Positions 1-64,000 of a DNA stretch of 64,000 nucleotides are shown one piece after another (the first letter of the stretch is position 1; each line of letters begins with the position of its first letter). The notes beneath the pieces are model-generated. The model searched no databases. It saw only the letters and a program-made list of their open reading frames with translations, and was not told the origin of the DNA. Position numbers and translations under genes: made by a program. The stretch is taken from contig JAGMCL010000060.1 in assembly GCA_023129165.1 (NCBI GenBank), positions 7,776 to 71,775 on the forward strand. The letters run 5' to 3'. Source of the stretch: a candidate division WOR-3 bacterium (lineage in GTDB: Bacteria; Hydrothermota; UBA3073).

Positions 1-1284
1 CATGAGCACAATGGAAACTGCGGTGAGACTCAGGATGTTCTTCAGGCATCAGCAAGAGCCGCTCTTATTCCTGCTGTCGCCACTATGAATATTGCAGAAG
101 ACCATGTATGGTGCGAGTTCTATTACAAAGGATGGCATGAATACCAGATTGACCTGGGACATGGAGTAACCCATATCAACGATTTTAGAACCAGTTATGA
201 CAGGGATATGACAGGAAGTCCTGGTGGTAAGGAGATCTCCTCTGTATGGAATTGGAGGTCGGATGGATTTGCCTGGACAGTTAGTGAAAAATATTCAAAA
301 TCATGTTCCCTTATAGTGCATGTTTATGACCTCAATGGACACCCTGTTGATGGTGCCAGACTTTTGATCTATGCAGATAGCTCACCCTGGGGTGGAGGAC
401 TAACCACCTGGGGATTTACAGATGCTAATGGAAGGTGTGATTTTAGCCTTGGAAACAGGAGGGATTTCTACATACATATCTCCTCATCAATTGGTGATTA
501 TCCAGAGGGAGCAGATGAGATTGTACAAATTATTTCTGGTTCACAGGATGGTGCTTCCTATTATAAGACCTTTTATCTCCCTGGTTCCATTCAATCTCCA
601 GATGTGAGACTCATCACCCCTTCTGGTAGTGAATATGCCCGCAAACTCGACATCGGTATAAATGCTCCTTCTCTATTCGAACATGGTTATGCACGAGCCC
701 GCAGAAAGACCCTGGACCCTGCACCTTTTTACCATACATACTCAGATAAAAAAACTCCTGGAAATATCGACTTCTTCGTCTGTGATGAGACAAATTACCT
801 GAGCTACCTTGCAGGTGATGAATTTGAATCACCTGTAATAGGAGAAAATATCACTGATGAAGATATTTCATTTATTACACCTCAACTTGGTAGGTGGTAT
901 CTTGCAGTATCAAACGAGGATAAAATTACAACTTCTAAAAGTATAAATATCTCACTCAGACTCTATAAGAACCCGGAATTCGGCATAGCTGAAGAGGAGC
1001 TCGCCTTTGGTTTCAACTTGAAGAGTATAGCACCAAATCCGTTTATGAAATCCACAACCATAAAATACGAAATCCCCTCTACATTAAAAACCAATATAGG
1101 TGTCTATGATATCTCAGGCAGACTGATAAAAACCCTTATTAATGTATCTCAGAAACCAGGAAATTACACAGTCACCTGGGATTGCAAGGACGTGAAAGGT
1201 AGAATGGTGCCATCGGGTATCTACTTTGCAAGGCTTATGGCAGAGGGGTATAAGTCAACAAAGCGAATGGTGCTAATGAAATAA
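1..1284 (+). CDS. 5'-partial secreted transglutaminase-like (PNGase-core-like) protein with C-terminal sorting/FlgD-Ig domain
   Basis: Frame is open from base 1 (HEHNGNCGETQDVLQASARAALIPAVATMNIAEDHVWCEFYYKGWHEYQID), giving the GxCGE...DHVW.E...W transglutaminase motif. C-terminal PNPF...WD...SGIYF domain. Confidence 0.75.
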   Translation, partial: HEHNGNCGETQDVLQASARAALIPAVATMNIAEDHVWCEFYYKGWHEYQIDLGHGVTHINDFRTSYDRDMTGSPGGKEISSVWNWRSDGFAWTVSEKYSKSCSLIVHVYDLNGHPVDGARLLIYADSSPWGGGLTTWGFTDANGRCDFSLGNRRDFYIHISSSIGDYPEGADEIVQIISGSQDGASYYKTFYLPGSIQSPDVRLITPSGSEYARKLDIGINAPSLFEHGYARARRKTLDPAPFYHTYSDKKTPGNIDFFVCDETNYLSYLAGDEFESPVIGENITDEDISFITPQLGRWYLAVSNEDKITTSKSINISLRLYKNPEFGIAEEELAFGFNLKSIAPNPFMKSTTIKYEIPSTLKTNIGVYDISGRLIKTLINVSQKPGNYTVTWDCKDVKGRMVPSGIYFARLMAEGYKSTKRMVLMK

Positions 1285-1300
1285 AGGCTAAAATAATTTT

Positions 1301-1391
1301 AACCACAGAGAACACAGAGCTACATTGAGTTAAAAATATACATCTCTCTGCTTTCTCCGCGCTCTCTGCGTTTTCTGCGACCTCTGTGGTT
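1301..1391. repeat. Intergenic inverted repeat (AACCACAGAG...CTCTGTGGTT) with short internal tandem units
   Basis: aaccacagag at 1301 pairs with ctctgtggtt at about 1381-1390. A related structure lies at about 47644-47946. Confidence 0.7.
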
Positions 1392-1453
1392 GAAAGTTAA
1401 ATTATCTATTAGATACTGTAGAAAAGAATATGAAAGAATATGAAAGCAAAAAT

Positions 1454-1512
1454 GTAGGGGTTCGATTTATCGAACCCGTAAAAGAAACGGGTCGGATGAA
1501 TCCGACCCCTAC
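1454..1512. repeat. REP-like doublet GTAGGGGTTCGATTTATCGAACCC...GGGTCGGATGAATCCGACCCCTAC
   Basis: GTAG-headed palindromes in inverted orientation. Near-identical copy at 24662-24720; half copy at 60960-60984. Confidence 0.8.
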
Positions 1513-1623
1513 AAGAATCAGGTGAAGGCAAGCAAAAAGTAGATAATTACTTTAAAAACTATAGGTCACGAAAATTAGTTGAGATATTTTTCACATTACC
1601 ATCTATCAAAAAAAGGAGGAGAT

Positions 1624-4500
1624 ATGAAAAGAATATTTGTTCTTATAACCATACTGGTGCTTGTTAGTCCGTCCTTTGCTATATGGGACAGTGGATGGCA
1701 TAATAAAGGTCTGGTCGAACTTCTTATAAGAAATGATGGCAGATTTGGATATACAAACGCGGGAATCTGGCCCACAGGTTCAGGACAGCACTACATCTAC
1801 GGAGCGGGGATATGGGTGGGAGCTATGAAGGAGATTCCTGAAGATACCACTACTCTCGCAATCGACCTTGATGATACCACAACAACAGTATTTGTCAACT
1901 CCACAGCAAACTTTGCGGAAGCTGGAGCGATAAAGATCGAGGATGAACTTATATATTACCGCACCACAAATGATACATCATTTCTTGAGTGTGAGAGAGG
2001 ATTTGCAAAATCTGTGAGTTGTGCCCACAACCTCGGCGTAACTATCCTTGGTATGAGTATGGAGACAAGCTATGGCTACAATCCAAGCAATGGGCAGACA
2101 GAATATACACCTCCGGACTTCCCTGACTATGATGATGATAGCTATAGAATCTACTGGTCTGATGACCCAGCAGATACTGCAGACTGGCCGCTTAGAGATG
2201 ACGATGGAAATCCAATTATAGTCTCCAGTCAGGACAGTTACTGTCAATTCACAGATGCAGACTCTTCTCGACATACAGGTGGTGGCTTTCCTCTTGATAT
2301 AGAGGTGACACAGATAGGTTATTCGTGGTATTATGAGATTTACGAGGATTTCCTATTTATCACCTATATTATAGTCAATAACTCTCCTGATACCCTCTTC
2401 TATGTTCATGCTGGGATATGCTGCGATGCCGATGTAGGTGATGCCTCTGATGATCTGGTTGATTTCGATGCTGACCGGGACCTGGGCTATGCATATGACC
2501 ACGATTTTAATGAACCGGGATGGCAGTATCCACCAGGGTATATGGGATTTGATTTTTTGGAGAGTCCTCTGGATACTGCTGGAGAACAGTTGGGACTCAC
2601 TGCATTCAAGATTACAACAATTCAAACTGACCCTGGAGACGATAGGGAGGCATACCTTCTCCTTGCAGGATATAATTTTGCAACAGCAGAGTATCATCCC
2701 TGGGATAGTATCTCACAAGAACAGGATATAAGATTCGTTCAGTGCACGGGTCCCTTCAGTCTTGGAAGTGGTGATACAGCGAAGGTGGTGATAGCAGTTG
2801 TAGCAGGTGAGGATATGCCTGATCTCCAGACTAACAGCGATGTGGCACAGAATCTCTATGACCTGAGTTTTGAGACACATAAAGTTACAGTTCTTTACCC
2901 GAATGGTGGAGAAGAGGTCGACGGCACAGTCTCTATCACCTGGGCTGATTCGAGTGTTACGGGTAACCCGCTCACAGTGGATATCTTATATTCAAGAGAT
3001 AATGGGAATACATGGGATACCCTTACTTCGGGTATAGAAGATACTCATGAGTACGAATGGAACACACTTACAGTCCCTGATGGAACAAGATACCTGATAA
3101 AGGTCTTTGTATCTGATGCAATCACCCTTGGAGCAGATATATCAGATGCAACTTTCACTATAAACAATCCAGGAAATGGTGTCCCTGATATAATTCTTCT
3201 CTCTCCACACAGGGGAACAGTTGAGGGAGTAGTCGCTGTTGAATGGGATGCAGCGGATGCTGACCAGGACTCTATAGTTATTGATATATCTTTGAGACGA
3301 CAAGATAGTGAGGAGTGGATAACCATATCAGAGGGTGAGGAAAACACCGGCAGTTACCTCTGGAATACCTATCTCATACATAATGGGGATTACAAACTGA
3401 AAGTGATTGCCAGAGATGCTGACACATCATCTGCTGATTCCTCAGACGGCTATATAAAGATATTGAACGACCATTCTCCAGCAGGGACTGTTATTCATTC
3501 AAACGGTGGTTGTAACGCACTCTCAATCCAGGCACTCGAATATATACCCGAGGACTATACTGGACATACATATGAGATAAGATTCAATCTTATTCAACGT
3601 TCGGGGTTTATGGACCCCTTGTATACCTATGAGTTTTATGATATCACCCTTGACTCCTTGCTTCTTACAGCTCAGCCGCTCTCCACGAAATTAGATGGCG
3701 AGCTATATGTTGATTACACTATGATCATAGATGGATTCGTGCTCGAGTTGGATTCACAAATTGACCTGAATTTTTTCAGATTTGTTGACTTCTATATAGT
3801 TACGAATGTAAGCGGCTTTGATGGAAATCTTGAGATTGACAGTCCACAACCACCCACTCCCAGGGCATGGCCCTTCAGGGGCTCTGATTTTGAGTTGTGC
3901 TGGATACAATATCCTGATGATACAACCCTGATTAGCCTTGAGGTTCATGATATCACAAATGATGTTTTTGTCCCGTTTGGTACTGGAACAGGAGACAGCT
4001 GGTATATCGGTTCAGGGAGTGAAACCCTTGACCCGGCTACCGATGAAAAAATTCATCTATGTGGTGGATACTTCTGGTTCAACGAGGATGGAACAATGAC
4101 TACGCCACCTGGACCAGGAGATGTCTGGAGGATCAACTCAGCAGGACCAAGGGTCCCCTGTGATGGCAATGTTTATACATTTACAACAATTGTTGGGATA
4201 GAGGAGGGACCAGAAAATCCATTAATGAGCGTTCTCTACCAAAACACTCCAAACCCCTTCAACTCTGAAACAGCAATCTCCTATTCAATGATATCAAAAG
4301 AGATGGTCAGCTTGAAGGTCTATGACCTTGCAGGGAGAGTGGTTAGAACATTGGTGGATAATACACAGAATGCTGGTAATTATAATATTAGATGGGATGG
4401 TAAAGACGATAAGGGTAACAGGCTCGCCTCAGGGATATATTTCTACAGGATAGATATCGGTGGATTCAAGAGTATGAGGAAGATGATACTACTGCGATAG
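1624..4500 (+). CDS. Large secreted multidomain protein (Ig-like PNGGE..W repeats) with C-terminal sorting/FlgD-Ig domain
   Basis: RBS AGGAGGA before ATG 1624; signal peptide MKRIFVLITILVLVSPSFA; C-terminal QNTPNPFN...WDG...SGIYFYR. Confidence 0.8.
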   Translation: MKRIFVLITILVLVSPSFAIWDSGWHNKGLVELLIRNDGRFGYTNAGIWPTGSGQHYIYGAGIWVGAMKEIPEDTTTLAIDLDDTTTTVFVNSTANFAEAGAIKIEDELIYYRTTNDTSFLECERGFAKSVSCAHNLGVTILGMSMETSYGYNPSNGQTEYTPPDFPDYDDDSYRIYWSDDPADTADWPLRDDDGNPIIVSSQDSYCQFTDADSSRHTGGGFPLDIEVTQIGYSWYYEIYEDFLFITYIIVNNSPDTLFYVHAGICCDADVGDASDDLVDFDADRDLGYAYDHDFNEPGWQYPPGYMGFDFLESPLDTAGEQLGLTAFKITTIQTDPGDDREAYLLLAGYNFATAEYHPWDSISQEQDIRFVQCTGPFSLGSGDTAKVVIAVVAGEDMPDLQTNSDVAQNLYDLSFETHKVTVLYPNGGEEVDGTVSITWADSSVTGNPLTVDILYSRDNGNTWDTLTSGIEDTHEYEWNTLTVPDGTRYLIKVFVSDAITLGADISDATFTINNPGNGVPDIILLSPHRGTVEGVVAVEWDAADADQDSIVIDISLRRQDSEEWITISEGEENTGSYLWNTYLIHNGDYKLKVIARDADTSSADSSDGYIKILNDHSPAGTVIHSNGGCNALSIQALEYIPEDYTGHTYEIRFNLIQRSGFMDPLYTYEFYDITLDSLLLTAQPLSTKLDGELYVDYTMIIDGFVLELDSQIDLNFFRFVDFYIVTNVSGFDGNLEIDSPQPPTPRAWPFRGSDFELCWIQYPDDTTLISLEVHDITNDVFVPFGTGTGDSWYIGSGSETLDPATDEKIHLCGGYFWFNEDGTMTTPPGPGDVWRINSAGPRVPCDGNVYTFTTIVGIEEGPENPLMSVLYQNTPNPFNSETAISYSMISKEMVSLKVYDLAGRVVRTLVDNTQNAGNYNIRWDGKDDKGNRLASGIYFYRIDIGGFKSMRKMILLR

Positions 4501-4651
4501 GAATGTTAATTTTAGACAGGATGGACAGGATATAAAAAGAATTAGAAAAATTTTTGACAGGATTAACTGGATTAACTTGATAAAAAAAAGAATAAAAGAA
4601 AGAATATTAATCATGTTTATCCTGTATTTCCTGTCTAATGAGATAAGAGCT

Positions 4652-4739
4652 GGGGTCAGGCTGGAATCTGGCATTTCTAACCCCATCTTGCTTCTAATCG
4701 TTTCAAGTTCTCTCCTTTTCCAGATTCCAGCCTGACCCC
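4652..4739. mobile_element. 88-bp miniature element with 20-bp terminal inverted repeats GGGGTCAGGCTGGAATCTGG
   Basis: Perfect TIRs with the same GGGGTCAGG ends as the RAYT-derived elements below. Confidence 0.6.
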
Positions 4740-4754
4740 AGTTTTGCATGACTG

Positions 4755-5939
4755 TCAAAAAAGAGCAAGTCTATCCTTAATATATTTATTTATTTTACCC
4801 TTAATATCTCTCGGAATTCTTATTCCCTCAGGTAGACCTTCTTTATTTATATACTTCAATATAGATCTTACTATACTGTAGGTTTGGTTAAGTCCATAAC
4901 CTGTTACCTTTGAAGAGTCACCCTTTGTATGTATGTAGAAGGAAGGTATACCCCCTGCTCTGTTTATGTTGATAGAAGGTATGCCGATTTTTCCAAAAGG
5001 AATTGAATCACTGCTGTATATATTCTTTTTTATCTTTGCATAAAGTTTCTCCCTTTTCAATATCCCTTTTACCCATTCCTTTAAAATTCTATCACCCGTA
5101 ACTATTATATTGTTTGTTCCTATATCATCTCCAGTCACATCGATGTTTATTACAAACTCTGCACTTATGTTCTTTTTATTATTTACATAGTTAAAACTTC
5201 CAAGAAGCCCAAACTCTTCTGCTCCAAACCAGATAAATTTAACATTTTTATCTAAATCTTTCAAGAGTGTAAGCAGTACTGCTGAACCACCCCCATTATC
5301 ACTTACTCCCTTTGAATAAGCAACCGTATCATAATGGGCACATATGATAATGGCAGGATTTTCAGATTTTTTGACAATTATGTTTGCTGATTTTGATTTA
5401 ATTATTTTACCTTCTCCTTGTATTCTCACCCCTTTTCCTGTATAGTTGAGAAGTTTTAACCCTATATTATATGATACTGATACTATTGGTATCTTAGCAC
5501 TCTTTATTATACTCTGAACTATATTCCCTGTCATTTCCTCTCTTTCAGGAGCATTTACAATTATAATTCCCCTGATTCTCTTTCTTAACATCTTTTTGTA
5601 TTCCTTTGGAGTGATACGGTAGTAGAGCATCAGAATCTTCCCTTTAGGATTTTCAACTACTGAGTGATGCTCAATGTACTGCAGTTCACCCTCTATGTCA
5701 AAGCTTTCAAATCCTCCAAATGGTCTTGCATTAAACTTCTTACTACCAACTTTTATTTCTCCATTTAAGGGTATGAATGAAAATATGTCAAAGTATTGAA
5801 TCTCTGGAGTGAACCCATAAGATTTTACCACCTTTACAATATAGTCTCTTGCTCTCCTTTCGCCATCTGTTCCAGCAATCCTCTCAAAACTTATATTATA
5901 AAGATGGTTCTTCAGTTTATTTATGATTTCGTTATCCAT
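4755..5939 (-). CDS. M28 family aminopeptidase with PA-like insert
   Basis: Zinc-ligand motifs AHYD, SDNGGG, GAEEFGLLGS, NID, SSD and YIHTKGD; GGAG RBS before MDNEIINK. Confidence 0.85.
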   Translation of the reverse strand: MDNEIINKLKNHLYNISFERIAGTDGERRARDYIVKVVKSYGFTPEIQYFDIFSFIPLNGEIKVGSKKFNARPFGGFESFDIEGELQYIEHHSVVENPKGKILMLYYRITPKEYKKMLRKRIRGIIIVNAPEREEMTGNIVQSIIKSAKIPIVSVSYNIGLKLLNYTGKGVRIQGEGKIIKSKSANIIVKKSENPAIIICAHYDTVAYSKGVSDNGGGSAVLLTLLKDLDKNVKFIWFGAEEFGLLGSFNYVNNKKNISAEFVINIDVTGDDIGTNNIIVTGDRILKEWVKGILKREKLYAKIKKNIYSSDSIPFGKIGIPSININRAGGIPSFYIHTKGDSSKVTGYGLNQTYSIVRSILKYINKEGLPEGIRIPRDIKGKINKYIKDRLALF

Positions 5940-5988
5940 ATATTCTCCAGAAATATGTTGGTGCATTGCAATCTCACTCTACTAGCTA

Positions 5989-6095
5989 TCATTGCGAGTC
6001 CGTCGTCCGTCAAGAAGTACGACGGATTGACGGACGTGGCAATCTCATTCCAGCCCTCTATCATTGCGAGCGAATGGAGTGAGCGTGGCAATCTC
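5989..6095. repeat. REP-like palindrome family TCATTGCGAG...GTGGCAATCTC (two units)
   Basis: Same family at about 24476-24553, 41800-41838, 44832-45009, 54116-54234, 54803-54947, 56416-56500, 59581-59630 and 60550-60641. Confidence 0.85.
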
Positions 6096-6103
6096 ATTCT
6101 TTT

Positions 6104-6225
6104 TAACAGGGACTTGCCTGCCTGCCGGTAGGCAGGTAAGAGACTTGTAAGAGAATAAAAAATATAAAGAAATTTTTATCTCTTAAATTCTATTATTTGT
6201 CTGTTCTACCTACCGGTAGGCATGG
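6104..6225. repeat. Dispersed intergenic repeat ACAGGGACTT...AAGAGAATAAAAA...ATTCTATTATTT, with embedded CCTGCCTGCCGGTAGGCAGG hairpin
   Basis: Copies at about 24248-24361 and 56247-56364; hairpin also at about 44956-44975. Confidence 0.7.
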
Positions 6226-6231
6226 TTTGCT

Positions 6232-7962
6232 TTACATTTTCATCTTTATCAACTTTTTAGTTTCAGTTTGTTCGCCAGCATTAAACTTAAGGAAATATAT
6301 ACCACATGGAACTGTCTTTCCCAAATTGTTTCTTCCATACCATACTATTTTATGATAGCCTGGTTTTTGGGGCTCGTTAATTAAACTTCTCACTAACTGT
6401 CCAAAAATATTATATATCTTCAATTCAGCATTACATTCGTATGGAAGAAAATAGCGAATCGTTGTTTCAGGATTGAAAGGATTGGGGTAATTATGAGATA
6501 CTGATGGGATTTCTAATATTGAAGAAACCTTATTGTTAACTATACCCGTTGGTTCAACTGTAATAGTGTCTGTTTTTGTTGAAGAACCCGAACTATTTTT
6601 AACAGTTAAACTTACTATATAAGTTCCACAACTATCATAAGTCCACTCAGGATTTTGTACTGTAGTGTCAATTGTACCATCATTATTAAAGTCCCATTCC
6701 CACATTATCGGATTATGTAATGATCGATCTCTAAAACGAACTGTCAAAGAATCTCCGCCAAGGATGTAGGTAAAGTTGGCTACAATGGATATTGTATCAA
6801 TAACATCAAAAGCCCGTTGAAGTTCGGAAAATGCATACCCAGCCATTTCAGCTTCAAATATTAACATTTCACTTTCGGATGGATTGTCTTCAATAAAAGA
6901 ATCAGTAGAATCGAAAATTATTTCCCCTACTGGATATATTTGATCCCATAGACCGCTCCCGTCTTCATTCCGGAGCTTATAAGAGTCTATATATCTTTCA
7001 TTTGTATAGTCGAAAAGACATTGTTTAATTTGGTAAGTCACATCAAAAAGGCTATCTGTATCATCAGGAGGATTTCCAACAGACCAGTAAGGTACGGCAA
7101 TTGACCCTGCAGTTTGCCCGAGCATTGTCCACATGGTAGTTAACCTTACCAGTTCGCTGGGTTCAACTCCCTGAATAACTGTTGCTGAAACTGATATGTG
7201 TCTGCAGATGCTATATCTGGTATTTATATAACCATATGGTCTATCAATGATCCACTGATGAGGGTATGGAACATCAACTGGTTCACTATCTGAGTACGAA
7301 AAGTCCCGCATATGGTCCTGGAGAATGCTTTGGTAATTCAGGTTACTATCAGCATAGAATTCTCCGATAAGGTTCATAGATCGAATATAACGCTTCTTGC
7401 TTTCACTCTCAGGTATACTATCTATATCTGTACCACAAAGGAAAAAGTCTGTTCGCACAATAAAACTATCTGCATCACACCTTCCATAAAGACTATCCCC
7501 TATTTCAAACATTGCTGCACCACCTATTCTATCAATTACACCGAAAATTCCATGAATGTCATGATCGGGTAAATATAAGCTGTTGACTAAAGCAACAAAA
7601 TCACCTATAGTGTCGCATATACCAAGTGCTTCAAACATTAATGACCCGTTCCCATGTCTTACTGGAATGGAATCCGTAACATTTACATTCACAATTGCAA
7701 ATCCTTTCTCGTTCATACCCATCCAGGTAAGTCCATTTCCATAGTTTACATCCCAGACATATATAAAATTATAAATTCCTCCAGTGTCATAGCTTATTTT
7801 ATTATTTACATAAGTAGTGCAATCTCGTGTTTTCCAAAGCAACGGGTGTCCATCTGTCGCTTCACCCGAGGCAACTCCAATTGTACAACCTTCTGCGTTT
7901 TGATACCCAACTGTCAAAAAAAGATTAATAATTAACAAATGTAAAATTAGATATTTTTTCAT
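6232..7962 (-). CDS. Secreted Ntn-hydrolase (C45/C69-like) with PKD domain and C-terminal sorting domain
   Basis: Signal peptide followed by nucleophile CTIGVASG, WKTRD, GMNEKGFAIVN; PKD WEWDFNNDG..NP..Y...G.Y.VSLTV; NYPNPFNP CTD. Confidence 0.8.
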   Translation of the reverse strand: MKKYLILHLLIINLFLTVGYQNAEGCTIGVASGEATDGHPLLWKTRDCTTYVNNKISYDTGGIYNFIYVWDVNYGNGLTWMGMNEKGFAIVNVNVTDSIPVRHGNGSLMFEALGICDTIGDFVALVNSLYLPDHDIHGIFGVIDRIGGAAMFEIGDSLYGRCDADSFIVRTDFFLCGTDIDSIPESESKKRYIRSMNLIGEFYADSNLNYQSILQDHMRDFSYSDSEPVDVPYPHQWIIDRPYGYINTRYSICRHISVSATVIQGVEPSELVRLTTMWTMLGQTAGSIAVPYWSVGNPPDDTDSLFDVTYQIKQCLFDYTNERYIDSYKLRNEDGSGLWDQIYPVGEIIFDSTDSFIEDNPSESEMLIFEAEMAGYAFSELQRAFDVIDTISIVANFTYILGGDSLTVRFRDRSLHNPIMWEWDFNNDGTIDTTVQNPEWTYDSCGTYIVSLTVKNSSGSSTKTDTITVEPTGIVNNKVSSILEIPSVSHNYPNPFNPETTIRYFLPYECNAELKIYNIFGQLVRSLINEPQKPGYHKIVWYGRNNLGKTVPCGIYFLKFNAGEQTETKKLIKMKM

Positions 7963-7986
7963 GAGGATCATGGGGTCAGGGATCAT

Positions 7987-8248
7987 GGGGTCAGGTCTTT
8001 AGTTTTAAGTTTTCAAGTAACCTTATTAACTATTCTCTTAAGGCGTTGGGTTTTTACTATATGAATTTCAAAATATTTAACAATAATTGGAATATTGATT
8101 TAACTCGAGTTAAAGAATTTCGCTATAGTCTGAGAGGCAACGTGGTATACCCATCCAGTATATTACTTATTAACACTCTCATTATAGTATCAATATAATA
8201 TATCTTTTATAAAAAGTCAAGTAAATTTAAAACTAAAGACCTGACCCC
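7987..8248 (-). mobile_element. 262-bp non-autonomous element derived from a REP-associated tyrosine transposase (RAYT/Y1) element, copy 1
   Basis: 20-bp TIRs GGGGTCAGGTCTTTAGTTTT. Minus strand carries a TTGACT-17-TATATT promoter and remnants YTGWVYHV.S (Y1 N-terminus) and KDLTP (C-terminus). Near-identical copy at 12157-12418. Confidence 0.7.
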
Positions 8249-8516
8249 AATTTCGCAATTTAACATCTATTGAATATGTTGAAGCAAAGCGTATATCCGT
8301 TCCCATCAAGTTACAGAGACACCTAATTGAAAGGTATAGATAGAAATAGTGAAATTGGTGTACTTATTTAATGACTAAAGATAATTTAGTCATTCATTAA
8401 ATATAATCGAGCTCGTATACGCTAAAACTAACTCCCCTTAAATAGCGTAACTATTTCTTACAAGGTATTATTATCAACTCCTTATAAAAGGACTGTCCTT
8501 ACCTCGTCATATGATA

Positions 8517-10484
8517 CTATCGTATTGCAACCATCTTCTTAGTAGTCACTATATTCTCAGTCTGAAGTTTACAGAAATAAATTCCGCCAGCAATTTCATA
8601 CCCTTTATCATCCCTGGCATCCCAGGTGATTTGATGGTAGCCAGCATCATATATATCCTGGGCTAAGGTCCTTACTAATTTACCTGTGACATCGTAAACT
8701 GAAATATTTACAAAACTCTTAGCCATTAAGTAATACTGAATTATAGTTTCGAATTTAAAAGGATTGGGATTGTTCTGCAATAAAGGAGATGGATCAACCC
8801 CCGAAATATCTTCACCAGTTGTTTGCGAGCCACCACCAGCTTCATGCTCCCAGATATAAATGTCAGATACTATCGCATTCTCCCCTTGTACTCGTTTTAT
8901 GTTCAGATGAATTTCATTATCGAGATACATATTTCTTGGTATCCAGCGGCAAATGAGAATTGGAGTTTCTGGAATTTCAATATGACCATGAATTTGGATT
9001 CCATCAATATTAAGAGTTTGAATTCGTTCCTGTGTGGTATTAGGTGGTTCATAATATAGGATGCCCATTTTATATTGCTTATCAGGATTTAATCCTGTGA
9101 TACAATAGACCAAGCTATCTGGATGATAATCAACTGTCTTATCCGGTGTTTCTCCCCATTCATAATATCCTTCTCTTTGTACTAAGTACAGTGATGGTTC
9201 TGACTTCCCCGTGGCAAAAATGAAATTGGGTACTATAACATAAATTTCTTCTGAGTAATCACTCTCATTCTCATCCCAATCTAAGGCTGTAATCTTATAA
9301 CTGTATCTTCCACCTGGCTCGACATCGTGATCGTCATATTGACTTACTGTAACAATTCCACTATTGATTTTAACTCCGTTTCTGAAGACATTATAACCAT
9401 CAAGGTCGATCTCAATGTTATTGTCCCAGGTTAAATGAACGAAGACTCCTCCGTTGATACCGAATACATAGTCGAACCCGGTAGGAGCTAAAGGAGTTTT
9501 CTCAAGGAAGATCTTATGTCCTATATCACCTGGATCCGAATAATTTGTAAGTGGGTAACATCTTGGGTCTGCTGGGGGAATGGGTACCCACATTGTATCT
9601 ATGCTATCATATTTATAGACATATTTGTATGCTTCCCATACTGATGCTCTGCCATTATTATCACTATCGTAACCCCCTAAAATATCTATAGGCTCACCAC
9701 CATCAGGCTTGACTCCAGAAAATGCATTCATAACATGGAAAACGAATTCATCATGATGATATGTATGTTCTTCAATTATCTCATTCTCTGACCCTTCTAC
9801 TACGTGAGTGCCCCTTCGAATAAGTACATCGTCGCACGGATAAGACTTACCGTACTTAGGACCTACTGACAATGAGCAGGCAGTAACTACTACAGTGCTA
9901 TCATTTTCTAAATCGTCTATAAATCCACCACTCTGACATTGTTCCATAATAATAACACGATAGGCATGTGGTATATCACTGATCCAATCAGCTAATTCCC
10001 AATCTATGAGTTCTCCATCTTCTAACTTAAGCCTTGCATGCTGAGGATCTACTTCATTATTGCCATGTCCATTAGTCCATATGTAAAGGAAATCCTGACT
10101 CGTCATTGTAGATTCCAGTAAAGCAAACACATATTGAAGATTGTCACGAGTAGCGGGATAATCAACAAACCCTTCTGGTCTCTTATATCTCACCCAATAA
10201 TCCCACTCGTCAAATTCCCAACTCCAATTTGTACCGTCTGCCCAGAGCACATATACATCATCATTGTTCCAACCTCGTTTTTCAACCAATATCTCGTGCA
10301 TTATAAAGGGATCGTTCCAATATTCGTCACGTATTCTTTTCCCTTTAAGCTCTTTTCCCACCTCAGGAGTAACTCCCGAGATCAATACACCATACTCTTT
10401 TCCAAAAATAATACCTTGCAGAGACATCAAAACCAGTAGGGACATGCCTCCTGTCAGCAACCAACGAAACATTTCTTTCTTCAT
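8517..10484 (-). CDS. Secreted clan CD cysteine peptidase (C13/legumain/caspase-like) with FN3 and C-terminal sorting domain
   Basis: His-Gly (TNGHG) and Cys (EQCQSGGF) dyad; FN3 LTW...GYNVFR...Y.ITA; QNNPNPF CTD. Confidence 0.8.
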   Translation of the reverse strand: MKKEMFRWLLTGGMSLLVLMSLQGIIFGKEYGVLISGVTPEVGKELKGKRIRDEYWNDPFIMHEILVEKRGWNNDDVYVLWADGTNWSWEFDEWDYWVRYKRPEGFVDYPATRDNLQYVFALLESTMTSQDFLYIWTNGHGNNEVDPQHARLKLEDGELIDWELADWISDIPHAYRVIIMEQCQSGGFIDDLENDSTVVVTACSLSVGPKYGKSYPCDDVLIRRGTHVVEGSENEIIEEHTYHHDEFVFHVMNAFSGVKPDGGEPIDILGGYDSDNNGRASVWEAYKYVYKYDSIDTMWVPIPPADPRCYPLTNYSDPGDIGHKIFLEKTPLAPTGFDYVFGINGGVFVHLTWDNNIEIDLDGYNVFRNGVKINSGIVTVSQYDDHDVEPGGRYSYKITALDWDENESDYSEEIYVIVPNFIFATGKSEPSLYLVQREGYYEWGETPDKTVDYHPDSLVYCITGLNPDKQYKMGILYYEPPNTTQERIQTLNIDGIQIHGHIEIPETPILICRWIPRNMYLDNEIHLNIKRVQGENAIVSDIYIWEHEAGGGSQTTGEDISGVDPSPLLQNNPNPFKFETIIQYYLMAKSFVNISVYDVTGKLVRTLAQDIYDAGYHQITWDARDDKGYEIAGGIYFCKLQTENIVTTKKMVAIR

Positions 10485-10561
10485 TTCAAATCACCTCCTT
10501 TTAAAAATTTTCATACCAAGAGCCTAGCAACAAAACACATTGGTTTAACCACCTCCTTTCC

Positions 10562-12028
10562 TTAATGGGGATACTTATGTGTCAAAATGATTTTCTTCGT
10601 ATCATTGAAATCTGCTGTCCTCATTATATAAAAATATATTCCTCCTGATACCTTTTTACCATGCTCATCTCTTCCGTACCAGACAGTCATATGGTGACCA
10701 GGATGTTTTATATCATCGACCAATGTCCTAATTAGTCTCCCATTTATACTATATATTTTAAGACTCACATGAGAAATGACAGGGAGTTGGTAGTAAATGG
10801 TTGTCGAGTGCGAAAAGGGATTCGGTTGGTTTTGTAAAAGTCTAATTGTAGAGAATGTGTACACATCTTGCTCCTCTACTGAGGTTTGAGAATGATATGT
10901 ATAGTAAATTTCGTCCATAGGGTATCCTTCACTCCATACTACATGAATGTTATCATTTGGATCAAGTGTTATGTCAGTATAACTTGATACATTGTCTGGT
11001 GTGTTAGAGATATTGACTTTTTTAGAGATAACATCCCCAATTATGCAACTAAAATATATATCTCTTTGACTCGAACCTGCCCGACCTTCTCCCCAAAAAA
11101 GATAAATACGATTATAGGTATCAATTGCTATACATTGACCACCAACGGAAGTCATTGAACTGTGTGAAATATTAATAGAATTAGACCAAAATGAACCATT
11201 ATAAAAACTGTAGTAAATCTCCTGATCTTGAGGTGCTAATACCTCGGTCCAGGCGACATGAGGATAGCCCAAAGTATCAGCTGCTATTGATACATCACAA
11301 CCATCTTCAGTATCAGGGATTTTAACTGGTTCCGACCATGAAAATCCATCAAACTTGCTATAAAAAATACCGAATCCCTCTATAGCAGGCCTGTCTCTCC
11401 ATACAACATGAATACAATCTTCTAAATCTATAGCCATAGCAGGATTACCCGAGGGCTCTGGATTATGAGATATGTTTATTGTATCAGACCAAAATGCTCT
11501 ATCATAATATCTATAAAAGATCTCACCATAACCAGGAGATGCACCCTCCTGCCATACTATATGAACTATATTTCTTGAATCAATTGCTATGTTCGCATGT
11601 TGAGAAATCCTGTCTGATGAATTTGATAGATTTACTTCCGGTGTCCAGGAACAATTTACCCATTTGCTGTAATAAATGTCTACACTTCCTGCCCAATCAT
11701 CCCATACTACATGAGGATTATTAAAGATATCACAGGCAGCATCAGATATAGAAAGCCAATCAGTTGAATCTCCCGAGACAAGGATAGGATCAGACCATGT
11801 TGTACCGTCGTCACTATAGGAGGAGTATATATTATTTCTATGCCATTCAGTCTGATAGTCATCACTCCAAGCAACATAAATACGATTATATTTATTGACA
11901 GCGATCGCAGGATATCTTGAGCGACCATCGGGTGTGTTGGAGATATTAATCGGCGTTGTCCAGCCGTAAAGTACAGCTGGTAACAAACCAACGCACAAAA
12001 CTAAGCAATACTTACAAAACCTGTTCAT
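10562..12028 (-). CDS. Secreted BNR/sialidase-like beta-propeller with C-terminal sorting domain
   Basis: Repeated NIS...S..P.IA.D....H.VW...IYY...W blades; Asp-box SDDGTTW; QNQPNPF CTD. Confidence 0.75.
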   Translation of the reverse strand: MNRFCKYCLVLCVGLLPAVLYGWTTPINISNTPDGRSRYPAIAVNKYNRIYVAWSDDYQTEWHRNNIYSSYSDDGTTWSDPILVSGDSTDWLSISDAACDIFNNPHVVWDDWAGSVDIYYSKWVNCSWTPEVNLSNSSDRISQHANIAIDSRNIVHIVWQEGASPGYGEIFYRYYDRAFWSDTINISHNPEPSGNPAMAIDLEDCIHVVWRDRPAIEGFGIFYSKFDGFSWSEPVKIPDTEDGCDVSIAADTLGYPHVAWTEVLAPQDQEIYYSFYNGSFWSNSINISHSSMTSVGGQCIAIDTYNRIYLFWGEGRAGSSQRDIYFSCIIGDVISKKVNISNTPDNVSSYTDITLDPNDNIHVVWSEGYPMDEIYYTYHSQTSVEEQDVYTFSTIRLLQNQPNPFSHSTTIYYQLPVISHVSLKIYSINGRLIRTLVDDIKHPGHHMTVWYGRDEHGKKVSGGIYFYIMRTADFNDTKKIILTHKYPH

Positions 12029-12081
12029 GGCTCATTTCAGGTAGATTAGACTTAAATAGTTATCTCTTTTCCCTCAATTAC

Positions 12082-12146
12082 ATTATAGCACCAAAAAGAT
12101 GAAAAATCAAGAAAAATCTTGCATGAGTGTTTGAATTTTTATCAGT
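12082..12146 (-). promoter_or_regulatory. Sigma70-type promoter TTGATT-17-TATAAT (TG-extended); about 65-bp module duplicated at 20913-20978
   Basis: Direct sequence match between the two sites; each lies upstream of a CTD-cargo gene. Confidence 0.6.
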
Positions 12147-12156
12147 GGGGGATCAT

Positions 12157-12418
12157 GGGGTCAGGTCTTTAGTTTTAAGTTTTCAAGTAACCTTATTAAC
12201 TATTCTCTTAAGGCGTTGGGTTTTTACTATATGAATTTCAAAATACTTAACAATAATTGGTATATTGATTTAACCCGAGTTAAACATTTTCGCTATAATC
12301 TGAGAGATAACGTGGTATACCCATCCAGTATATTACTTATTAACACTCTCATTATAGTATCAATATAATATATTTTTTAGAAAAAGTCAAGTAAATTTAA
12401 AACTAAAGACCTGACCCC
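12157..12418 (-). mobile_element. 262-bp RAYT-derived non-autonomous element, copy 2
   Basis: Near-identical to 7987-8248, with the same TIRs. Confidence 0.7.
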
Positions 12419-12476
12419 AATTTCGCAATTTTGCCACGGACAATATGAGGGTGTAGGAACTCGAATTTTTAATAAA

Positions 12477-13583
12477 CTATCTCACCTTTAACAGCTTCTT
12501 GGTTGCAGTATATTCTCCAGCATCAAACTTAAGAAAATATACCCCTGATGGAAGTAATGAATTATCCCATAAAACCCTATATTCACCAGCATCCATCACA
12601 TTGTCAATAATCGTCTGTATTAGTCTTCCGCTCACACCATATATACCAAGACTTACTTCTGTCTTCTTTGAGAGCGTAAACCTAATATTCGCATCTGAGG
12701 TAAGCGGGTTGGGATATACCTCGTATAGTGATATCATAAATCCAGCTTCGGCATCTTCTATACCAGTTGATGGAACATACTTGACTGTGAAGTAGTCATA
12801 GTCCCCTCCGATCTTAGAAGCTCCTGTGACTATGATGTTGTCTAAACTATCCACAGCCACTGCGTAGGCATTATCCCGGGCTCCATTATCGATTGTGTCA
12901 GCCCACAGGATGACACCTGATGGATCATACTTGACCGTGAAGTAGTCATAGTACGCTCCGATATCAGAAACTCCTGTGACTATGATGTTGTCCGAACCAT
13001 CCACAGCCACACCATAGGCATCATCGCAGGCTCCATTGTCGATTGTGTCAGCCCACAGGATGACACCTGATGGATCATACTTGACCGTGAAGTAGTCATA
13101 GTACGCTCCGATCTCCGAACATCCTATGACTATTATGTTGTCTGAACCATCCACCGCCACACCAAGGGCCCAATCCCAGGGTCCATTGTCGATTGTGTCA
13201 GCCCACAGGATGACACCTGATGGATTATACTTGACCGTGAAGTAGTCATGGTCCCCTCCGATTTCGGAAGATCCTGTGACTATGATGTTGTCTAAACCAT
13301 CCACGACCACACCACGAGGATAATCATCGGGTCCATTGTCAGTTGTGTCAGCCCACAGGATGACACCTGATGGATCATACTTGACCGTGAAGTAGTCATG
13401 GTCCCCTCCAGCAAAGGAATATCCTGTGACTATGATGTTGTCTAAACCATCCACAGCCACACCATAGGCAACATCAATGAATCCATTGTCGATTGTGTCA
13501 GCCCACGAGATGTAATACTGAGCCTCAACAACCGAAGATACTACAAACCCCAAAACCGCAATAGATAAAAAGAAATACTTCAT
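12477..13583 (-). CDS. Secreted beta-propeller (SBBP-like) with five 50-aa near-identical repeats and C-terminal sorting domain
   Basis: Unit WADTIDNG..D.A.GVAVDG.DNIIVTG.S..G..YDYFTVKYDPSGVIL; DNA period 150 bp (12781, 12931, 13081, 13231, 13381). Confidence 0.85.
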   Translation of the reverse strand: MKYFFLSIAVLGFVVSSVVEAQYYISWADTIDNGFIDVAYGVAVDGLDNIIVTGYSFAGGDHDYFTVKYDPSGVILWADTTDNGPDDYPRGVVVDGLDNIIVTGSSEIGGDHDYFTVKYNPSGVILWADTIDNGPWDWALGVAVDGSDNIIVIGCSEIGAYYDYFTVKYDPSGVILWADTIDNGACDDAYGVAVDGSDNIIVTGVSDIGAYYDYFTVKYDPSGVILWADTIDNGARDNAYAVAVDSLDNIIVTGASKIGGDYDYFTVKYVPSTGIEDAEAGFMISLYEVYPNPLTSDANIRFTLSKKTEVSLGIYGVSGRLIQTIIDNVMDAGEYRVLWDNSLLPSGVYFLKFDAGEYTATKKLLKVR

Positions 13584-13760
13584 ATCTTCCACCTCTTTTA
13601 ATAAGAGTTAATAATATGTCAATATAATTGCTAATGATACATGCATGAAGCTTATCCTTGAGGTTCGATTCTGCTGGTGCTGTGGACGCAATACAACATC
13701 TATTGAATTTAAGATAGTTAAAGAGATTGTGAGGGTGTAGGAACTCGAATTTTTAATAAA

Positions 13761-15074
13761 CTATCTTACCTTTAACAGTTTCTTGGTTGTTGTATATTCC
13801 CCGGTATCGAACTTAAGAAAATACACGCCAGCTGGAACAGCAATGTCTGAATCATCTCTCCCATCCCAGACTACTTGATGAAATCCTGAATGCTTGAATG
13901 TATCTAAAAGTACTTTTATTTCTTGACCTAATACATTATAAATCCTGAGAGTGACCTTGCTATCTTTCTTTAAAGTATACTTAATACTTGTCAAAATATT
14001 AAAAGGATTGGGATAGATTTGTAAGATCATATTGTTTAATAATTCCTGTAAACCTACATGGGGAGAATAGCATAATACAACACCTCCACTTCCAGCTACC
14101 CACCCATGGGATGTATCTGTAAAACAAACCTGGTGTAAAGTAGAATTAACAGGACTACTTTCAGTTGTCCAGTGCTCGCCGCCATCTCTTGTTCTTAAAA
14201 TTACACCACCTTCACCAACTATCCAACCATTCAGAGAGTCAACAAAATCAATTCCATTAAGAGTGTTGTTTATACCACTTAATTGGGTTACCCAGGTAGT
14301 GCCGGCATCTTCAGTATGTAAAATCGTTCCAGATTCACCTACAATCCAACCCTTAAGAGAATCAACAAAGAAAATATTTTTTATTGAAATAGAAAAACTA
14401 TCTATTAAATTCAAATTTTCTGGTCCTGTTTGTGTTGAAAAGAGATAACATTGCGAGTCACCCCTAAAGGCGGTTGATAAATACCAACCACATAGTGAAT
14501 CAATAAAGTGAATTTTTTCCCCACACATAGCTTCTGGAATCCACCATGATATTTCACAATTACCTGTAACTATGTTATATATTGATGAGCTTACTTCACA
14601 AAAATAATAAAAACATTGTAAGTAATAACCGCAGGTGGTATTTGGGATTGATATGTCTTTAATCCAGTTATATAAAGGTGGATTATTACTTTTTAACTCT
14701 ATCCATGTACTACCAGCATCTATTGTATGTAATAATAAGACATAAAAATCAAATCCATACTCACTCTTGCTACCACCTGCCCAGCCTTCTGAATTATTTC
14801 TGAAACCAATAGTATATAGTCTTCTTTGTTCGCGACAATACTGTCTTTCCCAGCTATATCCACCATCACTCGTATGTATGATTTTGCCATATTTTTCTAC
14901 CGCCCAACCATTCAGGCTATCTATAAAAAATATGTCTAAAATCGCTTGTCCAATACCAGTTTCCTGAATGAACCACCCTCTTGTATTATCAGTAACCTTT
15001 TTATTATTATCAATTTTCTCAGTTGGCTGAGGAATATTTATCAATGATAGGAAGATAAATATAAAAATGTGCAC
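13761..15074 (-). CDS. Secreted YCF48/BNR-like beta-propeller with C-terminal sorting domain
   Basis: Repeated F.DSL.GW.VGE.G.IL.T.DGG..W blades; GTG start with AGGAG RBS. Confidence 0.8.
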   Translation of the reverse strand: MHIFIFIFLSLINIPQPTEKIDNNKKVTDNTRGWFIQETGIGQAILDIFFIDSLNGWAVEKYGKIIHTSDGGYSWERQYCREQRRLYTIGFRNNSEGWAGGSKSEYGFDFYVLLLHTIDAGSTWIELKSNNPPLYNWIKDISIPNTTCGYYLQCFYYFCEVSSSIYNIVTGNCEISWWIPEAMCGEKIHFIDSLCGWYLSTAFRGDSQCYLFSTQTGPENLNLIDSFSISIKNIFFVDSLKGWIVGESGTILHTEDAGTTWVTQLSGINNTLNGIDFVDSLNGWIVGEGGVILRTRDGGEHWTTESSPVNSTLHQVCFTDTSHGWVAGSGGVVLCYSPHVGLQELLNNMILQIYPNPFNILTSIKYTLKKDSKVTLRIYNVLGQEIKVLLDTFKHSGFHQVVWDGRDDSDIAVPAGVYFLKFDTGEYTTTKKLLKVR

Positions 15075-15106
15075 AGCGACTCCTATGTCAACTTAATTTT
15101 TAAGTT

Positions 15107-17122
15107 TTATTTTACTACCAAAAACTTCCTTGTCCCTGAAAACTCACCTGCGTCCATCTTAAGGAAATAGACACCTGATGCAAGTTTATCTGTGTTTATA
15201 GTGAGATAATGTTTCCCAGCATTAAATCTTTCATCTGCAAGGGTCTTAACAAGTGAGCCTGTTACATCGTATATCTTTATTGATACTTTCTCGTTTTTAA
15301 GTAGTGTGAAGCTTAATGTAGCGGAGTTTGTAAGTGGATTTGGGGTTACGACAGGAGGTTTGAATACAAGTTCCTCAGGTTCTTCCTCCACTTCAAGTTC
15401 AAACCAGGAGGTAAGGTTGTAAATGAATATATCCTGTGCATTTGTATCAGTTATGGCATTAAAGGGGAAGTATAGAAATACCAACCTAAATCCATACTCC
15501 GGGTCTTCATATCTATATCCAATGATATTACCCTCTTCATCAAAAAAGAGCGGTACACACTCATCATCTATTTCAGTGAATATACCTACCCAGGTCGATT
15601 GACCTATTGAATCACAATCAACAGTAACCTCGGAAGGCATACCCGTGGTGAGTATATCTGTGTTTTCTATGGTAACAGTGAATGGAGATTCGAATATGTA
15701 ATCATCGATGCCTTCATATGCCTTGAGATAATACCTTAAAGGATGTGGAGATGGTGGTGCAATCCAGTCGCCATATCCCAGCCCGTATCCACCACCTGGT
15801 ATATCCTGTCCACAGAGGAATAGATGTCCACCGTTATCCATAAAGTCTCTAAAAGCTTGAGTCCAAGACCAACCATATGTATTATAATAACAATAATAAT
15901 AGCGAGCAAAGGTGAGACCAGAGAAAGCTAGCCAGGATATTGCCCTCCCGCCATCTCCATATACGTAGAAGTCTGTTACAGTATTATCTGCAAAACCACA
16001 AATGGTATCACTCCATTGATCCCACTGTAGGTCTGCAAATGCATCATGCCCGTCACCCCAGGGGTAGTAGTCTCCGATGTAAAGAAGACCATTACCATCT
16101 GTACCCTGTCCTACTGTGTATGTAAACTCTTGTGTAGACGCTTCGGCACCACAACCATCAATGCCTTCAACCCAGTAGGTTACCTTAGTTTCTGGTAGTT
16201 GACCGGGTATGATAGCGTGCCACCATCCATATTCCCATCCATGTTCTGGATATAAGACTGAATCATTAATAACATCAATTTCTATTGTGTCAGATTGATT
16301 ATCTATATAATAATACAGGTGTATGTCATCAATTCCAAGAGTAATACGGTCCGGATCAAAGTCTTCTGTGTATATGCTCACAGTTCTACCACCCGTATAA
16401 TACGTACCCAGCAGTTCTTCAGCTTCGATAGCAGGACTGATATTTCCATAGACCTTTACAAGTGCCCTTATCCAGAAGAGATGCCATGAAGAGTACCAGC
16501 CAGGACCATTAGTTTGTGGTCCAGCACCACCCTGTTTCCAGCATATCGCATGATATGGCGGGCTTTCGCCCGCGTGGATTGCTATTGTTTGACATGTGTC
16601 TTCTATCGCGCATGCACCTATAAAGGCATTCGTACCTACATCAGGCATAGTCGGAACAACAAGTGTGTCCCATTCCCGGTCGAACATGGGCTCAATTTCC
16701 AACACAGTATCAGCATAAATTGTATCTATGGGACTTGGTCCAGGCATAGATTCAGAAGAGTGATACTCTTCGTAAATGGACATAGGGTGGGCTGCGCGTG
16801 CAACCATTGCATAGTATTCTCCAGGTCCATTTGTCCATCTATTTCTTAAGAAGTGTATCTCTACAAGTGAACAGGCTGCTGGTGGCTCGAAGTATACACC
16901 AAGGGTATCACCTACTTGGAAAACTATATAGGTGCCGGTTAGTTCTCTGTAATACTCTATGAGCCAATACACAGATGCCTTATCTCTACAAGAGAGTATC
17001 TTACCTGGTTCACCTGGTTTGGAAGGTAGCAGATATACTTCTTGGGATTTTGCATATATGTTTTCTATGGGGATAATCATTGCAAGTAAGATAAGTATTT
17101 TTATGACATTATTTATTTTCAT
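15107..17122 (-). CDS. Secreted hypothetical protein with C-terminal sorting domain (paralogue of 17154-19163)
   Basis: Signal peptide; shared blocks AKSQEVYLLPS, PPYHAICW.Q.GAGP.TNGPGWYSS, SPHPLR; CTD. Confidence 0.75.
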   Translation of the reverse strand: MKINNVIKILILLAMIIPIENIYAKSQEVYLLPSKPGEPGKILSCRDKASVYWLIEYYRELTGTYIVFQVGDTLGVYFEPPAACSLVEIHFLRNRWTNGPGEYYAMVARAAHPMSIYEEYHSSESMPGPSPIDTIYADTVLEIEPMFDREWDTLVVPTMPDVGTNAFIGACAIEDTCQTIAIHAGESPPYHAICWKQGGAGPQTNGPGWYSSWHLFWIRALVKVYGNISPAIEAEELLGTYYTGGRTVSIYTEDFDPDRITLGIDDIHLYYYIDNQSDTIEIDVINDSVLYPEHGWEYGWWHAIIPGQLPETKVTYWVEGIDGCGAEASTQEFTYTVGQGTDGNGLLYIGDYYPWGDGHDAFADLQWDQWSDTICGFADNTVTDFYVYGDGGRAISWLAFSGLTFARYYYCYYNTYGWSWTQAFRDFMDNGGHLFLCGQDIPGGGYGLGYGDWIAPPSPHPLRYYLKAYEGIDDYIFESPFTVTIENTDILTTGMPSEVTVDCDSIGQSTWVGIFTEIDDECVPLFFDEEGNIIGYRYEDPEYGFRLVFLYFPFNAITDTNAQDIFIYNLTSWFELEVEEEPEELVFKPPVVTPNPLTNSATLSFTLLKNEKVSIKIYDVTGSLVKTLADERFNAGKHYLTINTDKLASGVYFLKMDAGEFSGTRKFLVVK

Positions 17123-17153
17123 CTTTTAATCCTCCTGAAAACTTATAAGGATA

Positions 17154-19163
17154 TTATTTTATCACCAAAAACTTCCTTGTTCCTGAAAACTTACCAGCGT
17201 CCATTCTCAGGAAATAGACACCTGATGTTAGTTCATCTGTGTTTATTTTTACGCTATGCTCACCCACATTTAATTTTTTATCAACCAATTTAATTAATAG
17301 GGAGCCTTTAATATCGTAGATATATATTTTTACATACTCAGGTTTTTCAATTGAGAATTTGTATCTTGTATCATTTGACAACGGGTTGGGTTTAACCTTA
17401 GGGAAGTTACATATCTCTATTTCCGAAGTTCTATCAACGCCAACGCAAGTCCAATTATGGAAATTTTCTATTAATATCTCCTGTGCGATTGTATCTGTTA
17501 TAGCATGTAAAGGGAAGTAAAGAAATAGTAACTTGTAGCCACTTGGTGATTCGTATCTATATCCTAAGATTGTGCAATCGGTTGAATAGAATAGTGGCTT
17601 ACACTCTGAATCAAGTTCTGTGAATGTACCAACCCATGTCGGGTATAATGGTGTGCAGTCTACAGTAATCTCATCTGGCATAGCGCAAGTAACATAATCT
17701 GTTACATCAATAAACACATCAAACGGCGATTCAGTAATATAATCATCTATGCCACCGTATGCTTTAAAATAATCTCTGAGTGGGTGTGGAGATTCAGGTG
17801 CTTCCCATTCTCCATATCCGAGATTAAAACCCGAACCTATAAGATCTTGAGATGATATTAATAGATTCCCACCTGAATTCACCAGACATTCAAACAACTG
17901 TGTATTAGTGAAATCAGCCAGACCTTCACCTCCGGGTGAAAGCCAACAGATTTCTCTGAGACCTGGTCCACTTATGTAATAATCTATAACAAAATTATCA
18001 GCAGAGCCATCAAGGTTCTCATTCCATACATTGTAAAAATAAGTGGGGAAAGCATTGTGTACACCTGTTCCAAACCCAAAATATTCGTCCTCTTCAATAT
18101 ATACAAGAGAACGAAGCTGGGTGACCCTCTTTACCATGTAGCAGTAGTAATGTGTTTTATATGTGGGTCTTAGTGCACTTCTATACTTAAGCTTTACCCA
18201 ATAAGTTAATTTTACCTCCGGTCTCTGACCAGGAATAATAGCATGCCACCAGGCATCTTCGGAATATGGATCAGGGTTATAAACAGAATCCTGTATAAGA
18301 GATACTCTAAAAGTATTACATTCATTTATAGAATAATATAGAAATGCCGAATCTGGATAAAATCCTACACCAGCCGAATCTTCATTGTAATCCCAGGAAT
18401 AGATATGAACAGTTCTATCGTGAGTATCGTATGTACCCTTTAATTTCTCAACAGAGACCCCAGTATAGTTCTGACCATAGAATTTAACAAGTGCTCGTAT
18501 CCAGAAGAGATCAGATGAAGAATACCATCCTGGACCATTAGTTTCGGGTCCTGCACCACTTTGCCGCCAGCATATTGCATGATAAGGAGGAAGAACATTT
18601 AAATCTACCTTCGTTGAATAGCAGGTGTCTTCAATTGTATACCCAGCCCAGAATACATTTTGGTCTATATTTGGCTGTCCTGGAATAACGAGAGTATCCC
18701 AGTGTAAACCTACTGTGAAGGGTATCTCCATAGCAGCAGGCCTAAAGTATAAATTACCTATTGGGCTTGGACCAGTTATAGATGTAGAATCACGATACTC
18801 CCCATAAGATTCAGGTGTTACACTATCGGGAACATCAGCAACAATACCATAATATAGGTCGGGTGTATTCCCACACCTTTTATATCTACAGAAATGAACT
18901 TCAATAAGAGAGCAGGGGAAAGGTGGAACAAATAATACCCCGATAGTATCACCAGGAAGGATATCAGTTAGGTAATGACTACTTTCTCCACAATCATACT
19001 GTATTAGCGAATGTGCTGAAAGCATATCTACAGACATCACTTTACTCGGTTCGCCATTTACAGATGGTAATAGATATACCTCTTGTGATTTTGCATAAAT
19101 ATTGCTTACTAAATTGCTACTTACAAGCAACATTACAAAAAATATTTCGATGAGCTTTTTCAT
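17154..19163 (-). CDS. Secreted hypothetical protein with C-terminal sorting domain (tandem paralogue)
   Basis: Colinear similarity with 15107-17122 over the full length. Confidence 0.75.
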   Translation of the reverse strand: MKKLIEIFFVMLLVSSNLVSNIYAKSQEVYLLPSVNGEPSKVMSVDMLSAHSLIQYDCGESSHYLTDILPGDTIGVLFVPPFPCSLIEVHFCRYKRCGNTPDLYYGIVADVPDSVTPESYGEYRDSTSITGPSPIGNLYFRPAAMEIPFTVGLHWDTLVIPGQPNIDQNVFWAGYTIEDTCYSTKVDLNVLPPYHAICWRQSGAGPETNGPGWYSSSDLFWIRALVKFYGQNYTGVSVEKLKGTYDTHDRTVHIYSWDYNEDSAGVGFYPDSAFLYYSINECNTFRVSLIQDSVYNPDPYSEDAWWHAIIPGQRPEVKLTYWVKLKYRSALRPTYKTHYYCYMVKRVTQLRSLVYIEEDEYFGFGTGVHNAFPTYFYNVWNENLDGSADNFVIDYYISGPGLREICWLSPGGEGLADFTNTQLFECLVNSGGNLLISSQDLIGSGFNLGYGEWEAPESPHPLRDYFKAYGGIDDYITESPFDVFIDVTDYVTCAMPDEITVDCTPLYPTWVGTFTELDSECKPLFYSTDCTILGYRYESPSGYKLLFLYFPLHAITDTIAQEILIENFHNWTCVGVDRTSEIEICNFPKVKPNPLSNDTRYKFSIEKPEYVKIYIYDIKGSLLIKLVDKKLNVGEHSVKINTDELTSGVYFLRMDAGKFSGTRKFLVIK

Positions 19164-19447
19164 ATTTTATAAATTTACACTAAGTTTATCTATTTAGAAG
19201 TTTGTTAACTAAGGATGAACAACAGTGAAGGAATAAGAGTTGGAGAACCATAATCCAATTATCTATATGCAGTTTATAATTCTTAGTTCATTGAAGCCAC
19301 TCTTATTTCTGGCTGGAATGCGATGTGGAGTATTACAACTATCGGAGCAATCTCGAGGTATTATTCTATCACTACAATTCAGATGTATGTATATTTATTA
19401 TAATTCAAAATGTGCTAAAAGTCAAGAAAAAAGATAAAAAACTATCT

Positions 19448-19621
19448 GGGGTCAGGCTAAAAGATAAGAGATAACTGCTTGGCATAAAGGGAAAGTTATA
19501 GTAGTTTTGTAATATGCTTAGAAAACTGAGGATAGAATATGAAGGAGTTTTTTTGTTATGTGATATCTCGTGGTAAAAGGAGTGAGTTTATATTCTATCT
19601 CTTATCTCTTAGCCTGACCCC
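19448..19621 (+). mobile_element. 174-bp RAYT-derived miniature element, second family, copy 1
   Basis: TIRs GGGGTCAGGCTAA.AGATAAGAGATA; internal frameshifted remnant MLRKLRIEYEGVF/YVISRGKRSEFIF (Y1 transposase N-terminus). Copy at 25310-25483. Confidence 0.75.
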
Positions 19622-19781
19622 CATTTCCCCTCCCAATTTAACATCCATTTAGTTTGTTGAAGCAAAGCGTAAATCCGTTCACGTCATATTCGGATCCCGC
19701 AGAAGGCGGGACATTTGAAGGAAGGTAGAGAAAGAGATTGTGAGGGTGTAGTATTGCTGAACTTCTTTATCTAAAGGTTTC

Positions 19782-19847
19782 AGGTAACCCTATCGGTGTA
19801 TATGAAGTGCAAAGCATTTTTCATTTTACATATGCACCGTGTTATAT
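19782..19847 (-). other. Putative attC site
   Basis: Minus strand: ATATAAC-ACGGTGCATATG...CATATACACCG-ATAGG-GTTACCT, an imperfect palindrome 44 bp after the stop of the 19892-20668 gene. Confidence 0.55.
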
Positions 19848-19891
19848 GAAGTTCGGCAACATTCCTGTCTTTTTCTGTATTTATCTCCCTG

Positions 19892-20668
19892 TCATCTCAT
19901 TACTATTACTTTCTCTGTTCTACTGAATTTACCAGATTCCAGTCTCACAAAGTAATGACCAGAGGTTACCTTCACTCCAGTATGGTTTGAGCCATCCCAT
20001 CTAATAGTATAATTACCAGGCGTTACCTCTTTGTTCACGAGTTCCTTTATCATCTCTCCAGCAATGTTGTATGTTCGCAAGCAAACTCTTCCCTTTCTTT
20101 TAATGCAATAGTCGATGACCACCCCATAAGAAGCAGTTATAGTTGGCTTAATCTTGAGAATGCAGAACTCAGAGGTAGAGGGTGATATTTCAATACCTTG
20201 CGGAGAAGAGAGCTTGTAAATCTGCCAGTTATATGTCGCATCATACTTATCATACACAATCCAGTTTCCGTCAGGTGACCACTGGGGATTGCAATGGTGA
20301 TAACCATCGTTGGTCAGGGCTATCTCTGTTCCACCTGCTGATGGAACCTTGTAAATCTGGTAGTGGCCTGTCGCATCATTCTTATAATACACAATCCAGC
20401 TTCCGTCAGGTGACCACTGGGGATTGTAATGGTTATAACCATCGTTGGTCAGAGCTATCTCTGTTCCACCTGATGATGGAACCTTGTAAATCTGGTCGTA
20501 GCCTGTCGCATCCAACTTCTGATACACAATCCAGTTTCCGTCAGGTGACCACTGGGGACAGTAATGAGCCCAATCATCGCTGGTCAGGGCTATTTCCTGT
20601 GCCCACAATGTGGACAGTAGAACCATACAAGCGAGAATGGGGTAAAAAATCCTCCTATAGTTAATCAT
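19892..20668 (-). CDS. Secreted TolB/PD40-type repeat protein (three 45-aa blades) with C-terminal FlgD-Ig domain
   Basis: PQWSPDG.WIVY repeats with DNA period 135 bp (20271, 20406, 20541); AGGAGGT RBS. Confidence 0.8.
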   Translation of the reverse strand: MINYRRIFYPILACMVLLSTLWAQEIALTSDDWAHYCPQWSPDGNWIVYQKLDATGYDQIYKVPSSGGTEIALTNDGYNHYNPQWSPDGSWIVYYKNDATGHYQIYKVPSAGGTEIALTNDGYHHCNPQWSPDGNWIVYDKYDATYNWQIYKLSSPQGIEISPSTSEFCILKIKPTITASYGVVIDYCIKRKGRVCLRTYNIAGEMIKELVNKEVTPGNYTIRWDGSNHTGVKVTSGHYFVRLESGKFSRTEKVIVMR

Positions 20669-20717
20669 AACACACCTCCTTTAAAAAGTTGCAGAGAACT
20701 GACACCATTTATGAACT

Positions 20718-20865
20718 TTATTTTTTCTGAATACTATTTACAATCTTCTGTAAGGAAATGAGCATTTTTATCTTTTCTTCAAAAGGTATCTTTGCGAGTT
20801 CTTTATGAAATAGTTCCTTTTTTTTCAAACAATTTCTTTCGTGTTATTATTCTATTATCTTCCAT
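20718..20865 (-). pseudogene. Small helical protein gene frameshifted in an A8 tract
   Basis: MEDNRIITRKKLFEK continues as KELFHKELAKIPFEEKIKMLISLQKIVNSIQKK* only if one A is removed. Confidence 0.45.
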
Positions 20866-21123
20866 AACAATCTCTCTCTCATTTCGTAACCCAGATCTCT
20901 CCATCTGTTACTATTATAGCACAAACTTAAGAAAAATCAAGAAAAATCTTGATTGAGTGTTTGATTCTTTTGTCAGAGTTAAGGCGTTGAGAAGATTAAA
21001 AGTGTTATTTGAGGAAGTGTTTTTCGGGAATCTGTCTGGCTTTCGATATCTTGAACAGCATGGACAAATTGCGAATCATCTCATGTATCAGTAAGGTTCG
21101 ATTATGCTGGTGTTATAGACGCA

Positions 21124-21176
21124 ATTTAACATCAATTGAATTTGATGTAGCGTCAGCTATATTTGCTTTATTAGGC
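21124..21176 (-). other. Degenerate/chimeric attC site
   Basis: Minus: GCCTAATAAAGCAAATATAGCTGACGCT (typical attC left arm) joined to ...TTCAATTGAT-GTTAAAT. Confidence 0.5.
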
Positions 21177-21212
21177 GGAATTATAAAATGGGTTACTTGT
21201 GGAATGGTATCT

Positions 21213-21854
21213 CTATGCTAAATATAGCTCAAGATTTTCCATTAAAACAAAATCTTTTCTAATTTCTATTGATTCACCTGACTCTACTCCAGTAAGTTTT
21301 GCTATAATGGTTCCTTTTCCATCTAAAGTAAATAGTTTTGGGATCAAGTGGAAACGAAAAACTTGATTTGGTTTAAGAACATATATATTGGTATGATCCC
21401 AAATCATTTTAGTGTCATTTTGTGGAAAAAATTTTGTTATCTCAACTAATCTCTTATGGTCGTTGCGATCTTTGTAGAGTATCTTTATATCTACATCTTT
21501 CGCAACCTCAGTACCTACATAGTGCATTTCAACTGCATAGGATGGTGGATTTATGTAAGGATATATCAATAGCGAATGTTCATTGATTGCTGATATTTCC
21601 GAATGTTCATTGATTGCTGATATTTCTTTGTTTAGCTTTCTATAGAGGAAAAAATTCGCCAATAGGAATGATAGAAGAAATATTGTTCCACCAACCTGCC
21701 TAATTAGCATTACATCTCTGATTAATTTCTCCGCTATATTTGGACAAAAGAAAAGGATTATCCCCAAAATGCTAAAGGATGTAAAAAGCCATTGTAAACC
21801 GCTTGCGAAAACGTTTATAAAATATGACCAAAAATCAGAAAGGAAATCTTTCAT
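21213..21854 (-). CDS. Cassette-borne hypothetical membrane protein (two N-terminal TM segments)
   Basis: Single ORF between attC sites; contains a 27-bp in-frame tandem duplication (EISAINEHS x2). Confidence 0.65.
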   Translation of the reverse strand: MKDFLSDFWSYFINVFASGLQWLFTSFSILGIILFFCPNIAEKLIRDVMLIRQVGGTIFLLSFLLANFFLYRKLNKEISAINEHSEISAINEHSLLIYPYINPPSYAVEMHYVGTEVAKDVDIKILYKDRNDHKRLVEITKFFPQNDTKMIWDHTNIYVLKPNQVFRFHLIPKLFTLDGKGTIIAKLTGVESGESIEIRKDFVLMENLELYLA

Positions 21855-21910
21855 TGAATTTACCTTTTTAGAGTTGCGAGGTAATAACTACTCGGTTTCG
21901 GGATTTTTCC

Positions 21911-21966
21911 ACCTAACGTCTGAGCTAAATTGCGCTGAAAGTGTCAGGTTAAGCGATTTGTTATAT
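21911..21966 (-). other. attC site
   Basis: Minus: ATATAAC-AAATCGCTTAACCTGAC...GCAATTTAGCTCAGAC-GTTAGGT, with the R''/L''/L'/R' layout. Confidence 0.8.
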
Positions 21967-22014
21967 TGTGAGGTGTTATAATAAGCAATCATTCCCGTAA
22001 TCAAGGGGTAAATT

Positions 22015-22291
22015 ATGACAGATAAAGATATGGTTCTAGTTGAGTAGCATGATACCACGTTTTTCTCCGTTACATACGACTAGGAAGCAATCCATGGACA
22101 TAGGATGGCTTTTTTTCAGAAGTCTGGGCTATCTAATTGCAAGGGATAATGTTACTATAGCCATCGCTGCTGAACAGAATGACCAAAAGAAATACAGGGA
22201 TATAACTCTGATTCCTAGTGGTTCAATTATATCCATTAGTAAGCTAGTAGCCAGCCCTTCTATGGAGTTCGTCGTGCTCTTTTATTGTTAG
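22015..22291 (+). pseudogene. Small phage-type hypothetical gene, inactivated
   Basis: AAGGGG RBS; MTDKDMVLVE*HD...RSLGYLIARD...RDITLIPSGSIISISKL with in-frame TAGs at 22045 and 22081 and a frameshift in a T7 tract. Confidence 0.5.
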
Positions 22292-22435
22292 CACTCTTAG
22301 GTTACGAGGATCGTTGTTATTTGTATTACGATCTTTATGATGTATCTCCAAGTTGGTGATACGATGCACTCTGCCATCTTTGTCTGAACGACGCCTAATG
22401 ATTGCCTCTTTCTGAGATGATGATAATAGTGACAT
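22244..22435 (-). CDS. Minimal HNH endonuclease-like protein (63 aa)
   Basis: EIHHKDRNTNNNDPRNLRVLTIKEHDELH; AGGAG RBS and its own TTGCAT-16-TATAAT (TG-extended) promoter. Confidence 0.7.
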   Translation of the reverse strand: MSLLSSSQKEAIIRRRSDKDGRVHRITNLEIHHKDRNTNNNDPRNLRVLTIKEHDELHRRAGY

Positions 22436-22538
22436 TTCTAGTTACTCCTATTGTTATTATTCAGGCACTCGATTATAGCACTTAAATAGATAAATGCAAT
22501 CCTTGTGCTTGTAAACAACTTCATATTATTAGTTCACA

Positions 22539-22570
22539 TTATAACATAGGTTTAGCTAATGATAAATTAA
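22539..22570 (-). other. Second attI-like core (…TAAACCTAT-GTTATAA)
   Basis: Shares ATAACATAGGTTTA and GCTAA..TAAATTAA with 23875-23908. Confidence 0.45.
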
Positions 22571-22695
22571 GAATTCGATCATACTTTTTCATTTTGTTGG
22601 ACATTTTCCAAATTACAGTTTTGTGCCAAATAAATACCAGAAAAATAATTCCAAAACAAATATAATAAGGTGTTATAGCACCTCCTTTAGAATTT

Positions 22696-22766
22696 GCATA
22701 ACGGAAAGCTCACCGACGCTATGGAGCGCCAGGGTAATAGCTGTCAGGTGTAGTGATTTGTTAGCT
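22696..22766 (-). other. attC site
   Basis: Minus: AGCTAAC-AAATCACTACACCTGAC...GTCGGTGAGCTTTCC-GTTATGC, 2 bp after the stop codon of the protease gene. Confidence 0.85.
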
Positions 22767-22768
22767 AT

Positions 22769-23671
22769 TTATCTTTTAACAACAATTTGTTGAACACTTT
22801 GGATAAATGCTATACCGTTATGATTTTCTATTATTTTTATTGCATTAGTTGCTCCAAGAGTGTGAATACAAGCATGGTGGACTGAAAGCACCGCCTCTTG
22901 TAGTTTGGGATCATCTTCAAGTGGAATAATGTTTAAGCCAATCTCCTTACATTTTTCTACTGATAAATGTCTAGCATGAGATTTAAGTAAAGCAAGATTG
23001 CCTAATTCTTCTATTATATTTTCTATAAGGTTTTCTGCGTCTTTTTTTGTAGCAAGCATACCAGAAAGCAGCCATTCTTTAACCATTTCGTTTGACCAAT
23101 CAATCGCTTTTTCGCATTCACCTATGAGTGTTGGCGTATATTTTGCTATTATTGGTTGCCATACAGCGGCTTTTTTGGGGTCTGAGCAAATTTCTAAATA
23201 CGCACGCTTGAATTCTTCAACTACACCATGAGCAGGAATTCCTCTGAATTGAGGATCTATTGGTCCAAGACTAGATTGTTTACCCATGATTATCTCTTTG
23301 CAAGCACAAGCAATCATTGTTCCAGCTGACATTGCTAGTTGAGGTATAATAGCACGAATATTTGTCCCGAACATCGAATGAAGATAATCTACTATAGATT
23401 CCATTGCCGAGGTTTCCCCGCCAGGTGTATGTAAAAGTAAATCCAATCCCTTACTACGATTTAACCCATGAATAACTGTCATAAAGCCATTTTTGTCCGC
23501 ATCATTTACGTGTATATTAGGGGCATCTGGTTTTTGCAACCACCCTGAATAATAAATTATTACATTTCTCATAGTTACCTTCTGCAGTTTCTTTAGATAT
23601 TTCCTGCGTATAATATCATGGGTGCTTCCCGCTCTACTTATTTCATGTAATATATTATGCCAATTAGGCAT
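22769..23671 (-). CDS. SDH/S49-type ClpP-fold serine peptidase
   Basis: LDLLLHTPGG, AMSAGTMIA (catalytic Ser), SLGPIDPQ and SHARHLS motifs. Confidence 0.85.
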   Translation of the reverse strand: MPNWHNILHEISRAGSTHDIIRRKYLKKLQKVTMRNVIIYYSGWLQKPDAPNIHVNDADKNGFMTVIHGLNRSKGLDLLLHTPGGETSAMESIVDYLHSMFGTNIRAIIPQLAMSAGTMIACACKEIIMGKQSSLGPIDPQFRGIPAHGVVEEFKRAYLEICSDPKKAAVWQPIIAKYTPTLIGECEKAIDWSNEMVKEWLLSGMLATKKDAENLIENIIEELGNLALLKSHARHLSVEKCKEIGLNIIPLEDDPKLQEAVLSVHHACIHTLGATNAIKIIENHNGIAFIQSVQQIVVKR

Positions 23672-23840
23672 TTCCTCCTCCTTTTATAGCGTGAGTACTA
23701 ATATCCAATCTAATAAATATTTGCTTTTTTTCTGTTGCTTCTAATTCTTTCTCTTCTAATTTTAAAAATTTTTCACGTTTTTTCTCTGTTCCCAAACCTA
23801 TTTCTGTGAACATTTTTTTTAATTCTTTCTTTGATCGCAT
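23664..23840 (-). CDS. 58-aa charged protein translationally coupled to the ClpP-fold peptidase (not in ORF track)
   Basis: MRSKKELKKMFTEIGLGTEKKREKFLKLEEKELEATEKKQIFIRLDISTHAIKGGGNA*; AGGAGG RBS; stop overlaps the next ATG (ATGCCTAA). Confidence 0.65.
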   Translation of the reverse strand: MRSKKELKKMFTEIGLGTEKKREKFLKLEEKELEATEKKQIFIRLDISTHAIKGGGNA

Positions 23841-23874
23841 TTATTTATCCTCCTAATTTCATTAATAAATTTTC

Positions 23875-23908
23875 ATATAACATAGGTTTATTTGTGCTAA
23901 TAAATTAA
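23875..23908 (-). other. attI-like core (AAATAAA-CCTAT-GTTATAT) at the head of the array
   Basis: 7-bp box, 5-bp spacer, GTT crossover; no attC-type palindrome; immediately before the first cassette. Confidence 0.5.
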
Positions 23909-23991
23909 CAATCATGGCTAATCTTAACTGTATAAATCCTCTCTTACTTATTCTTTTTACTTAATCATTCTCTTAATTTGTTGGTAATTAC

Positions 23992-24020
23992 ATCATACTG
24001 GAAAAACACCAACTTGTCAA
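23992..24020 (-). promoter_or_regulatory. Pc-like promoter TTGACA-17-TATGAT reading into the cassette array
   Basis: Near-consensus sigma70 boxes about 110 bp upstream of the attI-like crossover. Confidence 0.6.
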
Positions 24021-24127
24021 GTTTTTTCTGTTGACTCTAACATCCTAAAGTTTGGTCCTCCTGCCAGATTGGTACTATCTGTGTAAGAAGGTATAAGTAA
24101 GCATGCTCTCGTATAAACGAAATTTCC

Positions 24128-24206
24128 TTGACAATTTATTTTAAATATGGTAGAATACAACAACATCAAACATAATTACTATATTATATGACTTTTCAAA
24201 AGTCAT
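24128..24206 (+). promoter_or_regulatory. Divergent promoter TTGACA-17-TAGAAT followed by perfect palindrome ATGACTTTTCAAAAGTCAT
   Basis: Consensus boxes at 24128-24156; 9-bp inverted repeat at 24188-24206. Confidence 0.5.
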
Positions 24207-24832
24207 TTTAACAGGGTAAGAGAGATTCTTTTTTTATTTTTAATATTCAACAGGGACTTTAACGAGACTTGCAAGAGAATAAAAAATATAAAGAAATTTT
24301 TATCTCTTAAATTCTATTATTTGTCTGCAATAGGCAGGTAAATCCCTGTATAACAAAAGTTTCTGTCATTGCGTGGCAATCTCATTATTAATTACCAATC
24401 CTTTATCGCTTTGGAGTACATTACCCTGGTAATGTAAAACAACAATACTATTCTAAAAACAAATTCACATAAAATGCGATTGCTTCACCTACAGTTCGCA
24501 ATGACAAGTTGTTGTATGCGATTGCTTCGTCGTTAATACTCCTCGCAATGACATGGAGAAAAGAGTTTAAATATCCTGCTGTGAAAGGTGGGAATATTAT
24601 ACAGTTATAATGAATATTAGGTAGTGTCAAAAATAATACGAAAGAATAAGAAAGCGAAAATGTAGGGGTTTGATTTATCGAACCCACAAAAGAAACGGGT
24701 CGGATAAATCCGACCCCTACAAGAATCAGGGGGAGGCAAGTCAAAAATTGATAACTATATAAAAAACAGTGGATTAAGAGAAAATTCATAAAAGATTTTT
24801 GACAATACTTATTTATTCAACCAGGAGGAGAT

Positions 24833-25264
24833 ATGTCTGAAAAATTAGAAGTCCTGAAAAACGAGGTTTGGGGTTATTTCAAACCTATCCAGTTCATCTA
24901 TTTAGCAACCTGTGAGGGAAATAAGCCAAGGGTTAGACCTGTAACTCTGGTATATTTCAATGATAAATTCTGGGTTGCAACTGGAATGAAAGCTGCAAAA
25001 ACAAAACAGATAAAAGAGAATGAAAACATCGAATTCTGTATTTTGTTGAAAAAAGGTGAAAACAGTGGATACATCAGGGGAGCCGGGATAGCTAATATCA
25101 TCAAGGACAGAGAAACAAAGAAACTAGTGGCAAATAATATTTCCTTTTTTAAGGATTACTGGGAAGACTCAGATGACCCGAATTTTGCTCTACTGGAAAT
25201 TGTTATTAAAGGGATTGAGTATCTAAAACCAGGAGAATTTTCTGCAGAAAGATTTTCAGTATAA
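24833..25264 (+). CDS. Pyridoxamine 5'-phosphate oxidase-like FMN-binding protein
   Basis: YLATCEGNKPRVRPV, K.KQIKENENIEF, W..SDDPNF motifs. Confidence 0.8.
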   Translation: MSEKLEVLKNEVWGYFKPIQFIYLATCEGNKPRVRPVTLVYFNDKFWVATGMKAAKTKQIKENENIEFCILLKKGENSGYIRGAGIANIIKDRETKKLVANNISFFKDYWEDSDDPNFALLEIVIKGIEYLKPGEFSAERFSV

Positions 25265-25309
25265 AAGAGATATACCTACCCTACTTATAAGGAGCGACAG
25301 TTTGAAAAT

Positions 25310-25483
25310 GGGGTCAGGCTAAGAGATAAGAGATAATTACTTGACATAAAGAGAAAGTTATGGTAGTTTTGTAATATGCTTAGAAAACTGAGGATAGAAT
25401 ATGAAGGAGTTTTTTTGTTATGTGATATCTCGTGGTAAAAGGAGTGAGTTTATATTCTATCTCTTATCTCTTAGCCTGACCCC
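25310..25483 (+). mobile_element. 174-bp RAYT-derived miniature element, second family, copy 2
   Basis: Near-identical to 19448-19621; internal TTGACA-17-TAGTTT promoter. Confidence 0.75.
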
Positions 25484-25530
25484 CATTTTTTCCTTGACAA
25501 CTACATAAAATTATGATATAATGAATACCT

Positions 25531-26631
25531 ATGTTCTATATTATAGCCATACTCTTATCGATTTCCCCTCCTGGTGATGTACGGGCATACGATACACCAA
25601 ATGATGACGGTCAATGTATAACTGTCGAGTGGGACTTATCAACCGATGATGATTTATTGGGTGGTTACGAGATATGGAGAAGTGAAACTCCAGATACAGG
25701 TTTTATAATGGTCGGGTTTGTAGGAAGGGGTATATCACGGTTCAGAGATAGAGACGGCTTAGAAAATAGAATCGAATATTACTATAGGATGAGGGGGCGT
25801 ACAAGAGAATTCGAACACACCGAATTTTGTCTTGTGTCTCCACCAGCGGTCTGTACCTACCAATGGTTTAATACTAACAAGATCAATGTCCTTGTTGCAC
25901 TTGCAATCTTCCTGTCAATTCTACTATATTTTGTTAGAACCGCAAAAAAGGGCAAGGGTTTCTTTGTTAGGAAGATTGCAGGACTGGATGCAGTTGATGA
26001 AGCCGTTGGCAGGGCTACTGAGATGGGCAGAGGTGTTCTATATGTTCCAGGACTATCTACTATGTCTGATGTAGCGACTATTGCATCGATAAACATATTA
26101 CAGAGAGTTGCAAAGAAGGTTGCAGAATACGATACACCTCTTATAGTACCAAACAGGGACCCAATAGTATATATGGTAGCAAGACAGGTTGTTAAAGAGG
26201 GTTATATGGAGGCAGGAAAACCGGATTCTTTTGATGAAGATAATGTCTTCTTCGTTACACAGAGTCAATTCGCATATGCCGCAGCTGTAGATGGTATAAT
26301 GTTAAGAGAAAAACCTGCCACAAACCTATTCTTAGGAATGTTCTGGGCAGAATCACTCCTTTTGGCTGAGACAGGGCATATGACAGGTGCTGTACAGATA
26401 GCAGGCACAGATGCAGTACATCAGCTTCCTTTCTTTGTTACTGCCTGTGATTACACAATCATAGGCGAGGAACTGTATGCAGCATCTGCCTATCTCTCTA
26501 AAGAACCTATCTTGTTGGGTAGTATAAAGGCGCAGGACTGGGGAAAACTAATTATCCTACTTCTGGTAATAGTGGGGATTATAGGGAGTATATTTGGAAC
26601 TCATTTTATTGCAAACCTTCTTACAGTATAA
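25531..26631 (+). CDS. FN3 + DUF6754-like membrane protein
   Basis: AYDTPNDDG FN3-like region; RKIAGLDAVDEAVGRATEMG, AESLLLAE, QLPFFVTACDYTIIGEELYAASAYL. Confidence 0.7.
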   Translation: MFYIIAILLSISPPGDVRAYDTPNDDGQCITVEWDLSTDDDLLGGYEIWRSETPDTGFIMVGFVGRGISRFRDRDGLENRIEYYYRMRGRTREFEHTEFCLVSPPAVCTYQWFNTNKINVLVALAIFLSILLYFVRTAKKGKGFFVRKIAGLDAVDEAVGRATEMGRGVLYVPGLSTMSDVATIASINILQRVAKKVAEYDTPLIVPNRDPIVYMVARQVVKEGYMEAGKPDSFDEDNVFFVTQSQFAYAAAVDGIMLREKPATNLFLGMFWAESLLLAETGHMTGAVQIAGTDAVHQLPFFVTACDYTIIGEELYAASAYLSKEPILLGSIKAQDWGKLIILLLVIVGIIGSIFGTHFIANLLTV

Positions 26632-26666
26632 AACCTTCCTTCACACTTCCAATTAACAAAAGAATT

Positions 26667-27539
26667 CTAAAAGACAATTTTAATGTAGGAACTTTTATAT
26701 ATCACTTCCTCGTAACCTGCTGTATTTATTACGGCATATTTTGGTATTATAAGTCTCTCTAAAAACCACCCTCCTAATACCCTGGATCTCTTGCTTGATA
26801 GTAACTCATTCTTTGAATAAACCTCAATAGCAAGCTTAGTCTTGAAATTTTGTCTTATTATATCTGCTGTTTCTTCAAGCAGAATGATACCATCTTCAGT
26901 TATCCTGTCAGAATTCTCCTTAAATACCATATTGCCATTGAGAAGAATTATCCACACTCCCTTATCCTTATAAAGGATACCTTTCAGCACAATCTCCCTC
27001 CCAACAACCCTCGATATATTTCCAAGTTTATCATAAGCCTCGCCACTGTATATATAAACTATACCTGGATTCATCATCACTCCCTCATTACTCCTGCCAT
27101 CCCAGTATATAGTTCTTGGGGGAGCACCCTCACCTTCGTAACTTCTAAACTCCGTACCTTTTTCATCTGTTATTACCATCTTCCATATTCTCACATCATA
27201 TCCATAGACAGGGTTAAATAAGGCTACATAATCTCTGACAATTTTTTTGAGCCAGGGTTTAATTATTTGATCTGAGGCGAGCACAGGAAGTGGACTGGAT
27301 GCAATCTCTGAGTTTGAAAGAAGCTGACTATCATATATGTACTCCTCTTCGCCAATAAATGGTATTACTGTCTCATAGGGGTCGAAATCGAGCTCAATTT
27401 GAGGTTTCTTCTCAGCTATAACACCCTTGTATTCTCCCCTTATCTCTTCCTCAACCTTTTCTTCATCCTGTGCTGTTAGATAAAAGACAAACGTAATCAA
27501 GATAAGAGAACTTACTATAAATACTATTCTACTCCTCAT
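26667..27539 (-). CDS. Periplasmic protein with FlgD-like (WDG) domain and degenerate OmpA-like C-terminus
   Basis: WKMVITDEKG...PPRTIYWDGR; VFKENSDRI...LEETADII...LSSKRS, lacking the GHTD motif. Confidence 0.55.
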   Translation of the reverse strand: MRSRIVFIVSSLILITFVFYLTAQDEEKVEEEIRGEYKGVIAEKKPQIELDFDPYETVIPFIGEEEYIYDSQLLSNSEIASSPLPVLASDQIIKPWLKKIVRDYVALFNPVYGYDVRIWKMVITDEKGTEFRSYEGEGAPPRTIYWDGRSNEGVMMNPGIVYIYSGEAYDKLGNISRVVGREIVLKGILYKDKGVWIILLNGNMVFKENSDRITEDGIILLEETADIIRQNFKTKLAIEVYSKNELLSSKRSRVLGGWFLERLIIPKYAVINTAGYEEVIYKSSYIKIVF

Positions 27540-27588
27540 ATAATCATTCCTCCAATAACACTGTTATGTGATTAACTATGACCTATGC

Positions 27589-28542
27589 CTAACCTGATAC
27601 AAGTATATATCTAAAGGTTATCGTTCCTGTATGAGTTATAGGACAGCTTTCCCATCTCCATTTAGCAAGTGTCTTCATAACCAGATTATCCCAATCACTA
27701 TACCCGGAAGTATGAATAATTAGCATTTCGGGTTTTGGCTTACCATCGGGACCAACAGTAACTCTCACCGTCACGACAGCAGATAATCCTCTTTTAAGTG
27801 CCCAATCAGGATAGGAAGAAAGGGGCTTCTTTAAAAGCTTTCTCTCAGCAAGAGCCCCGGCTATTTCCACCTCTGTCGTTGTCTTCTTTTCTGGTGTCGT
27901 CTCTATATCTGTTGTTATTTTTTTCTTACTGAAATCTGCTGTATGCGAATCATCCTTTAACTCTGATATATCCACCTTCTCCAGTTCTATAATCTGTCCC
28001 TTACTACCAGGTGATGTAAAGAGGCCAATCTTTGCATCAAGATCCTCCCTGGTCTTGGGTAGGGCTATAGAGGGTTCTTCAAGTATCTCATTTATTGACT
28101 TACTTTCAGAACCTATACGTACTACCTCAACATCACCTGTCACATCAATGGCTTCGTAAGAATTGAGGTTTATAGTTGCCTGTATATCTGCCAGCTCCTG
28201 TATCTTACCTATATCAATCTTAGCATCTGGTGGGGCAACCTCCATGGGTCTTACTATGTCCAGTTTTTTTAACTCTGCCTCTAATTCTGGATCTATCTTC
28301 TGGCGATTTAATCTATCCCTCAGGGCATCCACAATACTCTTTGTTGGTTCTGGCTGTGATATAGGTTGGGGAGGTTCTTTTATCTTTTTCTCTTCCTCTT
28401 TCTCTTCCTTTTCTTCAATGAACTCGATTCTGTGCAATCGTGCACTCTGCTCTCTGGTTACTGACTGAACCTCAACAAAAAGAAACACACTAACATGAAT
28501 AATAAGCGAGAAAAATATATATCTTGTAAACCTTGTATTCAT
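27589..28542 (-). CDS. TonB-family energy transducer
   Basis: N-terminal TM with S..IH motif, EK/P-rich linker, C-terminal YPDWALKRG...V.VTVGPDG...SGY..D domain. Confidence 0.75.
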   Translation of the reverse strand: MNTRFTRYIFFSLIIHVSVFLFVEVQSVTREQSARLHRIEFIEEKEEKEEEKKIKEPPQPISQPEPTKSIVDALRDRLNRQKIDPELEAELKKLDIVRPMEVAPPDAKIDIGKIQELADIQATINLNSYEAIDVTGDVEVVRIGSESKSINEILEEPSIALPKTREDLDAKIGLFTSPGSKGQIIELEKVDISELKDDSHTADFSKKKITTDIETTPEKKTTTEVEIAGALAERKLLKKPLSSYPDWALKRGLSAVVTVRVTVGPDGKPKPEMLIIHTSGYSDWDNLVMKTLAKWRWESCPITHTGTITFRYILVSG

Positions 28543-28572
28543 AATAGATTTTCACAATCCTGGTATAAAAAA

Positions 28573-28986
28573 TCAATCTTTTCCCTTCTGAGTAGTTGCT
28601 ATTGATATATTATCTACACCAAGTATCTTTGTAACCTGTATCACGGAAAGAACCGTCCCATGATACACATACTCATCTGCTCTTATTAAAACAGGCATAG
28701 ACGGATTATTATCCACTGCATATTTCAAGAGCTCAATATAACCATCCCAATTTGTTTCCGTTCCTCCAGGATTGTCAGGCCATGAGATCTCTATCCTATG
28801 GTCATCTGTTATAGTTATGGATATAGCCTCTTCATTTCTCTCCTCAACTGTGTATGCAGAAGGTAACGAAACCTTGAGGCTCCCAGTCATCGATATAACC
28901 GGAATAGTCACCATGAGTGTTATGAGTATAGTGAAAGCTACATCAGAGAGCGGTGTTACATTTATACGAGCTTTCTTTACCTTCAT
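28573..28986 (-). CDS. exbD: ExbD/TolR family protein
   Basis: INVTPLSDVAFTILITLM (Asp present), VSLPSA, VLIRAD..V.HG.V..V. Confidence 0.85.
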   Translation of the reverse strand: MKVKKARINVTPLSDVAFTILITLMVTIPVISMTGSLKVSLPSAYTVEERNEEAISITITDDHRIEISWPDNPGGTETNWDGYIELLKYAVDNNPSMPVLIRADEYVYHGTVLSVIQVTKILGVDNISIATTQKGKD

Positions 28987-29007
28987 ATGATACCAAGTTG
29001 ATATTAA

Positions 29008-30114
29008 TTAGTACAAAATCTTATTTTCTTTACGCTTAAGAAGTGCAATTTTGACAGCACCTGCAATTTTTGCCCTGTCTATTAAGTCTACAACATCCTT
29101 ATGGTATATTGTGGTATGGGCAGAGATTAAAACTATCCTCATTGGACTGCGTAATAGAAGCTGGTGCATTATTTCATCCTGTCTTTTCCTGTCTTCGGGA
29201 TTATCTATTCTACCGAACACCTCTTCATTTATGAACACAGTACTGTCTCTGGCAATATACATATTTAGTTTTACCTCTGTCTTCTTCTCATCTTTCTGCA
29301 TTGTATGTGCCCTTGCTAACGAAGGTGTCGATACAGCAATATTTGACTGATACATCAATGGAGCAAACATCATAAAGAAAAGTATTAAAAGCATCGCCAC
29401 ACTTATACCCGGGGTCAAGGCCTCTGCTGTAGATGATATATCCTCTCTTTCCTCATAACTTCTTGTTCTCCTCACTCTGGTAGGGGTTTTATCCATTATA
29501 TTCTCTTGAGATAGAATGAGCAGGAGCTCTCTTGAACCAATGAACAGTTTATCAACAATAGAGTCTACATCTTTAGAGAAGTAACCATACATAATCGCTG
29601 CAGGAACTGCAATTATTATACCAATAGCTGTTGTCACAAGAGCAACTGCTATACCAAGCATCATCCCCTTTGGCGAACCACCACCAACAGCTGCCATAGC
29701 CAAAAATGCCTGAATTATTCCTATTACTGTGCCCAGCAACCCAAGCAAAGGTGAGATATATGCTATAGTAGAAAGTGTGCCTACATGGCTTTCAAGTTTT
29801 ATCTTCTCCTCAGAAATACTATAATCCAGTTCGTTGTATAAGGCATCTCTGCTAAGATTAGCCCTAGATAGTCCAGACTTGCAGACTCTTGCAAATGGAT
29901 GATCGGTGGAACCAACATATTCCACCGCACCATTTATATCTTTCCTGGATAAAAAATCTCTTATCCTTCCAAGAAACACATCATAGTTAAATCTCATTCT
30001 CAAGAGAAGAACTAACCTATCAAGTATAGCGCCTAATGAAATGATAGAAATAATAGCAAGAGCTATTATTATAGGATTCTTTATAAGATCAAATATGAAA
30101 ACACCAAGAATCAT
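29008..30114 (-). CDS. ExbB-ExbD fusion protein
   Basis: ExbB core (SPLLGLLGTVIGIIQAF...ALVTTAIGIIIAVPA) in frame with an ExbD-like module (ALTPGISVAMLLILFFM...VLISAH...VVDLIDRAKIAG). Confidence 0.8.
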   Translation of the reverse strand: MILGVFIFDLIKNPIIIALAIISIISLGAILDRLVLLLRMRFNYDVFLGRIRDFLSRKDINGAVEYVGSTDHPFARVCKSGLSRANLSRDALYNELDYSISEEKIKLESHVGTLSTIAYISPLLGLLGTVIGIIQAFLAMAAVGGGSPKGMMLGIAVALVTTAIGIIIAVPAAIMYGYFSKDVDSIVDKLFIGSRELLLILSQENIMDKTPTRVRRTRSYEEREDISSTAEALTPGISVAMLLILFFMMFAPLMYQSNIAVSTPSLARAHTMQKDEKKTEVKLNMYIARDSTVFINEEVFGRIDNPEDRKRQDEIMHQLLLRSPMRIVLISAHTTIYHKDVVDLIDRAKIAGAVKIALLKRKENKILY

Positions 30115-30121
30115 ATAATCA

Positions 30122-30745
30122 TTACCTCTTTCCTGACTTGCTCAATATCACCATCAATTCCTTTGAGGCAATTTCAATTCTCTGAATAATTGAATCAACC
30201 CTGCCGGAGAAAACACTAAATAATATAGCTGATGGAACGGCAATTATTATGCCTGTAGCAGTGGTAAGTAGTGCAACTGCAACGCCTGACATCATGGCAG
30301 TAGGGTCTGTGCCCCCTGCCTCTGCCATACCTGAGAAGGCTTGTATAATACCGACAACTGTTCCGAGAAGCCCGAGAAGTGGGGCTATAAAGGCAATCGT
30401 TGAAAGTATCCCCACCCTGGTCTCCAGTTCCGCCCTCTCTTTCATCTGAGCCTTCTCAAGAGTATCATAGGTATCTTCTCTCGTAAGAGAAGACGTCTTA
30501 AGTCCTTCATACAATACCCTTGTAAGGGGTGAATTCTCAGTTCTACATTGATTGATTGCTGAGTCCAATCCCTCCTTTTCTATCTTTCTCTCTATCTCCT
30601 GCATTATCCTGCTTTCGTCAAATCTAACCTTTCTGAGATTAACAAACCTTTCAATTGCCACAACAATCATAACTGCTGCAGTTATTAGTAATACGATTAT
30701 CCATGGTGAAGTCAAAAGTCCAACCAAGGTCGTTCCTGGTAGCAT
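30122..30745 (-). CDS. exbB: MotA/TolQ/ExbB proton channel protein
   Basis: APLLGLLGTVVGIIQAF...GVAVALLTTATGIIIAVP. Confidence 0.85.
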   Translation of the reverse strand: MLPGTTLVGLLTSPWIIVLLITAAVMIVVAIERFVNLRKVRFDESRIMQEIERKIEKEGLDSAINQCRTENSPLTRVLYEGLKTSSLTREDTYDTLEKAQMKERAELETRVGILSTIAFIAPLLGLLGTVVGIIQAFSGMAEAGGTDPTAMMSGVAVALLTTATGIIIAVPSAILFSVFSGRVDSIIQRIEIASKELMVILSKSGKR

Positions 30746-30854
30746 GTTCCCTCCTGCTTATAATAATCTACAGTAAAACACAATTTCAGAGAACACATAG
30801 ATTCTAATGATTTATAAGATATTTCTTCCTCTTAGAATACTAAGTATATAGGAC

Positions 30855-33335
30855 CTATTCTCCGAACCTTGTAATATACTCCTGTGCCTTTTCTTCATCT
30901 CCTATAGCTTGATACGTCTTTGCAATATACCTTCCAGCTTTATTGTATTCCTCACCATCCGGATATTCTGCAAGCACCTTTTTGAAAATCCTTAAAGCAT
31001 CCTCGTAACTTCCAAGATTATAATAAACAACACCCATGATATTAAAAGCTGATGGCACCTTATCGCTCTCAGGGAAATACCTTATAAACTTCTCAGCCTC
31101 CTCTAATTCCTTCATTGGCTGTTTCAACTTGGCGTATGAGAGGATTATATAGTACTGTGCATCTTCAGCATATGGACTCTCTGAAAAGTTCGTAACCAAT
31201 TTTCTAAACTCAATAACTGCATTCGCATAGTTCTCGTCATTAAAGGCACTTCCAGCCCTTATCCACTGTGCCTCAGCAGCATATTGTGATGATGAATGCT
31301 CATTAATAAGTATATCAAGTGCCTCGGGGTTATCCTGCCCTAACATATAATATGAAAGTTCCATCTGGTCTTTTGCTGTTTGTGCTTGTGGAGACTCTTG
31401 ATACAGGATACTGTATTTATCATACTCCCTTATCGCGTTTACATAGTCTCCTGCATTGAAATAAGTGGCTCCCAACTGGAACTGTGCCTCACTGGCAAGC
31501 TCTGACTCCGGGTATTGATTTACCACCAGCCTGAAGTGGTTAATTGCCTTGGTATATTCTGCTGCTTGTTTATACGTAACAGCGAGATCAAAGGCAGCAT
31601 AAGGTGCCTTCTCTGACTCGGGGTAGTTAATTAACACCTTTTCCCAGTAATCAATGGCATTTGCATATTTTTGTGTAACGAATAATGCTTTCCCACCATA
31701 GTAGTATGCATCACCGGCAATTGGACTATCCTGAAATTCATCCCCAATACCAAATAGGAAGACCTGGTATGCTTCGTCATATTCGCCCATATTGAATGAT
31801 GCTATACCCCAGCCATAGAGTGACGCTATAGCAAGAGATGTGTCAGAACCATATCTCTGAAACGCAGACTCAAAAATGTCCTTTGCAGTATTATATCTAC
31901 CCTCTTCAAGTATACACCACCCCTTACTCACATATGCAGGTGCCTTAAGTAAGACAACTTCGTCGTAGTCCTTTAAAACGCTTTCATAGAATGTTTTTGC
32001 CTTTGCTATCCTGTCCATATAATAATAAAGCTCACCTAAAAATAACTTTGCTCTACCAACCCAGATTCCGCCTTTTGATTCAATTAGATGTTCGAAGGAA
32101 CTTGATACAGAAGCTCCTTCGTTATAATCCTGCATTAGATTGTAAGAGTACACCATCATTGCATATGCTGGTATAGCAATCTCTGATATGCTAAAATATC
32201 TTAATATATTTTGAAACCTCTCTATTGCCTCGGTATACCTCTTATCAGAAAGAAAGGTTACTCCTGCAAGATAATCTCCCATACCCGCAAAAGAACCCGT
32301 TGGATAAATACTTGACATCTGATTGAATGCTATAAGAGAATTCAGGGTATCCCCAAGTGCTATATAAGATCTGCCGTATTCAAAATTAGCTATGGCAGCC
32401 ACTCTCAAGTCCGGATAACTGGATTTTGCCTCTTGAAACATTGTAATCGCTTCGTTAATCCTACCAGTTTCAGTAAGTGCCTTACCAATCATATAGATGG
32501 AGTGGGCTGCAAGAAATCTATCCCTCGAATCTGTAGAATATTTATAACAGAACAACGAGGCCTCATAATCACCTTCATGAAAATAACAACATCCTAATTT
32601 ATACCTGGAGTACTCCTTAAGATGACTCCATGGATACTTCTCTATAAAAAACTCATACTTTTCGATGGCTCCAGCATAATCTTTATTATAAAACAGGGCA
32701 TCAGCCATTCCATAGTGACAATATTCAGCAAAGTTTTCATCCTTAAAGCTGTTAGCCAGTTTTTTATATATGGCAAGTGCCTGTAGAGGCTTTCCGAGGC
32801 GCGCAAGACATTTTGCCTTATAGAATAAACCCTCTTTTGTAACTGCATCCTCAAAAAACACCATAGCCTCTTCGTATCTACCCTCAAAATATAATAATAT
32901 ACCTTTACCCGAAAGAATTCTCTTATCCTCCGAGTATCCTGGAAATTCATCTATCTTTTTAACAAGATATTCCTTCGCCCTCTCTGAATCACCTCGCGCA
33001 AGATAAGCCATTCCACAGGCATATATTGCCTCGGGAGCTATATATGAACTCTCATGTTTATCTATTAGGTCTCTGAAAGTATATATAGCCTCGTTATACT
33101 CACCAAGGTTATAATAACACTCTCCAATACGATATAATGCTTCGGGCGCTGTTTCATCAAAGCCTGTTAGTAATTTGTATCCCTTTATTGCATCTTCATA
33201 CTGGTGGTGAGCAAAAATCACCTCCACCTCCTCAAGCCTTTCCACAGGTGTCTTTGAAACCACTGCATATACAGGTTGGAATACTATAATCAACAATAGA
33301 TTATATAAAAATATATATCTTCTTAAACCATTCAT
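30855..33335 (-). CDS. Exported long TPR protein (BamD/CpoB-like repeats)
   Basis: Signal peptide; many A.Y..G..Y...G.Y..A...F...YP.S repeats. Confidence 0.85.
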   Translation of the reverse strand: MNGLRRYIFLYNLLLIIVFQPVYAVVSKTPVERLEEVEVIFAHHQYEDAIKGYKLLTGFDETAPEALYRIGECYYNLGEYNEAIYTFRDLIDKHESSYIAPEAIYACGMAYLARGDSERAKEYLVKKIDEFPGYSEDKRILSGKGILLYFEGRYEEAMVFFEDAVTKEGLFYKAKCLARLGKPLQALAIYKKLANSFKDENFAEYCHYGMADALFYNKDYAGAIEKYEFFIEKYPWSHLKEYSRYKLGCCYFHEGDYEASLFCYKYSTDSRDRFLAAHSIYMIGKALTETGRINEAITMFQEAKSSYPDLRVAAIANFEYGRSYIALGDTLNSLIAFNQMSSIYPTGSFAGMGDYLAGVTFLSDKRYTEAIERFQNILRYFSISEIAIPAYAMMVYSYNLMQDYNEGASVSSSFEHLIESKGGIWVGRAKLFLGELYYYMDRIAKAKTFYESVLKDYDEVVLLKAPAYVSKGWCILEEGRYNTAKDIFESAFQRYGSDTSLAIASLYGWGIASFNMGEYDEAYQVFLFGIGDEFQDSPIAGDAYYYGGKALFVTQKYANAIDYWEKVLINYPESEKAPYAAFDLAVTYKQAAEYTKAINHFRLVVNQYPESELASEAQFQLGATYFNAGDYVNAIREYDKYSILYQESPQAQTAKDQMELSYYMLGQDNPEALDILINEHSSSQYAAEAQWIRAGSAFNDENYANAVIEFRKLVTNFSESPYAEDAQYYIILSYAKLKQPMKELEEAEKFIRYFPESDKVPSAFNIMGVVYYNLGSYEDALRIFKKVLAEYPDGEEYNKAGRYIAKTYQAIGDEEKAQEYITRFGE

Positions 33336-33408
33336 AGAAACTTTCAGTATTTATAAATATGGAAAGATATACAGATATTAATTTTGGAAGAGGGATATAG
33401 AGCTCCAT

Positions 33409-34788
33409 CTACTCTTGTTCTTCTGATGTTTCATTCTCATTCTTTTCCTCAGGTGGAGTCTCTTGCTCGGGGGATTCGGTTTTCTCTCTTATCTCCTCCT
33501 TTATAAGTTCGGGTTTTTCTCCCATTGGAGTCATTATTATCGTTCCTTTTGGTCCTACCGTTTTAAGTGTTACGAATGCATCCTCACACTCATAGACCCT
33601 TTCAGTTCTCTCTTCAGTAACCCTATACTCGAAGTAATAATTACCATCCTCCACAAATATACCGTTATTATCTTTACCATCCCATGCAATCCTATAAGGG
33701 GGTGGGCCATACGCGCCCATTCTCCGTACAGGGGTTCTATATCTGTCCTTAATTATGACCTCCCACTTCTGCACCTCTCCTCTTATATTCGTTTCAAAAA
33801 CAAGCCATGCAAGATTCTCTCCACCTTCACTCATTGGTGAAAACGCAACCTTTGGTGTCCGTGCTCTCACCCTGAATCCTCCAAATTCAAAAGATATTGA
33901 GATGTTATGGGCTGGTGATAGTAAAGAAGATGATTCATAGTGGTAAGCACCTGCATAATCTATCTTAATTGTATATCTGTCCATATCCCTTTTCAATCCA
34001 ACCCCGTATGTGAATTTATACTGATCCATTCCACCTCTTACAGCCATTGAATATAACGGCTTGTATTCAAATCCCATGTGAAATAGCGGAAGTTTTTTTT
34101 CTGAGACAAGGACATCACCACACATCGCAAACATATCACGGTATGGACGAAACGAGAAGCCAATTCTTGCAGATATCGGGGTAGTCTGGGTTTCATTTAT
34201 AAGTGTCCATGAGGGACTTATAAGATTCTGTCCAGATACACCAAAAGAGAACCATCCTGAAGGAAACAGAAGAAGCCCAAGGTCCAAGCCGTGGCCAACC
34301 CCTGACTCATTCATCATTGCCTCGTATAATATCTTATAAGAAATACCCGCTGAAAACCAGCTCTTAATACTAAGAGCATACGTTAACATAGGAGCAATAT
34401 TTGTGTATGTGAAGGTTCCTCTTGGTACCGCTTCCTCAGCAGGATAGCGGTCAATCTTACTTGAGTGCAATGCAAGGAGACCTATACCAAAGTTGCCAAT
34501 TTCTTTGGTTGAAAAGGTATAACTTATAGCCTCAAGCGACAGATTGCTGCTCATGTAAATCATAGAGTGCATAAAGGTTACTCTGTGTCTTTCAACACAG
34601 GATAGACATGCGGGGTTATAATACGAAGAAGATGCATCATCGGCAAGTCCTGTTATTGCTCCTGCCATAGCAAGACCTCTGCTGTCAGAACCCCATGAGA
34701 CGAATACATCCCCGGGCATACCACCATCATTCTCTGCATTTAATAATACCGGTATGAATATGATTAGCAGTAGTATATAATTCCTCAT
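33409..34788 (-). CDS. PorV/PorQ-like (FadL-fold) outer-membrane barrel fused to a C-terminal FlgD-like domain
   Basis: SRGLAMAGAITGLADDASSSYYNPACL hatch motif, amphipathic strands, then FSP...W.VII.D...IAWDGKDNNG..V.DG.Y. Confidence 0.7.
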   Translation of the reverse strand: MRNYILLLIIFIPVLLNAENDGGMPGDVFVSWGSDSRGLAMAGAITGLADDASSSYYNPACLSCVERHRVTFMHSMIYMSSNLSLEAISYTFSTKEIGNFGIGLLALHSSKIDRYPAEEAVPRGTFTYTNIAPMLTYALSIKSWFSAGISYKILYEAMMNESGVGHGLDLGLLLFPSGWFSFGVSGQNLISPSWTLINETQTTPISARIGFSFRPYRDMFAMCGDVLVSEKKLPLFHMGFEYKPLYSMAVRGGMDQYKFTYGVGLKRDMDRYTIKIDYAGAYHYESSSLLSPAHNISISFEFGGFRVRARTPKVAFSPMSEGGENLAWLVFETNIRGEVQKWEVIIKDRYRTPVRRMGAYGPPPYRIAWDGKDNNGIFVEDGNYYFEYRVTEERTERVYECEDAFVTLKTVGPKGTIIMTPMGEKPELIKEEIREKTESPEQETPPEEKNENETSEEQE

Positions 34789-34835
34789 TATTAGAGTCCC
34801 TGTTAACTCCGGATTTATTAAAATCTTATGGCTTT

Positions 34836-35603
34836 CTACCTCATCACACCAAGACCCATCTTTAGTGCGTTTTGCGCTCCGGCACCTTCAAAAGTAATTA
34901 TAAGGTTATATACACCATTTGCGACCTTTATATCATCCTCCCTCTTCCCATTCCATACAAGATAGAAGTAATCATCTTCTTCCCATTTATTAAATCCAGA
35001 GAGATAAGATTCCTTACTCCATATAAGATGTCCGAAGGCATCATAAATCAAGATTGTAGTATTTGTTTCTCCTGATACACTTTCGGGTCTTTTAAAAACA
35101 ATTTTAGTAGTATCACACATCGGGTTAGGATAGGCAAATATATAGGGTAATTCTTCATCTTTAGACTCAGAAACTCTGGATATACCTTCATCTTGGTCAA
35201 ATCTATTCCCAATGTCGATAGGGGGTAAGGTTAAACCTGGTTTGACCTCAAAACTATTACTTGTATCTATCAATGCCTCTCCAGCATCTGCGATAATTGA
35301 TACGCTATCTGAAGAATATAAAACAGATACCTTAATTTCATTTATCCCTTCTGAGAGAATCAATGAACAGGGAGAAAGTAATCTTCGGCTTGGCTCAGAT
35401 AGACCAGGAGAAATAACATAAAGGCTGCATGTTATATCCAGGGGGTTAGAGTTTTCTGAATCTCCATCCAGAACCACCTTTATATTAAATGGAACGCCCT
35501 CTTGTTTTGGTGTATCAAGTGGTTCAATTCTCAGCCTTGGTTGGAGTTGAGAAAAAAGTGGAAGACCAAAAACAAGAAGAATGGGTATTAAAAACCCTTT
35601 CAT
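34836..35603 (-). CDS. Secreted protein with C-terminal sorting/FlgD-Ig domain; first gene of the operon
   Basis: Signal peptide MKGFLIPILLV; AYPNP...IYDAFGHLI...WNG...VANGVY. Confidence 0.65.
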   Translation of the reverse strand: MKGFLIPILLVFGLPLFSQLQPRLRIEPLDTPKQEGVPFNIKVVLDGDSENSNPLDITCSLYVISPGLSEPSRRLLSPCSLILSEGINEIKVSVLYSSDSVSIIADAGEALIDTSNSFEVKPGLTLPPIDIGNRFDQDEGISRVSESKDEELPYIFAYPNPMCDTTKIVFKRPESVSGETNTTILIYDAFGHLIWSKESYLSGFNKWEEDDYFYLVWNGKREDDIKVANGVYNLIITFEGAGAQNALKMGLGVMR

Positions 35604-35610
35604 ACCTGAT

Positions 35611-35685
35611 ATTATAACATCTTTTTTACAATTTGTCAAGTTTTTAAAAAAATTTCTTGCATTTTATAGAAAAATATGATATAAT
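35611..35685. promoter_or_regulatory. Back-to-back sigma70 promoters
   Basis: Minus TTGACA-17-TATAAT (35611-35639); plus TTGCAT...TGaTATAAT (35657-35685). Confidence 0.65.
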
Positions 35686-35701
35686 TCCATCAGGAGATAT
35701 C

Positions 35702-36817
35702 ATGTATACTTTTTTCTTAATATTTATATCGTTCCTTACCCTGCCAGAAATAGACTTTGTATATGCTCCAGGTACATTTATAGGTGACAAGGGGTTAGAG
35801 TTGCGCGTATTCCTCAATATAGATGTTGGAAAATTAACACTTATAAAAGAGGGTGAAGATTTCAATACGGCTTATTCTATCTCTATTATTCTAAAGAAAG
35901 ACAACAGGGAAAGAGGTAACATATGGATGAAAAAGATAGAAGGACTGGCGTATGGAGCAAAACAAACACTCTATGATACAATTACTATAGATATATTACC
36001 AGGCTGTTATGATATGACCATAATCATCTCCGATTTGAACTCTCAGAAATCCATGGAAAAGAAGAGTGAACTTCTGGTCGATAGTCTATCATCTGATTTT
36101 TCAATATCGAGTTTTATTCTTGGAAAATATGACAATTTGATAACCGATAATGCCGTCACAAACATAGATGGAATCTCGTGCTATCTGGAGGTCTATTCAG
36201 ATAAAGAGGCAATGTTTTATTTCACTGCTGAAGATTACAACGATAGCATTTCTATAACTCCTGGAATGACACCAATCACTATGAAACCAGTAATAAACAA
36301 ATTAACCAATAATTTTGTCACTCTTACTGCAGTTATACGGGAAGACGGGAAGAGTTTTGAAAGGGTTGATACTGTTTTTATAGGTAGTACTATTTTTGCA
36401 GATGATAATCTATACAAGAGTAAAATAAATGCACTGATGTATATCTTCGATACTCCAAAGTTAGATACGCTACTCCTAGCTAAACCCGAGAAAAGAGATA
36501 GTCTCTGGGGAGCCTTCTGGAAATTCTATGACCCCACTCCTGAAACTGACAGGAATGAACTTGAGGATGAATATTTGGCAAGAATTAACTATGTGGAAAA
36601 TTATTTAGGAGGTTGGCAAACAGATATGGGTAGAGTCTGGTTAGTAATGGGAATGCCGGATGAAATTGATAGACATCCGTTCGAACTGGAAGTCTGGGCG
36701 TATGAGATATGGTATTATTATTCTATAAACGAAAAATTTATTTTCTACGATACGCATGGACTCGGCTGGTATGAGCTTATATATCCCGAAAACTGGAACC
36801 CCTGGAGAAGTAAATAA
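35702..36817 (+). CDS. GWxTD domain protein
   Basis: FWK..DPTPET.RNE...EY..RI.Y...GWQTDMGRVW...G.PD...YEIWYY; AGGAG RBS. Confidence 0.85.
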   Translation: MYTFFLIFISFLTLPEIDFVYAPGTFIGDKGLELRVFLNIDVGKLTLIKEGEDFNTAYSISIILKKDNRERGNIWMKKIEGLAYGAKQTLYDTITIDILPGCYDMTIIISDLNSQKSMEKKSELLVDSLSSDFSISSFILGKYDNLITDNAVTNIDGISCYLEVYSDKEAMFYFTAEDYNDSISITPGMTPITMKPVINKLTNNFVTLTAVIREDGKSFERVDTVFIGSTIFADDNLYKSKINALMYIFDTPKLDTLLLAKPEKRDSLWGAFWKFYDPTPETDRNELEDEYLARINYVENYLGGWQTDMGRVWLVMGMPDEIDRHPFELEVWAYEIWYYYSINEKFIFYDTHGLGWYELIYPENWNPWRSK

Positions 36818-36835
36818 TTACTGACTTTATAAAAA

Positions 36836-39232
36836 ATGAAAATCATTGCTCCACTTCTAATACCAATCATTATATTTGCTGTTGAGGTTAACATTCCTAC
36901 TGCAGATTACAGTTTTGATAATGGACTGTTGTGCATGGATGGCTTTGGCCATACACCTGGTTTCACCCTTCCAGTCAGGGTTTTTCCAATAATAATACCG
37001 CCAACAATAGAAATATATCAGATCGAGGTAAGTGGTTTCCCTTCTACCATATTAGAATTCAGCCCTAACCTAACCCAATATGCAATCCAAAGAGCCCCTT
37101 TGGAGTCATTAAAAATAGATAGTTCATTCAATAGGAACATGGCTGTTGTTTTACCCTCGATGATATTTAATGATAATGTAATACATCCAGTAATAATATA
37201 TCCTTTTTTCTACAACGAGAATGACGAATTAACACATACACCAGTTATTAACATAAATATAGGTCTTAATATAGACAATCTATCGCTTCCTTCTTATCCA
37301 TTCGGAAGAAATGAAGATAACAAACATCTCTGTATCCTGACGATTCCATCGATTGAGTCCATTCTTGAAAACTTTATTTCTAGAAAAGTATCTTTAGGGT
37401 ATAAGGTTTCTGTTCTTATAGTTCCACCCTTAGTGGATGCTATAGAGATTCGCAAACTTATTAAAGAGAGATATATCGAATGGGGGTTTTCTCATCTTCT
37501 GATAATCGGTAATTACGAGTCAATACCACAATTTCAATACCGGGAAGTAAATACGGATTTCTTTTACGGTGAACTCACATCGGATATGCAGGACAGGCTT
37601 GAACCATTCGCCGAGGTCGCTGTTGGTCGGATACCCTATACTGAACCCCAGGCTGTAGAGTGTCTACTTTCGAATTCGATTCTCTTTCAGATAAGAGATG
37701 AAAAGAAGGATATATTTTTCTCAATCACTGAAGACATGGTTTCACCTGAATTCATAAAAGATATGTACAGTCTTTTCAGTCCCTATAATGTTGACTGCGA
37801 TATTCCAGGGGGTGAATATAGTGTATATATAGAACATACACTCAACGTAAGATTAGATATCCCTCTTGAGAATGCTATTATAATATCTACTACTGCTCAT
37901 TCTGCTGATTTACTCTTGAAGAAATACGGAAATCGAGCAGCATGTATAATTGCCCCAACCTCTGACTCATATCTAATGCCCCGTAACCCTGGTGGTACCT
38001 CAACCTACTTATATAACATATTGAAAAATCTCCTGTTAGAGGATATGAGTATAGGAGAGGCAATAAGATTGGGTGCAATAGATTACTGGATGGAATATCC
38101 CGATTCCTTTACAGAGAAAAATATTGCAAGTTTTCATATCTTTGGAGACCCTACAAATACATTCAAAATCGCCCAATTAGAGGATGTAGGTTTAAAAGAT
38201 GTTCTCTGTATCCCTTTCAGGGTTGAACCTGGCAAGAGTCTTTCTCCAACAGTTATCGTGAAAAACTTTGGGGATAAAACAGCCTATAATGGTAAGGTTA
38301 TTGTTGAGATTAAAAAGGATGGAGATATCCTATACTCTGAAATTGTTGACATATTAGATATCAAACCAATGGATGAAAGAGAAATAGACTTCCCTGAGTT
38401 TGTTATGTGTGAAGGAACCCTACATATAATCATATCAACAATATTCCCAGGGGATTTCAACGCATCAAATGACATAGTAGAAAAGACAATACTTTCAGGT
38501 TTCGATGTTCCGATTGTAATATCAACCGATACATTATATGCAAATCTTTTTATGGAATCCTTATCACAGGAGGCGTTCTTTTCAACTGATACGTCATACA
38601 GAGGGGAATTGAGGAATGTATTTTTTTTAGAACCCTTTCAGGCAGTGGGTGAGAATATATACATAGAGGGATTTATCCCTGATAAAGACTACAGTGGGAG
38701 GATCGATGGTATTGGAAGATTTGCTGGATATTCATTTGAGTATAATGGACCACTCTCATCTGGTCTGCCGGATTGGTTAAACTATGACAGTCTCTCTATT
38801 GCAATGGTAGATACAGATGGAAATCCTGTGGCATTCAACCAGGGTTCTTATTTTATATTTCTTGGTAGGGCATTGTATTTGAACCAACCAGCCCTGTTTC
38901 TGAGCATTATAAGAGCTGATTTTGATATAAAAACAGGCACTCTAAAGGATACATTAACAACCCTGTTCGAATGTAACCCAAATCCAACAAGGGGTGAAAC
39001 AGCGATATTGTTTGAGATACCTCTTGATGATATTCAAGTCACTCTATCCATATATGACATAACAGGACACCTCGTCAAGAAACTTGTAGACAAGAAATTT
39101 TCCATGGGTATCTATTCCTATATATTTGATGGTCTTGATTCCGCCGGGAGGGAACTTGTAACCGGTACATATTTTATCAGTCTCTCACTTGAGGGTATAA
39201 CATTCACAAGAAAACTTATAAAACTAAGGTAG
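36836..39232 (+). CDS. C25 (gingipain-like) protein with CARDB/Ig and C-terminal sorting domain; catalytic dyad looks degenerate
   Basis: HLLIIGN, TDFFYGEL, EVAVGRIP, SIGEA and FHIFGDPT motifs; no GHG or AC motif recognisable. Confidence 0.7.
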   Translation: MKIIAPLLIPIIIFAVEVNIPTADYSFDNGLLCMDGFGHTPGFTLPVRVFPIIIPPTIEIYQIEVSGFPSTILEFSPNLTQYAIQRAPLESLKIDSSFNRNMAVVLPSMIFNDNVIHPVIIYPFFYNENDELTHTPVININIGLNIDNLSLPSYPFGRNEDNKHLCILTIPSIESILENFISRKVSLGYKVSVLIVPPLVDAIEIRKLIKERYIEWGFSHLLIIGNYESIPQFQYREVNTDFFYGELTSDMQDRLEPFAEVAVGRIPYTEPQAVECLLSNSILFQIRDEKKDIFFSITEDMVSPEFIKDMYSLFSPYNVDCDIPGGEYSVYIEHTLNVRLDIPLENAIIISTTAHSADLLLKKYGNRAACIIAPTSDSYLMPRNPGGTSTYLYNILKNLLLEDMSIGEAIRLGAIDYWMEYPDSFTEKNIASFHIFGDPTNTFKIAQLEDVGLKDVLCIPFRVEPGKSLSPTVIVKNFGDKTAYNGKVIVEIKKDGDILYSEIVDILDIKPMDEREIDFPEFVMCEGTLHIIISTIFPGDFNASNDIVEKTILSGFDVPIVISTDTLYANLFMESLSQEAFFSTDTSYRGELRNVFFLEPFQAVGENIYIEGFIPDKDYSGRIDGIGRFAGYSFEYNGPLSSGLPDWLNYDSLSIAMVDTDGNPVAFNQGSYFIFLGRALYLNQPALFLSIIRADFDIKTGTLKDTLTTLFECNPNPTRGETAILFEIPLDDIQVTLSIYDITGHLVKKLVDKKFSMGIYSYIFDGLDSAGRELVTGTYFISLSLEGITFTRKLIKLR

Positions 39233-39236
39233 AACT

Positions 39237-40508
39237 ATGTTTTACATAGAAGAGCTCTGCAAATACGAGGGACAAGAAGTAACCATCAAGGGATGGATTT
39301 ACAACAGGCGTTCCAGTGGTAAGATTGTTTTTCTTCTCATAAGGGATGGCACCGGGATAGTACAGTCTGTGGTGTCAAAAAAAGATGTTCCAGATGATAT
39401 ATTCAGACTTTGCGATATGATACCATATGAATCCTCTGTCATAATTACAGGGATAGTAAATAAGGATTCGAGGGCTCCTGGTGGATATGAACTTCTATTT
39501 AAAAATATAAAAATCGTATCTCTTTCAGAGGAATATCCTATTTCACCCAAGGAGCATGGTATAGATTTTCTTCTGGAGCATAGACATCTCTGGATACGCT
39601 CAAAAAAACAGTTCGCAATTATGAAAATAAGGGCAATATGTATTAAGGCAATCTGCGATTATTTCGACTCAAGAGGATTCATAAGACTTGATGCACCGCT
39701 GCTCACTCCCTCTGCCTGCGAGGGTACAACAACTCTCTTTGAGATCCCCTACTTCGACAACAAGGCATATCTATCACAGTCTGGACAGTTATATAATGAG
39801 GCGGGGTGTATGGCTTTTGGTAGGGTCTATTGTTTCGGTCCCACCTTTAGAGCAGAAAAATCTAAGACAAGAAGGCATCTAACTGAGTTCTGGCAAGTTG
39901 AACCGGAGATGGCATGGGAAACACTGCAAGATGCAATGGGACGAGCAGAAGAGTTGGTAGAATACATCGTTGAGTGTGTTTTAAATAAGAATACCAGGGA
40001 ACTGGAGATACTTGATAGAAAAATAGAAGTGCTCAAAAAAATAAAAAGACCCTTCGAAAGAATAACCTATTCAAAGGCAGTTAAACTTCTTGATATTGAG
40101 TGGGGTGGTGATTTTGGTGCTCCAGATGAAACAAAGTTATCGAATATGTTTCATAAACCAATCTTTGTAACAGGTTATCCAAAAGGTGTAAAGGCATTCT
40201 ATATGAAGAGAGACCCCGAGGACGACAGGATCTCCCTGAGTTTTGACATGCTTGCACCTGAAGGATACGGAGAAATCATTGGTGGTGGTCAGAGGGAAGA
40301 CGACATCACTCAACTCAAGGAAAGGATAAAGGAATACAACCTACCAAAAGAGGAATATAAATGGTATCTTGATCTTAGAAGATATGGAACCTGTCCACAT
40401 TCTGGTTTTGGACTTGGAGTGGAAAGGACGGTAACATGGATATGTGGCATACATCATGTAAGGGAGACAATACCATTCCCACGAACCATAGATAGAATAT
40501 ACCCGTAG
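39237..40508 (+). CDS. asnS: Asparagine--tRNA ligase
   Basis: OB-fold GWIYNRRSSGK; AYLSQSGQLY; motif 2 FRAEKSKTRRHLTEFW; motif 3 PHSGFGLGVER. Confidence 0.92.
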   Translation: MFYIEELCKYEGQEVTIKGWIYNRRSSGKIVFLLIRDGTGIVQSVVSKKDVPDDIFRLCDMIPYESSVIITGIVNKDSRAPGGYELLFKNIKIVSLSEEYPISPKEHGIDFLLEHRHLWIRSKKQFAIMKIRAICIKAICDYFDSRGFIRLDAPLLTPSACEGTTTLFEIPYFDNKAYLSQSGQLYNEAGCMAFGRVYCFGPTFRAEKSKTRRHLTEFWQVEPEMAWETLQDAMGRAEELVEYIVECVLNKNTRELEILDRKIEVLKKIKRPFERITYSKAVKLLDIEWGGDFGAPDETKLSNMFHKPIFVTGYPKGVKAFYMKRDPEDDRISLSFDMLAPEGYGEIIGGGQREDDITQLKERIKEYNLPKEEYKWYLDLRRYGTCPHSGFGLGVERTVTWICGIHHVRETIPFPRTIDRIYP

Positions 40509-40509
40509 T

Positions 40510-40838
40510 AATTGAATATTGATGATTGACTATTGACGATTAAGGACAAGGAAAAAGGAAATTATTGCAAATTGAGAATTTACGATTGGGAACAAGTAAA
40601 AAGTGAAAAGTTAAAAGGCAAAAGTAAATTATTGTAAATTGCGTATTGATAGTTGAAAGCAATTGTCAATAGTCAATAGAAAATAGTAAATTAAAAGATG
40701 ATTAAGGACAAGGAAAAAGTAAAAGGTAATTATTGATTTAGACCCAAAAATTGAAGCCAATCGTAAATTGTAAATTAAAAAGGCACTTGCAATTGTAAAT
40801 AGTCAATAGAAAATAGTAAATTAATAGGCGATTGACCA
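40510..40838. repeat. Intergenic inverted arrays of short (about 7-bp) tandem units (ATTGACT/AGTCAAT type)
   Basis: CAATTGT.AATAGTCAATAGAAAATAGTAAATTAA occurs twice; similar cluster at about 57565-57695. Confidence 0.55.
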
Positions 40839-41732
40839 ATGACCAATATATCACTTATAGCATATATTGATAAATTCCTCTCGTTTCTAAAGAGCGAACG
40901 GGATGCGTCAAAGCATACTCTCAGGGCATATAGAAACGACCTTTCAGAATTTGAAGACTGGTTAAGTGAATTCTCAGATGTTACCGTTATAAAAAAGATT
41001 TCCCGAAGAAATGTAAGGGATTTTCTTGGCAGTCTTGGAAGATATGGTTATGAACGCACCTCTATATCGAGAAAAACTTCATCACTCAAGTCCTTCTTTA
41101 AGTTTCTTATGCGGGAGAATATAATAGAGTTAAACCCTGCCTTGAGTATAAGGTGTCCAAAAAAAAGACGTAATCTTCCCTCTTTTCTCTCAATAGAAGA
41201 AATGAATGAAATGCTGGGCAAAGAACTTTCAGAGCGCGATAGGGCAATCATTGAACTTATCTATGGTACGGGTATGAGGTCGAGTGAAATCTGTTCGTTG
41301 AATACAAATGATGTAAATTTTTTCAATGAAACAGTGAAGGTAAGGGGTAAGGGTAAAAAGGAAAGAATAATCCCCTTAACAAGGAAGGCTAAGAAAGCAC
41401 TTCGTGATTATCTTTCTCCTGCGAGAGATAAGAACACACCACTCTTTTTAAATAAATTCAGTAAGAGGCTTTCCCAAAGAAGTTTGCAAAGGATTGTCGG
41501 AGGGTATATAAGGTCTGTAGCAGATGTTACAAGGTCATCACCTCACACACTAAGGCACACATTTGCCACTCATTTGCTCGATAAGGGATGCGATTTGCGT
41601 ACGGTTCAGGAACTTCTTGGTCACTCATCTATATCTACAACACAGATATATACCCATCTCACACCTGAGACACTTAAGAGGGTATATAAACGTGCACATC
41701 CAAGAGCAGAATCGAAAAAGAATGATTACTGA
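40839..41732 (+). CDS. xerC: Tyrosine recombinase XerC/XerD family
   Basis: HTLRAYRNDL; ELIYGTGMRSSE; GKGKKER; PHTLRHTFATHLL...VQELLGHSSISTTQIYTH. Confidence 0.8.
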   Translation: MTNISLIAYIDKFLSFLKSERDASKHTLRAYRNDLSEFEDWLSEFSDVTVIKKISRRNVRDFLGSLGRYGYERTSISRKTSSLKSFFKFLMRENIIELNPALSIRCPKKRRNLPSFLSIEEMNEMLGKELSERDRAIIELIYGTGMRSSEICSLNTNDVNFFNETVKVRGKGKKERIIPLTRKAKKALRDYLSPARDKNTPLFLNKFSKRLSQRSLQRIVGGYIRSVADVTRSSPHTLRHTFATHLLDKGCDLRTVQELLGHSSISTTQIYTHLTPETLKRVYKRAHPRAESKKNDY

Positions 41733-41897
41733 TATCTGTCTTAAAAGGTAAAAATATAAGGAGTTATAGTCTTCAGACTATTAATGAAGATATTTAAATG
41801 AGATTGCTTCATCCGTCTAACGACGGACTCGCAATGACATGATTTGGGATATGTTGTTACAAGGAGGGAAGTTTAAAACAATCAAAAAATCTACATT

Positions 41898-42521
41898 ATG
41901 AAGGAGTATAAAGACATATTTATAAGAATTTTCCAGATTGTAATTCCTATCATTATTACAATCATTATACCTCTGTTAGCAAGAGGAAGCTTTAAGAGAA
42001 AATTGAAAAAAGCGAAGGAAAACCTTTTAGAATTAAGGAAACATATACCAGGTGATATTAATAAAACAGATAATGGTCTTCCCTACTTCAAGGGAAGATA
42101 TGGACATCATAACATTGAGATCTCATTCGAGCGAAAAAAGAATACACCTCACGCAGATATTCAGATAACCATGGGTCTTTCCTCGGGATTTCCTGTAAAG
42201 ATATATAACAGGAGAATTATGCCTCTTAAGGAAAGTATAAAAACAGGAGTCGCTCATATAGACAACCTTTATTCTGTTATCTCTTCAAGCTCTGAACAGG
42301 CAAAATCTCTAATCCTCTCAATATCAAGGGATGACATCGGGGCTTTAGACGATTTCCTTAGAGAGGGTATAGTAATAGATACTGAAAAAATCATCCTGCT
42401 CAAACGAAATGTTAACTCAAAAGATACAGAACCCCAGAAACTCCTGTCGGTCCTTGAAGTAACTTATAGGATTGCACGAGTCGTCGAAAGACTCGCCCCC
42501 CTGAAAACTAGTTTCTCATAG
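41898..42521 (+). CDS. Hypothetical membrane-anchored protein
   Basis: 207-aa ORF with one N-terminal TM. Confidence 0.55.
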   Translation: MKEYKDIFIRIFQIVIPIIITIIIPLLARGSFKRKLKKAKENLLELRKHIPGDINKTDNGLPYFKGRYGHHNIEISFERKKNTPHADIQITMGLSSGFPVKIYNRRIMPLKESIKTGVAHIDNLYSVISSSSEQAKSLILSISRDDIGALDDFLREGIVIDTEKIILLKRNVNSKDTEPQKLLSVLEVTYRIARVVERLAPLKTSFS

Positions 42522-42929
42522 GGTCGACATCTTGACCCTGTCACCCACTTTTATTCCATTTTGTTCAAACCAGCCCATTTCCACCTCAAGCGCATAGAGG
42601 ATTGGTACAGGAGGAAAATACAATCTGTTTTTATACTGTATGTCCATATCCTGGATTGATACTATCACACCCTGTCTATCTATGAATGCAATAGAGAGTG
42701 GTATATAGGTATCCCTCATACAAAACGGGTATCTATCATCCTTTTCAAATACAAAGAGCATACCACCATCTATTCTCTTCCTGTTCGATAATCCTTTACT
42801 CCTTTTATCAGGTGTGTCTGCAATCTCTACCATGATAGGCATACCACCAATATATATAAGACTCTTCTTGTTATTACATGCCAGAAGAAGAATGATAATG
42901 AGAATTGTGAATGATACAAGTCTATTCAT
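42516..42929 (-). CDS. DUF192 family lipoprotein
   Basis: VEIADTP..R.KGL..R...GMLFVF...M.DT.IPLSIAFID...YALEV..GWF....I.VGD. Confidence 0.85.
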   Translation of the reverse strand: MNRLVSFTILIIILLLACNNKKSLIYIGGMPIMVEIADTPDKRSKGLSNRKRIDGGMLFVFEKDDRYPFCMRDTYIPLSIAFIDRQGVIVSIQDMDIQYKNRLYFPPVPILYALEVEMGWFEQNGIKVGDRVKMSTL

Positions 42930-42992
42930 AATATATTTTATTCTACTCTTGACAATGAAGTAGGTATATCATCAAAAAAGGAGCTATTATAT

Positions 42993-43523
42993 CTACCCTA
43001 TCATTTTGATTGGTTTTATCAGCGCAACTACAACAAAAAGTATTATCTCCAGGGTAATATAAAGTGAATAAGGGATTTTATGTATCCTGAGGGGCCAGAA
43101 TATGGGTGTTATTCCCGTTGCCGAGTCCCTTATAATATGCGAAAGGAGTGAAATAAATATAAATATTGGTATATAGTTTCTAAATGGCAGAGGAAGTATG
43201 AACCACAATGTACAACACAAGAGCGCCGCAAATGTAACACTGTGAGTCACTGGTCTCAATGGAAGATTTATTACATCCTTTATTCTGATTGATCTTGCAG
43301 TCACAAAGTGGTCAAAATCAATAAGGAATGCCGCAAGAAATGCAATTATATAATCATAAACTTGTGAACATAGAGGAAGTAGTATCAGAAGAGAGATAAT
43401 ACCGTGAAGAAATGCATCAATTATTCCTGTTATTTCTCTTGAAAGAAAGTGAATCCTATCACCTATTATGAGAATGGCAATAAGCAGTATTAATCTTGCT
43501 ATGTGGTTCTCAATGTTCAGCAA
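42993..43523 (-). CDS. Membrane-bound metal-dependent hydrolase (YdjM-like)
   Basis: H...DFDH...RPVTHS...SHIIRD...G.PIFWP motifs. Confidence 0.7.
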   Translation of the reverse strand: MLNIENHIARLILLIAILIIGDRIHFLSREITGIIDAFLHGIISLLILLPLCSQVYDYIIAFLAAFLIDFDHFVTARSIRIKDVINLPLRPVTHSVTFAALLCCTLWFILPLPFRNYIPIFIFISLLSHIIRDSATGITPIFWPLRIHKIPYSLYITLEIILFVVVALIKPIKMIG

Positions 43524-43609
43524 TTATGAAAGAAAGTAGAAAATACACAAAAAAAATAGGTAATTGAGAATATATCTCACTAAAAACTCAAAATAGCAAT
43601 CAAGCCATT

Positions 43610-44800
43610 TTATAGTCTCCTCTCCACATATATCTCTTCTTCAAGTCTTGAGAGAAGATAGTTTAGTTTTTCTATTGTCTTTCTCTGTGATAGAAGATTC
43701 TTTAAGTCTTCCTTTACTTCCTCAAAACTGGGATGTCTTGATTCCTTTTTATCATAAATCTTAGCCACATAAATACCATCCTCATGCTCAATAATTTTGG
43801 TTTCACCACCTATTGGAATATCTTCAAAGAAAGGGGGTATGGGAAGATAACCACTGCCATCAGATATAGTTATTATTCTTTCATCCCTCTCTGGAACCTT
43901 ACCCAATTCAATTGAATCTTTTATCTGTGAAGCAAATGACAGCACTCTCAACGAATCCTCTTTTGTGGGGGTAAGTATGAAAATAATACTCCTTAGTGAT
44001 ACACGATTTCCCATCTTCATATCACAACGTAGAAGGTGTACTGCACCCAAGGTCTGTATCAATCTTATTTCACCCGCGCTCATATTTTCTATTTCCTGTC
44101 TGAATAAAGGATCAAGGTCATCTATATCTACAGTTCCAAGACTACCCCCACGCTGCCTTGTAATTGGATCTTCGGAGTAAGTCATTGCAAGTTCACTGAA
44201 ATCCTCGCCAGCAAGAATTTTACTGTTAACCTTTTCTATAAGAACTTCCTTTTCCTTTAATGTTTTCTCACCTGGTATTATCGGTAAAAACACACTGGAA
44301 TATCTTGCAACTGTCGGGATATCTGGGATTGATTCAGGATAGGTCTCATAATAGTGCAGTGCTGTTATGTCTGAAGTAGATAATATGCCAAATTTCTTCT
44401 GAATAAGTGCCCTTACTATTAGATTGCTCTCTACATCGTCCCTGTAATATTCCCTAAGAACATCTTCTGTTATGCCTAGCCTCTGTAACTCTGAATAAAA
44501 AGCATCAGGAGATGGAAAATTCTCCTTAAGGGAATTAATAGTATTTGATAATGCATCCTCAACTGCCTGGTCGCTAACTGATAGTGTCTCCTCCTCAGCA
44601 GCGATAAGAAGAAGCTTTGTCTGAATGATACTCTCGAGCATCTGCTCTTTTGATTCCTGTGTAACAGGTAACCCTGTCAAATTCAGTTTTTGCTCTATCT
44701 CGCTCAATGTTATCGCCTCTTTATCTACCACTCCAATTATTCTATCTGTTTTGGAAAACAGAATGGCCGGAATGATTAGTATGATTAAATATCTCCACAT
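43610..44800 (-). CDS. SurA-like chaperone / parvulin PPIase
   Basis: DRIIGVVDKEAITLSE N-domain; GEDFSELAMTYSED...GGSLG. Confidence 0.8.
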   Translation of the reverse strand: MWRYLIILIIPAILFSKTDRIIGVVDKEAITLSEIEQKLNLTGLPVTQESKEQMLESIIQTKLLLIAAEEETLSVSDQAVEDALSNTINSLKENFPSPDAFYSELQRLGITEDVLREYYRDDVESNLIVRALIQKKFGILSTSDITALHYYETYPESIPDIPTVARYSSVFLPIIPGEKTLKEKEVLIEKVNSKILAGEDFSELAMTYSEDPITRQRGGSLGTVDIDDLDPLFRQEIENMSAGEIRLIQTLGAVHLLRCDMKMGNRVSLRSIIFILTPTKEDSLRVLSFASQIKDSIELGKVPERDERIITISDGSGYLPIPPFFEDIPIGGETKIIEHEDGIYVAKIYDKKESRHPSFEEVKEDLKNLLSQRKTIEKLNYLLSRLEEEIYVERRL

Positions 44801-45167
44801 AATCGGACACGGTAATCTCATCCTACGCATCTGTCATTGCGAGCGAATGCAATGAGCGTGGCAATCTCATCCTTTAAATTCTTGACTTCCTTAACAGTCT
44901 AAAGACTGTCACCCCTGTTTAGTTTCTTTAGACTCCAACAGATGGGATTGCTTCGCCTGCCTGCCGGCAGGCAGGTCGTCCGTCAATCGACGGACTCCTC
45001 GCAATGACAGAAATCAATTCCTGTCGTTTGCAATATTAGCACGGCAATCTAATTAATCTTTGTAATACTATTTCAATTGAATTTATTATCTCACCTAATA
45101 TTCTCTGTTTCACAATTCTCATGTCTAAAAACAAGCAGACATCTGGTAAGTAATGCACAACCTGAGA

Positions 45168-45980
45168 TTATTTTATAAGCTCGTAATATACTTCTACGGG
45201 AATCTCTTCTCTAAGTTGTTTAACAAGCGAGTCAACAACAGCTATCTGTTTCGCCATTAGTAACTGGTTTTTTATACCCTCTTTTATGTTCTCAAATTTA
45301 GGTGGATTACTCAACCTTTTCCTTCCAAGGAGCTTTATAATATGAAAACCCCGTTCAGTCTGTATTATATCCGATATATCACCTATTTCTCTAAGCGAGA
45401 ATGCAGCATCATCAAAACCAGTGAGTGCAATATCACCGAGTTTTACATATCCAATAACTCCTCCATCGGCTCCGGAGTTATCTATTGAATATTCCCTTGC
45501 TATCTTACTAAAATCAGCACCTTCATCTATTCTTTTCTTCAACTCTATTGCATCAAGTTTTGTGCTTGAAACTATGTGTGCCACCTTTATCTCATTATCG
45601 AATGCCTGTCTATTAAACTCGTAGAAATCCTTTACATCAATGTCACTCACAGATATTTTGTCATATGTATTTTGGTTCAACCAGTAGTTTATAACAATCT
45701 GTTTCTTCAATTGTTCAATCTGGTCGGCTATTTCACTATTCTCCAGTGTGCCTTCACTTATAGCCTTCTCATAAACAAGCTCTGTACCTATCCAATTCTC
45801 AATAAGGCTTATTTTATCTTCATGCGAGATAGTTGCTAGATATTCAACTGGTAAAGCAGACTCAAATTTTTCAAGAGTAAGCGTAGTCTTACCCACTCTG
45901 GCTATTACCGTTCCCTCTTCCTTTTTGCATCCCAGAAATAATATGATAAATATGGTAACAATCAGTGATAATTTTTTCAC
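45168..45980 (-). CDS. Parvulin-type PPIase lipoprotein
   Basis: Lipobox FLGC; AHIV...GADFSKIAREYSID...GG.IG...IIQTERGFHIIK. Confidence 0.85.
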   Translation of the reverse strand: MKKLSLIVTIFIILFLGCKKEEGTVIARVGKTTLTLEKFESALPVEYLATISHEDKISLIENWIGTELVYEKAISEGTLENSEIADQIEQLKKQIVINYWLNQNTYDKISVSDIDVKDFYEFNRQAFDNEIKVAHIVSSTKLDAIELKKRIDEGADFSKIAREYSIDNSGADGGVIGYVKLGDIALTGFDDAAFSLREIGDISDIIQTERGFHIIKLLGRKRLSNPPKFENIKEGIKNQLLMAKQIAVVDSLVKQLREEIPVEVYYELIK

Positions 45981-46016
45981 GATACCTCCGTTGTGTACTT
46001 GATTAAACTACAAATT

Positions 46017-47603
46017 TTAAGTTACCGGGATTTCAGCCTTATGCTCTTTTATATCTACAGTAAATTTTTTCCTTAGCTGCTCAATAAGTTGATCTTTAAT
46101 ATTCTGTCTTGCCTGAGTTTTAAGTTCGCTTATTACCTGTCTTCTCACCTCATCCAGAGGTTTGGTCCTCTCCTTTTTCCTGTCTTCGACGATTAATATA
46201 CACCATCCTGAAGAGATGTGAAACGGTGTTGTAATCTTATTAAGTGTAGTTGTAAATACCTTCTGGTCAAGTTCTTTATGTTGTTCCTTTCTTATCCATC
46301 CAAGACTACCACCCCTTGCACTTGATTGGTGGATGGAAACCTCCTTAGCTACCTGGGCAAACTCTTCTCCCCTCATTAATCTTTCTCGTGTCTCTTTTGC
46401 CTCCTCTTCTGTTTTACATTCTATTATTTTCACCTTTGCCCTTGCAATATCCCTATATTTCACTATGTTATCCTTGTAGTAGGATTCAATTTCAGAGTCT
46501 GTAGGCTCTGGAACTATTTTCTCTATTTCATTTTGATTGTATTTCCTTAGCACAACACTCATTCTTCTCTTTTCAATATCTTTCTTTATCTCTGGAGCTG
46601 TATGTATTCTATGTCTTTTTGCTTCAATAGGTAGTAATATTTCATACACAAGGTAGTTGGCTAAGAATGTTTTTATGTTTTCAGGATTATCAAATGGTGG
46701 TCTTCGCCTTGTTTCAACTATCTTTATGAATTCTTCAATGCTTATGTTTTTTGCACCTGATTTAAGAACTATACTTTTCGGGTCAAGAGCTGAAATATCT
46801 GGTAATCCAGATCTGTCTATCGATTGTGAAATATCCTTTACAACCATATCATCAAATTTAATGTCTGCAAGTCCCTTCATGTGTTCCAGGAACTCCATAG
46901 CAATCCTTCTCTCCTCCTCTCTCTTAAGTTCTTGCTCTATTCTGTCCATTTCTTCCCTTGTGAGTGTACCCTCCTTAAATCTTATATCTTCTGCCATGAC
47001 GATAAACCAATTTCCTCTGGATTCGAAGGGAGAAGAAAACTTACTCTTTCCAAGAGAAAGAATAGACTCGAGTAAATCTGGTTCTATCTCTGCTCTATAA
47101 TCTACCCATCCAAGATCCCCACCTTTTGATGCAGTCGACCTGTCTTCAGACTTTTCCCTTGCAAGTTCAACAAAATTATCACCTATGACTAATCTTCTGT
47201 ATATTTGCTTTGCATTGTCCATGTCACTTACGGATATCTTTCTTGCCCTCACTTCTTTTTGCATCTTATTCCACCGATTCTTGATTGTGTATGGATGTAT
47301 CTTTATTCTATCCAATACAGCTATCTTATATAGGTTGCGTACAAGTAATTGATTTGAAGCATTATTCAATTCATCCTGTACTAATTCCACATATCCCTTG
47401 TCCAGTGCATCGTTGTACACTAGCGCTTCTTCTATTAAATCCTTCACAGCATCCTCTCTCGACATACCCCTTATCATCCTTTCTGTAACAGCATCCTCAT
47501 CTATAATGATATTACCAACCTTTGCAACCCAATCTTGTCTGGCACAACCAGCAAGAATAAATACTATAGTAAATGCTATAGTAAGCGCTGTCCATCTTTT
47601 CAT
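46017..47603 (-). CDS. Parvulin-type PPIase lipoprotein with two rotamase domains
   Basis: Lipobox LAGC; two F..LA.E.S....A.KGG.LGW modules; GGAGG RBS. Confidence 0.85.
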   Translation of the reverse strand: MKRWTALTIAFTIVFILAGCARQDWVAKVGNIIIDEDAVTERMIRGMSREDAVKDLIEEALVYNDALDKGYVELVQDELNNASNQLLVRNLYKIAVLDRIKIHPYTIKNRWNKMQKEVRARKISVSDMDNAKQIYRRLVIGDNFVELAREKSEDRSTASKGGDLGWVDYRAEIEPDLLESILSLGKSKFSSPFESRGNWFIVMAEDIRFKEGTLTREEMDRIEQELKREEERRIAMEFLEHMKGLADIKFDDMVVKDISQSIDRSGLPDISALDPKSIVLKSGAKNISIEEFIKIVETRRRPPFDNPENIKTFLANYLVYEILLPIEAKRHRIHTAPEIKKDIEKRRMSVVLRKYNQNEIEKIVPEPTDSEIESYYKDNIVKYRDIARAKVKIIECKTEEEAKETRERLMRGEEFAQVAKEVSIHQSSARGGSLGWIRKEQHKELDQKVFTTTLNKITTPFHISSGWCILIVEDRKKERTKPLDEVRRQVISELKTQARQNIKDQLIEQLRKKFTVDIKEHKAEIPVT

Positions 47604-48083
47604 ACCTCCCCCTTTCCAAGATAATAGTATTGTCAAAAATCTAACCACAGAGAGCACAGAGGAATATAGAATAATAAAGAATCGCAGGAAATTTTCATCC
47701 CTCCCCTCTGTGACCTCTTTATCCGTCTATCGTCGGACAGGTAAAACTAATCTCTTTACTTAATATTTTATCGCCATTCTGTTATTTTTAGACGCTGATT
47801 TACACTGATTGTTTTTTACTTCAAAGTTTTTTATTTATCTGTGAACCAAAGGTCGCCGTTAGGCAACATCTGTGATTATCTGTGGTTAATTTTAGTCTTT
47901 TGGGGAGAGCACAGAGAACTAAATTTACTCTGTGACCTCTGTGGTTTGTCATATTCAATTTGATACTACTAAGATAATATCTAGATTTCTTAAAATACAC
48001 TCTTTTGAATTTGGTGATAATTATAACACAAAAGGGTAAAAATGTCAAGAAAAATTGTTACCTTTAAATTCTAACCATACTCC

Positions 48084-48542
48084 TTACTCTAATACGATTC
48101 TTACGATAGACTCGGATACCTTTTCTGCCAGGGATTGGATTCCATCATCCTCTGTAAGAGAACTTTCATATGTTATCCATTCCCGTAATGTTTTCTCCCA
48201 TATACCTTCACCATTACCCTTTTGAAAAGAAAGGCTCAACTCAACATCTATTCTATAATCTTTGATGTTTTCGTTCTCATCATATGTAAAGGGTTGGTTT
48301 ACGTAATTTGTAATATCTACACTTAGGACAGTCTCTCCACCACTCTCCACAAGTTTTATTCTCCCATCTCTAATAAATTCGTCTATAGTATTCTGATAAA
48401 AGATATCCTCCAGTCCATACCGTATTGTCTGATTATTGAATTGCACAATTGTTATACTATCATACTCAACAACGGTAAAACCCCTGAAGCTATATATACA
48501 ACCACTCAACAAAATAGGAAGTATGAACAAAAGTCTTTTCAT
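48084..48542 (-). CDS. LptE-like lipoprotein
   Basis: LSGCIYSF lipobox; I..F.NQT...GLE; FCB-type LptE pattern. Confidence 0.7.
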   Translation of the reverse strand: MKRLLFILPILLSGCIYSFRGFTVVEYDSITIVQFNNQTIRYGLEDIFYQNTIDEFIRDGRIKLVESGGETVLSVDITNYVNQPFTYDENENIKDYRIDVELSLSFQKGNGEGIWEKTLREWITYESSLTEDDGIQSLAEKVSESIVRIVLE

Positions 48543-48561
48543 TTGATTTATTTCCAAGTTC

Positions 48562-49737
48562 TTAAATATCGTTGTCTTGATTTTTTTTTAATATTTCCTT
48601 TACATAATTCATCTCATCTTCCTTACTAGAAAGGGAGCTACTAAGTCTTTTTCGTTTAACAGAACGTAGTATTTCACCTATTTCCTTTCCATTACTGATA
48701 CCCATTCCCCTGATATCATTTCCTGTTATCTCTAATCTTACAGGCTCTATCTCTTCCAAATATAAAGATATCTTCTCTCTTATGGACATCTTTACTCCGA
48801 TATAGATGAGTGAAGGATGCGGAAATCCCTCAAGTATCGTAAATATATCTTCCCTTTTTTCCTTCTTTTTAAGGCAGGGAATTTTCTTATAAAGGATTTC
48901 AATTGAATTAAGGAATTTTGTCTCTTTCTTTGTTAGAAAATTCCTATTCTTGCCACCATCAGCAAAAGCAATAAAATAAAGTGACTCTGGCTCAATCATA
49001 AATTTTATTGCAAACTCCTCAAGTTCCTGCAGAAAATTCCTTCCGGGATATACCATTCCCAGTTGTTTAAAAATACCAAGCTTTGCTATTCTATTAAGAA
49101 GATCCCATCTCTTCTTCTCCATGAGACAGAGTGTAAGCTCGTTTCTTATTCTCGCTGTGGAGACCTTTGAAAGAAATCCCTTCTCTATTGCCTCCTCTAT
49201 AAGAGACATTGTTATCTTTTCTATCTGAAAATCCATTCTCTCGGCAAATCTCAATGCGCGGAATATCCTTGTGGGGTCTTCTGAAAAACTCTTACCATGC
49301 AATACCCTGATCAATCTTTTTTTAAGGTCATTCAATCCATTAAATAGGTCAATTACTGTATCCGTTCCTATAGGTACAGCCATGCTGTTTACTGTAAAAT
49401 CTCTCCTTGAAAGATCTTCAAGTATACCTCCTGGCTCAACCAAAGGAAGTGTGCCTGGTGATGGATATTGTTCACTCCTTGCAGTAGCAATGTCTATTCT
49501 GTAAGCGGATGCGAAGAGAATATAAGTTCCAAATTGAGAGGTCCTTTTTATGCCTACTCCCAACCTATTGCTCAATAGCTCTGCAACCCTCTTTGCATTT
49601 CCTTCAACTGTTACATCTATATCCTTGTTATCTATACCAAGGATCTTATCCCTTACATATCCACCTACCAGATATGTTCCTATACCTTCTTCTCTAACTA
49701 TATCTCTCAGTAGATTTATTATGTCCATCTTTCCCAT
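48562..49737 (-). CDS. CCA-adding/poly(A) polymerase family tRNA nucleotidyltransferase
   Basis: LVGGYVRD, DIDV, DIATAR.E.Y, DLSRRDFTVN, EDPTRIFRALRF. Confidence 0.9.
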   Translation of the reverse strand: MGKMDIINLLRDIVREEGIGTYLVGGYVRDKILGIDNKDIDVTVEGNAKRVAELLSNRLGVGIKRTSQFGTYILFASAYRIDIATARSEQYPSPGTLPLVEPGGILEDLSRRDFTVNSMAVPIGTDTVIDLFNGLNDLKKRLIRVLHGKSFSEDPTRIFRALRFAERMDFQIEKITMSLIEEAIEKGFLSKVSTARIRNELTLCLMEKKRWDLLNRIAKLGIFKQLGMVYPGRNFLQELEEFAIKFMIEPESLYFIAFADGGKNRNFLTKKETKFLNSIEILYKKIPCLKKKEKREDIFTILEGFPHPSLIYIGVKMSIREKISLYLEEIEPVRLEITGNDIRGMGISNGKEIGEILRSVKRKRLSSSLSSKEDEMNYVKEILKKNQDNDI

Positions 49738-49743
49738 TATATT

Positions 49744-49810
49744 ATTTTAACACATTTTTTACAAAAATGCAAACTTTTTTATTGACAAAATACTATTTTT
49801 CTGTTATTAT
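49744..49810. promoter_or_regulatory. Back-to-back sigma70 promoters, both apparently leaderless
   Basis: Minus TTGCAT-17-TAAAAT, 6 nt before ATG 49737; plus TTGACA-17-TATTAT, 8 nt before ATG 49819. Confidence 0.6.
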
Positions 49811-49818
49811 TATAGCAC

Positions 49819-50691
49819 ATGATTAAATATATACTGATATCAATGCGACCAAAGCAATGGACAAAGAACATCTTGATCTTTGCCGGCATCATATTTGCAG
49901 AAAAACTCTTCTGTTCAGAGGATCTTATAAGGGTGGTCTTTGCCTTCGTACTTTTTTCCCTCTCATCTGGAGGAATGTATATTATAAATGACATCATAGA
50001 CAGAAAGAGGGATATGGTCCATCCTAATAAGAAAAACCGACCAGTAGCCAGTGGCGCCCTTTCTATTCCAATTGCATGGGTAAGTTCTCTATTGTTAATA
50101 CTTCTGAGCTTGTTTCTATCCTATTTTCTTTCTAAAGAATTCCTTTTGGTGCTTACTATATATCTTATCTTGATGTTCCTCTACTCAATATATCTGAAAA
50201 GAATTGTTCTAATAGATATTATGAGCATAGCATTTGGATTTATACTTAGAACCTTTGCAGGATGTGTTGTTATAGTTGTTTCCCTCTCACCATGGCTCTT
50301 TATGTGTACCCTTTTGCTTGCTCTTTTTATTGCAGCCTCAAAACGCAGGCAGGAGATAATCTCCCTTGGATCTAATGCAAAAGAGCATCGTATATCTCTT
50401 TCAGGGTATTCAAGTCAATTAATAGACCAGATTGTGGTGATTGTTACAGCATGTACACTTATTGCCTATACACTATATACTCTTTCACCTCAAACTATTG
50501 AGAAGTTTGGTGGACATGGTTTGGTATTTACTGTCCCGTTCGTGCTTTATGGAATAATGCGATATTTCTATCTAATACACCAGGAGGGTAAGGGGGATAG
50601 TCCCGATAGGGTATTCATAGAGGATAAACCACTTTTTATTGATATTTTACTCTGGATTTTGAGTGTGATTTTTATAATCTACAAGTTTTGA
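49819..50691 (+). CDS. UbiA-family decaprenyl-phosphate phosphoribosyltransferase-like protein
   Basis: MRPKQWTKN, YIINDIID...D..HP.K..RP.ASG, KRRQE motifs. Confidence 0.85.
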   Translation: MIKYILISMRPKQWTKNILIFAGIIFAEKLFCSEDLIRVVFAFVLFSLSSGGMYIINDIIDRKRDMVHPNKKNRPVASGALSIPIAWVSSLLLILLSLFLSYFLSKEFLLVLTIYLILMFLYSIYLKRIVLIDIMSIAFGFILRTFAGCVVIVVSLSPWLFMCTLLLALFIAASKRRQEIISLGSNAKEHRISLSGYSSQLIDQIVVIVTACTLIAYTLYTLSPQTIEKFGGHGLVFTVPFVLYGIMRYFYLIHQEGKGDSPDRVFIEDKPLFIDILLWILSVIFIIYKF

Positions 50692-50697
50692 GGTAAA

Positions 50698-51408
50698 ATG
50701 CGTATTCTTATTATCATACCGACATATAACGAAATAGAAAACATATCAACTGTGATTTCAAGAATCCTTTCAATAAGAAAAGACATAGAAGTCCTTGTTA
50801 TTGATGATAATTCAATAGATGGTACTAGTGAATATGTGAGCAATTTATCAAAAGAAGAGGAACGGGTTAAACTTCATAGACGTCCACGCAAACTTGGACT
50901 CGGAACAGCATATAGAGAGGGTTTTAGATATGCTATAAATGAGAGATATGACTACATATTCGAGATGGATGCTGATATGTCTCATAATCCAGATGACATT
51001 CCGAGATTCCTTGAAGAGATAGAGACTGCAGACCTTATCATAGGTTCAAGATATGCTATGGGTGTATCCGTAATAAACTGGCCTATGTCCAGGCTTCTCC
51101 TATCATTCTTTGCGAATATGTACTCAAGGATTACAACAGGTGTTCCAGTGAGAGATATGACAAGTGGCTATAAATGCTATAAAAGGAAGGTAATCGAGGA
51201 ACTCCTAAAGGAGAAAATAGTATCTGATGGCTATGGTTTTCAGATTGAAACGGTTTTCTGGGCTTATAAAAAGGGGTTTAGATTGAGAGAGATGCCTATA
51301 ATATTCACTGACAGGTTGGAGGGTAGCTCCAAGATGTCAAGAAGGATTGTTTGGGAGGCTCTATGGATAACCTGGCGGCTCAGATTTGTAGGAATGTTTC
51401 GAAATTGA
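50698..51408 (+). CDS. GT2 polyprenol-monophosphomannose synthase-like protein
   Basis: IIPTYNE.EN, DDNS.DGT, EMDADMSH.P, IGSRY, F.DR..G.SKM. Confidence 0.85.
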   Translation: MRILIIIPTYNEIENISTVISRILSIRKDIEVLVIDDNSIDGTSEYVSNLSKEEERVKLHRRPRKLGLGTAYREGFRYAINERYDYIFEMDADMSHNPDDIPRFLEEIETADLIIGSRYAMGVSVINWPMSRLLLSFFANMYSRITTGVPVRDMTSGYKCYKRKVIEELLKEKIVSDGYGFQIETVFWAYKKGFRLREMPIIFTDRLEGSSKMSRRIVWEALWITWRLRFVGMFRN

Positions 51409-51441
51409 AAGTAAAAAAACCTTTAGATATTTTAATTTTCT

Positions 51442-52122
51442 ATGTTTATTTCTGCTATAATCGTGGCAGGTGGTCGTGGGGAGAGGATGAAAAGTCCCGT
51501 TCCCAAGCAGTTTTTAGACATAAACGGGGTTTCACTTATTTCGCTCTCAATCATTTTTTTTGAAAAATTAGAGATTGTTAATGAGGTAATCATAGTAATG
51601 CTTCCAGAGTGGATAGAACATTTGGAGAATAATATCCTCTCAAAGGGCAGTTTTAAAAAGGTAAGTAAGATTGTAGAGGGTGGTAAATTTCGTCAGGACT
51701 CCTTTAAGAACGGTCTTATGCATTCGAAGGGAGAGATAGTAATTGACCATGATGCAGCAAGACCATTCCCGGGATTTCTTGATATTAACAATATGGTTAA
51801 AAAGTGTGAAAAATTGGGAGCAGTCATTCCTATTATCCCGGTGAAAGATACAGTGAAGTATTTAGAAGATGATAGAGTTCAGAAAACAATTAACAGAAAT
51901 AATCTCTTTTGTGTTCAAACACCTCAGATATTCAGGAAGAAACTCTGCCTGAGGGCATATAAAAGGGCAGAAGAGGATGAATTCTATGGCAGTGATACTG
52001 CCTCACTATTTGAAAACGTTAAAATACCAGTCTATACATATTTGGGTTCTGTATTTAACATAAAGATAACTACTGATGATGACCTCGAACTTGCAAGGGC
52101 AATTAATCAATATGTTCTATAG
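51442..52122 (+). CDS. ispD: 2-C-methyl-D-erythritol 4-phosphate cytidylyltransferase
   Basis: AGGRGERM...PKQF, GG.FRQDS, HDAARPF, QTPQ.F, NIKITT.DDL. Confidence 0.9.
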   Translation: MFISAIIVAGGRGERMKSPVPKQFLDINGVSLISLSIIFFEKLEIVNEVIIVMLPEWIEHLENNILSKGSFKKVSKIVEGGKFRQDSFKNGLMHSKGEIVIDHDAARPFPGFLDINNMVKKCEKLGAVIPIIPVKDTVKYLEDDRVQKTINRNNLFCVQTPQIFRKKLCLRAYKRAEEDEFYGSDTASLFENVKIPVYTYLGSVFNIKITTDDDLELARAINQYVL

Positions 52123-52211
52123 AATTGTAGGCACAAATTCAATTTGTGCCAGCACGATTTGAAATCCCCGCAATAAACGGGGCAGGCGTGCCTACATGAC
52201 CAGTAGAAATT

Positions 52212-52664
52212 ATGCGTGTTGGAATTGGATATGATGTCCATAGATTCGTTTCAGGGAAACCACTAATAATAGGTGGAGTTAAAATACCCTATGATATGGG
52301 TCTTCTTGCACACTCTGATGGTGATGTTCTCATCCATTCAATCGGTGATGCAATACTGGGTGCATATAGTATGGGTGACCTCGGTACTCATTTCCCTGAT
52401 ACAGATGAGAAATGGAAGGATGTGAGTAGTGTTCTTATTCTTAAAGAAATTATGAGAATAACAGGTGCGAATGTGATAAATGTGGATTCAGTAGTAGTAT
52501 GCGAGAAACCAAGATTATCGCCTTATATCCCCAAAATGAGAGAAAACATAGCAGGTATACTCAATATCTCCGTAAGTTCAGCATCAGTAAAGGCTACTAC
52601 TGAGGAGGGTTTACTCCTAAGAGGAGAAGGGATGGCTACATATTCGATTGTCCTCTGTTTATAA
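52212..52664 (+). CDS. ispF: 2-C-methyl-D-erythritol 2,4-cyclodiphosphate synthase
   Basis: RVGIGYDVH, AHSDGDV, DLG.HFPDTD, VKATT.E. Confidence 0.92.
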   Translation: MRVGIGYDVHRFVSGKPLIIGGVKIPYDMGLLAHSDGDVLIHSIGDAILGAYSMGDLGTHFPDTDEKWKDVSSVLILKEIMRITGANVINVDSVVVCEKPRLSPYIPKMRENIAGILNISVSSASVKATTEEGLLLRGEGMATYSIVLCL

Positions 52665-53429
52665 TCTAACATCTCCCTCATTTAAAGAAAGAAATTCTTC
52701 CGCAAGTTCAAAATATGCCTGTGCTCCTTTCGACTTTACATCATGCAGAAGTATTGGTTTACCAAATGAGGGCGCCTCAGCAAGCCTGATATTTCGCGGT
52801 ATGGTAGTCTTAAATATTCTGTTACTAAAATGTCTTTCTATCTCCTGCCTAACCTCTCTTGCAAGCAATGGTCTCATATCCAGCATCGTAAAAAGAATTC
52901 CCTCTACGTAGATACACGGGTTAAGTGTGTTCCTTATCCTGCTTATTGTTGAAAAAAGCCTTGACAGACCCTCCATTGCATAAAACTCACATTGAACAGG
53001 AACAAGGACTGAATTTGCTGCCACAAGACCATTAATGGTTAGCAACCCAAGCGAGGGTGGAGAATCGATAATTATATAATCATATTCACCTATCAGTACA
53101 TCTAATTTTGATTTGAGAACACTCTCTCTGTTTTCCATATCAACAAGCTCAACCTCTGCTCCTGCAAGAGATAAAGAAGAGGGCACGAGAAATAGGTGAG
53201 ACAAATCGGTTTTTATGATTATATCACGGATATCTGTATCACCAATTAATACATCATAGATGCTATCTTTGGGTTTCCCTCCCAGACCTGTGGTTGAATT
53301 TGCCTGGGGGTCTACATCAACTAATAACACTCTCCGTTCTGCTACAGCAATAGATGCAGAAAGATTTACAGCTGTGGTTGTTTTACCTACTCCGCCTTTC
53401 TGGTTTGCTACTGAGATAACTTTACCCAT
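52659..53429 (-). CDS. parA: ParA/Soj chromosome partitioning ATPase
   Basis: NQKGGVGKTTT, DPQANST, DSPPSLGLLT, PVQCEFYA.EG, RLAEAPSFG. Confidence 0.9.
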   Translation of the reverse strand: MGKVISVANQKGGVGKTTTAVNLSASIAVAERRVLLVDVDPQANSTTGLGGKPKDSIYDVLIGDTDIRDIIIKTDLSHLFLVPSSLSLAGAEVELVDMENRESVLKSKLDVLIGEYDYIIIDSPPSLGLLTINGLVAANSVLVPVQCEFYAMEGLSRLFSTISRIRNTLNPCIYVEGILFTMLDMRPLLAREVRQEIERHFSNRIFKTTIPRNIRLAEAPSFGKPILLHDVKSKGAQAYFELAEEFLSLNEGDVRL

Positions 53430-54054
53430 TAGCCCTCCCAATTACAACAATCTCACCCTTCGTGAAAATCCTCTTGTGTCTTTCAGTAATCGAGAGACGG
53501 TTTCTCTTCAGGACATTTCTGGCATCCTCAATCTCCTTTGGCAATTTTTCCCCCTTGAACATTATAATTCTACCATCTTCCTCTAATAGTCTTGCTGTAA
53601 GTTTAACAATCTTTTTAATGCTGCCGACCTTCCTTGCTGTTATAATATCGTAGCACATCTCTGGTTTATACTGGATAATGTCAACATTGTATATACGCAC
53701 ATTACATAACCCTAGTTCACGCCTCAACTCCCTCAAGAATACAGCCTTCTTCTTTCTTGATTCAACTAAATCAAGGAATATATCATCTTTTAATATCTTT
53801 AAAGGGATTCCGGGAAACCCAGCACCAGTCCCGAAATCAAGGAGATGGTCACCCTTTAATAAATCATGTATTGAAAGTGAGTCGAGGATATGCCTTTCTA
53901 TGATGTTTTCTTCCTGTCTTGATACTATATTGATCTTTTTGTTCCATTTTAAAATAAGTTCATAGTATCTTAATAAGAGTCCAAGAGTCTCATTATTTTC
54001 AGACAGTTTTAACTGTCTAAAACCTTTCTTTAACCTCTCTATCCCAGAAACCAT
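53422..54054 (-). CDS. rsmG: 16S rRNA m7G527 methyltransferase
   Basis: WNKKIN, RHILDSL, DFGTGAGFPGIPL, ESRKKK..FL. Confidence 0.9.
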   Translation of the reverse strand: MVSGIERLKKGFRQLKLSENNETLGLLLRYYELILKWNKKINIVSRQEENIIERHILDSLSIHDLLKGDHLLDFGTGAGFPGIPLKILKDDIFLDLVESRKKKAVFLRELRRELGLCNVRIYNVDIIQYKPEMCYDIITARKVGSIKKIVKLTARLLEEDGRIIMFKGEKLPKEIEDARNVLKRNRLSITERHKRIFTKGEIVVIGRANG

Positions 54055-54374
54055 AATCTAAAAAAACCTTCAGAGAATGTCCTAAACTCTCATAATGAAA
54101 GACAGAATGATACTTGTCATTGCGAGTCCGTCGTCCGTCAAGAAGTGCGACGGATTGACGGACGTGGCAATCTCATTCCTTTATAACCAATCCTTACTAA
54201 TATGAGATTGCTTCACCCTCGGTTCGCAATGACAGACTAAACCCGCACAACAAGGAGAGGATGAATATCAGTCCATATGGTTCCCGTGTTTATACCATGC
54301 AGGTATTTCTTAATCCTGATTCACTGATAACCTGATACGCCTATGCTATCTCAGTTGACTCATCATTCTACGCA

Positions 54375-54758
54375 CTAAAACCTGTACCCAACCTCCAGTT
54401 CAATGCCAACATCCTCTTGAAAGTTGTATAAATGAGCACCGATATAGGCATCACTTATAGAGAATACCCACATACCTAATGACCACCAGAGCCAGTCAGT
54501 TCTTTTAGCAATATGGTAATCATAGTCCTCGTCTTTCCCTTCTGCCTTTGCATCCATGGCGTAAATATGCTCTCTAACAACAAATCCAAGGCAAATTGTC
54601 TGGGCAGCTGCAAACAGGAAACCTTTTGTATACTCCTCGTTGTAGAATTGTCCTCCTCCAGGAAGGATTGATAGAAGCATTGCCTTTTGTGCAGACTTAC
54701 CTTCTCCCTGTAGTATTACAGGAATTAGAATTAATAAAGTTAGTAGTAGTTTTCTCAT
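54375..54758 (-). CDS. DUF5683-like membrane protein
   Basis: KA.LLSILPGGGQFYN..Y.KG...SI.DAY..AHL. Confidence 0.7.
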   Translation of the reverse strand: MRKLLLTLLILIPVILQGEGKSAQKAMLLSILPGGGQFYNEEYTKGFLFAAAQTICLGFVVREHIYAMDAKAEGKDEDYDYHIAKRTDWLWWSLGMWVFSISDAYIGAHLYNFQEDVGIELEVGYRF

Positions 54759-55018
54759 AATCTAATCGTTTTTTAATATATTATACTCTACTTCCATAAA
54801 AATGCGATTGCTTCACCTTCGGTTCGCAATGACAGTGTGTTGTATGCGATTGCTTCATCCGTCAAGAAGTGCGACGGACTCCTCGCAATGACGACGCTAT
54901 ATTTCTGTCATTGTGAGTCCTGATGACAATCAGGACGTGGCAATCTCATCACTTAAACCATAATCGCTATTTATTATACGAAACTTCTCTGTTAGAGATT
55001 GTATTAACCATTTAAAGT

Positions 55019-56080
55019 TTATGAAAAATACCGTTCATTGAGATATCCAAATATCCTTTCAATCTCAATTCTTATTCTATCACGGGATATTCTATACTCC
55101 TCTATTCCACCTCCGATAGGATCTTCTATTTCCTCTTTTTTATCGTCTCTGCCAAATTCACCCAGGATAAAAATTCTGCTGGATATCTCTGGATAATGCG
55201 AAACTATCCATTGTCTGTTTTTTTCTTCCATACACAGAATAAGGTCGTAATTATATGCAACTTCTCTTGTTATTTGTCGAGATAGCTGTCCACTAATATC
55301 TATATTCTCTTCTAACATAACATCCATTGCAAGCAACGAAGGAGTAGAACCATCTGTGGTATGTACACCTGCGGAACCAACAAATACATTCATAGGTCTT
55401 ACCTGTCTTGCTAAACCCTCAGCTATCTGACTCCTGCATAAATTTGCAGTACATACAAAAAGTACTCTAATCCTCATCCCCCTGGATAACATAACTCTGA
55501 CTCCTGTCTTTTGTTCTATCTCAAAAAGGGATACTTTACCTCTCCTGAGAAGGATAGGTGGTGATAGCGAAAGCACCGTTGAAGGAATTGCAGGTTCTGG
55601 TGTTTCTCCTTCTATCACATAGTCTATGTCTTTTCTAAAAATTCTTTTTATCTCCCTGACATTCGAAAGGACAGGAAGATTTTCTACATTGCAACTCGTT
55701 GTTGCAAGAGGATTTGGATAATTATTAAGAAGAGCTAATATATGCTTTTCGTCAGGAATTCTTATACCTATAGTCCCGTCTTTTGCCTTAATTGGAACAT
55801 CTTTATTCGTCTTAATTACTAATGTAAGTGGACCTGGCCAGAAATACTTAGATAATTTATCGATGAGTCTTGTAGAATGGGTTATAATCTTCTCAAGTTT
55901 ATCAGATGATGGAATAAACATAATCAGTGGCTTATCCTTGACTCTATGCTTTATTTGATAGATTTTTTCAATTGCCTCTTTGAGTGTTGCATCACATCCT
56001 ATTCCATATACAGTATCGGTTGGAAATGCAATGATTCCTCCACCTTTAAGGATACTAATCGACCTTTTTAACCAATTCAT
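55019..56080 (-). CDS. TsaC/Sua5 threonylcarbamoyl-AMP synthase fused to a low-molecular-weight protein phosphatase
   Basis: AFPTDTVYG, K.R...KP, WPGPLT, TTSCN; then VLFVCTANLCRS...SAG...DPIGG. Confidence 0.85.
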   Translation of the reverse strand: MNWLKRSISILKGGGIIAFPTDTVYGIGCDATLKEAIEKIYQIKHRVKDKPLIMFIPSSDKLEKIITHSTRLIDKLSKYFWPGPLTLVIKTNKDVPIKAKDGTIGIRIPDEKHILALLNNYPNPLATTSCNVENLPVLSNVREIKRIFRKDIDYVIEGETPEPAIPSTVLSLSPPILLRRGKVSLFEIEQKTGVRVMLSRGMRIRVLFVCTANLCRSQIAEGLARQVRPMNVFVGSAGVHTTDGSTPSLLAMDVMLEENIDISGQLSRQITREVAYNYDLILCMEEKNRQWIVSHYPEISSRIFILGEFGRDDKKEEIEDPIGGGIEEYRISRDRIRIEIERIFGYLNERYFS

Positions 56081-56548
56081 ATATCTAAAGTTATGCGTAA
56101 ATAAGCATTTAAGAGTATATTTATTAATTATTATACCATAAATATTTTAATTTTGCAAGTTTATTAAAGAAATTGCTTCGTCTACAGCTCACAGGTATAT
56201 GTAAGAAGATGTCATTACGAGTCCATCGCTATCTCATTCTTTTTTTCAACAGGGACTTGCCTGCCTGCCGGTAGGCAGGTAAGAGACTTGTAAGAGAATA
56301 AAAATTCTTTTATATTCTATTATTTACTTATGTAAGTCAGTTAAATCCCTGTATAACAAAAGTTTCCTGTCGTTGTACGGCAATCTTATTCTTTATTACA
56401 AAACCCTCCTTAAATGCGATTGCTTCACCTTCGGTTCGCAATGACAAGAATCAGTGTCTGTCATTGCGAGTTCCGATGACAATCGGGACGTGGCAATCTC
56501 ATTCTTTTTATCATCATTGTCCTTTGATATCAAGCATTCCATACACAC

Positions 56549-57562
56549 TCAAATAATCAACATTGCATCACCATAGGAATAGAATCTATATCTCTTTTTT
56601 ATTGCCTCGTTATAAGACTTTAAAACAAATTCTCTCCCTGCAAACGCAGATACCATAATAATCAAACTTGTTTTTGGCAAGTGGAAATTTGTTATTATAC
56701 AGTCAACTACCTTAAACTTATATGGAGGGTATATATAATGATTTGTCCAACCACTTCCTGGAGAAACCTTACCATCTTTTACTGCTGTCTCAATTGCCCT
56801 CACAGTCGTTGTACCAACAGCAAAAAGCCTGCCTTTTCTGTCATTTATACTTTTTGCAACGTCCACTCCGATCTCATAATATTCTTCCTCCATTTTGTGC
56901 TCTTCTATATTCTCCGTGGTTACAGGTCTAAATGTACCAGGACCTGTGTGGAGTAATATCTTTAATATCTCAATTTCTTTCTTTCTTAGCTCTTTAAGTA
57001 GTTCTGAAGAAAAGTGTAGACCAGCAGTTGGGGCAGCTACTGCACCAGGAATCTTTGCATAAACAGTCTGATATAGTTGTTTATCCAGATTTGTTGGTTT
57101 TCTCTTTATATATGGAGGAAGTGGAACCTCTCCGTACGACTGCACCAGTTCATAAGGTGTAATATCTTCCTCAACTCTGAGGAGTGTGTGCCCATTATCA
57201 AGGTGCTTTATAATTATTACCTTCTTCTCTCCAAACTGTACACAAGTTCCAGGTTTTGCCCTCTTCTTGGGTCGAATAAACGCCTCAAAGGTTTTATCAT
57301 CTATCCCCCGAATAAAAAAAACCTCGACCTTTCCTCCTGTATACTCCTTCTTGCCGAACATTCTTGCCTTTATAACCTTTGTCTCATTCAAAAGCAATAA
57401 ATCCCCATCCTCTATGTATTCTAATATATCAGTAAACATCCTTTCCTCTATACTTCCCTTTGCTCTACTCAGCACCATGAGTCTTGCTCCTTCTCTCTTT
57501 TTTAAGGGATACTGTGCTATCAAGTCCTTTGGAAGTTTATAGTCAAATTTTGATAAAAGCAT
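56549..57562 (-). CDS. queA: SAM:tRNA ribosyltransferase-isomerase
   Basis: FDY.LP..LIAQ.P, PLPPYI, YQTVYA..PGAVAAPTAGLHF, TNFHLP, YRFYSYGDAM. Confidence 0.95.
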   Translation of the reverse strand: MLLSKFDYKLPKDLIAQYPLKKREGARLMVLSRAKGSIEERMFTDILEYIEDGDLLLLNETKVIKARMFGKKEYTGGKVEVFFIRGIDDKTFEAFIRPKKRAKPGTCVQFGEKKVIIIKHLDNGHTLLRVEEDITPYELVQSYGEVPLPPYIKRKPTNLDKQLYQTVYAKIPGAVAAPTAGLHFSSELLKELRKKEIEILKILLHTGPGTFRPVTTENIEEHKMEEEYYEIGVDVAKSINDRKGRLFAVGTTTVRAIETAVKDGKVSPGSGWTNHYIYPPYKFKVVDCIITNFHLPKTSLIIMVSAFAGREFVLKSYNEAIKKRYRFYSYGDAMLII

Positions 57563-57693
57563 ATTAGTGAAAAGTAAGTAGTAAATAGACCATTTAATTT
57601 GCGATTTTAGACTTTAGATTGAAGATTGCATTTTAATTTTTAGATTTCTTAATTTATTCTAATCATCAATAGTAAATCGTCAATCGAAAATCG

Positions 57694-58080
57694 TCAATTA
57701 GAACGTTCCTCAAGATATCTTTCAAGGATAAAAAGGGCAGAAATACTATCATCATTCCCCTTTATTCCCTTTTCATTCAGCACTCTCTTGGCTTCTTTAG
57801 TTGTAAACCTTTCATCAACAAGTCTTGTTTTTATTCCGAGTCGTTCCTCAACTAGATTTGCGAAATTTCTCGTATTTCTTGCAATTTTTCCCTCCTTACC
57901 AGCAGTTGTAAGAGGGAGACCGATCACAATAAGTTCAATACTATACTCGCTTATTACCTCTTTTAATCCTTCAAATATATTCTTCCTTCTAATACATTTC
58001 AATGGTTGAGGAATTTTAAGAGGTCCAGAGATAGCCAACCCAACATACTTTATCCCAAGGTCAATTGCAAGAATTCGCAT
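57694..58080 (-). CDS. ruvX: YqgF/RuvX RNase H-like nuclease
   Basis: RILAIDLG...GLAIS, VIGLP, DERFTT.EA, D..SA..IL. Confidence 0.85.
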   Translation of the reverse strand: MRILAIDLGIKYVGLAISGPLKIPQPLKCIRRKNIFEGLKEVISEYSIELIVIGLPLTTAGKEGKIARNTRNFANLVEERLGIKTRLVDERFTTKEAKRVLNEKGIKGNDDSISALFILERYLEERSN

Positions 58081-58088
58081 AAGTAAAA

Positions 58089-59054
58089 TTAATTTAAAAT
58101 ACCCACTCTCCTTTTTGCATTTATATGTTCCTCATGGGTCTTTGAAAATATATGTGTACCGTCTCCCTTTGCAACGAAGTAAAGGTAATCTGATTCTGCT
58201 GGATATAGGGCTGCTATGATAGCATCTCCCCCCGGGTTACATATGGCTCCTGGGGGTAGTCCTGCATGTTTATAGGTATTGTATGGTGAGTCTATCGAAA
58301 GGTCGGTATACAGTAATCTGTTCTTTCTTTCAGGTAATATATACAGAATCGTAGGACAACTCTCAAGTCTTCTACCTATTTTCAGTCGATTATAGTAGAT
58401 GGATGATATTACTGGCATCTCTTCGGTTACTCTTACCTCACACTGGATTAATGAGGCGAGTGTTATGATTTCATTTATTGTATGTCCAAGACTGTCTACC
58501 CTCATCATCATTGTTGAGTCAAAAACATCAAAAAACCTTGATACCATCATATCTATTACCTTTGCTGGAGGAACAGAATCAAATGCAAAATATGTATCAG
58601 GAAACAGGAAGCCCTCAAGAGTCGGGGCATCAACATTATACTCTTCTATAAGAGTACTATCCTTTACAAGATTTATAAAACCAGTACTATCCATTCCCGT
58701 TTTATACTGGAAGATTTCTGCAACCTCATATATATTCGACCCTTCTGGTATCGTTACCTTTATATCAACAGTCTCTCCGTTCACCAGCTTTCGCATCACC
58801 TCTCTTACCCCAGAGGGGGTACTAAATTTATATCTACCTGTTTTTATCCTCCTATCATTTCCCGTAATCCTTGCCCAGGCGGTAAATAGAAATGTATGTT
58901 CTATAACACCCTCCTGCTGAAGTTTTGAGGTAACCTCTTGAAAGTTCTCTCCTTCTGAAATATAGACGTATACAGGGTCTGGAAAGGACAGAAGGGATAA
59001 AAGCAATAATATTACCATTGTATTAATCTCTAATGAAAAATACGAAGGAAACAT
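58089..59054 (-). CDS. mltG: Endolytic transglycosylase MltG (start may be 59018)
   Basis: VTIPEG, LEGFLFPDTY, ITLASLIQ.E, SPYNTY...GLPPGAI.NPG, YLYFVA..DG.H.FS. Confidence 0.88.
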   Translation of the reverse strand: MFPSYFSLEINTMVILLLLSLLSFPDPVYVYISEGENFQEVTSKLQQEGVIEHTFLFTAWARITGNDRRIKTGRYKFSTPSGVREVMRKLVNGETVDIKVTIPEGSNIYEVAEIFQYKTGMDSTGFINLVKDSTLIEEYNVDAPTLEGFLFPDTYFAFDSVPPAKVIDMMVSRFFDVFDSTMMMRVDSLGHTINEIITLASLIQCEVRVTEEMPVISSIYYNRLKIGRRLESCPTILYILPERKNRLLYTDLSIDSPYNTYKHAGLPPGAICNPGGDAIIAALYPAESDYLYFVAKGDGTHIFSKTHEEHINAKRRVGILN

Positions 59055-59248
59055 ACTATATTATTTTCTGATATATTTCTGTTTTTCAAATTAAATAAAC
59101 CAGGGTATGATTCTATTATTTTATCACCAAATTTATAAAAAGTCAAGAAGTTTTTAGAGATTTCTGGCGAAATCCAGAAATCCCTGATTACAACGATTAA
59201 GATAAAAAATTACACAGATTAAAAAACCTTATAAAATCAACTAAATTT

Positions 59249-59494
59249 CTATAATCGGTTAAAAAATTGTCTAATAAATAGAGTTCGAAGGCAGTTTTTC
59301 AGAGCTCTCTGGGTGAGTTGGGGTAGTATTCTTCCATAACCACAACCCAACTCCAATACCATATCACCAGGATGAATCTTCTGAAGTATATAGTTTACCT
59401 CTTCTTTGAGATATTGCTGCACACGTGGAGGTGCAATTTCGTAGCACTGTTTTAGCCGCTGTGCAGAAAGTTTGTCTGTATAATAACCTTTCAT
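59249..59494 (-). pseudogene. Truncated class I SAM-dependent methyltransferase (N-terminal fragment)
   Basis: MKGYY...VLELGCGYGRIL (motif I), then similarity ends at a repeat segment also seen near 60781. Confidence 0.6.
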
Positions 59495-59754
59495 ATTATC
59501 ATTTGATATTCCCTTTCCCATCATTGTGATAAGTCCTTCATATTTCTTGTCGGGTGACGAAGCAATCCTACAAAACACCTTGTCATTACGAATCCGTCGT
59601 CCGTCAAGAAGTGCGACGGACTCGAAATGACCGACTATCAGTATGGGATTGTTTTATTTAATCTTACAATGACAGGTGTTTTCTTGTCTGTCATCAAGAA
59701 AGTTTGGTACATTCTACATCTTTAAATATACCTTGTTTAGAATACATCTTTTTA

Positions 59755-60489
59755 CTACTCTCGAAGAGGATAGCCGATAACGCTCATGTAGATAACGCTT
59801 TCCTCTATTCCATCTACATTAATTATCTTATTAACCGCATCATCAAAAAGGGCTCCAATTTGACAGGAACCCAGCCCAAGAGCAGTGGCAGTTAGTGCAA
59901 GGTTCTGCGCAATATGTCCTGCATCAAGGTAAATATATCTGTATGCACGCTCTCTATATTTCCACATGGAGCGATTGAATATAGCTGTCCAGATAAAAAC
60001 TAAAGCTGCAATAGAACACATTTCCTGGTCCATTGCTGCTTGGGTTATATCCCCCCTGAAATCCCCATAACTCAACTCCTCCAGAATATGAGCCTTTATA
60101 TTATAATGATATACCCCTTTTACCACTTCTTCTACATTGTTCACGACAAGGTATGTTTCTATTGGATAAAGTGCACCAGCTGATGGAGCAGTGCGAAATT
60201 CATATCCATATTCTTTTCTTTGAATACCACTTGATGCCCAAAGCAGGTATGATAACTGTTTCTGGGTTATGGATTGTTGTGAAAAACTTCGAATGCTCTT
60301 TCGTTTCTTTAGAGTTTCACTTAACAACATATCTGCTATTGTCTCGGGTGTTGGTAGCTTAATCTTCTTACTTTCTGGATATTCCTTATAAAGTTCAGGT
60401 TTGCTTATCCAAACCAACCCTTTTTCTGAAAGCTTATCAGGAAAATATTTTGTTTCTTGTTGAAACCTGCAACCTATTCCTTCAGTCAT
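59755..60489 (-). CDS. SagB/ThcOx-family nitroreductase
   Basis: RKSIRSF, RTAPSAGALYPIE.Y, KY.ERAYRY..LDAGH.AQNL.L.ATALGLG. Confidence 0.88.
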   Translation of the reverse strand: MTEGIGCRFQQETKYFPDKLSEKGLVWISKPELYKEYPESKKIKLPTPETIADMLLSETLKKRKSIRSFSQQSITQKQLSYLLWASSGIQRKEYGYEFRTAPSAGALYPIETYLVVNNVEEVVKGVYHYNIKAHILEELSYGDFRGDITQAAMDQEMCSIAALVFIWTAIFNRSMWKYRERAYRYIYLDAGHIAQNLALTATALGLGSCQIGALFDDAVNKIINVDGIEESVIYMSVIGYPLRE

Positions 60490-61111
60490 TTACACCTCCA
60501 TGGTATAATATTCATTATACCTGATTACTCAGATACTTAACTATATTAGATGAGATTGCCACATTCACTTCGTTCATTCGCAATGACAGCATACAGAATG
60601 AGATTGCCACGTCCCGATTTTCATCGGAACTCGCAATGACAGAAACCTGCGATAAAATTGCCGCATGCAATATCATTAATCTATATTATACAAAGAATTG
60701 TCAAAAAAGTCAAGGAAAATATAGGAGATTTCTGAAAAAGTCCAGAAATCTCTGATTTCACCGATTAAGGGAACTCAAAGGTTGTTTTTCAGAGTTCTCT
60801 ATAGAGTAGGTTTTATTTGTATTATTTCTAACTGAAGATTTTTACTCTTGACAAAATGATAGTTTTGGAGTATAATATTAATATATTCAATAAATTACAA
60901 TAAACATAATTTCGCAAGGTAGTATCAAATAGAATATGAAGGAATATGAAATCTAAAATGTAGGGGTTCGATTTATCGAACCCGCAAATCAGTAACGATA
61001 AAGCCTTAAATAATATTCGTAAGTATAAAGAGGACAATCCGTTAGTAGAGAGAATAAGATTTGAAGAATTCTATAGAATCAGGGGAATAAATATTATACC
61101 AGGAGAACAGC

Positions 61112-61401
61112 ATGCCAAGGATATTGATAATATATTATTCAAGAACTGGAAATACGGAGAAGATGGCAAACCTCATATGTAAAGGTGTTGAAAAAGAGAG
61201 TGTGGAGGTGGAAATGAGACTGCTATTATGGATATTCTGAAATGTATGCTCATTCATGGAATGGTAATTCAGGGTGTCGCAAAAGGAGACCATTATGGAC
61301 CTGTTGCCATAGGAGCCCCTGATGAAAGAAGCAGTGAGCAATGCATAAAATATGGTCAGCGAATTGCGAGGCTTGCAAAACTGATTCTTTCGAATAAATA
61401 A
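61112..61401 (+). pseudogene. Flavodoxin/WrbA-family gene with large internal deletion and frameshifts
   Basis: MPRILIIYYSRTGNTEKMA N-terminus and HGMVIQG...HYGPVAIGAPD C-terminus, with the central part missing; TTGACA-17-TATAAT promoter at 60848-60876. Confidence 0.7.
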
Positions 61402-61697
61402 AATGCACATATCGGAAATCATCGAGTGATTAGTAAATCTGATAATAAAGACATAGTGAAAATCCTACCAACAGCACATCTTGAATTACTGCCCTTTCAG
61501 TTATAAAATACCTCATTATACAAATAAAAAATACAAAATTTTAAATGTTAAAGTACAAACCATAATTTTTTTTACTTGACAAATCCTTCAAAATTATGTA
61601 TAATTATAGTATAGAACCATAAATTATTTACTGATTTTAAAAACCCTATATAAGGTAAATATACTACTTACATTTTTTCAAGGGGAAATTACCTCAT

Positions 61698-64000
61698 ATG
61701 AGAAAAAACAATAAAGGTAAAAACGTGAAAGTCAAAAGGAATAGTACACATAAAAAGATGTCACATAAGCTTGACAAGGAGTACAAGAATATTCTGGATT
61801 ATACACCCATAGGTATAATAAAACTTAATAAGGAATTTAAGATTGAATATGAAAACCATGAGATGAAGAAAATATTGGGTGTACCTCCTGGTAAGGAATC
61901 AAAAGCAATAGGAATGGATATAAGAGAAGTTCCTTCTGTGAAGAACACAGGATTAGTCCCTCTCCTTAACACACTTATACAAGGAAAAGAAATATCCGGC
62001 GAGGTTGCTTTCACATCTATATATGAAAAAGAAACTTATCTATCCTATAGAGGAACTCCTATAATTGAAGATTCAAAATTTACAGGTGCTGTTCTGCTTT
62101 TAAATGACATCACTGAACGAAAGCAGACAGAGGAGAGATATACAAATCAGTTGAAAAGTCGCATTGATATAGGGAATAAAATGAGAACAGAATTAGGGCT
62201 TGAGACCATCCTTCAGAATATTTGCGATACGGTGGTGAATACGCTTGGATGGCGTCAGGTTATCTTATCCCTTCGTGATTATAATACAGGAACGTCTGGT
62301 CCGGTTGCATTGGCAGGATATGACAAAAAAACAACCCATGAAATCCTATCTCGACCCCCTGTTCTCCTTAAAGCAGTAGAAAGATATCTCCATGATGACC
62401 TGAAAATAAGCCACTCCTATTACATCGACCACACTCACTGGGAGATAATGAAGGACTACCCCGGGGGTATTGTTATAACGCCCATACAAGACTTACCGTC
62501 CGATGGGTGGCATGAGAAAGACATATTACTCATTCCTATCTATGGCAAAGAGAAGATTCTCGGATTTATATCACCAGATAATCCAGTAAATGGCAAACGA
62601 CCCACCCAGGATGACATCAGGCTATTTGAGGTACTTGCTGACCAGGCAGGCATCGCTATTGAGTCCTCACGTTTATATGCTGAACTGAAGACATCTGAAA
62701 AGAGATACAGAACACTTGTAGAGGCTGCCAGAGAAGGTATTATCCTGGTAGATGCTGATGAAAATATCACCTTTGTAAACAACGCTGTAGCTGATATTCT
62801 TGGATATAGAAAAGATGAACTTGTTGGAATAAATCTTTCTAATTTGACCACGCAGAAGGAATTCCTCAAGTTTAGGAAGGGGACAGAGGAGAGGAAGAAA
62901 GGCAAGTTCGGTAAATATGAAACAATTCTATACAGTAAAAAAGGAACTCCCCATAGATTCATTATTTCAGCAGCACCATTATTTAATCCTGATGGAACTT
63001 ATGCAGCCTCAATGGGCGTCCTTACAGATATAACAGAGCAGGAGAAGATAAAAAAGGCTCTTCAGGAATCTGAGGAGAAATACAGGTCAGTATGTGAGAA
63101 CTCCTTAACAGGAATCTATATCTCTCAGAATGGAAAATTAAAATTCGTTAACAAACAGCTTGAGAAACTCAGCGGGTACTCTTGTAAAGAACTTCTAAGT
63201 ATGGAATTCTTGAAACTGGTTCATCCCGAAGACAGGAAGATGGTGAAAGAGAGAGATTTAGAGAGAAATAGGATGAAAGAAGAGAGGAGAGAAATGGGAG
63301 AGGATATGGTTTCCTTTTATGAATTCAGGGGGATAAAAAAGAATGGTGAGACTATCTGGTTCGAATCTATAACCTCTTCAATCGAATATGAAGGGCAACG
63401 AGCGTTGCTTGGAAATTTAATTGATATTACCGAACGTAGGAAAGCTTCTCTTGAATTAGAGAAATATATGAACAAGCTTGAACAACTTAATGATGCAAAG
63501 TCCCGTTTTGTATCATCGTTCTCCCATGACATCAGATCGCCACTTACTACAATAAACGGGTATACCTCTCTCCTTCTTGGCAAAAATTGGGGAGACCTGA
63601 CAGAGAAGCAGGAGAATGGTCTGCACAAGATACTCAAGAGCACCAGCTATATAAACGACCTTGTTGACAGGATTCTGGATCTGTCCAGGATTGAATCAGG
63701 AAAAACAACGATTGTACTGCAGAAGATTAATCCAGTGGAGGAAATAGAAAAAAGTATAACAGATTTTATCACAATAACAAAGGAAAAGGAGCAATCACTC
63801 AGGTTTATTGGTGATAGTTCAGTAAATACTGCTCATGCCGATCCTAAAGCGATGCAGCGAATACTGAATAATCTTATTGCTAATGCCAATAAGTACACAG
63901 CAAAGGGCGGTAAGATAGAGATTAACCTACTTGAGAAGGATAAGTTTATACAGATAAACGTAAAAGACAATGGACAGGGTATTCCAGGAGAGGAACTGAA
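61698..64000 (+). CDS. Cytoplasmic PAS-GAF-PAS-PAS sensor histidine kinase (3'-partial; not in ORF track)
   Basis: Read by eye: PAS starts (ILDYTPIGII; YRTLVEAAREGI; YRSVCENSLTGIY), GAF (LADQAGIAIE), H-box FSHDIRSPL, N-box ILNNLIANANKYT, G1 VKDNGQGIP; promoter TTGACA-17-TATAAT at 61576-61604. Confidence 0.88.
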   Translation, partial: MRKNNKGKNVKVKRNSTHKKMSHKLDKEYKNILDYTPIGIIKLNKEFKIEYENHEMKKILGVPPGKESKAIGMDIREVPSVKNTGLVPLLNTLIQGKEISGEVAFTSIYEKETYLSYRGTPIIEDSKFTGAVLLLNDITERKQTEERYTNQLKSRIDIGNKMRTELGLETILQNICDTVVNTLGWRQVILSLRDYNTGTSGPVALAGYDKKTTHEILSRPPVLLKAVERYLHDDLKISHSYYIDHTHWEIMKDYPGGIVITPIQDLPSDGWHEKDILLIPIYGKEKILGFISPDNPVNGKRPTQDDIRLFEVLADQAGIAIESSRLYAELKTSEKRYRTLVEAAREGIILVDADENITFVNNAVADILGYRKDELVGINLSNLTTQKEFLKFRKGTEERKKGKFGKYETILYSKKGTPHRFIISAAPLFNPDGTYAASMGVLTDITEQEKIKKALQESEEKYRSVCENSLTGIYISQNGKLKFVNKQLEKLSGYSCKELLSMEFLKLVHPEDRKMVKERDLERNRMKEERREMGEDMVSFYEFRGIKKNGETIWFESITSSIEYEGQRALLGNLIDITERRKASLELEKYMNKLEQLNDAKSRFVSSFSHDIRSPLTTINGYTSLLLGKNWGDLTEKQENGLHKILKSTSYINDLVDRILDLSRIESGKTTIVLQKINPVEEIEKSITDFITITKEKEQSLRFIGDSSVNTAHADPKAMQRILNNLIANANKYTAKGGKIEINLLEKDKFIQINVKDNGQGIPGEEL

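Follow-up and report, generated by a model that had tools for sequence, protein, structure and literature searches.

The stretch of DNA analysed (the window, 64,000 nucleotides from a candidate division WOR-3 bacterium) contains, between positions 26667 and 35603 of the minus strand, a run of eight co-oriented and tightly spaced genes, here designated g1 to g8, with intergenic gaps of 7-109 bp. The features of the locus, including the promoter and two divergent neighbours, are as follows:

36836-39232, plus strand: divergent neighbour, 798-aa CTD-tagged protein (TIGR04183, 31.2 bits) with a partial Peptidase_C25 domain
35657-36817, plus strand: divergent neighbour, GWxTD-domain protein (TIGR04514, 76.2 bits)
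35639-35611, minus strand: sigma-70-type promoter, TTGACA-17-TATAAT with TG extension, matching 12/12 consensus positions
34836-35603, minus strand: g1, secreted protein of 255 aa whose C-terminal domain (CTD) is a divergent one of the T9SS type, with no known domain in the N-terminal part
33409-34788, minus strand: g2, outer-membrane barrel of the PorV/PorQ family, 459 aa and 14 strands, followed by a C-terminal Ig domain (FlgD-type, about 306-408) and an acidic tail
30855-33335, minus strand: g3, 826-aa TPR protein with YbgF/CpoB- and BamD-type repeats and a signal peptide (by eye)
30122-30745, minus strand: g4, ExbB/TolQ-type proton channel subunit, 207 aa
29008-30114, minus strand: g5, ExbB fused to ExbD1 in one 368-aa ORF
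28573-28986, minus strand: g6, ExbD2, 137 aa
27589-28542, minus strand: g7, TonB/TolA-like transducer, 317 aa
26667-27539, minus strand: g8, 290-aa periplasmic protein with a signal peptide and Ig and OmpA/MotB/DotK-like domains

Among the 48 promoter-like sites of region 26400-36000 (30.9 ± 5.4 expected from shuffles), this promoter is the only one that matches the consensus at all 12 positions and, together with the short gaps, it indicates that the eight genes form one predicted transcription unit. An earlier note on this DNA had described such a run behind a single consensus promoter, with g1 starting at ATG 35603, a PorV/PorQ-like barrel bearing its own FlgD-like domain, and no TonB-dependent receptor, TolB or Pal; the ORF listing, the promoter site, a reading of the g1 start, the NF033709 and FlgD_ig matches of g2, and a domain search of the eight ORFs all agree with this description. 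The TTG selected as the g1 start by the automatic ORF call is rejected, that TTG being the promoter -35 box.

The motor and its predicted periplasmic partners

The g4 product matches MotA_ExbB with 110 bits, whereas g5 combines MotA_ExbB (108.8 bits) and ExbD (41.9 bits) in a single ORF, a full-length fusion present in 9/41 genomes, all from the class of the source genome. The g6 product matches ExbD with 76.6 bits and, as read from its N-terminus, preserves the transmembrane Asp, replaced by Ser (by eye) in the ExbD1 portion of g5. Inspection by eye of 16 modules discloses that exactly one member of the ExbD1/ExbD2 pair carries this Asp in all of them, the Asp-keeping partner varying by clade. 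The g7 protein has a membrane anchor of the S-x3-H type, a spacer rich in Glu, Lys and Pro, and a TonB_C domain (36.8 bits; TIGR01352, 28.7 bits, cut-off 27.1); the anchor His16 is invariant in 24 orthologues, and S-x3-H is visible in 10/11 N-termini.

The module thus shares with TonB-ExbB-ExbD systems a MotA_ExbB subunit, two ExbDs and a TonB-like protein with the same anchor, charged spacer and TonB_C arrangement, as well as the gene order ExbB-ExbD-ExbD-TonB displayed by the canonical locus of the source genome on contig C52. It differs in that (i) it lacks a TonB-dependent receptor, the eight receptors of the source genome lying outside the module; (ii) one ExbD of each pair lacks the transmembrane Asp, present in both canonical ExbDs on C52 (by eye); and (iii) the source class has a duplicated ExbB, one copy being fused to ExbD1, and the module ExbBs have their own clade, comprising 17 sequences, g4 included (support 94/96), apart from the TolQ and ExbB paralogues of the genome. 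The Tol-Pal genes of the source genome are located on contigs C29 (Pal-YbgF-TolQ-TolR) and C75 (TolA-like and TolB), and the module is separate from both the Tol-Pal and the TonB loci.

The large TPR protein g3 matches TPR_6 with 199 bits, TIGR02795 (ybgF) with 250 bits over 10 stretches and BamD with 179 bits, and scores 75.7 bits against PorW/SprE (cut-off 250). The best NCBIfam models for the motor proteins are TolQ (86 and 90 bits) and TolR (64.8 bits), scores far below the equivalog cut-offs of 221 and 127.3, respectively. For both the ExbB/ExbD proteins (TolQ/TolR) and the TPR protein (YbgF), the top-scoring models are thus of the Tol type, which fits a Tol-like tether. The module could accordingly be a second Tol-Pal-like system, in which a TolQ/TolR/TolA-type motor acts with a TPR protein of the CpoB/YbgF kind, and with the barrel and the Ig-OmpA-like protein in place of Pal, to tether or constrict the outer membrane, for instance in division or envelope integrity. 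The proton-driven trans-envelope design, the OmpA/MotB-like fold of the last gene of the operon, known barrel-OmpA fusions, and the fold common to the C-terminal domains of TonB (TonB_C) and TolA are all compatible with this explanation. On the other hand, the genome already has a Tol-Pal set, TolB is found neither inside nor near the module, a Pal lipoprotein is missing from it, some 10 YbgF-type repeats are gathered within a single 826-aa protein, and the module is missing from about a third of the sampled WOR-3 genomes. In addition, the conserved CTD-tagged gene at the head of the operon would have no evident purpose in a tether, and a second Tol-Pal-like system is considered rather unlikely.

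At the end of the operon, g8 gives no Pfam or NCBIfam match at E 0.01, and its named relatives are confined to WOR-3. Its AlphaFold model (pLDDT 71) comprises an Ig sandwich (residues 105-201) followed by an OmpA/MotB-like domain (202-289), with Foldseek matches to MotS (7.4e-6) and FlgD (4e-4); the closest solved chain by sequence is DotK (E 0.016), and residues 24-96 constitute a conserved, unmodelled segment. The absence of a Pfam OmpA match and of the usual loop preceding the N-x2-L-S-x2-R motif (by eye) makes wall binding by g8 uncertain. The Ig domain of g8 is homologous to that of the barrel (hhalign 99.0%, E 9.5e-18), and the cargo CTDs align with the barrel Ig at 95.4% and with the g8 Ig at 89.4%. 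Given that homologous Ig domains occur in g2 and, joined to an OmpA-like domain, in g8, the pair resembles a split barrel-Ig-OmpA wall anchor. A contig of the same genome (C100) encodes a 579-aa Rosetta-stone fusion of a PorV_fam barrel, an Ig-like and an OmpA domain, and two further such fusions join PorV_fam to OmpA (P0145) and to TPR (P0133).

The outer-membrane end

The barrel g2 belongs to the PorV/PorQ family by sequence, with 100.7 bits against NF033709 PorV_fam (cut-off 90) and 24.8 bits against FlgD_ig for its Ig domain. The source genome holds about 17-20 PorV_fam paralogues, g2 being among the weaker scorers; it obtains 17.9 bits against the PorV equivalog model and is absent from the 15 matches (14 ORFs) of the genome to that model. 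The AlphaFold model of g2 (pLDDT 79.9) finds PorV (8gl6_F) as its best Foldseek match, with E 6.6e-11, whereas structural superposition with VIA-align gives a tie between FadL (Z 31.2) and PorV (Z 30.9), the FadL/TodX range being Z 28-31.

The earlier note had named a barrel modelling as an ordinary FadL transporter as evidence against its proposal; on this point the tie by fold favours neither family, and it leaves room for an import role of the barrel. The module might then be a TonB-energised importer with the FadL/PorV-like barrel as the channel and g1 as a CTD-held surface protein that captures the substrate, a functional analogue of SusCD/RagAB or BtuBG. An N-terminal helical segment placed in the g2 model at the site of the FadL hatch, and the complete ExbB-ExbD-ExbD-TonB set in the operon, would suit such a function. 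However, the PorV/PorQ assignment is sustained by sequence, the Toluene_X score (24.6 bits) falling below its cut-off of 29.7, and no FadL-family transporter is known to need TonB. Furthermore, neither the giant TPR protein nor the OmpA-like protein has a role in known importers, and the g1 orthologues vary widely in size (149-577 aa), with no binding or enzyme domain found in a domain search of the phylum loci, which makes an importer unlikely.

The C-terminus of g1 matches CHU_C (about 24.5-24.7 bits) and Por_Secre_tail (about 18.1-18.3 bits), both below the Pfam cut-off, and reaches 27.7 bits at its extreme end against a CTD profile built from window proteins. In NCBIfam, g1 matches nothing but the CTD portions of the models for PorU and PorZ. 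In 18 of 20 phylum loci, the gene directly upstream of the barrel carries a FlgD_ig, CHU_C or Por_Secre_tail domain, which, along with the family of the barrel, supports a T9SS-type nature of the outer-membrane parts, as judged from sequence; the location of g1 at the cell surface is assumed.

In Bacteroidota, the T9SS attachment pairs include PorU-PorV and PorZ-PorQ. The WOR-3 module resembles them in that a CTD-tagged gene, matching the PorU/PorZ CTD ends, adjoins its cognate PorV/PorQ-family barrel, but it differs in (i) a full ExbB-ExbD-ExbD-TonB motor within the operon; (ii) the presence of a periplasmic Ig domain on the barrel itself, and the distribution of the TPR and OmpA-like modules over separate proteins; and (iii) scores far under the PorV, PorQ, PorE and PorW equivalog cut-offs. 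Type B CTD proteins are described as pairing with PorP-like barrels (PMC9143113), and PorE, built of TPR, WD40 and CRD modules plus an OmpA_C-like one, likewise brings TPR and OmpA_C-like modules into the periplasm according to the account in PMC12773672.

Distribution in WOR-3 and relation to the T9SS

The gene set is a real, deeply conserved unit, syntenic across the candidate phylum WOR-3, at variance with the lack of synteny in relatives that the earlier note had named as evidence against its proposal. Among 15 class- or phylum-level loci, the run from the barrel to g8 is complete in nine, interrupted by contig ends in three, and reduced to the motor half in three from a single genus, a member of which (G016) carries the remaining half at a second locus. 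In 20 further loci searched with tblastn, the barrel, ExbB and g8 are each present in 20/20, the TonB-like gene in 18/20 and the TPR gene in 17/20, the other three showing an 823-928-aa ORF in the same place; these loci were preselected because a single contig matched both g8 and the barrel Ig and, having been chosen for both end genes, yield no frequency.

The earlier note had proposed a T9SS-like exporter with an ExbBD-TonB motor in place of GldLM. In its full form, this explanation makes the module the WOR-3 T9SS motor, replacing GldLM/PorLM and the GldKN ring and driving CTD cargo through SprA. The source genome contains SprA (440 bits, contig C108) and 161 CTD-tagged ORFs by the CTD profile, 12 of them in the window, g1 included (counted on its contig and assigned by ORF length), in line with the roughly 12 that the earlier note had given. 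Besides the barrel of the PorV family and the CTD protein that the module contains, this explanation can invoke the failure to find in the source genome a complete GldKLMN motor, whose presence, with no co-occurrence signal, the earlier note had held would count against its proposal: no GldK-type FGE-sulfatase domain was detected there, and no match to GldL, GldM or GldN, searches run without a positive control, as were those for GldM and GldL at cut-off in the WOR-3 genomes (0/151). C25 (PorU-like) genes also adjoin the outer-membrane half of the module in two arrangements, one in its own family and one in G016. Nevertheless, with about 17-20 PorV_fam barrels, 20 C25 proteins and 161 CTD proteins in the genome, some adjacency could be due to chance. 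The divergent 798-aa neighbour matches Peptidase_C25 (46.2 bits) at profile positions 3-144 only, and both divergent neighbours are syntenic in G002 and G003 only, a link to the module at family level.

Distribution argues against this function. SprA occurs in 147/151 WOR-3 genomes and g8 in 97/151 (79/122 high-quality genomes), with 52 genomes displaying SprA without a g8 match. Six SprA-containing genomes (G026, G027, G032, G033, G038 and G039) have a single ExbB match each, and the sole ExbB locus of G026 and G027 is an ordinary ExbB-ExbD-ExbD-TonB operon, the single such locus in some complete genomes with SprA. In addition, SprA and the module are not linked in the source genome, and g2 falls outside the PorV matches described above. 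The module is not a general T9SS motor; the conserved unit with T9SS-type outer-membrane parts in a genome with SprA and no detected GldKLMN thus stands from the earlier proposal, the replacement of GldLM is not supported, and driving CTD cargo through SprA is a distinctly improbable function.

A candidate trans-envelope machine

The module is best explained, with a probability of roughly 45%, as an accessory Ton/Tol-type, proton-driven trans-envelope machine inherited throughout WOR-3, whose outer end would be a T9SS attachment-type pair tethered by the OmpA-like protein. A search of the literature found no description of a comparable cell-envelope machine. In the inner membrane, an ExbB ring, in the source lineage composed of ExbB and the ExbB-ExbD1 fusion, would surround an ExbD1/ExbD2 heterodimer with a protonatable Asp on one partner only, and this stator would power the TonB-like transducer. 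In the outer membrane, the place of a TonB-dependent receptor would be taken by the barrel g2 together with the small CTD protein cognate to it, g1, for which SprA is the presumed export route, with the Ig domain of g2 facing the periplasm and the TPR protein g3 as the likely scaffold between the membranes. Proton flow through ExbBD would cause the TonB-like arm to tug on the barrel/g8/TPR assembly, and the pull may drive a conformational cycle by which the cognate surface protein is loaded, held, moved or released.

A comparable inventory is found in the so-called Agl-Glt core complex (aglR, aglQ, aglS, gltD, gltE, gltG and gltC) of Myxococcus and other bacteria, which, as presented by Luciano et al. 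2011 (PMC3169522), clusters one TolQ-like, two TolR-like and one TonB-like gene with large TPR proteins and has an unknown function outside gliders. The WOR-3 module differs at its outer-membrane end, which is made up of the PorV-family barrel together with the CTD protein g1 and the Ig-OmpA-like g8. A surface-motility or transport machine of the Agl-Glt/Nfs type, in which the motor moves an outer-membrane complex and an adhesin along the cell, would account for this inventory and for a unit that includes a barrel and an exposed protein. It is, however, highly improbable: the sole match to a Glt model is GltE (21.6 bits, cut-off 225), from which no Agl-Glt orthology follows, g1 is small and lacks an adhesin domain, the operon has no cytoplasmic track or regulator genes, and the core complex by itself is regarded as unlikely to power motility in the same account (PMC3169522). 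A second link between ExbBD and a barrel is displayed by genome G011, in which ExbB, ExbD and PorV_fam genes form an overlapping operon.

Layout of the operon and its surroundings

The module comprises eight minus-strand ORFs arranged head to tail (26667-35603; g1 to g8 in order of transcription), separated by intergenic gaps of 47, 73, 109, 7, 21, 30, and 49 bp. They are preceded by a promoter that, of the 48 promoter-like matches found in 26400-36000, is the only one scoring 12/12; shuffled sequences give 30.9 ± 5.4 promoter-like matches there. The ORF list and this site bear out the earlier note's claim of eight co-oriented genes behind one consensus promoter, and its end coordinate for the operon, 35603, is right, since the TTG taken as the g1 start by the ORF lister belongs to the −35 hexamer and g1 starts at the ATG. 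Pfam and NCBIfam searches of the eight products disclose no Plug or TonB-dependent barrel domain, TolB, or Pal, also as claimed, so that the observation as a whole (eight genes, their domains, the promoter, and no TonB-dependent receptor, TolB, or Pal) is confirmed. The promoter and the parts assigned directly by domain profile are:

35639-35611, minus strand: promoter TTGACA-17-TATAAT with TG extension, 12 of 12 consensus positions, directly upstream of the ATG at 35603
g1, minus strand: protein with a weak T9SS-type C-terminal domain (CTD; CHU_C 24.5 bits, Por_Secre_tail 18.1 bits), matched in NCBIfam by PorU and PorZ at their CTD ends only
g4, minus strand: ExbB/TolQ subunit (MotA_ExbB 110.1 bits, above the Pfam cut-off)
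g5, minus strand: ExbB fused to ExbD (MotA_ExbB 108.8 bits and ExbD 41.9 bits, above the Pfam cut-offs)
g6, minus strand: ExbD (76.6 bits, above the Pfam cut-off)
g7, minus strand: TonB-like protein (TonB_C 36.8 bits, above the Pfam cut-off)

Downstream, a gene encoding a DUF6754 membrane protein (398 bits; 25531-26631, plus strand) is convergent with g8 across a gap of 35 bp, and occupies the same position beside the module in the relatives G002 and G003. Upstream, a GWxTD-domain protein gene followed by that of a 798-aa CTD-tagged protein, whose Peptidase_C25 match is limited to the first 144 profile positions, diverges from the operon (35657-39232, plus strand). Among 15 related loci searched by tblastn, this GWxTD and C25-like pair is syntenic with the module in G002 and G003 only, and both genes are ruled out as core parts because their synteny is confined to the family of G000, the genome that holds the window. 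Further away, three SurA/PpiD-like PPIase genes (406, 270, and 546 aa) in a row, adjoining an LptE-like gene (43610-48557, minus strand), look like an outer-membrane biogenesis cluster.

Motor genes and comparison with Ton, Tol-Pal, and Agl-Glt systems

The 17 ExbB copies that belong to modules group as a single clade (support 94/96) in a 26-sequence ExbB tree. This clade leaves out the TolQ of G000 (contig C29) and its other ExbBs (contigs C52, C87, and C33), and the two copies of the window are sisters (82/67). Duplication of ExbB and its fusion to ExbD1 are confined to the class of G000 (9 of 41 genomes), the order elsewhere being ExbB-ExbD1-ExbD2; an assembly or frameshift artefact is rejected, because the ExbB-ExbD fusion is full-length in nine genomes. 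An S-x3-H motif in the membrane anchor defines TonB/TolA, and the TonB-like proteins of the modules carry it in 10 of 11 printed N-termini, with His16 invariant in 24 aligned sequences.

The ExbD N-termini, read by eye, disclose exactly one copy per pair with the transmembrane Asp in 16 of 16 modules, including (i) ten modules with Asp in ExbD2 and Asn or Ser in ExbD1 and (ii) six modules with Asp in ExbD1 and Cys or Gly in ExbD2, the Asp-retaining copy differing between clades. The window, read in the same way, keeps Asp in ExbD2 and displays Ser in the fused ExbD1; at the canonical C52 locus of the same genome both ExbDs keep the Asp. A rule of one Asp per ExbD pair, with the retaining copy swapping, offers a testable clue to the working of heterodimeric stators.

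Ton, Tol, Mot, GldLM, and Agl share one 5:2 proton motor with different outputs, and the module is classed as an envelope machine of this proton-driven Ton/Tol/Agl kind. The best-supported reading, with a probability of about 45%, is that it represents an accessory Ton/Tol-type trans-envelope machine. The genome comprises (i) a Pal-YbgF-TolQ-TolR locus on C29, the Pal-like protein being of the OmpA type, with a TolA-like gene and TolB (305.6 bits) on C75, and (ii) an ExbB-ExbD-ExbD-TonB locus on C52, together with eight TonB-dependent receptors on contigs other than that of the window. Because these loci lie elsewhere, the module is an additional and not a housekeeping system, and its identity as the Tol-Pal or main TonB system of G000 is rejected.

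The module resembles a TonB system in joining ExbB, ExbD, and TonB_C in one unit, with the transmembrane Asp in ExbD2 and the S-x3-H anchor, but differs in having no TonB-dependent receptor as the energised partner. A second Tol-like tether is an unlikely alternative: the module shares with Tol-Pal a TPR protein of the YbgF/CpoB type, although with 10 stretches inside 826 aa, whereas its TolQ matches (86.1 and 90.0 bits against a cut-off of 221) and TolR match (64.8 bits against 127.3) fall short, and it contains neither TolB nor a Pal lipoprotein. A surface transporter resembling Agl-Glt is highly improbable. By domain inventory, the module clusters TolQ-like, two TolR-like, TonB-like, and TPR proteins, as does the Agl-Glt core complex; GltE is the only Glt model matched, at 21.6 bits (cut-off 225), in a comparison made at the level of profile models. 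According to Luciano et al. (2011; PMC3169522), this 'core complex' of TolQ-like, TolR-like, TonB-like, and TPR genes has an unknown function outside gliders.

There are two further ExbBD loci, one in G000 and one in a relative. A paralogous unit on the 7.8-kb contig C33 (L028:437-6881) comprises a 904-aa TPR protein, ExbB, ExbD, and ExbD, followed by an SBP_bac_5 solute-binding protein, and that contig displays no TonB-like gene, barrel, or g8. In the relative G011 (L100:9183-11151), ExbB, ExbD, and a PorV_fam barrel (180.7 bits; 124 bits to the PorV equivalog model) follow directly after efp with overlapping stop and start codons. This operon is a second ExbBD-barrel link in the phylum, and its ExbB is the sister of the C87 ExbB of G000 in the tree.

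The barrel, TPR, and Ig-OmpA-like proteins

The profile NF033709 assigns g2 to the PorV/PorQ family (100.7 bits over residues 29-302; curated cut-off 90). Neither of the narrower cut-offs is reached, g2 scoring 17.9 bits against PorV proper (NF033710; equivalog cut-off 250) and 49.7 bits against PorQ proper (NF033711; cut-off 220), and none of the genome's 15 PorV-model matches at E ≤ 1e-5, which fall in 14 ORFs and all stay below the cut-off, is g2. A profile search places a FlgD_ig-like stretch at 331-388. The structural model, built from 27 sequences (pLDDT 79.9), has about 14 strands followed by an Ig sandwich (306-408) and an acidic tail that is disordered. Foldseek lists first the PorV chains of SprA translocon complexes (8gl6_F, E 6.6e-11; 6h3i_F) and FadL after them, and VIA-align gives Z 31.2 for FadL 3pgr (rmsd 3.0, 271 aligned) against Z 30.9 for PorV 8gl6_F (rmsd 4.5, 284 aligned), the PorV values being 30.9 and 30.8. 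The 14-stranded FadL-like fold of the model thus does not by itself separate FadL from PorV, since the Z scores tie. The earlier note had counted an ordinary FadL transporter as evidence against its reading; on that point the fold is neutral, and the sequence profiles favor PorV/PorQ because Toluene_X falls below its own cut-off (24.6 bits against 29.7). A TonB-driven importer with a FadL-like barrel, which the fold score would allow, is quite unlikely. FadL-like barrels of Bacteroidota BAM complexes (9n2d_B, 9hjm_F, and 9hiv_F) also match g2, at Z 25.5-27.1.

The gene directly upstream of the g2-type barrel displays a FlgD_ig, CHU_C, or Por_Secre_tail CTD in 18 of 20 loci, with a variable N-terminal part (149-577 aa) and no enzyme domain. 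From this adjacency, g2 is predicted to pair with the CTD partner. The 826-aa g3 matches the YbgF model TIGR02795 at 250.3 bits (cut-off 90.1), spread over 10 stretches, and also matches BamD (179 bits) and PorW/SprE (75.7 bits; cut-off 250).

Profiles return no Pfam or NCBIfam match for g8 at E 0.01, PF00691 (OmpA-like) included, while one homologue, the database protein P0006, has a precomputed PF00691 match. The g8 model, built from 19 sequences (pLDDT 71.4 overall, 79-91 over residues 200-270), comprises (i) a signal or anchor helix, (ii) a strongly conserved, unmodelled stretch at 24-96, (iii) a β-sandwich at 105-201, and (iv) an α/β domain at 202-289. The best Foldseek match of the last of these is MotS (9ljm_A, E 7.4e-6, TM 0.58 on the target), with further matches to PA0833, MotB, PomB, DotK, OprF, and OmpA-like peptidoglycan-binding domains, so that the modelled domain has the OmpA/MotB C-terminal fold; the sandwich matches FlgD (E 4e-4). 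The best sequence match to solved chains is the OmpA-like domain of Legionella DotK (E 0.016). Because of these matches to FlgD, MotS, and DotK, the label 'FlgD+OmpA-like' given to g8 in the earlier note is correct at the level of fold. The Ig domain of g8 is homologous to that of g2 (hhalign 99.0%, E 9.5e-18), and both are related to the CTDs of the window cargo proteins (g2 95.4%, g8 89.4%).

Single-chain proteins join the same parts. A 579-aa protein on contig C100 (L017:625-2364, minus strand) carries, besides a PorV_fam barrel (168 bits), both an Ig-like CarboxypepD_reg domain and OmpA (62.4 bits), and two metagenomic proteins join PorV_fam to an OmpA-like domain (P0145, 115 bits) and to TPR repeats (P0133, 108 bits). 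These barrel-OmpA and barrel-TPR fusions support g2, g8, and g3 acting together, g2 and g8 probably forming a split barrel-Ig-OmpA anchor. According to PMC12773672 and PMC9143113, P. gingivalis PorE has both TPR and OmpA_C-like domains and acts together with barrels of the PorP type. Complex prediction for g2 24-411, g8 25-290, and TonB-like 222-317 as the scored partner gave 0.00 in two runs without controls, and carries no weight either way.

Every protein contact and the output of the accessory Ton/Tol-type machine are inferred from these parts. At its outer end, a CTD protein and its cognate PorV/PorQ-family barrel would form a pair of the T9SS attachment type; the Ig-OmpA-like g8 would tie this pair to the wall, and the giant TPR protein would bridge. 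Such a machine would add a motor output, with a T9SS-type barrel and CTD protein replacing the TonB-dependent receptor.

Distribution in WOR-3 and type IX secretion

The fusion protein was used to search 41 related genomes, and 15 loci were taken and examined by tblastn with the window proteins. Nine display the same order, barrel, TPR, ExbB, ExbD, TonB-like, and g8; three are cut by contig ends, with every gene that fits present; and three, from one genus, are limited to the motor genes, the TonB-like gene, and g8. In G016, a member of that genus, the other half lies at a second locus. Two FlgD_ig proteins are encoded there, along with an ORF of 461 aa that ends in FlgD_ig, a TPR protein of 842 aa, and a protein that matches Peptidase_C25 strongly and bears Por_Secre_tail. 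Twenty further loci show conserved order and not frequency, because they were picked for carrying both the g8 and the barrel Ig matches on one contig; by tblastn, barrel, ExbB, and g8 are each present in 20 of 20, the TonB-like gene in 18, and the TPR protein in 17, the other three displaying an ORF of 823-928 aa in the TPR position. The gene set is therefore syntenic in relatives, as the earlier note's reading supposed. The parts, order, folds, and conservation of the module are shown.

The g8 profile matches 97 of 151 sampled WOR-3 genomes (79 of 122 high-quality genomes), a few of the weakest matches covering the Ig domain alone. Most genomes with a match display a second one, over profile positions ~120-190, which lies 5-7 kb upstream in a frame of 400-490 aa and corresponds to the barrel Ig. 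In a set of 5.8 billion proteins, the named g8 relatives, 97%-identical proteins included, and the named full-length g2 orthologues come from WOR-3 only, with shorter PorV/PorQ relatives of g2 from KSB1 and Zixibacteria; these g8 and g2 searches did not confirm the operon outside WOR-3. A locus search with a narrower g8 alignment returned five loci, all in genomes already in the sample. A representative-protein search returned 926 proteins at E ≤ 1e-10, the best 150 of which are mostly long multi-Ig proteins matching the Ig domain only, with 26 of these 150 being single-stretch proteins of 279-332 aa. The protein atlas gives, as leads only, OmpA-like look-alikes whose label is WOR-3 or Elusimicrobiota, together with FlgD_ig+OmpA proteins of Spirochaetota at 0.87-0.89.

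The genome G000 (3.03 Mb, 153 contigs, 94% complete) encodes SprA on C108 (frame of 1771 aa, total score 439.8 bits against a cut-off of 200) and has about 17-20 PorV_fam matches and 20 Peptidase_C25 matches; most of the latter lie in frames between 1000 and 1500 aa long, and one lies in a frame of 2905 aa. With a CTD profile built from nine window proteins, 161 of the 3116 ORFs that reach 100 aa are matched, in every case at the extreme C-terminus. GldM, GldL, GldN, and GldM_1st have no match in this 94% complete genome, nor in any of 14 control genomes, none of which has a T9SS; the GldK-type FGE-sulfatase domain PF03781 has no match at E 0.01, its control matching in 3 of 14 genomes. The whole-genome profile check proposed by the earlier note thus found SprA and not GldK/L/M/N, with no positive control for GldL/M/N. 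Among 151 WOR-3 genomes, likewise without positive control, GldM is found in none and GldL at cut-off in none, GldL giving 13 sub-threshold matches in long ORFs. Because SprA and CTD ORFs are present and no Gld component is matched, the premise of a T9SS-bearing lineage without the known motor appears to hold as far as testable, and SprA with many CTD cargo proteins but no detectable GldKLMN sharpens the question of how type IX secretion is powered in bacteria other than Bacteroidota.

SprA is found in 147 of the 151 genomes, 52 of which have it without a g8 match. Six such genomes (G026, G027, G032, G033, G038, and G039) display a single ExbB match each, and in G026 (3 contigs, 100% complete) and G027 this locus is an ordinary ExbB-ExbD-ExbD-TonB unit, adjoining a SusC-like receptor in G026. 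By profile, the module does not track the SprA translocon, and g2 is a poor PorV. The earlier note had proposed a T9SS-like exporter using an ExbBD-TonB motor in place of GldLM, an interpretation that is partly supported: SprA, CTD cargo, and the lack of a GldLM match speak for it, and the premise of a T9SS-bearing lineage without the known motor holds as far as testable, whereas the module as its motor does not fit the counts (97 against 147 of 151) or the weak PorV character of g2, and is very unlikely.

A bolder and quite improbable version holds that WOR-3 maintains a large type IX secretome (SprA and ~160 CTD proteins per genome) without a GldKLMN motor or ring, that Ton-type motors power its energy-requiring steps, and that the operon is a self-contained proton-powered T9SS 'station' whose TonB-like arm would work directly on the PorV/PorQ-type shuttle or anchor barrel, loading or releasing the cognate CTD protein. 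If true, it would represent a second, independent way to energise type IX secretion. Literature searches found no paper describing such an operon and none joining WOR-3 and type IX secretion. Several C25/PorV_fam pairs share a contig in G000, as on C85.
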